DNA of 40,000 nt from Deltaproteobacteria bacterium. Lineage in GTDB: Bacteria; Desulfobacterota; Desulfobulbia; Desulfobulbales; Desulfocapsaceae. The translations under genes were made by a program, and so were the position numbers. The DNA lies in NCBI GenBank assembly GCA_031441605.1, contig JANNQF010000062.1, forward strand, positions 157,287 to 197,286. The letters are read 5' to 3'. Below, piece by piece: positions 1 to 40,000 of the stretch; within the stretch, counting starts at the first letter, position 1; each line of letters begins with the position of its first letter. The notes beneath the pieces were generated by a model. That model saw nothing but the letters and a program-made list of their open reading frames with translations, did not search any database and had not been told where the DNA came from.

Positions 1-1
1 A

Positions 2-1573
2 AGAGGCGATTACGGCAAGGGATTGGCTCTGTTGGAACAAAAAATTGGCGGAGTAAAGAGTGTTGATACTGTCATTTCCGGATTTAAATGGACTGAAGAC
101 ATTGATGAATTGCTCATACTGGCAAGATTGTTGTGGGGGGACAAACAACATGAGAAATCTTTACAGGTTTATCGGAGGCTTTTGTCTCCTTCGATTCTCG
201 AGCTATTGAACGCGAAATTTCGCCAAAAGCAGATGAATTATCTTTATCTTGCCAGGGAGAAAACGGTCTGGAACTCCATGCTTGCACTGCTCCAATCAGA
301 GCCGGACATAATTGCCGAATTGATGGAGCCGGCCTTTCTTGGCGACAATTTCACCAATGAAACCGGAAAAATAGTTGCAGAACACTATGAACTCTATAGT
401 TGGCAGAAGTTGATTGGTACCGAGTATCTTGCCAGAAAGGCAACTTTCGAGAAAAATTACTCTTACGCCGAGGCGAGCTACAAGCGCCTCATTGATGAAC
501 AAAAGGAAACCCCGGAAGGGATGATTGATCTAGCCGCTATCTATGGTAGGATTGGTAAGTACCGCAAAGAAGCACAAGTGTATGAAGCCATTCAGAACAG
601 CGGGACCACGTCACCGGAATTGGTGAACTCCATGGAAAGGAATTCACTGCAATTAAGTCCGCAGAATATCTTTGATGCCACATTTTCCACCAAGGATGGG
701 CGCGGCGGTTTTATTGATATGGAAACACGTAGGATGGGCACCTCATTCTGGCTCACCCCCGATCTTGACACGGATATTCGTCTAACATATTCAAATAATC
801 GTTATCAATCTGCCCACACATCAGCGTCAACTGGCAGTAATTTGCTTTATGGTACCGCCATATATGAATTTGCAAAGGATTTTGAGCTTGTTTTTGCTGG
901 AGGTTCAGAGAAGATGGATGGTACCAGTAATGCACGAATTCTCCATAAAATCGCGATAAATGGTCAACTTGACGAGTATTTCCATACCTATGTTGAGTGG
1001 AAAAAAAGCTTGGTTGATGATACGGTGATGGCTCTAAAGGATGGGATAACTCAACAGGAACTTGAAACTGGACTTTATTTTGAAACTCCTCAAAGTTTGA
1101 CCTTTGGCGTTGACTTTCGTCATCGGAGCTATAGTGACAATAACACCCAGAATAAATTTCACGGATATACATCCTACGGATTGTTTGGGGAATCCGTTCA
1201 CCTGTCTTTTCGTTATGATTATCAATTTTTAAAAAATACCTCAACTAATCAATTAGATCCGCAGATTTTAGAAGATCATCCGCAAAACGTTTTATTTTAC
1301 TGGAGTCCCGCTTCATTTTCTGAAAACCTTTTCACATTGCACTTTCAACACGATTTTCTTGGTTATCAGCAGGGGGAGAGACGGAAGATCAGTTATTATG
1401 CACTTGATAATTCCATCGGCTATGATGATCTGGAAACTCTATCTTATTCTGGCAAGTTTGATATTTTCCTTGAAATGAATCCGCATTTCCTATTAAAAGG
1501 CAACGTTACATTTACAAAGAGTGAAGTTGTTGAAGAGAAAGGCTTGTATTTTTCTCTGCACTATCGTTGGTGA
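2..1573 (+). CDS. Outer-membrane beta-barrel protein with helical-repeat (TPR-like) N-terminal part; 5' end cut by window edge
   Basis: The frame is open from nt 2 (RGDYGKG precedes the TTG at 23), so the gene starts upstream of the window. The last ~290 aa show alternating-polarity strands rich in Y/F/G/D/N/S/T. The protein ends ...LYFSLHYRW, an aromatic C-terminus typical of BAM-assembled barrels. The architecture resembles PgaA/BcsC/YaiO-type porins, but I cannot assign a family by eye. Confidence 0.55.
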   Translation, partial: RGDYGKGLALLEQKIGGVKSVDTVISGFKWTEDIDELLILARLLWGDKQHEKSLQVYRRLLSPSILELLNAKFRQKQMNYLYLAREKTVWNSMLALLQSEPDIIAELMEPAFLGDNFTNETGKIVAEHYELYSWQKLIGTEYLARKATFEKNYSYAEASYKRLIDEQKETPEGMIDLAAIYGRIGKYRKEAQVYEAIQNSGTTSPELVNSMERNSLQLSPQNIFDATFSTKDGRGGFIDMETRRMGTSFWLTPDLDTDIRLTYSNNRYQSAHTSASTGSNLLYGTAIYEFAKDFELVFAGGSEKMDGTSNARILHKIAINGQLDEYFHTYVEWKKSLVDDTVMALKDGITQQELETGLYFETPQSLTFGVDFRHRSYSDNNTQNKFHGYTSYGLFGESVHLSFRYDYQFLKNTSTNQLDPQILEDHPQNVLFYWSPASFSENLFTLHFQHDFLGYQQGERRKISYYALDNSIGYDDLETLSYSGKFDIFLEMNPHFLLKGNVTFTKSEVVEEKGLYFSLHYRW

Positions 1574-1652
1574 TACTCTTTATCGATTTTAGCTCCTGCA
1601 GGAAAATCCATTATCATTTGGATTATTGCAGGATTTTTTTATGGAGGAGTGA

Positions 1653-2138
1653 ATGATTACAAGAATACCGATGTCGAAAACAGGCAACCAAAAGTTGCGC
1701 GACGAATTGAATCGTTTAGAAAGGGTCGAGCGAAGTGTGGTGGTCAAGGCCATTGAAACAGCCCGGGAACATGGCGACCTGAAAGAGAATGCCGAATACC
1801 ATGCCGCCAAAGATCGTCAAGGACATATTGAAGGCAGGATCATTGAATTAAAAGATAAACTGGCAAGGGCTGAGGTTATCGATTGCTCAAAAGTTCAATC
1901 GAAAACAATTGTTTTCGGCACAGTCGTACAGCTGCTGGACCTTGATACTGAAGAAGAAATCACCTATCAGCTTTTGGGGCCGGAGGAAGCCGATGTAAAG
2001 AAAGGTTCTATTTCGGTCCTGTCTCCCTTGGGGAAAAGTATGCTTGGTAAGGAGGTGGGAGATGAAGTGCAAACCATCACTCCAGGCGGGAGGAGAGAGT
2101 TTGAGGTAATCGCCATCCATTCCTCGAGTTTTCAATAA
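1653..2138 (+). CDS. greA: Transcription elongation factor GreA
   Basis: [19 protein letters not shown]...[27 protein letters not shown] aligns almost residue for residue with E. coli GreA (MQAIPMT..GAEKLREEL...[27 protein letters not shown]). A GGAGG lies 6-7 nt upstream of the ATG. Confidence 0.95.
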   Translation: [161 protein letters not shown]

Positions 2139-2167
2139 GATCCAGAAAGAAAAGGAGAAAGAAACAG

Positions 2168-2770
2168 CTATTCCGGCTCAGTCAATGGTTCAGTTTGAAT
2201 GCCTGCAAGTAAGATTAACAGCATTTGGTCGGCGATTTCCTCAACGGAATAGTTGGTTTCTAGGGATGTGTTCCAAACCCGGGATATCTCATCAAGTGCT
2301 CCAAAAAAAGCTCTTTTGGCGAGATCAGGTTTGATGTCTTGCCGATAGATTCCCATCTTTTGCCCATCTTTGATAATTTCCGCTATAATTGTGGTGTATC
2401 GACTGAATTTGTTGTCGCGATATTCTTTAATTACCTTGTGTGTTTGTCGAAGTTCTATTTGGATAACTTCGGCAAGGTATCTGTTTTTTTTCATAGCCAT
2501 GAGGTGTTGCGACACAAAGATCTCCAAATGTTTGCGGGGGTCACATTCTGTGCTCAATAATTGTTCCGTATTCTCAATAATTTTACCTACTTCCTCTTCA
2601 AATACCGATAGCAGGATATCGTATTTATTGTTGAAATAAAGATAAATTGTTCCGTCAGCAACCTTGGCTTCCTTGGCAATATCGGATATCCTAGCCGTGA
2701 AGAAACCTTTTTTTGCGAAAACCTTAGTTGCTGCCGAAATAATTTTTGAGTGCTTATTTTCTGCTTTCAT
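2168..2770 (-). CDS. TetR family transcriptional regulator, FadR/YsiA-like (acyl-CoA-responsive type)
   Basis: The N-terminal HTH ...[30 protein letters not shown], plus IQIELRQ and FFGALDEI, closely resemble Bacillus FadR(YsiA) ([45 protein letters not shown]). I chose the start at the internal ATG (2770, MKAENK...) rather than the ORF-track start at 2830, because the extra 20 aa (MNGHSCYSCFYLC...) look non-genic. Confidence 0.85.
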   Translation of the reverse strand: [200 protein letters not shown]

Positions 2771-2849
2771 TTCGGAAGAACGATCGAATGTACATAGATA
2801 AAAGCATGAATAACATGAATGACCATTCATTTATCTAATATTTCGTTTC

Positions 2850-2896
2850 CGGTTTGTCAATGATCAATCAAACCGAAAGCCGTTGGTTTTTGACAA
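2850..2896. repeat. Inverted repeats in the tetR / purD divergent intergenic region (candidate operator)
   Basis: CGGTTTG (2850-2856) pairs with CAAACCG (2869-2875). TTGTCAA (2854-2860) pairs with TTGACAA (2890-2896), and the latter contains a TTGACA -35-like hexamer. Read directly from the sequence; function not established. Confidence 0.35.
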
Positions 2897-2957
2897 TAAG
2901 CTGCTTAAATTATTACCATACATGTGACAATATTAATTTGATAATGGAGTTAAACCT

Positions 2958-4733
2958 ATGAAGATTCTTGTTATTGGGTCAGGTGGTCGCGAGCACGCTT
3001 TGGTATGGAAGATCAAACAAAGCAAGAAGGTCGAGAAGGTGTATTGCGCTCCCGGCAATGCCGGGATAAGCCGGATTGCTGATTGTGTTGACATCTCAGT
3101 TACGGATGTCGATTCACTTATGGATTTTGCTAAAAAGGAGGCGATTGACCTTACCGTGGTTGGCCCGGAATCATCTCTTGTGGCTGGGATCGTCGACGTC
3201 TTCGAAGCAAATGGATTAAGGATTTTTGGCCCGAGCCAACGAGCAGTAGAACTTGAGGGCAGTAAAGTCTACTGTAAAGAATTTCTGAAAAAATATAATA
3301 TTCCAACTGCTTCCTTCGCAGTTTTTTCTGATAGAAAAAAGGCTAAAAAATATATTGATAGCTGTGGGGCGCCGCTTGTCGTAAAAGCCGATGGACTCGC
3401 TGCCGGCAAAGGGGTGATTGTTGCAAAAACTATTGAGGAGGCGAAACAAGCTGTCGACCTCATCATGGCAGAAAAGGCCTTCGGCAGCGCCGGCGACCGA
3501 ATTGTCATTGAAACATGTCTCGTTGGTGAAGAAGCGTCTTTCATTGCTTTTACCGATGGCAAGACAGTACTGCCATTACCGACATCTCAAGATCATAAGG
3601 CAATGCTTGAAAATGACCAAGGTCCCAATACCGGTGGTATGGGAGCCTATTCACCTGCGCCTGTAGTAACAGGCGAGATTGCCGATTTTGTTATGAATCG
3701 TATCATGTTACCGACTATCAAAGGTATGGAAGCTGAAGGGCGACCGTTCAAAGGTATGTTGTATGCAGGGCTTATGATATCGGGACAGGATATTAATGTC
3801 CTTGAATTTAATTGCCGATTCGGCGATCCGGAAGCGCAGCCGTTACTTATGCGGTTAAAAAGCGATATCGTAGACATTTTCGAAGCTGTAATCGATAGGA
3901 CCTTAGGGCAGGTGGAGATGAAAATTGATCCGCGTCCAACCGTTTGCGTCGTTATGGCGGCCGGTGGTTATCCAGGGTCCTATGAAAAAGGTAAGACCAT
4001 AAAGGGACTCGCTAAAGCAGCTGAGTGTCGAGGTGTTGAGGTGTTTCATGCCGGCACAGTGAGAAAACAGGGAAGGTCCGTGACAAATGGCGGTCGAGTC
4101 CTCGGCGTTACCGCCATAGGAAAGGACTTGAACGAGGCAATTTCCCGTGCATACGGTGCTGTTGATTTGATACGATGGACGGATTGCTTTTTTCGGCGGG
4201 ATATTGGTGCGAAAGCCTTGCGAAGAGGGGCATCTTCCTCCAGAAAGCCTCTCGTTGGCATCCTTATGGGGAGTGATTCCGATCTTCCTGTCATGAATAT
4301 TGCTGCGGAATTTCTGAGATCACTGGAAATATGCTGTGAAATAACTGTGGCCTCTGCCCACCGAACCCCGGAGAGGGTCACTGAGTATGCAAAAACCGCC
4401 CAACAAAGAGGATTGAAGGTGATTATCGCTGGAGCCGGTATGGCTGCCCATCTTGCAGGGGTCGTCGCCTCGCACACCGATCTTCCGGTCATTGGAGTGC
4501 CTCTGGATGCCTCATCCCTTAAGGGTTTAGACGCCTTATTGGCTACCGTTCAGATGCCTCCCGGGGTACCTGTGGCAACCATGGGAATTGGTAAAGCAGG
4601 CGCGAAAAATGCCGGCGTGCTGGCTTTGCGGATTCTAGCCTTGTCCGATCCGGAACTTGCAGAAAAAATGGTAAAATTTCGCGAACAAATGGTCAAAGAT
4701 GTGGAGGAAAAAGCGAAGAAGATTCATGGCTGA
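2958..4733 (+). CDS. purD: Bifunctional PurD-PurE fusion: phosphoribosylamine-glycine ligase (N-terminal ~425 aa) fused to a class I-type PurE (N5-CAIR mutase, C-terminal ~160 aa)
   Basis: The N-terminus MKILVIGSGGREHALVWK...LVVKADGLAAGKGV...LEFNCRFGDPE is canonical PurD (ATP-grasp). After the linker RRGASSSRKP, the sequence VGILMGSDSDLPVM...VASAHRTPER...VIIAGAGMAAHLAGVVAS...VIGVP...VQMPPGVPVATMGIGKAGAKNAG matches E. coli PurE (VAIVMGSKSDW...VVSAHRTPDK...VIIAGAGGAAHLPGMIAA...). It is one uninterrupted 591-codon frame with a GGAG RBS 8 nt upstream. Confidence 0.9.
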   Translation: MKILVIGSGGREHALVWKIKQSKKVEKVYCAPGNAGISRIADCVDISVTDVDSLMDFAKKEAIDLTVVGPESSLVAGIVDVFEANGLRIFGPSQRAVELEGSKVYCKEFLKKYNIPTASFAVFSDRKKAKKYIDSCGAPLVVKADGLAAGKGVIVAKTIEEAKQAVDLIMAEKAFGSAGDRIVIETCLVGEEASFIAFTDGKTVLPLPTSQDHKAMLENDQGPNTGGMGAYSPAPVVTGEIADFVMNRIMLPTIKGMEAEGRPFKGMLYAGLMISGQDINVLEFNCRFGDPEAQPLLMRLKSDIVDIFEAVIDRTLGQVEMKIDPRPTVCVVMAAGGYPGSYEKGKTIKGLAKAAECRGVEVFHAGTVRKQGRSVTNGGRVLGVTAIGKDLNEAISRAYGAVDLIRWTDCFFRRDIGAKALRRGASSSRKPLVGILMGSDSDLPVMNIAAEFLRSLEICCEITVASAHRTPERVTEYAKTAQQRGLKVIIAGAGMAAHLAGVVASHTDLPVIGVPLDASSLKGLDALLATVQMPPGVPVATMGIGKAGAKNAGVLALRILALSDPELAEKMVKFREQMVKDVEEKAKKIHG

Positions 4734-5343
4734 AAGAATTAATCAAGAACTGCTCGATTCGTCACTCGACCGGGCGGTAGGATATATAAAAGCAGGAGGG
4801 ATTGTGGCATTTCCCACAGAGACCTATTACGGATTGGCAGTTGATCCCGATTGTCTTTCCGCAGTTACCAGCCTTTTCAAGGTGAAAAAACGCCAACCTG
4901 ATAAACCCCTGCTGCTGCTCATTGACAGCAGAGAACATTTGCACTTGATCACCGAAAATATACCCTTTGAATTTGTGCCGCTCATGGAAAAATATTGGCC
5001 GGGACCACTGACTTTGGTGTTTCCGGCAAGAAAAGATATTTTCCGAAATCTTGCCGGCAACTCCGGTACAATTGGTGTGAGGATTTCTTCCCATCCTATT
5101 GCAGCTGAACTGGTCAGGAGAGTGGGCAAACCAATAACTGCAACGAGTGCCAACATAGCCGGTCATCTTCCGGCCAGCACGGCAGCAGAGGTGTTGGCTG
5201 TCTTTGGAAATGCAGTGAGCTACATAGTTGATGGTGGACAAACCCCCGGAGGACTTTGCTCGACTGTACTTGGTTTGCAGGGGGGAAGATGTTCTGTGCT
5301 GCGTCGGGGGCAGATTGATCTGTCTGCCGACCTACGGCGCTAG
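4726..5343 (+). CDS. tsaC: L-threonylcarbamoyladenylate synthase, short YrdC/TsaC type (t6A tRNA modification)
   Basis: Carries the YrdC-family hallmarks ...GGIVAFPTETYYGLAVD..., KPLLLLI, YWPGPLTLVF, IGVRISSHPIA, PITATSANIAG. The ATG at 4726 overlaps the purD-purE stop (ATGGCTGA, 8-nt overlap). The ORF-track start at 4699 lies inside purDE and is less likely. Confidence 0.85.
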   Translation: MAERINQELLDSSLDRAVGYIKAGGIVAFPTETYYGLAVDPDCLSAVTSLFKVKKRQPDKPLLLLIDSREHLHLITENIPFEFVPLMEKYWPGPLTLVFPARKDIFRNLAGNSGTIGVRISSHPIAAELVRRVGKPITATSANIAGHLPASTAAEVLAVFGNAVSYIVDGGQTPGGLCSTVLGLQGGRCSVLRRGQIDLSADLRR

Positions 5344-5519
5344 AATGTTCACCTCACCCATTTGAGTATCTTGAACTCTTTAAGAACTCAGGAAGTATAA
5401 TAAGTATCACAATTTGCTTCCTCCCTGCAAATCGTGATATTATGCTTCAATCCTTGCTGGAAGTGGAAAGGACGGCTTTGACCTCCGGTTGCTCGTTTGT
5501 TTTTTAACTTAAGGATTTC

Positions 5520-5846
5520 ATGATGAATGCACTGAAATGGGATAGGGAATTCGCTTTGGAGCAAGCTGCCGACGATGCAGAGTTACTGCAGGAATTGCTT
5601 GAAATATTTAAAGATTCGTTGCAGTCTGATATTGAACTCATTGAACAAGGCCTAGAAGAAGAAGCTGCTGCAAAAGTGTGTAGAGCCGCCCATTCAATTA
5701 AGGGCGCAGCGGCGAGCCTGGGGATACTGGGAGTTCACGAAATCGCCCTTGCCATTGAAGAAGAAAGCAGGGTCGGGGGACTGAGCATTGCTCACAATAA
5801 CCTATCTCTTCTGAAGTCCATGAGAGAAGAGCTGCAAAGCCTCTGA
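5520..5846 (+). CDS. Stand-alone histidine phosphotransfer (Hpt) domain protein
   Basis: A 108-aa helical protein carrying the Hpt signature AAHSIKGAAASLG (phospho-accepting His in HxxKG). AAGGA lies upstream of the ATG. Confidence 0.8.
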   Translation: MMNALKWDREFALEQAADDAELLQELLEIFKDSLQSDIELIEQGLEEEAAAKVCRAAHSIKGAAASLGILGVHEIALAIEEESRVGGLSIAHNNLSLLKSMREELQSL

Positions 5847-5987
5847 TCCGCCGGTCCTCCTCGTCTCAGGCAGATATGCTTGTGTTTCTGCGACTTCAAA
5901 AGGAAACAGAGTTCACCAGCACAGTTATAAAAGGAGTCGATAAAATACAGTTTACCAAAGGTAACTGGTATTTCAAACGGCTCCAAA

Positions 5988-6016
5988 TTTTCGCGGAGAT
6001 GGTATAAGAGCGAAAA
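5988..6016 (-). terminator. Possible weak intrinsic terminator downstream of ettA
   Basis: On the minus strand, TTTTCGC-(15 nt)-GCGAAAA forms a 7-bp stem and is followed by TTTGG. The stem is AT-rich and the U-run short, so support is weak. Confidence 0.3.
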
Positions 6017-6024
6017 AGGAATTT

Positions 6025-7716
6025 TTATACTCTGGTGAGTTGCCGATATTTGATCCGATGTGGTTGATCGGCAGCACTTCCTAATCTTGCTTTTCGATCT
6101 TTTTCGTAATCGGAATAGTTCCCCTCGAACCAGACAACCTTTGAATCCCCCTCAAACGCCAGGATATGGGTGGCGATTCTATCGAGAAACCATCGGTCAT
6201 GGCTGATGACAACTGCACATCCTCCGAAATTTTCGAGTGCTTCCTCTAACGCCCTCAGGGTATTCACGTCCAAATCATTGGTAGGTTCATCGAGAAGCAG
6301 GACATTGCCACCTTTCTTCAGGGTGCGTGCCAAGTGCACTCGATTGCGTTGTCCCCCTGACAGGAGACCGACTTTCTTTTGTTGATCCGTGCCCGAGAAA
6401 TTAAATTTACCTACATATGCACGGCTGTTGATTTCCTTGTTTCCGAGCCAAATCGTGTCCTGGCCATCGGTAATCGCCTGCCAAATAGTTTGAGAGGGGT
6501 CCAACTCATCACGGTTTTGATCGACATAGGCGAGTTTTACGGTCTCACCGATTCGAATTGCGCCCTTATCGGCGGTTTCCTGGCCGATAATCATTTTGAA
6601 CAAGGTAGTCTTGCCGGCGCCGTTTGGACCAATCACCCCGACGATTCCACCGGGAGGCAGGCTAAAATTCATCTGCTCCACAAGGACTCGATCAGCAAAA
6701 CATTTAGTCACCTCCTCAGCTTCGATGACTACCTTACCCAGGCGTGGTCCTGGAGGAATGTAGATTTCCAGTTCTTTTGCCAGCTGTTCCGTTTCCTGAG
6801 AAAATAATTTCTCATAGGAGCTGATGCGGGCCTTGGATTTACTCCTTCTACCTTTTGGCGACATTTTTATCCATTCAAGTTCCCGGCGGAGAGTTCGTTG
6901 TCGTTCGGTCTCTTTTTTCTCCTCAATGGCCAAGCGCTTTTCTTTTTGTTCGAGCCAGGAGGAATAGTTGCCTTTCCAGGGAATTCCCACACCGCGGTCG
7001 AGTTCGAGAATCCATCCAGCAACGTTATCGAGAAAATACCGGTCATGGGTCACGGCAATAATGGTTCCCGGATATGATTGAAGATGCTGTTCCAGCCATG
7101 CTACCGATTCAGCATCCAGATGATTTGTAGGTTCATCAAGGAGAAGTATATCGGGTTGTTTGAGGAGGATTTTGCACAAGGCCACTCGGCGTTTTTCGCC
7201 ACCGGACAAAACTCCACATTTGCTGTCGGATGGCGGGCAACGCAGCGCATCCATAGCCATTTCCAGGCGACTATCAAGATCCCAGGCATTCAAATGATCG
7301 AGTTTTTCCTGAACAATTCCCTGTCGGTCGATCAAATTCTGCATCTCATCATCAGACATTGGCTCAGCGAACTTTTCATTGATTTGATTAAATTCTTTGA
7401 GAAGATCTACTGTCTCTTGGACGCCTTCCTCTACGATCTCTTTGACCGTCCTGTCGGCGTCAAGCTGTGGTTCCTGCTCAAGATAGTCAACTTTGTGACC
7501 GGGCGCGAGATGGGTCTCTCCGTTGAATTCCTTGTCGATCCCGGCGAGTATTTTCAGCAGAGTACTTTTGCCCGATCCATTGAGACCGAGAACACCAATC
7601 TTGGCGCCATAAAAGTACGAAAGAGAAATATCCTTTAAAATAGGCTTATTGTCGTAATACTTACTTACTCTATTCATTGAATAGATAATTTTCTTATCGT
7701 CAGTACTCATTGACAT
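6025..7716 (-). CDS. ettA: Energy-dependent translational throttle protein EttA (ABC-F ATPase)
   Basis: Collinear with E. coli EttA over the whole length: GAKIGVLGLNGSGKSTLLKILAGIDKEF, LSGGEKRRVALCKILL..PDILLLDEPTNHLDAESVAWLEQ, VTHDRYFLDNVAGWILELDRG.GIPW.GNYSSWLEQK, IPPGPRLG, GPNGAGKTTLF, LLLDEPTNDLD..TLRALE, ISHDRWFLDRIATHIL. It has two ABC cassettes and no TM domain. Confidence 0.93.
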   Translation of the reverse strand: MSMSTDDKKIIYSMNRVSKYYDNKPILKDISLSYFYGAKIGVLGLNGSGKSTLLKILAGIDKEFNGETHLAPGHKVDYLEQEPQLDADRTVKEIVEEGVQETVDLLKEFNQINEKFAEPMSDDEMQNLIDRQGIVQEKLDHLNAWDLDSRLEMAMDALRCPPSDSKCGVLSGGEKRRVALCKILLKQPDILLLDEPTNHLDAESVAWLEQHLQSYPGTIIAVTHDRYFLDNVAGWILELDRGVGIPWKGNYSSWLEQKEKRLAIEEKKETERQRTLRRELEWIKMSPKGRRSKSKARISSYEKLFSQETEQLAKELEIYIPPGPRLGKVVIEAEEVTKCFADRVLVEQMNFSLPPGGIVGVIGPNGAGKTTLFKMIIGQETADKGAIRIGETVKLAYVDQNRDELDPSQTIWQAITDGQDTIWLGNKEINSRAYVGKFNFSGTDQQKKVGLLSGGQRNRVHLARTLKKGGNVLLLDEPTNDLDVNTLRALEEALENFGGCAVVISHDRWFLDRIATHILAFEGDSKVVWFEGNYSDYEKDRKARLGSAADQPHRIKYRQLTRV

Positions 7717-7877
7717 TCCTTTAATTTTTTTGGGGGAAAATAGAGGGGCGAATTATTGCAGTCTAACTATTTTTTGGGGGATAATACACAAAAATATTAT
7801 GATAATCAAACAACAGATTGTCGGCTTTGCATTAATCTAAGGCAAAGAGCTTTATTTACAAAAAGCAGAGAAAGGCG

Positions 7878-8513
7878 CTATTTCGGAAACTTTCTAGTTT
7901 TTAACAGAAATATATAATATGCGTTAATTTTCCCAATGAGATCTTCAGTTTCCCGGTAGGGGGCATGTTGGCCGAGGCTGAGTGATTCAGTATATTCGCC
8001 GGCATTCCAGGCAGATACAACGAGGTCCAGGCGACCATTGAATTTATAATTATATTTGGCAATGAGATAACAGGTGAGAAGAATATTGATGGCTGGATCA
8101 AAGAGGTCTTCTTCCTTGAGGTTATTCAGTTTATTTTTTGAAACATGGTGGAAAAATGTGAGGGAATTTGCCAATTCTTTGCCGGCCTGTAAACCTGTTG
8201 GGAAAAGAATTTGGCCAAGACCGCGAGCATTCTTTCCAGAAACGGCCTTGGGGTTGGCACCTGATTCAGCCAGGATGAGTGCCCTTATAAAATCGGCACT
8301 TACCTTGTGTTTTGGTAAAAAATAGCTAAATCCCGAAAAATATCGAATGTATTCGTCAAATTGTGCTAATTTTTCAATATCTTGCCGTATAATTTCACTA
8401 TTTTGGTACTTTACAACGGAAGTATTCAAACTGCCATGGCTTGGAGTTGCTCTCGAAATTAACAGAAAAATGAGCAACAAAAAGAAAAGTGTTTGGCAAC
8501 TTTGACGGATCAT
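7878..8513 (-). CDS. Secreted lytic transglycosylase (SLT domain) protein
   Basis: It has an N-terminal signal-like segment (LFFLLLIFLLISRATPSHG). The SLT catalytic region is ALILAESGANPKAVSGKNARGLGQIL (E-S...GLMQ-like motif) with AWNAGE further on. The start ATG (8513-8511) directly abuts the TAG stop of the upstream aminopeptidase gene. Confidence 0.8.
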   Translation of the reverse strand: MIRQSCQTLFFLLLIFLLISRATPSHGSLNTSVVKYQNSEIIRQDIEKLAQFDEYIRYFSGFSYFLPKHKVSADFIRALILAESGANPKAVSGKNARGLGQILFPTGLQAGKELANSLTFFHHVSKNKLNNLKEEDLFDPAINILLTCYLIAKYNYKFNGRLDLVVSAWNAGEYTESLSLGQHAPYRETEDLIGKINAYYIFLLKTRKFPK

Positions 8514-9830
8514 CTAATTCGAGAGTTTCTTATGGGCATCGCTTTTGAGAAACTGTTCAATCGTCCTATAAAGCAAAAAAGGGTCCAGTGACCCCGTATG
8601 TTCACGGATGGAGTGCATTGCCAGGCTGGCTGCCCCTATGTCGACTGTTCTTACACCGAGGCGGGCAGCGGTTATCGGACCTATTGTACTGCCACACGGC
8701 AGGTCACTTCGCATAACAAATTCCTGGGGAACAATTTGTGCCTCTTTGCAAACTTGTTTATAGATGGCGGCACTCAGGCTATTTGTGGCATATCGTTGAT
8801 TGGCATTAAGCTTGATTACTGGGCCTGTATTGAGGTGAATTTCATGGGCAGAATCGATTTTGTCCATAAAGTTCGGGTGAGCCGCATGGGCGTTGTCCAT
8901 GGAAATAAGAAAAGAGTTGCTGAGAGTTACCCGTCGAGAAGTGGGGTCTGAGATAATACGTTCCAAGGCGGATTCGAGAAAGGAACCTTGCGCTCCGGAA
9001 GTAGAGGTCGAGCCGTTTTCTTCGTGGTTGGCACAGAATAAAAGGACATTTCTCGATCGTGCCGCTTTCCCTAGAGCTGTCATGCCGGCATGACAGCTTA
9101 ACAGGTTATCAAGTCGGCCAGAGCTGATAAAATCATTTCTTGCCCCGGTATATGCAGGTTCTTGAAAATCATAGCAAAACATGTCGAAGGAAAGGATTTC
9201 TTCAATTGCCGCATCTGCATGTTCTTGCAGTATTTGTTCAAGGAGAAGGCTGTTGAACTCAGGAAGTTGTTGATCGATCGCCTGAGAAAGGATCGGTGGA
9301 AGATGCTTTTGCTGGTTTATGCCGCAGTTTTTGTTTGCGTCTCGATCAAAATGGATAGCAATACTGGGGATGGTGAGTAGGGGACGGCGAAAGTTGATCA
9401 GAAACACTGCAAGGTTTCCGTTTCTCATTCTGCAACATACGCGGCCCGCCAGAGAAAGATCCCGGTCGAACCAGGGCGCAAGCAGACTGCCTCCATAAAC
9501 CTCTACGCCAAGTTGCAGGTAAGAGCCTGTTTTGATTTCTGCACGCGGTTTGATCTGAATACAGGGACTGTCGGTGTGTGCTGCCAACATTCTGAAACCT
9601 TGTTCACACGATTCGTCACTTCCCAGAATGAATGCGATGATTGCCCCGCCGTCGCGGATTAGATAATATGCTTGTCCTTTGAGAAGTTGCCAGTGTTCGT
9701 TTTCCCGCAGGCGAATAAATCCCTGTTGAGCAAGATGCATTTCAATGTTCGCGACAGCGTGGAAAGGAGTTGGAGACGAAAAAAGAAATGGAAAAAGAGT
9801 GGCATTATAAAGAGTGAAGTTCATTATCAA
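8514..9830 (-). CDS. apeB: M18 family aminopeptidase (aspartyl aminopeptidase-like, ApeB type)
   Basis: [55 protein letters not shown] and [10 protein letters not shown] match Pseudomonas ApeB ([65 protein letters not shown]). Confidence 0.88.
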   Translation of the reverse strand: [438 protein letters not shown]

Positions 9831-9905
9831 AAGAGAGCGGAAGAAATTTTCAGAAGTAAAGGCATTGAGCGGATGACTTGTGACAATTCATCGAGTCATT
9901 CCATG

Positions 9906-10631
9906 TCAGCTGTCGGCAACTCGTTGATACGCTGCAATCATAGTTCGTACAGTGTTTTGAGTAGGAATGGATCGAATATTTAGAGAAGTTTGCTTTTTAT
10001 CGGCTGGTTCTTGTCCAATAGCAGGGTTTTTTACAGCTTCCACCTGAAGTAGTTCCTCTTGACTTTGAACAAGGATTTCTTGTCTTGCTTGGGCTTCAAT
10101 GGTGCTTGCATGAGCTGCAATGCTTCGATCGGCGCCAGAGGGAGATGCAGGGGCGAGAGCAGCCCGCTTAATGGTTTGCATTTTAGCAATTGTCGCTTCT
10201 GGGGTTCTTTCCTTGCCTACATCAATTCCGACCTCACCCCCCACTGCATAGGAAACCCCGTCTGGGCCTTTCTGATAAGCATACGATGCACCACCACGGG
10301 AGTATTGTCCGGCTATAGCGAGATGAGCCTGTTCGTGGCTGCGAACCTCTCTATCACGGAGCTTAAGTTCCTGCAACTGTTTAATATCTTTGGAATCAAA
10401 GCTTTCTGTCTTCCTTTGTTCAGCATGAGCAGGGGTGTTTTGTTCCGAAGAGGCTGGCGATCGGGCAAGTTCTTGCCCCGCATCAGAAAGCCTCACTTTA
10501 TCTATGTCGCTCCTTTGGTCGGGAGTTTGACTCGTCTTATTGCTGGATACCTCTATTAGTCCCTGGTATTTACCAGAGAATCTGGATAAATTATCTGCGG
10601 CGCCAGCATGAGACGTCGAATAAATGTCCAT
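9906..10631 (-). CDS. SprA-related family protein (putative HExxH metalloprotease-like, function unknown)
   Basis: The core LKLRDREVRSHEQAHLAIAGQYSRGGASYAYQKGPDGVSYAVGGEVGIDVGKERTPEATIAKMQTIKRAALAPASPSGADRSIAA is the conserved block I recognise from the SprA-related family (PF12118-type). It contains HEQAH (HExxH). The flanks are low-complexity and disordered, and there is no obvious signal peptide. Confidence 0.7.
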   Translation of the reverse strand: MDIYSTSHAGAADNLSRFSGKYQGLIEVSSNKTSQTPDQRSDIDKVRLSDAGQELARSPASSEQNTPAHAEQRKTESFDSKDIKQLQELKLRDREVRSHEQAHLAIAGQYSRGGASYAYQKGPDGVSYAVGGEVGIDVGKERTPEATIAKMQTIKRAALAPASPSGADRSIAAHASTIEAQARQEILVQSQEELLQVEAVKNPAIGQEPADKKQTSLNIRSIPTQNTVRTMIAAYQRVADS

Positions 10632-10643
10632 AGTTATAGTGGC

Positions 10644-11690
10644 TTAACCTCGATTGCCATAGTATTCCTTTAAATCATAGAGGGTGTCCAAATACTCTTC
10701 TTTGAGTTTTAGATTATTACCTGCATTTTCAATCTCTTCAATGAGCGAGTCGATGGCAGGTCGAAGATCAATACCGAGTCGGCTGTTGCCATGTCGGTTT
10801 GCTTTGTCAACGATCAGTACAGCATAATAGCTTATCGTCATTCGTGAAACAGAATCACGTCGAAAGAGGTAGAGTCGTCCGCCAATGGTATTCAGGAAAA
10901 AACCTGCATAATCGTACAGCTTGTCTTTTGGAATAATCAAGGAGAATTCATTTTTCAGATAATCCGGATGTTCGGTAAGAGTATAAAATGTTTTAAGAAT
11001 ACTTTCGAAAGAATCTTTTTCTCGGTCAAGAATACCTTTAAGGATAACTATGTTATCCTTTCCCAATATTCGAAAAAAATGGGCGGTGTTTTTCAGCAAT
11101 GTAAAATAGTCATCGGTTTCTCTGGTAATGGCCGGTGGGTTATCGATAAGAGTCTGTAAAAGCTTGGAAAAATGTTCCTTGCTCGGATTTTTTAAGTGAA
11201 AGTCCTGCATGTATGGTTGTTTATCTAAATGGGAGTAAAAGGCCTTTAAATTATCTGCAAGTATTTGATATTGATCTCCCTTCACCTGTTGACTTGATGA
11301 TAAAATTGATTGCGGCGTTGCATCTTTGAGCGTATCTGATTGATTATCTTTTGTACTGTTGATCTGCGATTGAAGGACGGATTGTCTGGAGGTATCGCCG
11401 GCAGCAGAAGTGGGTTGGTCTTGTGTGCCGGAGGATGAGGTAGTTGTCTGGTGGAGCTTAAGTGTATTTATTTTTTCTACAGGATTCTTTGTCAAGCCTT
11501 GCGTTTGATCGGTTGATTTTGAATTATGATGAGACCCAAAAACATGTATACTCTCTGATTGCTTGTATCGCATAAAGAGAAAAAAACTACCGGCCAAAAC
11601 AACGAGCATGGCTATGATAAAAAACAGGGTACGTTTTGAACCGGCCTTCACGCGGGATCGAGGTTGGTGGGGGCGATTTGGATCATTCAT
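10644..11690 (-). CDS. Hypothetical single-pass membrane protein (N-terminal TM anchor, S/T/Q-rich linker, ~210-aa C-terminal globular domain)
   Basis: A basic N-terminus is followed by a hydrophobic helix (LFFIIAMLVVLAGSFFLFM) and ~100 aa of S/T/Q/D-rich low complexity. Then comes a structured domain (YQILADNLKAFYSHLDKQPYMQDF...RLYLFRRDSVSRMTISYYAVLIV...). The gene ends 12 nt before the SprA-related gene. I recognise no family. Confidence 0.6.
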   Translation of the reverse strand: MNDPNRPHQPRSRVKAGSKRTLFFIIAMLVVLAGSFFLFMRYKQSESIHVFGSHHNSKSTDQTQGLTKNPVEKINTLKLHQTTTSSSGTQDQPTSAAGDTSRQSVLQSQINSTKDNQSDTLKDATPQSILSSSQQVKGDQYQILADNLKAFYSHLDKQPYMQDFHLKNPSKEHFSKLLQTLIDNPPAITRETDDYFTLLKNTAHFFRILGKDNIVILKGILDREKDSFESILKTFYTLTEHPDYLKNEFSLIIPKDKLYDYAGFFLNTIGGRLYLFRRDSVSRMTISYYAVLIVDKANRHGNSRLGIDLRPAIDSLIEEIENAGNNLKLKEEYLDTLYDLKEYYGNRG

Positions 11691-11955
11691 GGTGACATTG
11701 TAATAGAATCAAACTGAAAAAAGTAACGACAGTGTCAAATAAAAGATACTTCATAGCTCAGCTAAAGTCACGGGAGAGAATTTGTATGTCCCATTATTGG
11801 CTGAAGAAGAGAGCACCAATGCTTTTATTGCTTGACTCATATCGCTGAAAACACTACCTTGAGATGTCTAATTCACAGAGGAACTTATTATTTAAGGACA
11901 ATATTTAATAGTTTGCAACAATCATTATTATTAAAACACACTAGGAGGAACACTG

Positions 11956-12885
11956 ATGGCTATTTCTGTTGTTGGACATGCAAATCCCGATACCGATTCC
12001 GTAACTTCTGCAATCGCCTTTGCCGCCCTGCTGACCGCCCAGGGCATGGAAGCAAAAGCCTGTATGCAGATCGCTGCGAAGGATCTTAATCCTGAGTCAA
12101 CTACCGTACTCAAACGCTTTGGCCTTGCTGCTCCTGAATTGCTCACTGATGCTGCAGGAAAAGAAATTGCTTTGGTTGATTTCAGTGATATCGCTCAGGG
12201 CCCCGCTAATTTGACTGCAGCAACTTTGGTTGCCGTTGTAGATCATCATAAAATTGGTGATGTAACCACTAATACTCCTATTTTATTCCGGGCCGAACCG
12301 GTTGGTTGTACTGGAACAGTATTGAACAAAATGTTTAAGGAAGCAGGTATTGCCATTCCGAAAAATATTGCTGGTGGTATGCTGGCGGCTATCCTCAGTG
12401 ATACCGTTAATTTCAAATCTCCCACCTGTACCGATGATGATAAAGCAGCGGTAAAGGATCTTAAAGTTGTTGCTGGCGTTAGCGATACCGATGAACTTTT
12501 CATGGAAATGCTCAAAGCCAAGTCGGCGGTTGCCGGAATTCCTGCAAAAGATTTGTTGTTCCGCGATTATAAAGATTTTGATATGAAAGGCAGCAAGGTC
12601 GGTGTCGGCCAGTTGGAGCTTGCAGCTCTTGATCAAGTTGCCGATGTCCGTGCTGATCTGGTGAAGGCAATGGAGGTTGTTAAGGCCGATGGGCGACATT
12701 CAGTGCTGCTCATGCTCACTGACGTTGTGAAAGAAGGAACTGAGTTGGTGGTTCTCTCCGACGACCCTGCGCTGATAGAAAAAGCCTTCGGTACCAAGCT
12801 CGCAGGTAATTCTATGTGGATTCCTGGAATGATGAGCCGGAAAAAGCAAACTATTCCTAATCTGCAGAAAGCTTTTGGTTGTTAA
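11956..12885 (+). CDS. ppaC: Manganese-dependent inorganic pyrophosphatase (family II, DHH/DHHA2)
   Basis: VVGHANPDTDSVTSAIAFA, VDHHKIGD, FRAEPVGCTGTVLNKMFKE, AILSDTVNFKSPTCTDDD and SRKKQTIPNL are collinear with B. subtilis PpaC (IFGHQNPDTDTICSAIAYA, IDHHRIAN, YRAEPVGCTATILNKMYKE, AIISDSLLFKSPTCTDQD, SRKKQVVP). A strong AGGAGG RBS is present. Confidence 0.93.
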   Translation: MAISVVGHANPDTDSVTSAIAFAALLTAQGMEAKACMQIAAKDLNPESTTVLKRFGLAAPELLTDAAGKEIALVDFSDIAQGPANLTAATLVAVVDHHKIGDVTTNTPILFRAEPVGCTGTVLNKMFKEAGIAIPKNIAGGMLAAILSDTVNFKSPTCTDDDKAAVKDLKVVAGVSDTDELFMEMLKAKSAVAGIPAKDLLFRDYKDFDMKGSKVGVGQLELAALDQVADVRADLVKAMEVVKADGRHSVLLMLTDVVKEGTELVVLSDDPALIEKAFGTKLAGNSMWIPGMMSRKKQTIPNLQKAFGC

Positions 12886-12941
12886 CGTGACTGTATTTCT
12901 GGGTATAACATATTGAGTTAAAACCAGAAAAATGCTTTAAT

Positions 12942-12980
12942 GGGGCCGGTTACGTAGTTGAGTAACGGCCCCTTTTTTTT
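12942..12980 (+). terminator. Rho-independent terminator after ppaC
   Basis: GGGGCCGGTTAC (12942-12953) pairs with GTAACGGCCCC (12962-12972) with one bulged G and an 8-nt loop. It is followed by T8 (12973-12980) and lies ~57 nt after the ppaC stop, between convergent ppaC and tlyA. Confidence 0.8.
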
Positions 12981-12990
12981 AGACTTGCGG

Positions 12991-13731
12991 CTAAGAGGAT
13001 GGACGGGAGGTAATCAAGACGAGGAACTCTTGATTACCTTTGGGGCCGAGAATAGGTGAGGGAACAACTCCATTGCTGATTAAATCTAATTTTTCAACAC
13101 ATTCGAGTATTTTTCTGATGGCTTTTTGATGCATGGCAGGGTGCGTCACTATTCCGCCAGCGCCCACCTCGTCCCATGGGAGTTCAAATTGTGGCTTGAT
13201 GAGGGCAAGAATCTTAACCGTCTGGCTGAACAGGCATACCAGAGGGGGAAGGAGGGTGGTGATCGATATAAACGATACATCCATAACCACCAAGTCAATC
13301 TCTTCCTGATTGATATCTTTGCTTGAAATGTTACGAGCGTTAAAGCGCTCTAAGACAACAACTTTCGCGTTTTGTCGGATTTTCCAGGATAATTGCCCGT
13401 AAGCAACGTCTATAGCATAAACTTTGCGGGCATTATGTCGGAGAAGGCAGTCGGTAAACCCTCCTGTGGATGCACCAATGTCTATGCAGGTCCAATTTTC
13501 AGGATCAATATTGAAATGGCTAAGACCCTTTTCCAACTTGAGGCCACCTCGGGAAACATATGGGCAACGCTCCTTTAAACGGATACTAGCTGTGCTGTGA
13601 TATAAAAAACCGGGCTTGTCGGCTATCCGATCATCCACAAGCACCTGTCCGGCACCAATCATCCCCCTAGCCGTTTCAAGAGATGGTGCCAGGTTGCTAT
13701 CGCATAAGAGTTGGTCGAGACGGACCTTCAA
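12991..13731 (-). CDS. tlyA: TlyA family rRNA 2'-O-ribose methyltransferase (hemolysin A-like)
   Basis: It has an N-terminal S4-like segment (MKVRLDQLL...ARGMIGAGQVLVDD). VSRGGLKLEKGL and the SAM-binding DIGASTGGFTDCLL..ARKVYAIDVAYGQL and DVSFIS follow. Confidence 0.88.
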   Translation of the reverse strand: MKVRLDQLLCDSNLAPSLETARGMIGAGQVLVDDRIADKPGFLYHSTASIRLKERCPYVSRGGLKLEKGLSHFNIDPENWTCIDIGASTGGFTDCLLRHNARKVYAIDVAYGQLSWKIRQNAKVVVLERFNARNISSKDINQEEIDLVVMDVSFISITTLLPPLVCLFSQTVKILALIKPQFELPWDEVGAGGIVTHPAMHQKAIRKILECVEKLDLISNGVVPSPILGPKGNQEFLVLITSRPSS

Positions 13732-13752
13732 GATTGTATCTTTGATGGGAAA

Positions 13753-14802
13753 CTAGAGTTTGCCAAGACGTTCCTGGGCTGTGCTTGCTTCCCGAGAAGA
13801 GCCATGTTTTTTCAGGAGTTTTTTGTAAATCACCTTAGCAGTCTCTTTGTCTGCAAGTTTTTCAAATGCCATACCCTGTTTAAGCATGGCCGAAGGTGCT
13901 TTATCATGTCCGGAAGATTGTGAAATGATTTTTTGGTACTGCATGATAGCCTTATCATATTCTTTTTGGTTAAAGAGACATTCCCCCATCATATATCTGG
14001 CTTCTACGGCATCGCTTGAAGATGAATTTCCGGCTATCTGTTCAAATATCGGGAGCGCCTCTGCGTAGCTGTTCTTTTCAAACAACTTTTGCGCCTTTTT
14101 CATGTTGTTGTCGGCTGGTTCACCCATTGCAGGGGGTGAGGGTTGTGTCGATTTATCTTTAACTGCAGTTGGTGCAGCCTGTTTAGTTACAGTTTCTGTG
14201 CCTTCTGTGGTCTCATGGGTTGCAGCATCCTTTTTTTCCTTTTTCTTGTCAACCGGGACTTGCTTGCTGCTCCCTTCAGATTGAGCAGCAGGACTAGAGG
14301 TTTGCGTTTTTTTCTTAGCGAGCTCAGCCATGAGAGCGGTCTCTTTTGCCTTGCGCTCTGCTTCTTTGAGGCGAGCTTCTTGAATGGCTTTTACGCTTTC
14401 CTGCTGCTGGTTCATTTTTTCTGCAAGCTTAGCTTCTTTATCGCGTTGTGCCTCCTCGAAGCGACGCATAGCCTCTTCTCGTTTTGCTGCTTCCGCTTGG
14501 GCTACATTGGAAATGGACGCTTCCAATTCTTTGTTTTGATCTTTAAGCTTCTGATTGATGTGGTGGGTTTCATCGAGTTGTCCCTTAAGCTCAAGAATTT
14601 CTTTTTCAAACTGATCCATTTGTCCAGACGCTGCCGCCTGTTTCTTCTGCAATGGGACCGTTGTAGATTTCATGTCCTCAAGCTTTTTATTGACGATGCG
14701 CAATTGATAGCGAAGTTCTTCTACGTCGTTTTGTGATGCACATTGCACGAGAAAAGGAACTACTGCTGTAATAAAAAGGATGTTAATAACAAATTTCTTC
14801 AT
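13753..14802 (-). CDS. cpoB: CpoB/YbgF-like Tol-Pal associated protein, predicted lipoprotein with an extended K/E/A-rich coiled coil and a C-terminal TPR domain
   Basis: It sits directly downstream of tolB. The signal peptide has a lipobox-like LVQC. A long coiled-coil follows (ELKGQLDETHHINQKLKDQNKELE...EEAQRDKEAKLAEK...), then a low-complexity linker. The YbgF-type TPR end is ...KAQKLFEKNSYAEALPIFEQI...ARYMMGECLFNQKEYDKAIMQYQKII...KAPSAMLKQGMAFEKLADKETAKVIYKKLLKKH. Confidence 0.75.
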   Translation of the reverse strand: MKKFVINILFITAVVPFLVQCASQNDVEELRYQLRIVNKKLEDMKSTTVPLQKKQAAASGQMDQFEKEILELKGQLDETHHINQKLKDQNKELEASISNVAQAEAAKREEAMRRFEEAQRDKEAKLAEKMNQQQESVKAIQEARLKEAERKAKETALMAELAKKKTQTSSPAAQSEGSSKQVPVDKKKEKKDAATHETTEGTETVTKQAAPTAVKDKSTQPSPPAMGEPADNNMKKAQKLFEKNSYAEALPIFEQIAGNSSSSDAVEARYMMGECLFNQKEYDKAIMQYQKIISQSSGHDKAPSAMLKQGMAFEKLADKETAKVIYKKLLKKHGSSREASTAQERLGKL

Positions 14803-14840
14803 AGCTTATAGCCTGTTTAAAAAATAATGTCGGCGGTATC

Positions 14841-16139
14841 TTACCGCGACCATTGAGGATATGTTTGGCTGCCGGGGAAGTTGAAAAGTTTCCGTTCGAA
14901 AGAACCGCTTTTCATTATACCGTAAATAGCCTGTTTATTGCCATCACGTTTTGCAAAGATAACTTGATTCCCGTCCGGCGACCAGCTTGGTGCTTCATGG
15001 TGACTCAGATCGTGGGTCAGCTGTTTGGGAGCCGCCCCGGTTTGTGGATTCATGGTAAATAACTGGTAAACACCTTCACGAAGACTCGAATACACGATGA
15101 GGTTTTCCGTTGGCGACCAACTCGGCTCGGCATTCTCGGTGCCTTCAAATGTTAACCGTCGAACATTTCTCGTTCGCATATCTAAAGAAAATAATTGTGG
15201 TTTTCCTGTTCTATCTGAGACAAAGACGACAGTGGATCCGTCGGGAGACCAGGCAGGTGACACATTAATGCCCGAACGATTAGTCAATTGTTCAATTATC
15301 TCGCCTTTTCTGTCAAGAAGATAAAGGTCGGGATTACCATCCTTCGAGAGCGTTAGAATCATACTTTCGCCGTCGGCTGACCAGGAAGGGGCAAGGTTTA
15401 AGCCTTTTCTCCGGGAAAGAGCCTGGGTCGTCTTATCTTGACGGAGGTCGGTGATATACAGGTTTTGATTGCCGCTGTGGTATGAGGTGTAGGACAAGAA
15501 TGTTCCACCGGGGAGAAATCTTGGAGAGACAGTGAGGTGTTTGTGGCGCGTAATCTGTCTGGAATTTTTCCCCAAAATGTCAGTAAGATATACTTCTTTT
15601 ATGGTATTATCTCTATTAACAAAAGCTATTTGCGTGGCGGCTATTCCTGGTTTACCGGTTAATGACTCAATAACACTGTCACAGAATTTAAACAGCATTT
15701 GGTTCTTTTGATCCATACTGCCGGAGAACGTTTTTCCCATTACGACTTCGTCTCCAGCCGCATCCTGTAACCTCATTTCCAGTTTCAGGACTTCCCCGGA
15801 AATAACATATTGTCCTAAAACAGTGTAGTCGGCACCGAGTCGTTTCCAATCCGCCGATTGAGTATCCCCATATTTCTCGGCAGGGAGTATGGCAATGATG
15901 CCGTGGAACTGTAGAGCTTGGCCGACAATATCCGCCATATCCTTACTGAGATTCTGTCTTTGGTCATTGAGGCTTTTGTTTTGAAACGATGGTACAGCAA
16001 TATTGATCTTGCGAATCTCGGGGGCGGAGATGTCGAGATATACACGGTCTGCAGCGAACGAGCCGTAGACCAAGCATAAGAGGATATAAACAGTGAGTGA
16101 AGATATTAACGACAATTTTTTAAGCATGGGTTTTATCAT
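14841..16139 (-). CDS. tolB: Tol-Pal system beta-propeller protein TolB
   Basis: A signal peptide is followed by the TolB N-domain (RVYLDISAPEIRKINIAVPSF). Repeated propeller blades then carry P.WSPDG motifs (APSWSADG, SPAWSPDGS, EPSWSP, APSWSPDGN). The gene lies after tolQRA. Confidence 0.92.
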   Translation of the reverse strand: MIKPMLKKLSLISSLTVYILLCLVYGSFAADRVYLDISAPEIRKINIAVPSFQNKSLNDQRQNLSKDMADIVGQALQFHGIIAILPAEKYGDTQSADWKRLGADYTVLGQYVISGEVLKLEMRLQDAAGDEVVMGKTFSGSMDQKNQMLFKFCDSVIESLTGKPGIAATQIAFVNRDNTIKEVYLTDILGKNSRQITRHKHLTVSPRFLPGGTFLSYTSYHSGNQNLYITDLRQDKTTQALSRRKGLNLAPSWSADGESMILTLSKDGNPDLYLLDRKGEIIEQLTNRSGINVSPAWSPDGSTVVFVSDRTGKPQLFSLDMRTRNVRRLTFEGTENAEPSWSPTENLIVYSSLREGVYQLFTMNPQTGAAPKQLTHDLSHHEAPSWSPDGNQVIFAKRDGNKQAIYGIMKSGSFERKLFNFPGSQTYPQWSR

Positions 16140-16165
16140 AGCGGTTATAGAAGTATTGGACGTTG

Positions 16166-17101
16166 TTATTGAATGCTTCCCGGTTTGAAACGAACACCTA
16201 CCTCATACCGCTGCTTTTTCAAGGCCGGTGGAATAGGCGGCAGAGGATTGGCCTTCTCAATGGTCTTGCTGACATACTGATCAAATATCGGATCTCCCGA
16301 TTTACTTTCAAAAACCATATTGGCAATATCGCCATCAATCTTGATGGTAATTACCACAATCGACGTCAAGTTCGGATCCTTTTGCAAATTCTCAGGAATT
16401 GACCAGAATTGTTGAAGTCGATTGGCAATAGCCGCGTTATATTGATTTTCAAGGAGTGTGTTACTCCCGCCTACGGCCTGGGCTGGAGCGTTGGTTTGCG
16501 GTCCCACAGCTGATTCAGTGCTTTGCGCCATCCGACCTTTATTGCTTTGAGTAAGAACGCGCCGTTCCTGTTCCAAGGCTTCCTGGGCTATTCGAGCTCT
16601 CTCCGTTAAGACCGATTCTTCTCTGAGGGCTTCTGCCAGTTTTTGAACTTTTTTCAGATCTTGGTCATTTTTCTTTGGTGGAACTTCCTGTTCTTTAACC
16701 TCTTTAATCTCTTTAATGATCTTTTGTTTGAGTGGCTTAAGCGAGATGGCTTTTGGCGGAGCGGGTGTCGGCACAGGCTCAGGTTCAGCTTTTGGTGGAA
16801 TCTCGGCAATCGGCACTTCCTTTTTGGCCTTCGGCGGAGCCGCGGCAGGAGGGGGCGGTGCAGATTCCTGTACCTTTGCCGGAGAAGGCGCTTGGGGTTT
16901 GGCCGAAGATGGCGCCGTAACCGGTTCAGCAATATTCACGAGACTCACCGTGTAAATGTCTGCAAACTTCGGTTTTGCTTTAAAAAAACCAGGAAGATAC
17001 AACGCCGCCAAGACGATCATGACGTGTATTCCAATGGCGAAATTTAATGGAAGTTTCCATTCGTTCGGCAGCATAGAAACTTCTTGGTAAGTGTGGCCCA
17101 C
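16166..17101 (-). CDS. tolA: TolA-like protein (TM anchor, Pro/Lys/Glu-rich spacer, TolA/TonB-type C-terminal domain)
   Basis: It has an N-terminal TM helix (LNFAIGIHVMIVLAALYLPGFF) and a proline-rich tract (PAPSPAKVQESAPPPPAAAPPKAKK...PEPVPTPAPPKA). A K/E helix follows, then a C-terminal domain ending ...EKANPLPPIPPALKKQRYEVGVRFKPG. The gene lies between tolR and tolB. The start could be GTG 17101 or ATG 17074. Confidence 0.7.
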   Translation of the reverse strand: MGHTYQEVSMLPNEWKLPLNFAIGIHVMIVLAALYLPGFFKAKPKFADIYTVSLVNIAEPVTAPSSAKPQAPSPAKVQESAPPPPAAAPPKAKKEVPIAEIPPKAEPEPVPTPAPPKAISLKPLKQKIIKEIKEVKEQEVPPKKNDQDLKKVQKLAEALREESVLTERARIAQEALEQERRVLTQSNKGRMAQSTESAVGPQTNAPAQAVGGSNTLLENQYNAAIANRLQQFWSIPENLQKDPNLTSIVVITIKIDGDIANMVFESKSGDPIFDQYVSKTIEKANPLPPIPPALKKQRYEVGVRFKPGSIQ

Positions 17102-17105
17102 TCTT

Positions 17106-17525
17106 CTACTCTTTCTCAGGAGGTACGGTGGGCATACCTAATTTATCGAAACCGGCTAACTTTATGTCGCCCATCACCTTAACAACGTCCCCGTATGGAA
17201 GACTTTTATCGGCATGCAAAAGAATCAGCTGATCCTTGCTCACTGCTGAATAGCGCTTTTTCAGTTCCTGGACCAAGAGAGCCTTGGTCGTGGGAACTTT
17301 ATCAATGCTTATTGTCCCACTTTTTTCCATGGTTACATTGATCCGATTGTCTTCTTGTCTTAGAGATTTTGCCGTAACTTCAGGAAGATCAACATTTAAC
17401 CCCTGGGTCATCATTGGTGCTGTTATCATAAAGATAATAAGCAGCACCAACATAACATCGACCAGAGGGGTGACATTAATATCCGCTACCAATTTTTTTC
17501 TGCCGCTGCCGTTTGTTGGTCCCAT
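17106..17525 (-). CDS. tolR: Biopolymer transport protein TolR (ExbD/TolR family)
   Basis: ADINVTPLVDVMLVLLIIFMITAPMM...LNVDLP is the ExbD/TolR signature. It is 139 aa and lies between tolQ and tolA. Confidence 0.88.
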   Translation of the reverse strand: MGPTNGSGRKKLVADINVTPLVDVMLVLLIIFMITAPMMTQGLNVDLPEVTAKSLRQEDNRINVTMEKSGTISIDKVPTTKALLVQELKKRYSAVSKDQLILLHADKSLPYGDVVKVMGDIKLAGFDKLGMPTVPPEKE

Positions 17526-17531
17526 GGTATT

Positions 17532-18233
17532 TTATACCCTGCTCAACAGATCTCTTTCCACCAGATTCAGGAAGTCTGTAGAGAAATTGGATACTTGTCC
17601 ATCAACGAGGTCGAGTTTATTAGAAAAGTAGTTGTAAAAAATAACAGCAGGGATAGCCACGGCAAGACCGGCGGCGGTGGCTATTAAGGCCTCCGAGATA
17701 CCCGGAGCGACGACGGCGAGCGATGCTGATCCGCGTTGTCCGATATCATGGAATGAGGCCATAATTCCCCAGACTGTGCCAAAAAGACCTATAAATGGAG
17801 TGGCGCTCCCCGTGGTTGCGAGAAAAGGCAGATTGCTGCCAAGTTGGCTCAGTTTTTGCGATTCTGCCTTTTTAACCGCACGTTTCAAATTATCCATAGT
17901 GGCGAGCTGCATTTCCAAAGTTTCGTTGCCTCGGCTATCATCTTTCCGATTACGAATTTTATTGATTTTTTGCAGTTCATTGAATCCAGCTATGAAAACT
18001 GAGGCCTGAGGGCTGTATGCATATTCTGCTGCAGCGGTATTGGCTTCATTAAGATTGGCTGAATTCCAAAAAGACTCCAGGAAATCTTCAGAGTCGAGGC
18101 GAACTTTCTTGAAAAGGCGAGCCTTCATTATGACAATAGTCCACGAAGCAAGGGAAAAAATGAGAAGGGTAAGCATGACCAGCTGGCCGACCGGGCCGGC
18201 ATGGGTAACCATATCGAGAATTGATAACTGCAC
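17532..18233 (-). CDS. tolQ: Tol-Pal system protein TolQ (MotA/TolQ/ExbB proton channel)
   Basis: MQLSILDMV....LVMLTLLIFSLASWTIVIMKARLF aligns with E. coli TolQ ([39 protein letters not shown]). The C-terminal LPFLATTGSATPFIGLFGTVWGIM...APGISEALIATAAGL is the family core. The start is GTG, with AGGA 7 nt upstream. Confidence 0.9.
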   Translation of the reverse strand: MQLSILDMVTHAGPVGQLVMLTLLIFSLASWTIVIMKARLFKKVRLDSEDFLESFWNSANLNEANTAAAEYAYSPQASVFIAGFNELQKINKIRNRKDDSRGNETLEMQLATMDNLKRAVKKAESQKLSQLGSNLPFLATTGSATPFIGLFGTVWGIMASFHDIGQRGSASLAVVAPGISEALIATAAGLAVAIPAVIFYNYFSNKLDLVDGQVSNFSTDFLNLVERDLLSRV

Positions 18234-18354
18234 GGAGAGATCCTTCTTTAATCAATGCAACCGCGCTGTTGAAGGCGGTCGTTCATGACCCGGTTTAACT
18301 CGGTTATTTGATGGCTTAAATGGTTGTTGCTGTGTAAACATTTTCAAAGCTGGT

Positions 18355-18382
18355 ATCTTACCTGCTTTTCTTAAAAATTCAA
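18355..18382 (-). promoter_or_regulatory. Candidate sigma70-type promoter for the tol operon
   Basis: On the minus strand: TTGAAT (18382-18377), a 16-nt spacer, then TAAGAT (18360-18355). It lies ~120 nt upstream of the tolQ GTG. This is a hexamer match only. Confidence 0.3.
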
Positions 18383-18445
18383 CCGGACAATGAGAACCTC
18401 TTGAATATTTGCCGGAGAGGGTTTTTATCGCTTAAAGAGATGAGA

Positions 18446-18889
18446 TCAGGGAGGGGGCTTTACCATGGCACAGACAAAATCGACTACGACTGCAATTTTT
18501 TCTGAAACCTTCAAGGTACCCTGGAAAAAACAGGCGTTTGCGAGAGTCTCGGTTAAAGTGACTTTAATTTGAACGGTATCTCCAGGAACAACCGGCTTTT
18601 TGAATTTAGCTCCGCCAATTCTCGTTATGACCGGGATTTTTGATTTTTCTTGTGAGAGAGTAAGACTTCTCTTGGCCATGAGGAGAGCACCGCTCTGAAA
18701 AATCGCTTCGCAGAGGATGACACCAGGCATGATAGGATTTCCAGGATAGTGACCATGGAAGATGTCCAGGTCTCGGGGAATATCCTTTTCTGTTATTATC
18801 CAACTTTCGGCACAGGCGATGATTCTGTCGACCCAAAGAAAGGGAGGGCGATGAGGAATAAGGGCAAATATTTCTTTGAGCTGCTGCAT
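18446..18889 (-). CDS. FabZ-family 3-hydroxyacyl-ACP dehydratase (hotdog fold), cluster-specific paralog
   Basis: IPHRPPFLWVDRI...FHGHYPGNPIMPGVILCEAIFQSGALLM matches the FabZ signature (LPHRYPFLLVDR...F.GHFP..P.MPGVL..EA.AQ). Both the catalytic His and the Glu are present. The start is 2 nt after the FabG-like stop. Confidence 0.85.
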   Translation of the reverse strand: MQQLKEIFALIPHRPPFLWVDRIIACAESWIITEKDIPRDLDIFHGHYPGNPIMPGVILCEAIFQSGALLMAKRSLTLSQEKSKIPVITRIGGAKFKKPVVPGDTVQIKVTLTETLANACFFQGTLKVSEKIAVVVDFVCAMVKPPP

Positions 18890-18891
18890 GA

Positions 18892-19632
18892 TTAGATGCC
18901 ACCGCTTACTTCAAGCACGGTCCCGCTGATATAGTCTGCTTTATTGCTCGCGAGAAAAAGCACGGCGTTGGCTACTTCATCAGGGGTTCCAAATCTTCGC
19001 ATGGGAACCATTTTTTTGTATTCGGCGAGCAGATGTTGATCAAGACTTGCAATAAAATCAGTAGATATAAAACCCGGAGAAACACAATTGACGGTGATAT
19101 TTTTTCTGGCAACCTCTTTTGCCAGGGTTTTAGTGAGGGCCAGCTGGCCGGCTTTTGATGCGGCATAATTAGCTTGACCTGAAAAGCCAAGGTGGGCAAC
19201 AGGTGAGGTTATGTTAATAATTTTTCCGTATTTGTGCCTCATCATCAACAAAACAGCTTGTTTGGCCATAAGGTAGGTGCCGGTGAGGTTGGTGTTCAGT
19301 ACATCTTGCCATTGATTGTAACTCATCATCGCAAGCATGGCATCTTTGCGAATACCGGCATTATTTACGAGGATATCAAGAGATTGATATTTTTCGTTAA
19401 TCCATGAGAACAAGGAGGCAACCTGTTGTTCGTCGGATACATTGCACTGCAGAAGTTCAAAGTAACCGGCAAAGTGACTATTTTCATCGGCAAAGACCCG
19501 TGCGGCGTCCTTGTTTCCAGCATACACACCGATAATATGGGCACCTGCTTCAAGAAAATGTCTGGCAATTGCTTTTCCAATTCCTCGTGTTGCGCCACTT
19601 ATGAGTACTACCCTGTCTTTGAATTCATTCAT
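18892..19632 (-). CDS. FabG-like 3-oxoacyl-ACP reductase (classical SDR)
   Basis: Carries GATRGIGKAIA (TGxxxGxG), NNAG, the catalytic Ser (ITSPVA) and YAASKAG (YxxxK). The C-terminal FLASNKADYISGTVLEVSGG is typical of FabG. The start is 9 nt after the upstream flavoprotein stop. Confidence 0.85.
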   Translation of the reverse strand: MNEFKDRVVLISGATRGIGKAIARHFLEAGAHIIGVYAGNKDAARVFADENSHFAGYFELLQCNVSDEQQVASLFSWINEKYQSLDILVNNAGIRKDAMLAMMSYNQWQDVLNTNLTGTYLMAKQAVLLMMRHKYGKIINITSPVAHLGFSGQANYAASKAGQLALTKTLAKEVARKNITVNCVSPGFISTDFIASLDQHLLAEYKKMVPMRRFGTPDEVANAVLFLASNKADYISGTVLEVSGGI

Positions 19633-19641
19633 GATGCACCT

Positions 19642-21045
19642 TCATGACCGCAGAAAACTATCGACATCATTAGATACGATAACTCCATAGTTGATAGCCC
19701 CTAGCCAACCGGACATGATAATTCCGACCGATCCCACATGGAACAATCCTGGGATTTCTTTAAAAATAGAACGAGAAATGTTCAATCCCTCAAATTTAGT
19801 CCCAAAAGATGTGCCCTTGGTGTGGAGAGTATAGCTGTTGAAAGTTCTTGGGGTTGCCGCTTCCATCCAATCAATTTTTTCTTTGACTCCGGGAATATAG
19901 CGTTGAAGATCGGTGAGAGTCCTGTCGATCAGAAACTGTTTTTCCTTCTGATAGCTGGTTTCTTCAAGGTACGCCCAGTCTTCATAACGGCTATTCATTG
20001 AGGCAACGATGGTGTATCGGTTTTGGTCAGGACGGGTCTTTGGGTAGTAAAGTGAAAAAGTCTTTGAGTTTGAATGCTTGTTGAGTAACTCCTCAGAGTC
20101 GAATTCAGGGGCGGAGGAGGTGAAAAGAAGGTCGCCGACATCATCGATTGTTTCCATCTCTTTGATGCCGAAATAAACCTGACAGCTTGAATTGTTGACC
20201 CTGATTTTATCTGCCTTTTCAAGAAAATCATCGGAATAGGCATCACGATCGGTAAGATTGCTGATCGTGTTGGTTATTCCGCTATTGGAAACTACCGCTT
20301 TTGCGGCGATGGTTTTACCTAATACCTCGACACCTCTAACCCGACCCTTTTCAATGATTATTTTATCTACTTTTGAATTGGTGCAGATTGTTACTCCGTT
20401 TTTCTCCAATTCCTCAGTCATAAGTCCAATCAGTTTGTCCGTGCCACCTTCAAAGGTATAAACACCTTTGTTCATAAAGTTTGAGAAAACAATACCATAA
20501 GTAATTGCAGGATCATCTAGGGTAGAGCCGTTGGCATAGGTTATCGGTTCCATGAGGAGTCGATGAACATCGGATCTCCCCGGGAAAAAATCGTTAAACA
20601 GATCCCTGGTAGTCATCGTCTGATCATCATAAAAATTCATGTTGGCGACCACCGTGAAGAATCGTTGAATAGTCTTTTCAGGAATCTTGAAGTGAGATTG
20701 GAGCAATCTGGTAAAATCTTCTTTGTCAAAGGTCGTGCGCAAGGAAAATTGTGGATTATCGAAGACAATATTCTTGAGTTGCACGATTGAACTCATTATT
20801 GTTTGGTTCCAATATTTTTTACAGGTTTTGAGCATGCCGTAGGGAAAACCGTGTAAGGAAACATCGAAAATATGGCCGCGACGTTTGAACCAGGTGGCGA
20901 GCCCACCAAGCCGGTGATGATACTCTAAAAGGAGAACTTTATGCCCGCAATAGGCCAGACGGTTGGCGGTAGTTAACCCGCCAAGTCCGGAACCAACGAC
21001 TATCACATCATATCGATCGGCAAGTTGAGAAAAGGAGACAGGCAT
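19642..21045 (-). CDS. FAD/NAD(P)-binding oxidoreductase, phytoene desaturase (CrtI)/amine-oxidase superfamily, copy 2
   Basis: The N-terminal dinucleotide fold is [42 protein letters not shown]. It is ~470 aa long, with a C-terminal ...[24 protein letters not shown] typical of COG1233-type enzymes. It is a paralog of the upstream gene. Confidence 0.75.
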
Positions 21046-21173
21046 AGGGTGGCAAATTGAGAGTTACGAATTATTTACAATTATTTAGATTCTTGCAGCT
21101 TAGATCTCAGAGAGTATCTCAGTTTGCAATGACGAATCCCAATACGCTTCAAGGCATCATACTCTGATGGGAA

Positions 21174-22592
21174 TTAGAGTTTAGGCAGGATGTGCTGATT
21201 GACGATCGAAACTCCGCTGAGCATGGACCCGATAATGCCCAAAAAACCTTGATCGGTACCGGCAAGAAAGAGATTAGGGTAGCCGATATTGCCATCTTTG
21301 ACCTTTTCCGGGCTGCCATAGATTGCTCCGTTTATCTTTGCGGTATAGCGCTCAATGGTAACGGGGGTGAAGGTGTTTTCATATACAATATTTGTCGCAA
21401 AACTGCCAACCAAATTCTCCAACATTTGTGCGGAGCGGCGGGAGGTATCGAGTTTTTGGCGGGAATATTGATCCGGTGTTACCGAAAGATGTTTCCATTT
21501 CTCATAGTTGGCCAAGTGGGTAGAACGAACCTCCGTTATATTCTTTCTGGGAAGGTTTTGAAAGTTTGCCGGAAAACAAAATACACCACTCCTGAAATCG
21601 GCGAAATCCTCAGGGTTTTTATAGGAAAACATCTTCCCGTCGTTAAAAAAAATAATGGTTTTATCTTCGGGGAGGTTAGGTGATGATTGTTGTAACTGGT
21701 ATATGGTTTCGACAAATCCCAGTCTCACGAGTTGAGTCGAAGACGATACTCCTGTGCTCGACATGAGCATAAGTGTTTCCTGGTGGCCGATGGTTGAGAG
21801 GATATGGTCACATTCCATTATCTCTCCGTCGTCGAGTTCCACTCCGATAACCTTATTCTGTCTGACAAGGATTTTCTTTACCGGGCAGCTTTTCCTCAGG
21901 CTTCCGCCCAATTCAAGGTAATGTGAGATTAAAAGATCAAGAAGATCTTTAACAGTGCCCTGGGGACGAAACATGCCTTCCAGGAAAATAGCTTTGAACA
22001 TTATGACAAACTGACTGAGATCCATGTCATCCTCACGGCTCGAACCATAAAACATGAGCGGACAGAGTATCATCTCAGCAAGGAGCGGAGCTTGGAGTGT
22101 TTCCTCAAGAAAATATCTGGCAGAGCGAAAGGGAGAAGGGAGGAAAGGGTTAAAATCCTTTATGGTCTGAAGCATTTTTTGAAATCTGACAGCAGCACGT
22201 GGAAATTTTTTTTGCACTTCTGAGTTTAACTGATCAATATCGTTAGAAAATGTCAATGACTCAAAATGGCGGAAAATAACCTCACTTTTCATCTGCTGAC
22301 AAAAGGAAAAATCATTTCGCCGCAGTTTCAACTGCCGGAGTAGCCTGTTTATTGGAGCTTGTTTGTCTCCGGGTTCGGCGTAGTTGGTGATAGCATGCAG
22401 ACCGGTCTCATAGAGAGTGTTGTTTCGATAAAAATATGAGTTGAGTCCGCCTAGTCGGGAGTGTTTTTCAACTAAAAGAACATCGGGGATGAACCGTGCT
22501 GCTCGAATGGCAGCGGCCAGTCCGGACAGACCGCCACCAATGACCAGAAGGGGGGTTCTCACAACATTAGGGACCGTTAAGAAATGGCCCAT
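21174..22592 (-). CDS. FAD/NAD(P)-binding oxidoreductase, phytoene desaturase (CrtI)/amine-oxidase superfamily, copy 1
   Basis: Carries PLLVIGGGLSGLAAAIRAARFIPDVLLVEKHSRLGGLNSYF (GxGxxG ... E ... RLGG) and the C-terminal ...YPNLFLAGTDQGFLGIIGSMLSG. The length and overall layout match the neighbouring paralog. Confidence 0.75.
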   Translation of the reverse strand: MGHFLTVPNVVRTPLLVIGGGLSGLAAAIRAARFIPDVLLVEKHSRLGGLNSYFYRNNTLYETGLHAITNYAEPGDKQAPINRLLRQLKLRRNDFSFCQQMKSEVIFRHFESLTFSNDIDQLNSEVQKKFPRAAVRFQKMLQTIKDFNPFLPSPFRSARYFLEETLQAPLLAEMILCPLMFYGSSREDDMDLSQFVIMFKAIFLEGMFRPQGTVKDLLDLLISHYLELGGSLRKSCPVKKILVRQNKVIGVELDDGEIMECDHILSTIGHQETLMLMSSTGVSSSTQLVRLGFVETIYQLQQSSPNLPEDKTIIFFNDGKMFSYKNPEDFADFRSGVFCFPANFQNLPRKNITEVRSTHLANYEKWKHLSVTPDQYSRQKLDTSRRSAQMLENLVGSFATNIVYENTFTPVTIERYTAKINGAIYGSPEKVKDGNIGYPNLFLAGTDQGFLGIIGSMLSGVSIVNQHILPKL

Positions 22593-22668
22593 ATTTTTTA
22601 TCCATTTCTTTACGGACCCTTATGCCGTTAATGAAATTGAAATGCATGATTTAATTTTGAACGACGGC

Positions 22669-22920
22669 TTAGGCGTCTTTTAACAAAGGTTGGAGGTAGC
22701 TTGCGCAACTGTTGAGTGTGGCGAGATGGGGATAATCTTCTTCGGGAATTTGAAGCTTGTGCCGCTTCCGCAGTTCCATTACGATATCAAGGAAATCCAT
22801 GGAATCGAGTTCCAGTTGATCACGTAACGGCTTGTCGGGGTCGAGACTTTCGAAGTCTGCCTCATCGTCTATGTCTTTTATGATTTCCAGAATCAGATTT
22901 TTTATATCTTCACTTGTCAT
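22669..22920 (-). CDS. Acyl carrier protein (stand-alone phosphopantetheine-binding protein, non-AcpP type)
   Basis: An 83-aa acidic helical protein with the attachment motif LELDSMDFLDIVMEL (DSxD/FxxxV, Ser as the phosphopantetheine site). A GGAGAG RBS is present. Confidence 0.8.
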   Translation of the reverse strand: MTSEDIKNLILEIIKDIDDEADFESLDPDKPLRDQLELDSMDFLDIVMELRKRHKLQIPEEDYPHLATLNSCASYLQPLLKDA

Positions 22921-23077
22921 GAAACTCTCCGGATGTGACGGCTGATAGAAAAAAAATTCAAATTATTAATATCCCTCTGATGGCAGGGAGTATTCATTTG
23001 AGCATTGGCAAAACACTTCCTATAACATACCAAAGCAATCTTGTTGATACTTATTTGTAGTAATAAATTAAAAAAAC

Positions 23078-24313
23078 TTAGCCCACGTATTTTTTCACAA
23101 TGACCGTCGAATTAATACCGACCATGCCAAAGGAGTTGTTTAAAAGTATATCAATGGGTTGAGCTTGTATGGCCTCGTTGATCACCAGATTGTTGACTGC
23201 ACATTCAGGGTCGAGATTTTCAATATTAATTGTCGGGTGGACAATTCCATCGGTAAAAGACGGTAAATTGCCGGCCAGTTCAAGAACGCCGGCCGCGCCC
23301 ATCGCATGTCCGATGATGCTTTTTGTATTATTGACATACGTTGATGGACAATCACTGAAAACCTCCGCAATAGCCTTACACTCTTCGATATCGCCCTGCT
23401 TGGTGCCCGTTGCGTGGGTATTGATCAGATGGACATCTGCTGGTTGGAGATGCGCACGATGCAGGGCAAGACGCATGCATTCAGCCTGTCGCTTGCCATA
23501 AGGCAGGACAAAATCCTTGGCATCGGAGTTCATGGCATAACCGACGATTTCGCCGTAGATATGGGCTCCCCGGGCAACAGCCTTCTCCAGGTGCTCCATG
23601 ACATACACACAGCCACCCTCAGAGATAACAATACCGTTTCTGTCACGATCGAAGGGCCTGGAGGCTTTTCTCGGATCACTCGCTTCACCGAGGGCACCTT
23701 GGGCTTTGAAACTGGCAAAGATGCCGAAAGAACCAACAGATTCTGAAATTCCACCGGCTAACGCCATGTCGACTTCATCTAACTTCAACATCTGAACGGC
23801 TTGAATAAGGGAAGCGTTGCCTGCGGCACAGGCAGCACCGATAACGTAGTGCGGCCCGGTTATCCCGAGATTCATGGTAATTTCGCCGGCCGGGTTATTG
23901 AGAACGGTTCGAGGATTGTGATGATGCGTCCAATAATTAACATCGTACTGGTACTTGCTGATATTGTAGACCTCATTTTCAGTCTCAACTGTGCCATGTT
24001 CGGTTAAGCCAATGTATACACCGATTCGTGAAGGATCGTAATCGTGGATATCGAGTTTGCCATCCCTTAGTGCCTCGTTGGCACAATAAACTCCAAGGCA
24101 TCCTGCACGAGTTCCTTTTTTATTTTCCTTTTTCTTGCGATAAAGAGTTTCGGGAAAGGTACATATACCTGCCGGAGCCTTGCCGAAATAGCGGAGTTCG
24201 ATCTCCCGAATTTCACTTACACCATTTATGAGTTTTTGCCTAAATTCCAGGAGATTGGAAGCATTGGGTGCGGCTAGCCCGATCCCGGTTATGACTATTC
24301 TGCTGTTTTGCAT
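23078..24313 (-). CDS. Beta-ketoacyl-ACP synthase, FabB/FabF-like (elongating KAS, Cys-His-His triad)
   Basis: Begins RIVITGIGLAAPN. The active-site Cys is in GPHYVIGAACAAGNASL, the first His in LINTHATGT and the second His in KSIIGHAMGAAG. It is 411 aa. Confidence 0.9.
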   Translation of the reverse strand: MQNSRIVITGIGLAAPNASNLLEFRQKLINGVSEIREIELRYFGKAPAGICTFPETLYRKKKENKKGTRAGCLGVYCANEALRDGKLDIHDYDPSRIGVYIGLTEHGTVETENEVYNISKYQYDVNYWTHHHNPRTVLNNPAGEITMNLGITGPHYVIGAACAAGNASLIQAVQMLKLDEVDMALAGGISESVGSFGIFASFKAQGALGEASDPRKASRPFDRDRNGIVISEGGCVYVMEHLEKAVARGAHIYGEIVGYAMNSDAKDFVLPYGKRQAECMRLALHRAHLQPADVHLINTHATGTKQGDIEECKAIAEVFSDCPSTYVNNTKSIIGHAMGAAGVLELAGNLPSFTDGIVHPTINIENLDPECAVNNLVINEAIQAQPIDILLNNSFGMVGINSTVIVKKYVG

Positions 24314-24491
24314 GGGAGATGTTGTTTCCTCGGGGGTGATTAAAGAAATCTTATGTTGCCGATGGCCTCAGATCTCAAATGGCATAAATTGAGCTATTTT
24401 CAAATAATACATGGAGATAATATTCGTTTGAATATTTAGAGTAATTTGCCCAAAAACTCAATCATTATGCAGCCAATATCTGATATTATTG

Positions 24492-25253
24492 CTAATACAT
24501 GAACTTAGGTCTCTTCCGATGACTGGTTCTTCCGGCGAGCATACCAAATAAGAAAACTGCAGCACCGGCTGCAAACCATAAAAATCGAGTTTGGTCCTCT
24601 TTCTGGGATATGGTCTTTTGAAGCTCCGAAATCTGCTTGCCTCGTTTATCGTACTCTGAGATGAGCAATGCAAAATTTTCGGGAGTTTGTTCCAACTGGT
24701 CGGTCGACACGGGGTTCTCGTCAACCAAAGATTCAGAAATTTTAGATGAAGGTTCTGACGGTTGATGCTGTTGCGCTTTAAGCTCTTCCTGCAGCCGGGC
24801 AATGATTTTTTCGGCATCGCTCAGCTTGAGCTGGATCTCCTGGCAAGAGAGGTCACTGGAGAGTTTGTCCCCTTTTGCTATATCAGGAGTAGTAGCGGCT
24901 GGTAAGGTGAGCTGAGCTTTAAGGTCGGAGACTTCTTCTTTGAGCTGGTTTATTACAAGTGTTTTAGGGATCTCGTTTTTCAGATAATGTTTACCAATCC
25001 AACCCTGCTTACCTTCGGCGGTCACAATTTTAAGGAAATTACCACTCTCTTCGACAATTTGGACAGGATCGTCGGATTGGACAGTTGCTACAACTTCATA
25101 GGGTTTTTCAAGGCGATCTTTAATGTTGATGACAAGGAGATCAGAGATGTAACGAACATTATTTTGATCAGAACGTGAGGCAGCAAATTGGGGAAACATT
25201 TGTAGCACACTGAATAGGATGCAAAATAACGAGATGCTATGTGTTTTGAACAT
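24492..25253 (-). CDS. SH3 domain membrane protein, YgiM/TIGR04211-like (signal peptide, SH3, coiled coil, C-terminal TM anchor)
   Basis: The signal peptide is MFKTHSISLFCILFSVLQMF..A. An SH3b-like segment follows (VRYISDLLVINIKDRLEKPYEVVATVQSDDPVQIVEESGNFLKIVTAEGKQGWIGKHYL). Then come a long coiled coil and a C-terminal helix FLWFAAGAAVFLFGMLAG followed by basic residues. Confidence 0.75.
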   Translation of the reverse strand: MFKTHSISLFCILFSVLQMFPQFAASRSDQNNVRYISDLLVINIKDRLEKPYEVVATVQSDDPVQIVEESGNFLKIVTAEGKQGWIGKHYLKNEIPKTLVINQLKEEVSDLKAQLTLPAATTPDIAKGDKLSSDLSCQEIQLKLSDAEKIIARLQEELKAQQHQPSEPSSKISESLVDENPVSTDQLEQTPENFALLISEYDKRGKQISELQKTISQKEDQTRFLWFAAGAAVFLFGMLAGRTSHRKRPKFMY

Positions 25254-25276
25254 ATTTTTTCTCCAGCTGTTACTGT

Positions 25277-25291
25277 TGGCGTGCAGTGTGC
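25277..25291. promoter_or_regulatory. Sigma54-like -24/-12 element, readable on both strands
   Basis: On the plus strand TGGCGTG-CAGT-GTGCC compares with the consensus TGGCACG-N4-TTGCW (GG and GC at the correct spacing). Its reverse complement, GGCACACTGCACGCC, also gives GGCAC...GC. It lies between the divergent SH3 gene and the HEAT-PilZ gene. Motif match only. Confidence 0.25.
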
Positions 25292-25583
25292 CGGTCTACC
25301 GGGAATTATTCCCCATTTTGTGATCCTTAAATAAAAAACACTGACCGGCAATTATTGTGATTTGTATACAAGTTTCCGGGTCTTGTGTCAAACATCAGTG
25401 GCTGTAAATCGATATGCAGGTGTCTGAGACAATTTGAGAGTACGAAAAAATCTTCTTGACAAACCCGTGATATAAATTTGTAACTGGAAAATAAAATATT
25501 ATATTAGTGGGTTATTAAGTGTGCCGAATGGAAAGTGAGAAGTTCGATGAGGTGTTTTCCGATGTTCTTGATAGGACTGTCTG

Positions 25584-27938
25584 ATGGTAAATAAATTGGG
25601 ACCAGAAAGCGATGTCGTTGAAAAAATCCAACAAAGCATCTCTCTGTCGGAAGAAAAGAGAAGGCAACAGCGCCTCGCGCATAATTTGACTAAACTTGCG
25701 CAAGGTAATTTTCAGATTCTCAATAATGATGAATTTATTCGAGGGTTAGTTGAATATCTCGTGGGGCATGGTGAGGAAGACCTCGATCTTAAAAGAAAAA
25801 TTTTGATAAGTCTCGGAGAATCGGTAATTATCGAAGATAGAAATATCAGAGAAAGGACACTCACAGTTTTGTCTTTGGTTGGAGAACATTTTCTCCGGTG
25901 CAGCGATAACGGTGGCATTCTCCTTGTTGTTCATAGTTTCTGTAGGTGGCTGGAGCATGAAAATGAAATGTTGCCCGGCCTGGTGGTGGTCATTAAAAGG
26001 ATGGAAGAGCTGACTTTGTGGCTCTTGGAAAAATCTTTTTGGAAAGAAGGTGAGAAAGTTCTTGCCCTGTTTCACCGTATTCAAAATGGCGGTAATGAAA
26101 AGGGTACAGCATTTCGGAGCTTTGTTTCGCAAAATCTCGATAAATTTGCTTCAAAAGCAACCCTTAAGCATTTGACTGACGGCTACCTTCTTGGAGATAG
26201 TCGTCAACCGCTCTTTCAAAGTATTCTACTTTTCTTTGAAGATCGTGCCGCAACGTATCTCTTTGACAAGGTTATTCAGAGTCACAGCAGAAATGAACGC
26301 TTAGCGTTGATTCATCTGATCCCCATGTTTGGTTCAAAGGTTCTGCCTATTCTTGAGAGATGCTTGAAAAACAATCCACCATGGGCGGTAGTTAGAAATG
26401 TTCTCTGCATTCTGTCGGAAATTGGCGATGACACCTGTTATACATTTATAAAGCAGTATTTTCGGCATGAAGATAAGCGAGTGCAGTATGAGATGATCGG
26501 TTGTGTTGTGAAATTCGGTGGCTCAGAATTAAAAAATAGATTGTTGACTGGTCTTGAAATCGTAAATGACGAATTAAAAGTGCATATTATTCAGCTTCTT
26601 GTCGCACATGCACCACGGGATGAAGCGGTATTGGTCGGGCTATTTGGCTTTGTCGAAGGGAGTGACAATTTCTCGCCACGTTCTAAGAATAAACTTATTG
26701 GTGCCGTCATAGCCGCTCTGAAAACCTTTCCTTCCATTAAAAGCATTGAAATCCTGCGTAACCTGCAATTTATGTGCAGCCGGTCCCAAGGAAGTGAACT
26801 GCTGCTGCTCCAGATTCAAGAGGCTTTGAGATCTTTAGCACCACAACTGCGGCATCAACTACAACGTTGTGAAGAAACATCTGAGACGGTTTCCTATGAT
26901 AGTGATCCACAACAGATGCAGAAAGAGCTTACAAGATTTGAGGAGATAGAAGAAAACCTCCGTAAATTGGTGCGAGTTGGTGACATGAGCGGTGCCGGGC
27001 GACTTCTTCACGAACAGGCTCTCTTTGCAGCACGATCCAAGGAATTCTTTTTGGCGGAGAAGTTGCGGGACAGGTTGTTGGAAATTAATCCCATGGCTCT
27101 TGCCGAGGCAGTTGCACTCGGGGATTTGATCGAAGGAGAAAAAACCTCATCCCACACCCGTCATCATCTTGGTGTTTGGAGTGAACTCTATGAGGAAATG
27201 ACCACTGAAGAATTTAATACACTCTATTCTGTTCTACGATTGGAAGAATATCGGAAAAATGACACTATTGTGCGAACGGGTGAAACCGATGATGTTCTTT
27301 ATTTCCTCAGTTCAGGTTACGTGAGTCTCAATTGTTTGTCCGGAGGCAATGAGAGTTTTCTGAAACGTATGGGCCCCGGCAGCATTTTAGGGGGGGGGGA
27401 ATTTTTCTCGGCTTCAGTTTGGACAGTTACCCTTAAAGCCCTCTCCGATGTGCATCTTCAGGTTCTTGATCACAAAATATTTTTAAAGATTGCCGATGAA
27501 TTCCCAGGGATCGAGGAAAAGCTGCGGCAATATTGCTGTAAATATGCGGAGGTGCCGGCGCTGCTGAAGATGTCCGGGGATGATCGACGGGAATACCCAC
27601 GTTTTTCTCTGACACTTTTTACCCAAAACGTGCTCTTTGACCCCTACGGCAATAAGGGGAAAAGGAGTTTTAGGGGTGAATTGGTTGATATTTCTCGCAA
27701 TGGTTTGGCATTTATTGTCAAAGTCTCCACTCGAGATAATGCCAAATTGATGCTTGGCAGGCAGATTGTTTCGGAAATTAGGGGCATTGGAGATGACGTA
27801 GTAACCGAATGCAGTGGAATTATCGTGGGTGTAAAATATCACAATGTAATCGCAAAAGATTTTACTGTACACGTCAAGCTTTCACAAAAAATCGAAGACG
27901 CCGCCTTCTCAAAAATCATTGGCCTGGGACGAGTGTGA
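25584..27938 (+). CDS. Multidomain signalling protein: N-terminal HEAT/armadillo-like repeats, cyclic-nucleotide-binding-like domain, C-terminal PilZ (c-di-GMP receptor) domain
   Basis: About 440 aa of repetitive helical sequence come first (e.g. RNERLALIHLIPMFGSKVLPILERCLKNNPPWAVVRNVLCILSEIGDD, HEAT-like). A coiled region follows, then a CNB-like beta-roll (EEYRKNDTIVRTGETDDVLYFLSSGYVSLNC...GPGSILGGGEFF). The PilZ domain has both c-di-GMP motifs: RREYPR (RxxxR) and DISRNG (DxSxxG). Confidence 0.7.
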   Translation: MVNKLGPESDVVEKIQQSISLSEEKRRQQRLAHNLTKLAQGNFQILNNDEFIRGLVEYLVGHGEEDLDLKRKILISLGESVIIEDRNIRERTLTVLSLVGEHFLRCSDNGGILLVVHSFCRWLEHENEMLPGLVVVIKRMEELTLWLLEKSFWKEGEKVLALFHRIQNGGNEKGTAFRSFVSQNLDKFASKATLKHLTDGYLLGDSRQPLFQSILLFFEDRAATYLFDKVIQSHSRNERLALIHLIPMFGSKVLPILERCLKNNPPWAVVRNVLCILSEIGDDTCYTFIKQYFRHEDKRVQYEMIGCVVKFGGSELKNRLLTGLEIVNDELKVHIIQLLVAHAPRDEAVLVGLFGFVEGSDNFSPRSKNKLIGAVIAALKTFPSIKSIEILRNLQFMCSRSQGSELLLLQIQEALRSLAPQLRHQLQRCEETSETVSYDSDPQQMQKELTRFEEIEENLRKLVRVGDMSGAGRLLHEQALFAARSKEFFLAEKLRDRLLEINPMALAEAVALGDLIEGEKTSSHTRHHLGVWSELYEEMTTEEFNTLYSVLRLEEYRKNDTIVRTGETDDVLYFLSSGYVSLNCLSGGNESFLKRMGPGSILGGGEFFSASVWTVTLKALSDVHLQVLDHKIFLKIADEFPGIEEKLRQYCCKYAEVPALLKMSGDDRREYPRFSLTLFTQNVLFDPYGNKGKRSFRGELVDISRNGLAFIVKVSTRDNAKLMLGRQIVSEIRGIGDDVVTECSGIIVGVKYHNVIAKDFTVHVKLSQKIEDAAFSKIIGLGRV
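27390..27399 (+). repeat. Homopolymeric G10 tract inside the HEAT-cNMP-PilZ coding sequence
   Basis: TTA GGG GGG GGG GAA encodes L-G-G-G-E. Ten consecutive G were read directly from the sequence. Confidence 0.95.
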
Positions 27939-27967
27939 TGGGATGATGTGCCGAGAGGAAGCTTGCT

Positions 27968-28957
27968 GTGGCTGAAAAGGCATTTAATAATAAATTATTG
28001 ATCCGAGGCCTGGAGATTTATCCACCAATTGCTTTGGCGCCCATGGTCGGGCTGTCGCATTCCGCATTGCGAACGCTGGTGCAGGAAGAGGGGGGCGTCG
28101 GGCTGCTTTTTACTGAAATGCTGGCAGCCAGGCGTTTGCCGCATGACAATGAACATTGTTCACCTTTATTAATCAGAACCCCAGGTGAAAACCCGCTTTT
28201 TTATCAACTTGTGACCGCAGATGAACGGACCATAGGTCCGGCCAGTGAAAAACTGCATGATTTTAACGCGCAAGGCATTGACCTCAATCTCGGCTGCCCG
28301 GCACCACTGCAGAAGAGACTGGGGTCGGGTGTGTCTCTCACAGCTGATCAGGCTCAGATGCGCAAAGTGCTTCGCAGATTGCGTCAATGCACTGAGCTTC
28401 CGGTAAGCGTCAAGATACGTCTGGGAGACTCCTTGGATACCGGTAAATTGCGAGATTTTTGCTGCTTACTTGAGGATGAAGGGATCGATCTGATCACTAT
28501 CCATGCCAGATTGAACGGAGAAAAGTTTTGTCGAAAGCCAAGATGGGGCGCTGTTGGCGAGATTCGTAATGCCGTCTCGGTTCCAATACTTGTTAATGGA
28601 GGCATTTTTAGTGTTGATGATGCGAGGATAAGTCTTGAACAATCCGGTGCCGATGGTCTCATGATTGGTCGGGGAGCAGTCGAGAAACCCTGGCTATGCG
28701 CTGATATTGCTAGGGAAATATATGGGGTGCCGACAAACTGTCAGAGTCGGTCCGATGAGGATATATATTTTAAATTTGTGAGTCTTTTAGAACTGCGATT
28801 CGCACCGGAGCGACGATTGGGACGGTTAAAGCAATTTACCACCTATTATGCGGCGCCGTTTACCTTTGGACATCATTTGGCCGCTGCCATTCAATCAAGC
28901 ACTACTATCGATCAAGCCAAACAGAGAGCCGCCGAATTTTTCACTCGAAACGTGTAA
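27968..28957 (+). CDS. tRNA-dihydrouridine synthase (Dus family flavoenzyme)
   Basis: Carries LAPMVGLSHSALRTLV, GIDLNLGCPAP (the catalytic Cys motif NxGCP), VSVKIRLG, ITIHAR and GADGLMIGRGA. It is a TIM-barrel Dus of 329 aa with a GTG start. Confidence 0.85.
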   Translation: MAEKAFNNKLLIRGLEIYPPIALAPMVGLSHSALRTLVQEEGGVGLLFTEMLAARRLPHDNEHCSPLLIRTPGENPLFYQLVTADERTIGPASEKLHDFNAQGIDLNLGCPAPLQKRLGSGVSLTADQAQMRKVLRRLRQCTELPVSVKIRLGDSLDTGKLRDFCCLLEDEGIDLITIHARLNGEKFCRKPRWGAVGEIRNAVSVPILVNGGIFSVDDARISLEQSGADGLMIGRGAVEKPWLCADIAREIYGVPTNCQSRSDEDIYFKFVSLLELRFAPERRLGRLKQFTTYYAAPFTFGHHLAAAIQSSTTIDQAKQRAAEFFTRNV

Positions 28958-28984
28958 TCCACCCACTTCAATGGAGGTATTCCT

Positions 28985-29296
28985 ATGATAGATCTCATTA
29001 AAAAGGCTGTTTTAACAGGCATGGGCGTCATATCGCTCACCAAAGAAAAAATAGATGAGTTTTCCCGTGAGTTGGTAGATAAAGGCAAGCTCACCGAGCA
29101 GGAAGGGGAAAAATTTATTCAAGAGATGTGGAAACGGGCCGAAGAATCCAAAGAGGCACTTGTGAAGCAAACGGATAAGGTGGTTGAGGCATCCTTAAAT
29201 AAGATGCAACTTGCCAAAGCCTCGGATCTGGAGAAGCTGCAGTCGGAGATTGCCGAACTGCGCAAGGAGATTGAAGCGTTGCGCAACAAAGAATAA
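28985..29296 (+). CDS. Phasin-like small coiled-coil protein (COG3937-type)
   Basis: MIDLIKKAVLTGMGVISLTKEKIDEFSRELVDKGKLTEQEGEKFIQEM... has the typical N-terminus of the 'polyhydroxyalkanoate synthesis regulator phasin' family as I recall it. The rest is a K/E-rich coiled coil. GGAGG is present upstream. Confidence 0.55.
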   Translation: MIDLIKKAVLTGMGVISLTKEKIDEFSRELVDKGKLTEQEGEKFIQEMWKRAEESKEALVKQTDKVVEASLNKMQLAKASDLEKLQSEIAELRKEIEALRNKE

Positions 29297-29327
29297 TATT
29301 GCAGCAATAACAGTTTCCTGGTTTTGA

Positions 29328-31016
29328 CTATTTCCGCTTAAATCTCGATCTTACTTTTTCCGTCAGGATGTTCAATTCGGCCAAACCAAGCCGGTCGAGT
29401 ATAACTGTATAAAGAACTGCCGCACAGAATATAATGACAAAGAGAGCTACTGCCTGTTGGGCGACAGATCCAGTCAACCAACCTGCCAATAGAGACCGGG
29501 TCAGGAGCAGTAAAGCAGAGAGGGCAAGGGTGGCCGCACCGATTTTCAAGCACCCCTTGCCCAGATAGGTGAGGGAATATCCCCGCAGATTTTTATAGAG
29601 GACAACCATGAGAAATACAAAATTGATAAGCATGGTACAGGAGGTAGAAAGGGCAATAGCCCTGTGCTGATAGGTGTCTATGGTGAATTTAATAATAATG
29701 ATGTTGATAATAATCGCCAGAAAGCTGGCAATAACCGGATATTTGGTTTTATCGAGGGCGTAAAAAGCAGGAACAAGGATTTTATTTGCTGAATAGGCGA
29801 AGAGGCCTATGGCGTAGAGGCAGAGGGTATCAGCTGTTGCCAGAGTGTCTCCGGCGGTGAAAGCGCCGTGTTGGTAAATCAGGCGGATGATTGGCTGGGA
29901 TAAAAGGATGAGGCCGGCAGTTGCCGGCACAGTCAGAGCAAAAACCATAGTAAGAGAAGACACCATGGTGCCTTTCATCGCCATGATGTCTTTCTCGGCA
30001 GCCTGTTTGGCCAGAATAGGCAGCATTGCGATTGACAAAGCGACTCCGAATACACCAATCGGCAGTTGCACCAGTCGGAAGGCGTAATACAGCCACGAAA
30101 CCGAACCCTCGGCACAGGAGGCGGCAAAGTTGGTGTTGATAAAGAGGTTGATCTGGGTGGCAGATAGACCAATGGTAGCCGGAAGCATCAAAGTGAGGAT
30201 TCGTCGTAGCCCAGGGTCTGAAAATCGTACCACCGGCGTGTAACGAAAGCCGGTTTTGTAAAGTGTCGGCAATTGGACTCCGAGTTGCAGAAAGCCGCCG
30301 ATGAGTGTGCCGATAGCCATACCGACGATTGCCGGCTGACCGTAGCGGGGTAGAATGAAAGCAAGGGTTGTGCCGCCGATCAGTGAACCGAGATTAAAAA
30401 AACTGGAGGCAATTGCCGGAACAAAAAAGCGTCCTTTGGTGTTCAAAATCCCCATCACTACAGCGGAAAGGGAGATAAAGACAAGGAAAGGCAACATGAT
30501 ACGGGTGAGTTTTAAGGTAAGCGCGGTTTTGCCGTCAATCAGAGAAAAATCAGGGGCAAGAAGGGTAACGATCTCCCCTGCAAAGAAAATCATCAGCAAA
30601 GTGACAACACACAGGAGAATAAGGATGAAATTCAATACAATTGCCGCGAGTCGCCAGGTTTCCTCCTGAGTGCGTTGTTTGTCGTAGGTAGAAAAAACAG
30701 TGACAAAGGCAGCGGAAAGAGCCCCTTCGGCAAAAAGATCTCTCAATAAGTTAGGAATCCTAAACGCTACCACAAAAGAGTCATATATAAAACCCGCGCC
30801 GAATAAGCCGGCAAAGACCTGCTCTCGTACCAAACCGAGAACGCGGCTGCACATAACGGCAATCCCGACGGAAGCGGCAGATTTTGCAATGGTTCCGTTG
30901 TTTTTTGTGTGCTCTGACAATGGGGTCTCATCCTGAAAAAATTGAAGCCGACTACCGGCGTGGAGAGGATACCCTGATTGTTTTTTTTCTGCTACTAAAT
31001 CATCCTTTTGCTGCAA
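29328..31016 (-). CDS. murJ: Lipid II flippase MurJ (MviN family)
   Basis: Carries SRVLGLVREQVFAGLFGAGFIYDSFVVAFRIPNLLRDLFAEGALSAAFV (the MurJ N-terminal signature) and ~14 hydrophobic helices. There is a ~45-aa N-terminal extension before the first helix, so the true start is uncertain. Confidence 0.88.
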   Translation of the reverse strand: MQQKDDLVAEKKQSGYPLHAGSRLQFFQDETPLSEHTKNNGTIAKSAASVGIAVMCSRVLGLVREQVFAGLFGAGFIYDSFVVAFRIPNLLRDLFAEGALSAAFVTVFSTYDKQRTQEETWRLAAIVLNFILILLCVVTLLMIFFAGEIVTLLAPDFSLIDGKTALTLKLTRIMLPFLVFISLSAVVMGILNTKGRFFVPAIASSFFNLGSLIGGTTLAFILPRYGQPAIVGMAIGTLIGGFLQLGVQLPTLYKTGFRYTPVVRFSDPGLRRILTLMLPATIGLSATQINLFINTNFAASCAEGSVSWLYYAFRLVQLPIGVFGVALSIAMLPILAKQAAEKDIMAMKGTMVSSLTMVFALTVPATAGLILLSQPIIRLIYQHGAFTAGDTLATADTLCLYAIGLFAYSANKILVPAFYALDKTKYPVIASFLAIIINIIIIKFTIDTYQHRAIALSTSCTMLINFVFLMVVLYKNLRGYSLTYLGKGCLKIGAATLALSALLLLTRSLLAGWLTGSVAQQAVALFVIIFCAAVLYTVILDRLGLAELNILTEKVRSRFKRK

Positions 31017-31196
31017 GTCAATTTTTCCCTTGGAAATATTTCTTTTTTAACCCTGATTCCCGCCTAATCTCTCTTGACTTTGTGTTTTGAAATTGAATAT
31101 ATGAGTATGTCTTCTGGAAGGCCAGTGGGGCGGCAGGTGGAGTTTTTTGGTATTTGGAGAGAGCATTGAAAAATCGTCGTTTTTGAGGAGATACGA

Positions 31197-33260
31197 ATGC
31201 AGGATACAAATATAGTAAGAAATGTAGCGATCATAGGTCACGGTAACTGCGGAAAAACGTCCCTTGCTGAGGCAATGCTTTACAGCGCCGGAAAAATCAA
31301 TAGGCTCGGCAAGGTGGATGACGGCAGTTCGGTGATGGACTATGAAGAAGAGGAAATCAGCAGAAAAATTTCAATTAACTCCAGTTTCCATAATTATACC
31401 TGGAAGAAGCACAATGTTTTCTTGATCGACACTCCCGGAGATGACAACTTTCTCAATGAAACTGTATTTGCCTCCTATGTTTGCGATAATGCCCTCTTCA
31501 CCATCGGTGCGGTACTCGGAGTCAAAGGTCAGACCATCAAATTTTCGAGGATAATCAAGCATAGGAACCTGCCGACGGTTATAGCCATCGGGAAAATGGA
31601 TAGGGAAAGAGCTGATTTTCACGGTACGGTTGATCAGATTAAAGCAGAGCTGCCATTTAATTCGGTTGTTTTGCATTTACCTATCGGGGCTGAGGATAAT
31701 TTCAGGGGATATGTCGATCTTGCCAGCGGCAAGGCCTTCCTTTTCGATGGCGATAAGGGAAATTTGAAACCAATTGATGTGCCGGCGGAAATGGAAGATG
31801 AAGTAGCATTATTCCGCGAAACTCTGATGGAATCGGTGGCTGAGACCGATGACGAACTGATCGAGAAATTTCTCGAGGAAGGGGAACTGACCTACGAAGA
31901 AATCACCATCGGATTGAAAAATGGGCTGGCAAAGGCCGCGATCTCCCCTATTTGTGTTTGCTCGGCCATCCTCAATAAAGGTGTTACTCCCATTCTTGAT
32001 GTCATTAACACCTACATGCCTTCACCAGCTGAGCGGGCACCGATTCCGGCGACCAGGGAGGGGAGCGGCGAGGTTGTGGAAGTGCAGCCCAATGAGGCCA
32101 CACCTTTTTCAGCCCTGGTGTTCAAAACCATGGCCGATCCTTATACCGGTCGTCTTACCATTTTTCGAATTTTCAGCGGTGTTTTGAAGGGTGACACTTT
32201 TTATAATGCCACAAAAAAGATCACGGAGCGGTTCGGGCAACTGTATGTCCTTGAGGGGAAAGAACAAAGACCTATTGAATATGCCGGCCCAGGTATGATC
32301 ATCGGCGTCGCTAAACTGAAAGAAACCGTTACCGGCGACACCCTCTGCGATTCGGCAAACCCGATTGTTTTTGCTCCGCCGGAACCCTTGAAGCCGGTTA
32401 TATCTTTTGCCGTCAGCGCCAAGAAAGGCGATGAAGAAAAGGTGTTTTCATCGATCAGTAAATTGCTGGATGAAGATCTGACCTTGCGAATTACCCGGCA
32501 GCAGGAGACAAAACAAGTGCTTTTGTCCGGTGTGGGAAGGGTGCACCTTGATGTGGTCGGGGCGAGGATCAAGAGGAAATTTGGAGTCGATATGGAGCTC
32601 AGCACCCCGAAGATCCCCTATATGGAAACCATTAAGTCCACTGCCAGGGTGCAGGGCAAACACAAGAAACAAAGTGGTGGCCGTGGACAATTCGGTGATT
32701 GCTGGATAGAAATCTCTCCTCTTCCCGGCGGGAAATATGAGTTTGTTGATCAGATTGTCGGTGGTGTTATTCCTCAGAATTATCGGCCGGCGGTTGACAA
32801 AGGAATCCAGGAGGCAATGGAGAAGGGGGTGCTTGCCGGCTACCCGGTCATTGATATACGAATTGCCTTGGTGGATGGTTCCTTCCACAACGTTGATTCG
32901 TCTGAGATGGCCTTCAAGATTGCCGGATCGTTGGCCTTCAAAAAAGGTGCGCAGGAAGCTGGGCTCATCCTCTTGGAACCCTATGTAAATATGGAAATTA
33001 AGGTCGGCAAAGACAATGTCGGTGATGTCATGGGTGATCTCAATTCCAGGAGAGGAAAGGTTATGGGCATGGATTCCAGCGATGGGATGGAGATTATCAA
33101 CGCCCAGGTTCCTCACGCTGAGGTCCAGTCATATGCCACAGACTTAACATCGATGACCGGCGGTCTTGGCAGTTTCAGTATTTCGTTCTCGCACTATGAA
33201 GAAGTGCCGGGGCAGATCGCTGAAAAAATCATTGCCGAGGCAAATGCCCAGAATAGCTAG
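31197..33260 (+). CDS. Elongation factor G paralog (EF-G II-like) with degenerate GTPase motifs
   Basis: Five-domain EF-G layout over 687 aa: G domain NVAIIGHGNCGKTS (P-loop), DTPGDDNF (switch II), GKMD (G4). Domain II is FSALVFKTMADPYTGRLTIFRIFSGVLKGD. Domains IV/V include GGRGQFGDCWIEI, GVIPQNYRPAVDKGI, DGSFHNVDSSEMAFKIAGS and LLEPYVNMEI. Confidence 0.88.
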   Translation: MQDTNIVRNVAIIGHGNCGKTSLAEAMLYSAGKINRLGKVDDGSSVMDYEEEEISRKISINSSFHNYTWKKHNVFLIDTPGDDNFLNETVFASYVCDNALFTIGAVLGVKGQTIKFSRIIKHRNLPTVIAIGKMDRERADFHGTVDQIKAELPFNSVVLHLPIGAEDNFRGYVDLASGKAFLFDGDKGNLKPIDVPAEMEDEVALFRETLMESVAETDDELIEKFLEEGELTYEEITIGLKNGLAKAAISPICVCSAILNKGVTPILDVINTYMPSPAERAPIPATREGSGEVVEVQPNEATPFSALVFKTMADPYTGRLTIFRIFSGVLKGDTFYNATKKITERFGQLYVLEGKEQRPIEYAGPGMIIGVAKLKETVTGDTLCDSANPIVFAPPEPLKPVISFAVSAKKGDEEKVFSSISKLLDEDLTLRITRQQETKQVLLSGVGRVHLDVVGARIKRKFGVDMELSTPKIPYMETIKSTARVQGKHKKQSGGRGQFGDCWIEISPLPGGKYEFVDQIVGGVIPQNYRPAVDKGIQEAMEKGVLAGYPVIDIRIALVDGSFHNVDSSEMAFKIAGSLAFKKGAQEAGLILLEPYVNMEIKVGKDNVGDVMGDLNSRRGKVMGMDSSDGMEIINAQVPHAEVQSYATDLTSMTGGLGSFSISFSHYEEVPGQIAEKIIAEANAQNS

Positions 33261-33276
33261 CTGAGATGTATTGTCC

Positions 33277-33795
33277 ATGACGATTAACAAAAAACAGAGT
33301 TATACTTTCGCTGTGCTGACGATGAGCGATAAGGGTTCGCGGGGCGAAAGAGAGGATACCAGCGGCGCATATCTGCAAGAGCAGCTTGCAGCGGAAGGAT
33401 ATGTGCTGCAAGCATATGAGGTTATCCCTGATCAGAAACAGGTGATCATCGACCGACTGAAGGCACTTGCCGATGCTGAGCAAATATCTCTTATTGTTAC
33501 CACAGGAGGCACCGGAGTATCTCCTTCGGATGTTACCCCGGAGGCTATGAGCGAGGTGTTGGACCTGGAGATTCCGGGAATGGCGGAAGCAATGCGCAGT
33601 GCAAGTCTCATGAAGACCTCAAGGGCAATGTTATCCCGCGGCAAGGTAGGCATTAGAAGGCGCAGTCTTATTATCAACTTTCCTGGAAGTCTTAAAGCCG
33701 TAAAGGAAAACCTTGCTGTGGTTTTGCCTGTGCTGTCGCATGCGCTGGAAAAAATTAGTGGTTCCACCAGCGATTGTGGCGGAGTACCCGAATAA
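33277..33795 (+). CDS. mog: Molybdopterin adenylyltransferase MogA / MoaB family protein
   Basis: FAVLTMSDKGSRGEREDTSG, LIVTTGGTGVSPSDVTPEA, IPGMAEAMR and SRGKVGIRRRSLIINFPGS are collinear with E. coli MogA (LVSISDRASSG.., LVLTTGGTGPARRDVTPDA, MPGFGEQMR, SRQVGVIRKQALILNLPGQ). I prefer ATG 33277 to TTG 33271. Confidence 0.85.
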   Translation: MTINKKQSYTFAVLTMSDKGSRGEREDTSGAYLQEQLAAEGYVLQAYEVIPDQKQVIIDRLKALADAEQISLIVTTGGTGVSPSDVTPEAMSEVLDLEIPGMAEAMRSASLMKTSRAMLSRGKVGIRRRSLIINFPGSLKAVKENLAVVLPVLSHALEKISGSTSDCGGVPE

Positions 33796-33829
33796 AAAAG
33801 GGTCCTGACGGTGTTCACGGCCAGGACCC
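33794..33829 (-). terminator. Rho-independent terminator for purM (hairpin shared with the mog 3' end)
   Basis: GGGTCCTG (33800-33807) pairs with CAGGACCC (33822-33829). On the minus strand the hairpin is followed by TTTTTT (complement of A6 at 33794-33799). It lies ~40 nt after the purM stop. On the plus strand only TTCTC follows. Confidence 0.65.
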
Positions 33830-33870
33830 TTCTCACGATTCATCCATCATACAAACTTTTATTTTTCTCG

Positions 33871-34926
33871 TTAGCCTAGAATCTCAACCTGCGTAGTCTC
33901 GTCTTCGTTCATCGGAGCTATCTCGCCAATGATATAAGCCTCTTCACCTACTGCTTCGAAATGGTGGCGAATATCATTTACATTCTCTTCGTTAACGACC
34001 ACGAGCAAGCCTATCCCCATATTAAAGGTCCGATACATTTCTTCTTTTGGGATTTCTCCCATACGCTGCAGGAAGGTGAAGATTGGCGGGATCGTCCATC
34101 TGCCGGTATCAAGCACTGCTTTATATCCTTTGGGCAGGATTCTTGGAATGTTATCAATAAAACCGCCGCCGGTGTTGTGGACCATGCCGTTTAATCGATA
34201 ATTTTTGAGGACATTGAGGACCGATTGCACATAGATTTTTGTTGGTTTTAAAAGCTCCTCACCCAAGGTACATCCCAGTTCGTCGATATGTTGATCTACA
34301 GTCAATTGGTGATCGGCAAAACAAATTTTCCGCACCAGAGAATAGCCGTTTGAATGCAGACCGCTGGATGTGAGTCCGATAATCTTATCTCCGGCACGAA
34401 TATCCGATCCATCAATAATGGCATCGCGATCGACTATACCGGTGACAAATCCAGCTAAATCATAGTCATTATTTTTGTAAATACCCGGCATTTCTGCCGT
34501 TTCCCCCCCAACCAGTGAGCAATTTGCCTGCCGGCAACCTTCGGCTATGCCGGAGATGATCTCCTTAGCAATGGCAAGATCGAGTTTTCCAACGGCAAAA
34601 TAGTCGAGAAAACAGAGGGGGGTAGCGCCACCAACGATCAAATCATTGACGCACATGGCAACGAGATCGATACCGATGGTGTTATGCTTATTGCAGAGTT
34701 GGGCAATTACCAGTTTTGTACCCACGCCGTCTGTTGAGTTGACGATGACAGGCTTTTTGTATTTGTTGATATCGATGGCAAAATGGGAGGAAAATCCGCC
34801 GATCCCGCCCAAAACACCGCGCTGGTGGGTAGAGGATACAATATCCCTGATTTCTTCAATGAAAGCGTTACCCTTGTCAATATCTACTCCGGCCTCGCTA
34901 TATTTGCTCGGTTTTGCGTTGTTCAT
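33871..34926 (-). CDS. purM: Phosphoribosylformylglycinamidine cyclo-ligase (AIR synthetase)
   Basis: YSEAGVDIDKGNAFIEEI, GGFSSHF, STDGVGTKL, IGIDLVAMCVNDL.VGGA.PL.FLDYFA, CSLVGGETAEMPG and GLHSNGYSL are canonical PurM blocks. Confidence 0.93.
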   Translation of the reverse strand: MNNAKPSKYSEAGVDIDKGNAFIEEIRDIVSSTHQRGVLGGIGGFSSHFAIDINKYKKPVIVNSTDGVGTKLVIAQLCNKHNTIGIDLVAMCVNDLIVGGATPLCFLDYFAVGKLDLAIAKEIISGIAEGCRQANCSLVGGETAEMPGIYKNNDYDLAGFVTGIVDRDAIIDGSDIRAGDKIIGLTSSGLHSNGYSLVRKICFADHQLTVDQHIDELGCTLGEELLKPTKIYVQSVLNVLKNYRLNGMVHNTGGGFIDNIPRILPKGYKAVLDTGRWTIPPIFTFLQRMGEIPKEEMYRTFNMGIGLLVVVNEENVNDIRHHFEAVGEEAYIIGEIAPMNEDETTQVEILG

Positions 34927-35126
34927 GTCGGTAGAGTGTCTGGTGCTCAGTTATTATAGGAAAAAGTTATGTGTCAATAGACTGAAGAGATACTCTATAA
35001 TATGAGTGCAGACTATAAAAAGCAATCCAAATGCATTACAATTTTATGAATAGGTGGAGGCTGGTGTAATATCTGCAACAACGCCGAGGTTGAAATAAAT
35101 GGATCCTTCTGGTAGAAAAGGCGGCT

Positions 35127-35327
35127 ATGAAACTTCTCACACTCCTTCTTGGCTTAGTCTTGATAGTTGAAGGGTTGCCATATGTGGCCGCCCCGGAAGC
35201 TATGCAAAATTGGCTTAAAAAATTAAGCGAAATTCATCCACATCAGCTGCGGGGTATGGGGCTTTTTGCCATGCTGCTCGGTCTGGCGATATGTCTTGTC
35301 GTACAAAGAACTTCCTTGTTTCAATGA
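35127..35327 (+). CDS. DUF2065 (YjeT-like) small membrane protein
   Basis: It is 66 aa with two hydrophobic helices. LIVEGLPYVAAPEAMQNWLKKL...LRGMGLFAMLLGL matches the DUF2065 pattern (EGL.....P......L) as I recall it. Confidence 0.65.
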   Translation: MKLLTLLLGLVLIVEGLPYVAAPEAMQNWLKKLSEIHPHQLRGMGLFAMLLGLAICLVVQRTSLFQ

Positions 35328-35387
35328 GTAAACCAATAGAACGGGTTATACATTTTGCCGGGACCCAACGATTTTCGGGGTGTGCGT

Positions 35388-36323
35388 ATGATTAATTATT
35401 TTTTCCTGGATAACAATGTTGTCAAGATGGAAAGCGGCAATCATCATTCCAATATCTCAAATATTATTTGGGTTGATCTCATAAATCCTACCGGTGATGA
35501 AAAGCAGCAGGTTGAAAAAGATTTCATCGTCGAATTGTTCACAAAACACGAAAGAGAGGAGATTGAGAGCAGCTCCAAATATGTTGAAACTGCTGAAGAG
35601 ATTGGTATCAACCTCAACTTCTTGATTCAAGATGGCGACAACTTCACCAACGAACCTGTATCTTTTATCATCAAAGATAAGGTGCTCATTACCCAGAGAT
35701 ATCATGAATACAGATCATTCGCTGAGACCTATCGAAAATTAAAAGTGATAAAACCGATCGATGGTGATGACGTTTTTCTCACCATATTGGAAACCCGCAT
35801 CGATTTTGATGCAGATCTTATTGAAAGCATTACCGATCGCATTTCGGCAATAAGCAAGGAAATGACTGCCGATCAGGATATTGACAGGGAGCTGTTGCTA
35901 AAAATTACAGCCTTGCAAGAGTCTACCATAGCCATCCGTGAAAATATCATTGAGAAACAACGAATTCTTTCTTCGATGTTAAAGAGCAAGATGTTTCCGA
36001 AGGAAGATTATGCCAATATGCGAATTATGGTCAAGGATGTTGGCTCGTTACTGGATCACACCTCTTTTAATTTTGAGAGACTTGAATTTTTGCAAAATAC
36101 CTTTTTAGGCTTGGTTGATATTGAACAAAACAGGGTTATTAAAATTTTCACAGTTGTAACCGTTATTTTCATGCCTCCTACAGTAATAGCCAGCGCCTAC
36201 GGCATGAATTTTAAGTATATGCCGGAATTAGAGAAAGTTTGGGGATATCCTTTTGCAATTGTTCTTATGGTCCTTTCGTCAGTTATAACCCTGTTGTTTT
36301 TTAGACGGAAAAAATGGTTATAA
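35388..36323 (+). CDS. corA: CorA family magnesium/cobalt transporter
   Basis: The C-terminus has two TM helices flanking the YGMNF signature (ASAYGMNFKYMPE) and ends in a basic tail RRKKWL. The N-terminal part is a soluble funnel domain. I prefer ATG 35388 to TTG 35355. Confidence 0.88.
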   Translation: MINYFFLDNNVVKMESGNHHSNISNIIWVDLINPTGDEKQQVEKDFIVELFTKHEREEIESSSKYVETAEEIGINLNFLIQDGDNFTNEPVSFIIKDKVLITQRYHEYRSFAETYRKLKVIKPIDGDDVFLTILETRIDFDADLIESITDRISAISKEMTADQDIDRELLLKITALQESTIAIRENIIEKQRILSSMLKSKMFPKEDYANMRIMVKDVGSLLDHTSFNFERLEFLQNTFLGLVDIEQNRVIKIFTVVTVIFMPPTVIASAYGMNFKYMPELEKVWGYPFAIVLMVLSSVITLLFFRRKKWL

Positions 36324-36349
36324 AGGGCAATCGGTGATTTCTTTAGCGA

Positions 36350-37414
36350 TCAACTGAGCCCCTGATTCTTGCTCGTTCTTTTCAGATTTTTACGGGATTC
36401 AATATTTCTAGCGCGGGCAAGTTCACGCATATCTTTGGCTTTATCCGATTCGTCTATGATTTCCATGCCCACTATTTCTTCCAGCACATCTTCCATGGAA
36501 ATGATTCCGGTCATGGTGCCGTATTCGTCGACTACGATAAAAAGATGCTGTCGGCGATCAAAGAAATCGACGAGAATTCGGTTCAGCCTTGCCGTCTCAG
36601 GGACGAAATGGGCCGGGTGCTTAAATCTGGCCACAGTCAGTTTGTTTTTGCCTTCCGCCGCAGCATAAAGGATATCCTTGCGCATGACGATACCGGTGAC
36701 ATTATTAGGTCCTCTGTTATAGATCGGAATGCGGCTGTGAACACTCAGTTCCGTCAGCTTGGCTATGGCATTACCGACAGTCATATGCTCGTTAAGAGAG
36801 AAGGTGACTGTTCTTGGGGTCATTACCTGTCGGACAATTTTGTTTTTCAGATCAATGATATTGTTGATAACATTTTCCTCATTTTCCTCAAGGTCACCGG
36901 TTTCACGGGAAAGAGCGGCAATGGTCTGACGTTCCTCTCCTGACATTGTTTCATCTGCTTTTTTGGGGAGTAATCGGGTTATCATTCGACAAAGCCAGCT
37001 GATGGGTTTGAGGACAATGACCATTGCGCGTATTGGATAGGTGACGTAGGGTGCCAGCTTCAAGGCGTAATTAACCCCGATTGTTTTCGGTAAAATTTCC
37101 GAGAAGATAAGAATGGTAAGAGTAAAAGAAGAGGAGAAGAGGAGCAGGTTTCCATCGCCGAAGATTTTTGCCGAAGCTGCCCCGGCAACCGAAGCACCAA
37201 TGGTATTGGCAAAGGTATTCAGAGTAAGGAGTGCAGTAATCGGCTCGTCAATATCCGATTTGAGATTTTGCAGATGTTCAGCGGTGCTATGCCCACCTCT
37301 CTTGAGCATTTCAATCTGACTTGTGGTAATCGAATAGAGGACTGCCTCACAAAGTGAGCATATGGCGGATACCACCACGGCAAGGGAAACCGATAGAACA
37401 AGGGTTTGGATCAC
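36350..37414 (-). CDS. DUF21 + CBS-pair (CNNM/CorB-type) membrane protein, without a CorC_HlyC C-terminal domain
   Basis: Four N-terminal helices carry the DUF21 pattern (...LLTLNTFANTIGASVAG..., FSEILPKTIG). Then come VRQVMTPR and two CBS motifs ending LFIVVDEYGTMTGIISMEDVLEEIVG.I.DE. The protein stops ~35 aa later. GTG start with GGAG upstream. Confidence 0.85.
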   Translation of the reverse strand: MIQTLVLSVSLAVVVSAICSLCEAVLYSITTSQIEMLKRGGHSTAEHLQNLKSDIDEPITALLTLNTFANTIGASVAGAASAKIFGDGNLLLFSSSFTLTILIFSEILPKTIGVNYALKLAPYVTYPIRAMVIVLKPISWLCRMITRLLPKKADETMSGEERQTIAALSRETGDLEENEENVINNIIDLKNKIVRQVMTPRTVTFSLNEHMTVGNAIAKLTELSVHSRIPIYNRGPNNVTGIVMRKDILYAAAEGKNKLTVARFKHPAHFVPETARLNRILVDFFDRRQHLFIVVDEYGTMTGIISMEDVLEEIVGMEIIDESDKAKDMRELARARNIESRKNLKRTSKNQGLS

Positions 37415-37592
37415 TGCTGAAACTCCATTTTGAAATGATTGTCCCCAGAATAAAGAAGGTCACTGTGGGTGAAGTTGTTGATTGATAGACAAATATTGAA
37501 AGTATTTGGTAACGATGTTTGAATTATACTGTAAATTGCCTGATAATAAAGGGCGAAGAACATAATCGTGTTGTAATCCACTCAGGTGTTCC

Positions 37593-39137
37593 ATGAAAAG
37601 CACAAAAGTTATTGTTTCTACTAAGAAAGCCGGTGAATATTCAGGAGACCTTCTGGTCAGCCTCGTGGTTCTGGACGAACAGGGAATCTCTATGGGGAAC
37701 GACCTTTTTCGTCCGCTTCTTGAATCGCTTGCTCATTATAAGGAGTTTACCGGAAAAAAAGATGAACAGCTTCTGCTCTATCCTCCTTTTGGGCCACTCG
37801 CCGAAAAAATTAAATGTCGGCGACTGCTCCTTGTTGGTCTGGGATGTGTGAACAGCATCACTGATAATAATGTAAAAAACGAATTGCTTCGCACCGCTGG
37901 TGGAATGATAGCCTCCCAGTGTAAGAGCAGCAAGGTGGGAAGTATTGGCATTTGTATTTCTGACTCAAGCGGGTTGCCTGATACTGCCATCGGTGAATTC
38001 TTGACTGAGGGAGTCCTTCTTGGCGACTACCGGTTTCTCAAATACAAGACACGGAGCAACGATGAAATCGCCTATCAAGGCCTCGCCAAGATTGAATTGC
38101 TGGCCAGGACTCATTTAAAAGCCATTCGTTGTAGTGCTGTAAAGGCACGCTACAGCGCACTTTCGGTGAATACAGCACGGGATATGGCAAACGAGCCGGG
38201 CAATGGTTGGACTGCCTCAAGTTTTGCCAAGTATGCCATGCAACTTGCTGAGAGTCTGCAACTGCGCTGCACTATTCTCGAAAAGCAAGATATGATTGAT
38301 CTTGGCATGGGGGGAATAGTTGCTGTCAATCAGGGGTCAGAAGAACCGCCGAAAGTTGTCATTCTTGAATATGCTCCTGAACAGCCTGATGAAACGATAC
38401 TTTTAGTAGGCAAAGGACTCACCTTTGACTCTGGAGGGATCAGCCTCAAACCCGCCCAGGGGATGATGGACATGAAGTATGATATGTGCGGAGGAGCCGC
38501 TGTACTTTCGGCGATGGCGGCCATCGGTCGCGAAAAACCGGGAGTTCGAGTTGTGGCCATAGTTCCGGCTACCGATAATATGGTTGGTGGCGGGGCGTTG
38601 AAGCCTGGCGATATTATAACTCAGTATGGAGGAATTACAGTTGAAATTGAAAGCACGGATGCGGAGGGGCGATTGATCCTTGCGGACGCACTGGCATACG
38701 GGATTGAAAAATATCGACCAAATTGTGTTATTGATCTTGCGACACTTACCGGATCAGTGATTTTCGCCCTCGGCCATCACTATTCCGGCTTGTTGAGCAA
38801 CAACAAACAATTGGCGGATGAACTGATCGCAGTCGGCGGTGCCTGCGGAGAACCACTGTGGCGCTTACCCTTGGGCGAAATGTATTTCAAACAAATCAAG
38901 TCGCAGGTTGCGGATATTAAAAACACCGGCGGAAAACCGGCTGGCTGCATTACTGCGGCAGAATTTCTCCATCAATTTGTCGGAAAAACCCCGTGGGCGC
39001 ACCTCGACATCGCCGGAACAGCATGGGATTTCACAGAAAAATCGTATATATCCAAAGGACCTTCCGGGTTTGGGGTGAGAATCATAATTGAATTTCTCCG
39101 TCGATGGCAAAAGGGCAGGTTCGTCATCGCCGACTGA
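37593..39137 (+). CDS. pepA: Leucyl aminopeptidase (M17, PepA)
   Basis: VGKGLTFDSGGISLKP, MKYDMCGGAAV, NTDAEGRL-type motif (IESTDAEGRLILADAL), DLATLTG and WAHLDIAG are the M17 catalytic blocks. Confidence 0.92.
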   Translation: MKSTKVIVSTKKAGEYSGDLLVSLVVLDEQGISMGNDLFRPLLESLAHYKEFTGKKDEQLLLYPPFGPLAEKIKCRRLLLVGLGCVNSITDNNVKNELLRTAGGMIASQCKSSKVGSIGICISDSSGLPDTAIGEFLTEGVLLGDYRFLKYKTRSNDEIAYQGLAKIELLARTHLKAIRCSAVKARYSALSVNTARDMANEPGNGWTASSFAKYAMQLAESLQLRCTILEKQDMIDLGMGGIVAVNQGSEEPPKVVILEYAPEQPDETILLVGKGLTFDSGGISLKPAQGMMDMKYDMCGGAAVLSAMAAIGREKPGVRVVAIVPATDNMVGGGALKPGDIITQYGGITVEIESTDAEGRLILADALAYGIEKYRPNCVIDLATLTGSVIFALGHHYSGLLSNNKQLADELIAVGGACGEPLWRLPLGEMYFKQIKSQVADIKNTGGKPAGCITAAEFLHQFVGKTPWAHLDIAGTAWDFTEKSYISKGPSGFGVRIIIEFLRRWQKGRFVIAD

Positions 39138-39193
39138 AAAAGGTGCTTTTGCAGTGCTCTTATCGTAAGCCCAGTCCCATAAACGCACCTGCA

Positions 39194-39421
39194 CTAGGGT
39201 GTTGTTGCGATAGACCATGTTTTGTTGCTGAAAGTGATCTCATCTAACGCCTGGAGTTTTCTGCCACGTTTGGTTTCTATCCTGCCATTCACCATTACTT
39301 CACAGTTTTGTATTCTTGTCGTTGCTTCAAAGCCATCCTGAGCTGCGTTGGCAAGTTTGAGAAACTGACCGAGGCGAATGGGCAGTTTGGTAATCACAAC
39401 CTTTTCGAATTGATCGGACAT
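39194..39421 (-). CDS. S4-domain RNA-binding protein (YbcJ-like)
   Basis: A 75-aa protein. IRLGQFLKLANAAQDGFEATTRIQNCEVMVNGRIETKRGRKLQALDEITF follows the S4/YbcJ pattern (I.L.QFLK......SGG.AK..I....V.VNG..E.RR.RKL..GD.V). Confidence 0.75.
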   Translation of the reverse strand: MSDQFEKVVITKLPIRLGQFLKLANAAQDGFEATTRIQNCEVMVNGRIETKRGRKLQALDEITFSNKTWSIATTP

Positions 39422-39661
39422 CGTTTATCACTCCTCTGTAATTGTTAATAACACTACAATTTCATTATTTTTTTTAATCATGACGTTTTATGACAAAAGC
39501 GTAGCAGTACCATTATCAGGTAACTATGCTCCATGTCGAACAAACTCCATTATTGAAAACTGTTGCATACGGAAGAATCTATTCCGTGTAAAACAGTTCG
39601 AATTCTTTAAAGAGTGTGGTATACATTAAAACCGTTTCTTATTGATTTGTTACATTTTTCC

Positions 39662-39687
39662 TTCAGAAAACAAGGTTGTTTTCTGAA
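39662..39687. repeat. Perfect inverted repeat TTCAGAAAACA-aggt-TGTTTTCTGAA in a long leader/intergenic region
   Basis: The 11-bp arms (39662-39672 and 39677-39687) are exact reverse complements, 12 bp if A39673/T39676 are counted. The repeat lies ~80 nt upstream of the lipoprotein ATG. It could be an operator or an RNA hairpin. Confidence 0.8.
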
Positions 39688-39765
39688 CTATTGCAACTCA
39701 GACAGTATTTCGGTGTGAAGCAAAAAGGTTCTTTTTATAATAATTTCCAAAAGGGAGTGTACATT

Positions 39766-40000
39766 ATGCAGATGAATTCAGTGGTAAAGAAAATCGGTTG
39801 TGGATGTGTATTATTTCTCATGCTCAACATGTCGTCCGGTTGCTCAAGCAGTCGACCAACATCCGCCCAGCCCATTAATGAAAATGAGTTGAATCCGGTA
39901 TCAACGATGGTTGAGAGTTACGGTGATATTGAATTGCCGATAGAAATGGTTCTCGAGCCGGATAAAAGCATGGCGATGCGAACCGATTCATTTCAAGGCG
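39766..40000 (+). CDS. Putative lipoprotein, 3' end cut by window edge
   Basis: Absent from the ORF track because no stop is reached. The ATG at 39766 is preceded by AAGGGAG. The translation is MQMNSVVKKIGCGCVLFLMLNMSSGCSSSRPTSAQP..., a signal peptide with lipobox-like MSSGC. The frame stays open to nt 40000. Confidence 0.6.
   Translation, partial: MQMNSVVKKIGCGCVLFLMLNMSSGCSSSRPTSAQPINENELNPVSTMVESYGDIELPIEMVLEPDKSMAMRTDSFQG

Follow-up and report, generated by a model that had tools for sequence, protein, structure and literature searches.

Desulfobulbaceae are known for the unusual fatty acids 16:1w5 and 17:1w6. The CrtI superfamily of flavoproteins includes redox-neutral double-bond isomerases, such as CrtISO and the polyenoic fatty-acid isomerase of Propionibacterium acnes, and, to our knowledge, the logic of an isomerase plus a dedicated ketosynthase is found in all known anaerobic pathways to unsaturated fatty acids. 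Shewanella cannot form its C31:9 hydrocarbon without Pfa, whose 16:4 product is believed to pass to OleA straight from the ACP domains of PfaA (PMC6463001). Desulfotalea psychrophila, whose C31:8 and C31:9 hydrocarbons comprise 5% of lipids, is without PKS-type PUFA genes and possesses a FASII locus with two adjacent phytoene-dehydrogenase-like genes, DP2405 and DP2406 (PMC2649909); the organism is missing from a genome-wide list of pfa-like clusters (PMC3098273). Additionally, fab genes lie beside phytoene-desaturase homologues in anammox loci (Rattray 2009, PMC2649909), as had been correctly stated in the initial annotation of the DNA described here.

The locus under study is a six-gene unit encoding a ketosynthase (KAS), an acyl carrier protein (ACP), two flavoproteins (FL1 and FL2), a ketoreductase and a dehydratase, located within a 40-kb stretch of DNA (the window). 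DP2405 and DP2406 are putative counterparts of FL1 and FL2. The anammox homologues are 23-26% identical to FL1 and FL2, the same as to CrtI, and are thus analogues rather than orthologues. In agreement with the initial annotation, no characterized system of identical composition was found in the literature searched; the idea developed below was partly proposed in 2009, and the olefin route via such a module is uncharacterized.

Organization and conservation of the six-gene unit

Six minus-strand open reading frames were confirmed at 18446-24313 (Table 1), with coordinates matching those first assigned, and their identities were upheld by Pfam profiles and by motifs read from the translations. 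The gaps between FL2 and FabG (9 nt) and between FabG and FabZ (2 nt) are as originally described; the remaining three are 157, 76 and 128 nt. One sigma-70-like match lies 5' of KAS at 24432-24404, their count in this region being equal to chance expectation, and an Rfam search of the region matched no family.

Table 1. Features of the six-gene unit and its upstream region (window coordinates)
Feature	Position	Strand	Length and domain
KAS, FabF-like elongating beta-ketoacyl-ACP synthase	23078..24313	(-)	411 aa; ketoacyl-synt N+C
ACP, dedicated, DSM serine, not AcpP	22669..22920	(-)	83 aa; PP-binding
FL1, CrtI/PDS-fold FAD flavoprotein	21174..22592	(-)	472 aa; Amino_oxidase
FL2, second CrtI/PDS-fold FAD flavoprotein	19642..21045	(-)	467 aa; Amino_oxidase
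FabG-like SDR ketoreductase	18892..19632	(-)	246 aa; adh_short_C2
FabZ-like hot-dog dehydratase, His + Glu	18446..18889	(-)	147 aa; FabA-like Pfam
Intergenic region 5' of KAS, tentatively a promoter region	24314..24491	(-)	178 nt

The order KAS-ACP-FL1-FL2-FabG-FabZ is invariant in all 80 Desulfobulbales loci examined (FabZ fell under the detection threshold in three), with amino-acid identities to the window's six proteins of 45-97%. Such recurrence is far beyond chance, and the neighborhood profiling bears out the proposal that the six genes are conserved as a unit. FL1 relatives occur in at least 592 species genomes, and the family comprises 189 representative clusters at E<=1e-30. A core of KAS, ACP and FL1 is kept in lineages of 35-68% GC, where FL1 is only 29-48% identical, KAS 55-73% and ACP 54-84%, and FL1 partners KAS and ACP in every module variant. 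Elsewhere this trio is usually accompanied by FL2 and FabZ, sometimes by FabG, and often by a divergent FabI-like reductase.

The absences listed in the initial annotation hold for the whole window, which contains no FabI/K/V, CLF, ammonia lyase, LolA/MMPL, acyltransferase, thioesterase, crt, pfa or ole genes. Its description of the cluster as self-contained was inaccurate: the unit is without FabD, FabH, PPTase and enoyl reductase, and must therefore borrow these from the housekeeping FAS II system.

Catalytic proteins and flavoproteins of the module

KAS matches the Pfam ketoacyl-synt N and C domains (120 and 101 bits) and scores 307 bits against the fabF model TIGR03150, under its cut-off of 493.75. 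Its catalytic triad is formed by Cys in GAACAAG, His in NTHATGT and His in GHAMGAAG. This protein, the module's dedicated condensing enzyme, is 73-95% identical across Desulfobulbales and retains 55-73% identity in unrelated lineages whose GC content ranges over 35-68%. The ACP, always placed between KAS and FL1 and 54-97% identical across the lineages carrying the module, matches Pfam PP-binding (35.5 bits), bears the serine motif LELDSMDFLD, and reaches only 35 bits against all AcpP models (cut-offs 66-84). The FabG-like protein matches adh_short_C2 (219.6 bits), falls under the cut-offs of TIGR01830 (279 versus 297.75 bits) and of the FlxB model (246 versus 340 bits), and contains GATRGIG, NNAG, the catalytic Ser and YAASK (YxxxK). 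The FabZ-like protein matches the Pfam FabA-like family (73.5 bits), exceeds the cut-off of NF000582 (116.1 versus 113 bits), falls under that of TIGR01750 (116.6 versus 155 bits), and contains HGHYPGNPIMPG...CEA. Profiles and motifs thus agree with the Cys-His-His ketosynthase, non-AcpP carrier, S-Y-K ketoreductase and His/Glu dehydratase initially reported.

FL1 and FL2 match the Amino_oxidase Pfam family with 64.3 and 54.5 bits (cut-off 19.8), and each possesses an N-terminal GxGxxG. They had been called two paralogous flavoproteins of this superfamily; both the superfamily and the paralogy stand, the two being distant paralogues that share 23% identity along their whole length (E = 2e-19). 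FL1 scores 41 bits against crtI_fam (cut-off 238), and FL2 scores 108 bits against CrtD, 107 against CrtISO and 94.5 against crtI_fam (cut-offs 238-587). The AF2 model of FL1 (pLDDT 94.2, pTM 0.93) has as its best Foldseek matches 4REP, 4DGK, 3KA7 and 5MOG at 15-17% identity, and that of FL2 (pLDDT 77.5, pTM 0.83) best matches 4REP with a TM of 0.71. Sequences and models agree on a CrtI/PDS fold with a single dinucleotide-binding motif in each protein. FL2 is 72-94% identical within Desulfobulbales, a conservation far above that of FL1. A search for ties between FL1 and the ACP revealed neither fusion nor structural evidence. Carotenogenesis was considered and rejected, since both flavoproteins lie far under every CrtI, CrtD and CrtISO cut-off and no crt genes are nearby; these same observations support the earlier assignment of the cluster to a specialized acyl-ACP pathway.

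Linkage of the module to ole genes

Among 18 informative loci that are not linked to tol genes, 13, from unrelated lineages, have oleA, oleB, oleC or oleD directly adjoining the module. The module is followed by OleA(BCD) in L085, L086, L105, L106 and L171, and by OleBCD in L083; L087 has the arrangement KAS-ACP-FL1-OleABCD; OleA lies immediately upstream of KAS in L091, L092 and L114, and OleC/OleD immediately upstream in L093, L095 and L124. Operon fusion of the module with oleABCD recurs in at least five unrelated lineages. Five well-flanked module loci outside Desulfobulbales (L084, L088, L098, L107 and L112) are without nearby ole genes.

In Desulfobulbaceae, the L171/L086 type unites module and ole genes in one 11-gene operon. 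The proteins of L171, an NCBI "Desulfobulbaceae bacterium" MAG, are as close to those of the window (KAS 73%, FL2 70%, FabZ 57% and FL1 48% identical) as the more distant Tol-linked orthologues are. Of the 54 Tol-linked loci of Desulfobulbales, 31 have a convergent M48-OleD(-OleC-OleB) block just beyond tlyA, and OleD was seen in all 16 Tol-linked loci with a long enough flank. OleA exceeds the cut-off of PRK09258 (412-444 versus 285 bits), and OleC that of PRK09274 (653 versus 478 bits), followed by olefin beta-lactone synthetase models (576 and 528 bits). OleD best matches 2-alkyl-3-oxoalkanoate reductase (345-388 bits), OleB is haloalkane-dehalogenase-like, and named sources of OleC orthologues include Desulfobulbaceae, Desulfurivibrionaceae and Ca. 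Electronema.

No ole genes were found in the window or its recovered flanks (~3 kb left, 10 kb right), and the window's own clade (L002-L017) has no M48-oleDCB block after tlyA. The Ole connection is invisible from this window alone and was missed in the initial annotation.

Proposed role and alternatives

The operon shared with oleABCD in relatives suggests that the cluster most likely builds unusual unsaturated chains for the long polyunsaturated hydrocarbons of anaerobic sulfate reducers. We give a somewhat better than even chance to the module being a dissociated system, independent of Pfa, that supplies (poly)unsaturated acyl-ACP to the synthesis of head-to-head olefins, a functional counterpart of the Shewanella Pfa megasynthase feeding OleABCD. 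The private ACP would hold the growing chain, which the FabF-like KAS would lengthen, the FabG-like and FabZ-like enzymes would handle each beta-keto group, and FL1 and FL2 would place or move double bonds on the ACP-bound intermediates. FL1, with KAS, would take the role of isomerase plus dedicated ketosynthase, and FL2 would add a second kind of double-bond operation; as a guess, their chemistry may be that of an isomerase or dehydrogenase-isomerase. Malonyl loading, priming and enoyl reduction would be taken from housekeeping FAS II, the last being performed in fuller versions of the module by the dedicated divergent FabI-like enzyme. The finished, specially unsaturated acyl chain, most likely polyunsaturated, would be taken by OleA without thioesterase release and turned by OleBCD into a long head-to-head olefin. 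An off-loading enzyme had been listed as missing; since the module adjoins oleABCD in relatives, this lack is not supported as an intrinsic trait and OleA is the likely missing enzyme, and the supposed transfer from the Shewanella Pfa ACP to OleA is a precedent for such channeling. In Bdellovibrionota-type variants FL1 is the sole flavoprotein, and poly-unsaturation may therefore not be a general outcome.

A possible but unlikely alternative is that the module stands in for FabA/FabB or FabX/FabF and makes mono-unsaturated fatty acids for the membrane without oxygen. Here FL1 would make cis-3-enoyl-ACP, KAS would elongate it, the product would enter phospholipids, and the ole linkage would be secondary, Ole using whatever acyl chains exist. 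Strong purifying selection acts on the module throughout Desulfobulbales, where it is universal, also at loci without nearby ole genes; given this conservation and the five loci above, it may have a role beyond olefins. Its minimal pair of KAS and flavoprotein mirrors the isomerase and dedicated ketosynthase logic, and the unusual fatty acids of Desulfobulbaceae would fit this reading. The account of FabX (PMC8626469) provides a flavoenzyme precedent, and the hydrocarbons of D. psychrophila have a 13C signature that recurs in one C16:1 and one C18:1 isomer (PMC2649909). However, no known system for membrane unsaturated fatty acids needs a private ACP, ordinary membrane chains would hardly account for the repeated operon fusion with oleABCD, and Xanthomonas-type Ole systems work without such a module.

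The initial annotation also proposed that flavoproteins replace the enoyl reductase. A RetSat-like saturase activity of one or both, completing an FAS cycle that lacks this step, would fit the absence of FabI/K/V from the window's cluster and the known saturases of the CrtI superfamily, but seven related clusters hold both flavoproteins beside a dedicated divergent FabI-like reductase, neither flavoprotein has an evident NAD(P)H domain in addition to its single dinucleotide-binding motif, and the minimal KAS-ACP-FL1-Ole variants, also without ketoreductase and dehydratase, plainly use borrowed FAS II enzymes; we regard this activity as improbable. Iteration of ketosynthase, ketoreductase and dehydratase without enoyl reductase yields polyenes by default, CrtI-type enzymes act on conjugated polyenes, and weak similarities to ApeI (E = 9e-4) and FlxB (246 bits versus a 340 cut-off) could point to an aryl-polyene or flexirubin-like lipid or pigment tailored by the flavoproteins. 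This is very improbable: about 130 module loci contain no CLF, adenylating starter enzyme, second ACP, LPLAT acyltransferase, glycosyltransferase or LolA/MMPL exporter, and what recurs beside the module instead is ole genes and the FabI-like reductase. The suggested polyene lipid for the envelope is less likely than a hydrocarbon precursor. We attach equally little probability to an envelope-lipid role tied to Tol, resembling that of ybgC, which precedes tolQ in E. coli, with the module co-transcribed with tolQRAB-cpoB. The module is always followed by tolQ-tolR-tolA-tolB-cpoB-tlyA in Desulfobulbales, with no terminator-like site between FabZ and tolQ; yet that gap is 212 nt as compared to 2-9 nt inside the unit, and the adjacency is confined to one order, being found in none of about 40 loci of other lineages nor in the Desulfobulbaceae L086/L171 type. 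As a supplier of olefin precursors, the module is the best candidate source of the C31:8 and C31:9 hydrocarbons in Desulfotalea-type anaerobes without pfa.

The six-gene unit and its flavoproteins

The genes encoding a ketosynthase (KAS), a private carrier protein (ACP), two flavoproteins (FL1 and FL2), and FabG- and FabZ-like proteins lie on the minus strand where the initial annotation had placed them, as confirmed by open reading frames, Pfam matches, and motifs read from the translations (see the table). From KAS to FabZ, the intergenic gaps are 157, 76, 128, 9, and 2 nt. None of the six proteins reaches the cut-off of a housekeeping or carotenoid equivalog, apart from one borderline FabZ model (NF000582, passed with 116.1 bits against 113; TIGR01750 was failed with 116.6 bits against 155). 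KAS scores 307 bits against the fabF equivalog (cut-off 493.75), ACP at most 35 bits against AcpP models (cut-offs 66-84), and the FabG-like protein 279 bits against the FabG equivalog (cut-off 297.75). The absences listed in the initial annotation also hold across the 40-kb window, which encodes no enoyl reductase (ER), CLF, thioesterase, transferase, or exporter, and within which no crt, pfa, or ole genes were found. Its description of the unit as self-contained was overstated, since the unit has no FabD, FabH, PPTase, or ER.

The remaining genes of the window are housekeeping genes. Directly after the unit come tolQRAB-cpoB-tlyA, followed by purine genes, murJ, fusA, peptidase genes, and others. 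Promoter and terminator scans of positions 12500-25800 returned counts at chance level and leave the operon boundaries unsettled, and Rfam and tRNA scans across the window gave no matches.

Features of the window and gene arrangements at related loci (L-numbers), with coordinates in each locus
Locus	Feature	Coordinates	Strand	Description
Window	KAS	23078-24313	minus	Pfam ketoacyl-synt N/C; Cys-His-His intact in translation
Window	ACP	22669-22920	minus	Pfam PP-binding; DSM serine intact
Window	FL1	21174-22592	minus	Pfam Amino_oxidase, 64.3 bits (cut-off 19.8); N-terminal FAD-binding GxGxxG
Window	FL2	19642-21045	minus	Pfam Amino_oxidase, 54.5 bits (cut-off 19.8); N-terminal FAD-binding GxGxxG
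Window	FabG-like	18892-19632	minus	Pfam adh_short_C2; NNAG/Ser/YxxxK (Ser-Tyr-Lys) intact
Window	FabZ-like	18446-18889	minus	Pfam FabA-like; His/Glu intact
Window	tolQ-tolR-tolA(TonB_2)-tolB-cpoB-like TPR-tlyA/FtsJ	12991-18233	minus	No pal/OmpA-like gene between tolB and cpoB (gap 38 nt); order conserved across Desulfobulbales
Window	HEAT/PilZ protein	25584-27938	plus	784 aa; HEAT repeats, cyclic-nucleotide-binding domain, C-terminal PilZ; divergent from SH3-anchor gene and unit; position kept in closest relatives
Window	PurD-PurE fusion	2958-4733	plus	Single 591-aa ORF, PurD (GARS N/A/C) fused to AIR carboxylase (PurE) domain; also on contig of related MAG
Window	348-aa ORF	10644-11690	minus	No Pfam/NCBIfam match; adjoins SprA-related gene
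Window	516-aa ORF	23-1573	plus	Left edge; no Pfam match; apparently C-terminal part of 943-aa protein
L085	KAS-ACP-FL1-FL2-SDR-DH-FabI-like-OleA-OleB-OleC-OleD			
L086	Order as in L085, minus FabG			
L087	KAS-ACP-FL1-OleABCD			
L083	KAS-ACP-FL1-OleBCD			
L091, L092, L114	OleA immediately upstream of KAS			Metagenome loci
L093, L095, L124	OleC/OleD upstream of unit			
L105, L106	OleA(B) downstream of unit			
L171	KAS-ACP-FL1-FL2-FabZ-(multihaem cytochrome)-FabI-like-OleA-OleB-OleC-OleD		same strand	11 genes; Desulfobulbaceae MAG, GCA_013335025.1
L171	Multihaem c-type cytochrome	5606-6880		Between FabZ and FabI-like gene, inside the unit-ole operon
L171	TPR protein	12643-14439		598 aa; directly after OleD, overlapping its stop codon
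L089	M48 peptidase-TPR protein	10621-12117		Tol-linked; directly after OleD, overlapping its stop codon
L114	Tandem duplication	866-7473		One contig; OleA-KAS-ACP, then second OleA-KAS, then FL1
L107	Second KAS and FabG-like gene	15803-18031	opposite	Divergent KAS (33% identity), ~5 kb downstream of KAS-ACP-FL1 without ole genes
L081	FL1-family member	3-2586		Auribacterota MAG; 38-40% identity (with L082); no KAS or ACP
L082	FL1-family member	320-2735		Auribacterota MAG; no KAS or ACP

FL1 and FL2 are only 23% identical to each other; each carries a single dinucleotide-binding motif, and neither has an NAD(P)H domain. The AF2 model of FL1 is of high confidence (pLDDT 94.2, pTM 0.93) and that of FL2, built on a shallower alignment of database homologs, of moderate confidence (pLDDT 77.5, pTM 0.83). 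The nearest structures are the CrtD-like desaturase 4REP, CrtI (4DGK), plant PDS (5MOG), and an uncharacterized archaeal protein (3KA7), with TM scores of 0.55-0.72 across the two models, and PDB sequence searches agree with these matches. Identity in the structural alignments is only 14-18%, and FL1 and FL2 are CrtI-fold FAD proteins that lie outside every carotenoid equivalog. They share with CrtI, CrtD, PDS, and CrtISO the fold and the N-terminal FAD site, and the substrates of those enzymes are long, hydrophobic polyenes, but all NCBIfam carotenoid models were failed: crtI_fam (TIGR02734) gives 41 bits for FL1 and 94.5 for FL2 against a cut-off of 238, CrtD 53 and 108 against 550, and CrtISO 55 and 107 against 587. 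No crtB-, crtE-, or crtM-type synthase is encoded in the window, and none of crtB or crtM type in 13 related loci with Pfam-annotated gene calls; the 80-locus synteny set and the metagenome loci were screened with unit, Tol, and Ole proteins only. The constant partners of the flavoproteins are a ketosynthase and an ACP, so that their substrates would be bound as thioesters. Two redox-neutral isomerases, CrtISO and the polyenoic fatty-acid isomerase of P. acnes, also have the CrtI/amine-oxidase fold.

A scan of one genome per species detected an FL1 relative in at least 592 genomes, and the synteny survey rests on the best 80 of these, all from Desulfobulbales. The order KAS-ACP-FL1-FL2-FabG-FabZ is present in all 80 loci, FabZ falling below threshold in 3, and is succeeded by tolQ-tolR-tolA-tolB-cpoB-tlyA wherever the contig is long enough. 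Identity to the window proteins is 73-95% for KAS, 70-97% for ACP, 72-94% for FL2, and 48-83% for FL1. The conserved order and high identity indicate strong constraint on a unit whose genes are conserved together; the initial annotation had named a lack of such co-conservation as grounds for abandoning its reading. Desulfobulbales, among them Desulforhopalus and Desulfotalea, supply the FL1 homologs of 60-98% identity. In an exhaustive search of 1.84 billion representatives the FL1 family comprises 189 clusters at E<=1e-30, with named distant members from Bacteriovoracaceae, 'Deltaproteobacteria', and Auribacterota. Distant neighborhoods, whose GC content ranges from 35 to 68%, retain the trio KAS-ACP-FL1 (KAS 55-73%, ACP 54-84%, and FL1 29-48% identity). 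Only 34 of the 80 loci from the metagenome scan are true family members, because the scan pattern was a generic FAD motif alone. Over-long members of the family (P0177, P0137, P0148, and others) were checked for ACP-FL1 fusions; Pfam detects nothing but flavoprotein domains in them, and the extensions are therefore probably mis-called starts.

Linkage to ole genes

Outside the arrangement in which the unit adjoins the tol genes (Tol-linked, in Desulfobulbales), genes for head-to-head olefin synthesis (ole) abut the unit in 13 of the 18 loci with informative flanks; none abut it in the other five (L084, L088, L098, L107, and L112). All four assignments are confirmed by NCBIfam: OleA exceeds the cut-off of PRK09258, OleC that of PRK09274 (its next-ranked models are those of olefin beta-lactone synthetase), OleD matches 2-alkyl-3-oxoalkanoate reductase best, and OleB is a haloalkane-dehalogenase-like hydrolase. 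At L171, identity to the window proteins is 73% for KAS, 70% for FL2, 57% for FabZ, and 48% for FL1, a distance equal to that of the more divergent Tol-linked orthologs. The cytochrome encoded within this operon may serve the flavoproteins as an electron partner, or its gene may simply have been inserted there.

Within Desulfobulbales, the named sources of L086-type OleC orthologs are Desulfobulbaceae, Desulfurivibrionaceae, and Candidatus Electronema, and one Tol-linked locus (L089) carries OleB-OleC-OleD-M48 convergent on tlyA. When the 80 loci were re-screened, an M48 gene was found beyond tlyA in 31 of the 54 having at least 1 kb past tlyA, and OleD in all 16 whose flank reaches past the M48 gene. 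Among cultured carriers, Desulfosediminicola flagellatus IMCC35005 (L021) combines the unit with the oleD block, and in Desulforhopalus singaporensis and Desulfopila aestuarii no ole block adjoins the unit. The window and its own clade (L002-L017) have no M48-ole block after tlyA, and the recovered flanks of the window (~3 kb left, ~10 kb right) are, like the window, without ole genes. The position of the TPR-containing protein directly after OleD, overlapping the OleD stop codon, suggests an unrecognized fifth member of such ole operons; it is an M48 peptidase-TPR protein in Tol-linked Desulfobulbales. A functional linkage to Tol was rejected, and the adjacency is treated as lineage-specific synteny, because it is restricted to one order and the two gene sets are separated by a 212-nt gap.

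Comparison with known systems

A close parallel is the Pfa (pfaABCDE)-OleABCD system of Shewanella. Like the unit, Pfa comprises a dedicated KS/ACP/KR/DH(/ER) set apart from FAS II, does not require oxygen, and is genomically linked to ole genes, as the unit is in relatives. Shewanella C31:9 (hentriacontanonaene) requires Pfa, and OleA is thought to take 16:4 straight from the PfaA carrier domains (PMC6463001), so that a special unsaturated acyl chain would be drawn from a private carrier (see also PMC3098273), as we propose for the unit. Pfa differs in architecture: it is a megasynthase of multidomain proteins that includes tandem ACPs, paired KS and CLF, DH/isomerase domains of the FabA type, and an FMN-type ER (PfaD), whereas the unit consists of discrete single-domain proteins with a FabZ-type DH (His/Glu), no CLF, and two CrtI-fold flavoproteins that are absent from Pfa. 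Against the PfaA model TIGR02813 the score is 85 bits, with a cut-off of 1010.

To our knowledge, all known anaerobic pathways to unsaturated fatty acids pair a double-bond-diverting enzyme with a dedicated ketosynthase. The FabA/FabB, FabM/FabF, FabN/FabO, and FabX modules thus resemble the unit in their minimal pair of a double-bond enzyme and a dedicated elongating KS acting on acyl-ACP; we know of none with its own ACP or linkage to ole genes. Helicobacter FabX is reported to be a flavoenzyme that makes a cis double bond on acyl-ACP without oxygen (PMC8626469). Its cofactors are FMN and a [4Fe-4S] cluster and its fold is that of nitronate monooxygenase, in contrast to the FAD-binding, CrtI/amine-oxidase-fold FL1 and FL2, and the resemblance is one of proposed function only.

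In the candidate ladderane clusters of anammox bacteria (kuste3603-3608 and kuste3335-3352) and in FASII loci of D. psychrophila, ACP, FabF, and FabZ genes adjoin phytoene-desaturase-like flavoproteins. Rattray et al. (2009) proposed that these Kuenenia and D. psychrophila loci encode a novel anaerobic PUFA route (PMC2649909), so that neither the general concept nor the occurrence of FASII loci of this kind is new to the literature. That proposal was made before the Ole pathway was known and did not distinguish the six-gene unit as such. Radical-SAM enzymes and non-canonical KS partners are additional components of the anammox clusters; neither a radical-SAM gene nor a second KS was found in the window. 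Kuste3336 and Kuste3607 fail to complement CrtI (PMC4790861). Their identity to FL1 and FL2 is 23-26%, no higher than that to CrtI. Orthology was rejected on this basis, and by sequence comparison the anammox flavoproteins are analogs found in a comparable genomic setting.

D. psychrophila produces the hydrocarbons C31:8 (4%) and C31:9 (1%); one of its FASII loci holds two phytoene-dehydrogenase-like genes side by side, and it lacks PKS-type PUFA genes (PMC2649909). A survey of pfa-like clusters does not include it, and Geobacter, also a C31:9 producer, has one (PMC3098273). FL2 of a 'Desulfotalea sp.' MAG was used to look for a match to the D. psychrophila genes DP2405/DP2406; its top 120 matches came from Desulforhopalus, Desulfopila, and Desulfosediminicola, and D. 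psychrophila was not among them. The list of ole-bearing genomes of Sukovich et al. 2010 (AEM) reportedly includes D. psychrophila.

Proposed function and alternatives

The unit is co-inherited as a set: its private ACP, elongating KS, KR, DH, and both CrtI-fold flavoproteins are kept together, and many lineages show it in physical linkage to ole genes. These observations support the initial annotation in proposing a specialized, oxygen-independent double-bond pathway, and from genomic context we rate the unit as a candidate dedicated supplier of acyl chains to Ole and a candidate anaerobic unsaturation module. The unit would be a dissociated counterpart of Pfa, in which KAS and FL1 together would divert a cis-enoyl intermediate and extend it, FL2 would carry out a second double-bond operation, and the unsaturated acyl-ACP would pass to OleA. 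A skipped polyene such as 16:4n-3, if assembled two carbons at a time, would call for a recurring pattern of a 2,3-isomerization, a 2,2-isomerization, and one full reduction, which, purely as a hypothesis, fits two distinct flavoproteins and an ER. We tentatively propose a fully dissociated, Pfa-independent synthase of polyunsaturated chains, in which FL1 and FL2 perform cis-double-bond chemistry on ACP (e.g. trans-2 to cis-3, trans-2 to cis-2) and OleA then condenses the products to C31:8 and C31:9 in strict anaerobes; we consider this possible rather than probable, and hold about the same tentative expectation of new enzymology for the CrtI superfamily. Given the ole linkage in relatives, the off-loading enzyme that the initial annotation found lacking is most simply OleA, which joins two acyl chains without requiring a thioesterase. 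The minimal variants (KAS-ACP-FL1-Ole) are also without KR and DH, and borrowing from FAS II therefore seems to be the rule.

A serious rival, which we nonetheless think rather unlikely, is a role in making mono-unsaturated membrane fatty acids. It would account for the universal, strongly conserved presence of the unit where ole genes are not nearby, and fits the 13C signature common to one C16:1 isomer and the hydrocarbons (PMC2649909), but leaves the private ACP and the repeated operon fusion to ole unexplained. The suggestion that the flavoproteins replace the ER, as the initial annotation had it, is improbable: a divergent FabI-like SDR occurs alongside FL1 and FL2 in seven variants (L085, L086, L091, L093, L105, L106, and L171), so the ER is not replaced by them. 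An aryl-polyene (APE)-like product is more doubtful still. APE and flexirubin clusters resemble the unit in their discrete KS, ACP, FabG-like KR, FabZ/ApeI-like DH, and ER-less core, but the window has no CLF, adenylating starter enzyme, acyl- or glycosyltransferase, or LolA/MMPL export genes, and APE loci lack the flavoproteins and ole linkage; the FabG-like protein scores 246 bits against FlxB (cut-off 340), and an ApeI-like match (E = 9e-4) is below cut-off. Equally doubtful is an envelope lipid tied to Tol, which the gene adjacency might suggest, but which is contradicted by the confinement of that adjacency to one order and by the gap between the gene sets. Carotenogenesis was rejected and can be virtually dismissed given scores far under the carotenoid cut-offs, the lack of crt genes nearby, and the invariable KS and ACP partners.

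If correct, the proposed Pfa-independent route would explain a 17-year-old puzzle, the occurrence of C31:8 and C31:9 in Desulfotalea-type sulfate reducers without a Pfa synthase, and would represent a third, convergent solution to oxygen-free poly-unsaturation. It would define a widespread module (an FL1 relative in at least 592 species genomes, with several other phyla represented), bring thioester-bound fatty acyl chains within the substrate range of the phytoene-desaturase superfamily with a new reaction class, and bear on what such flavoproteins do in the ladderane clusters of anammox bacteria. It would also provide a compact, oxygen-independent route to polyunsaturated chains and hydrocarbons that could be used for engineering. 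The literature searched, chiefly from outside subscription journals, yielded no characterized member of the module and no paper describing its delimitation, the core trio KAS-ACP-FL1, or the recurrent oleABCD fusion. Since the proteins are small and discrete and compact natural operons of 7-11 genes exist, this old question is now directly testable by heterologous expression. Finally, at the two Auribacterota loci (L081 and L082) the start of the FL1-like gene is overlapped by a gene with an APP1_cat phosphatidate-phosphatase domain, an arrangement which hints that the FL1 family is also active in another lipid context.
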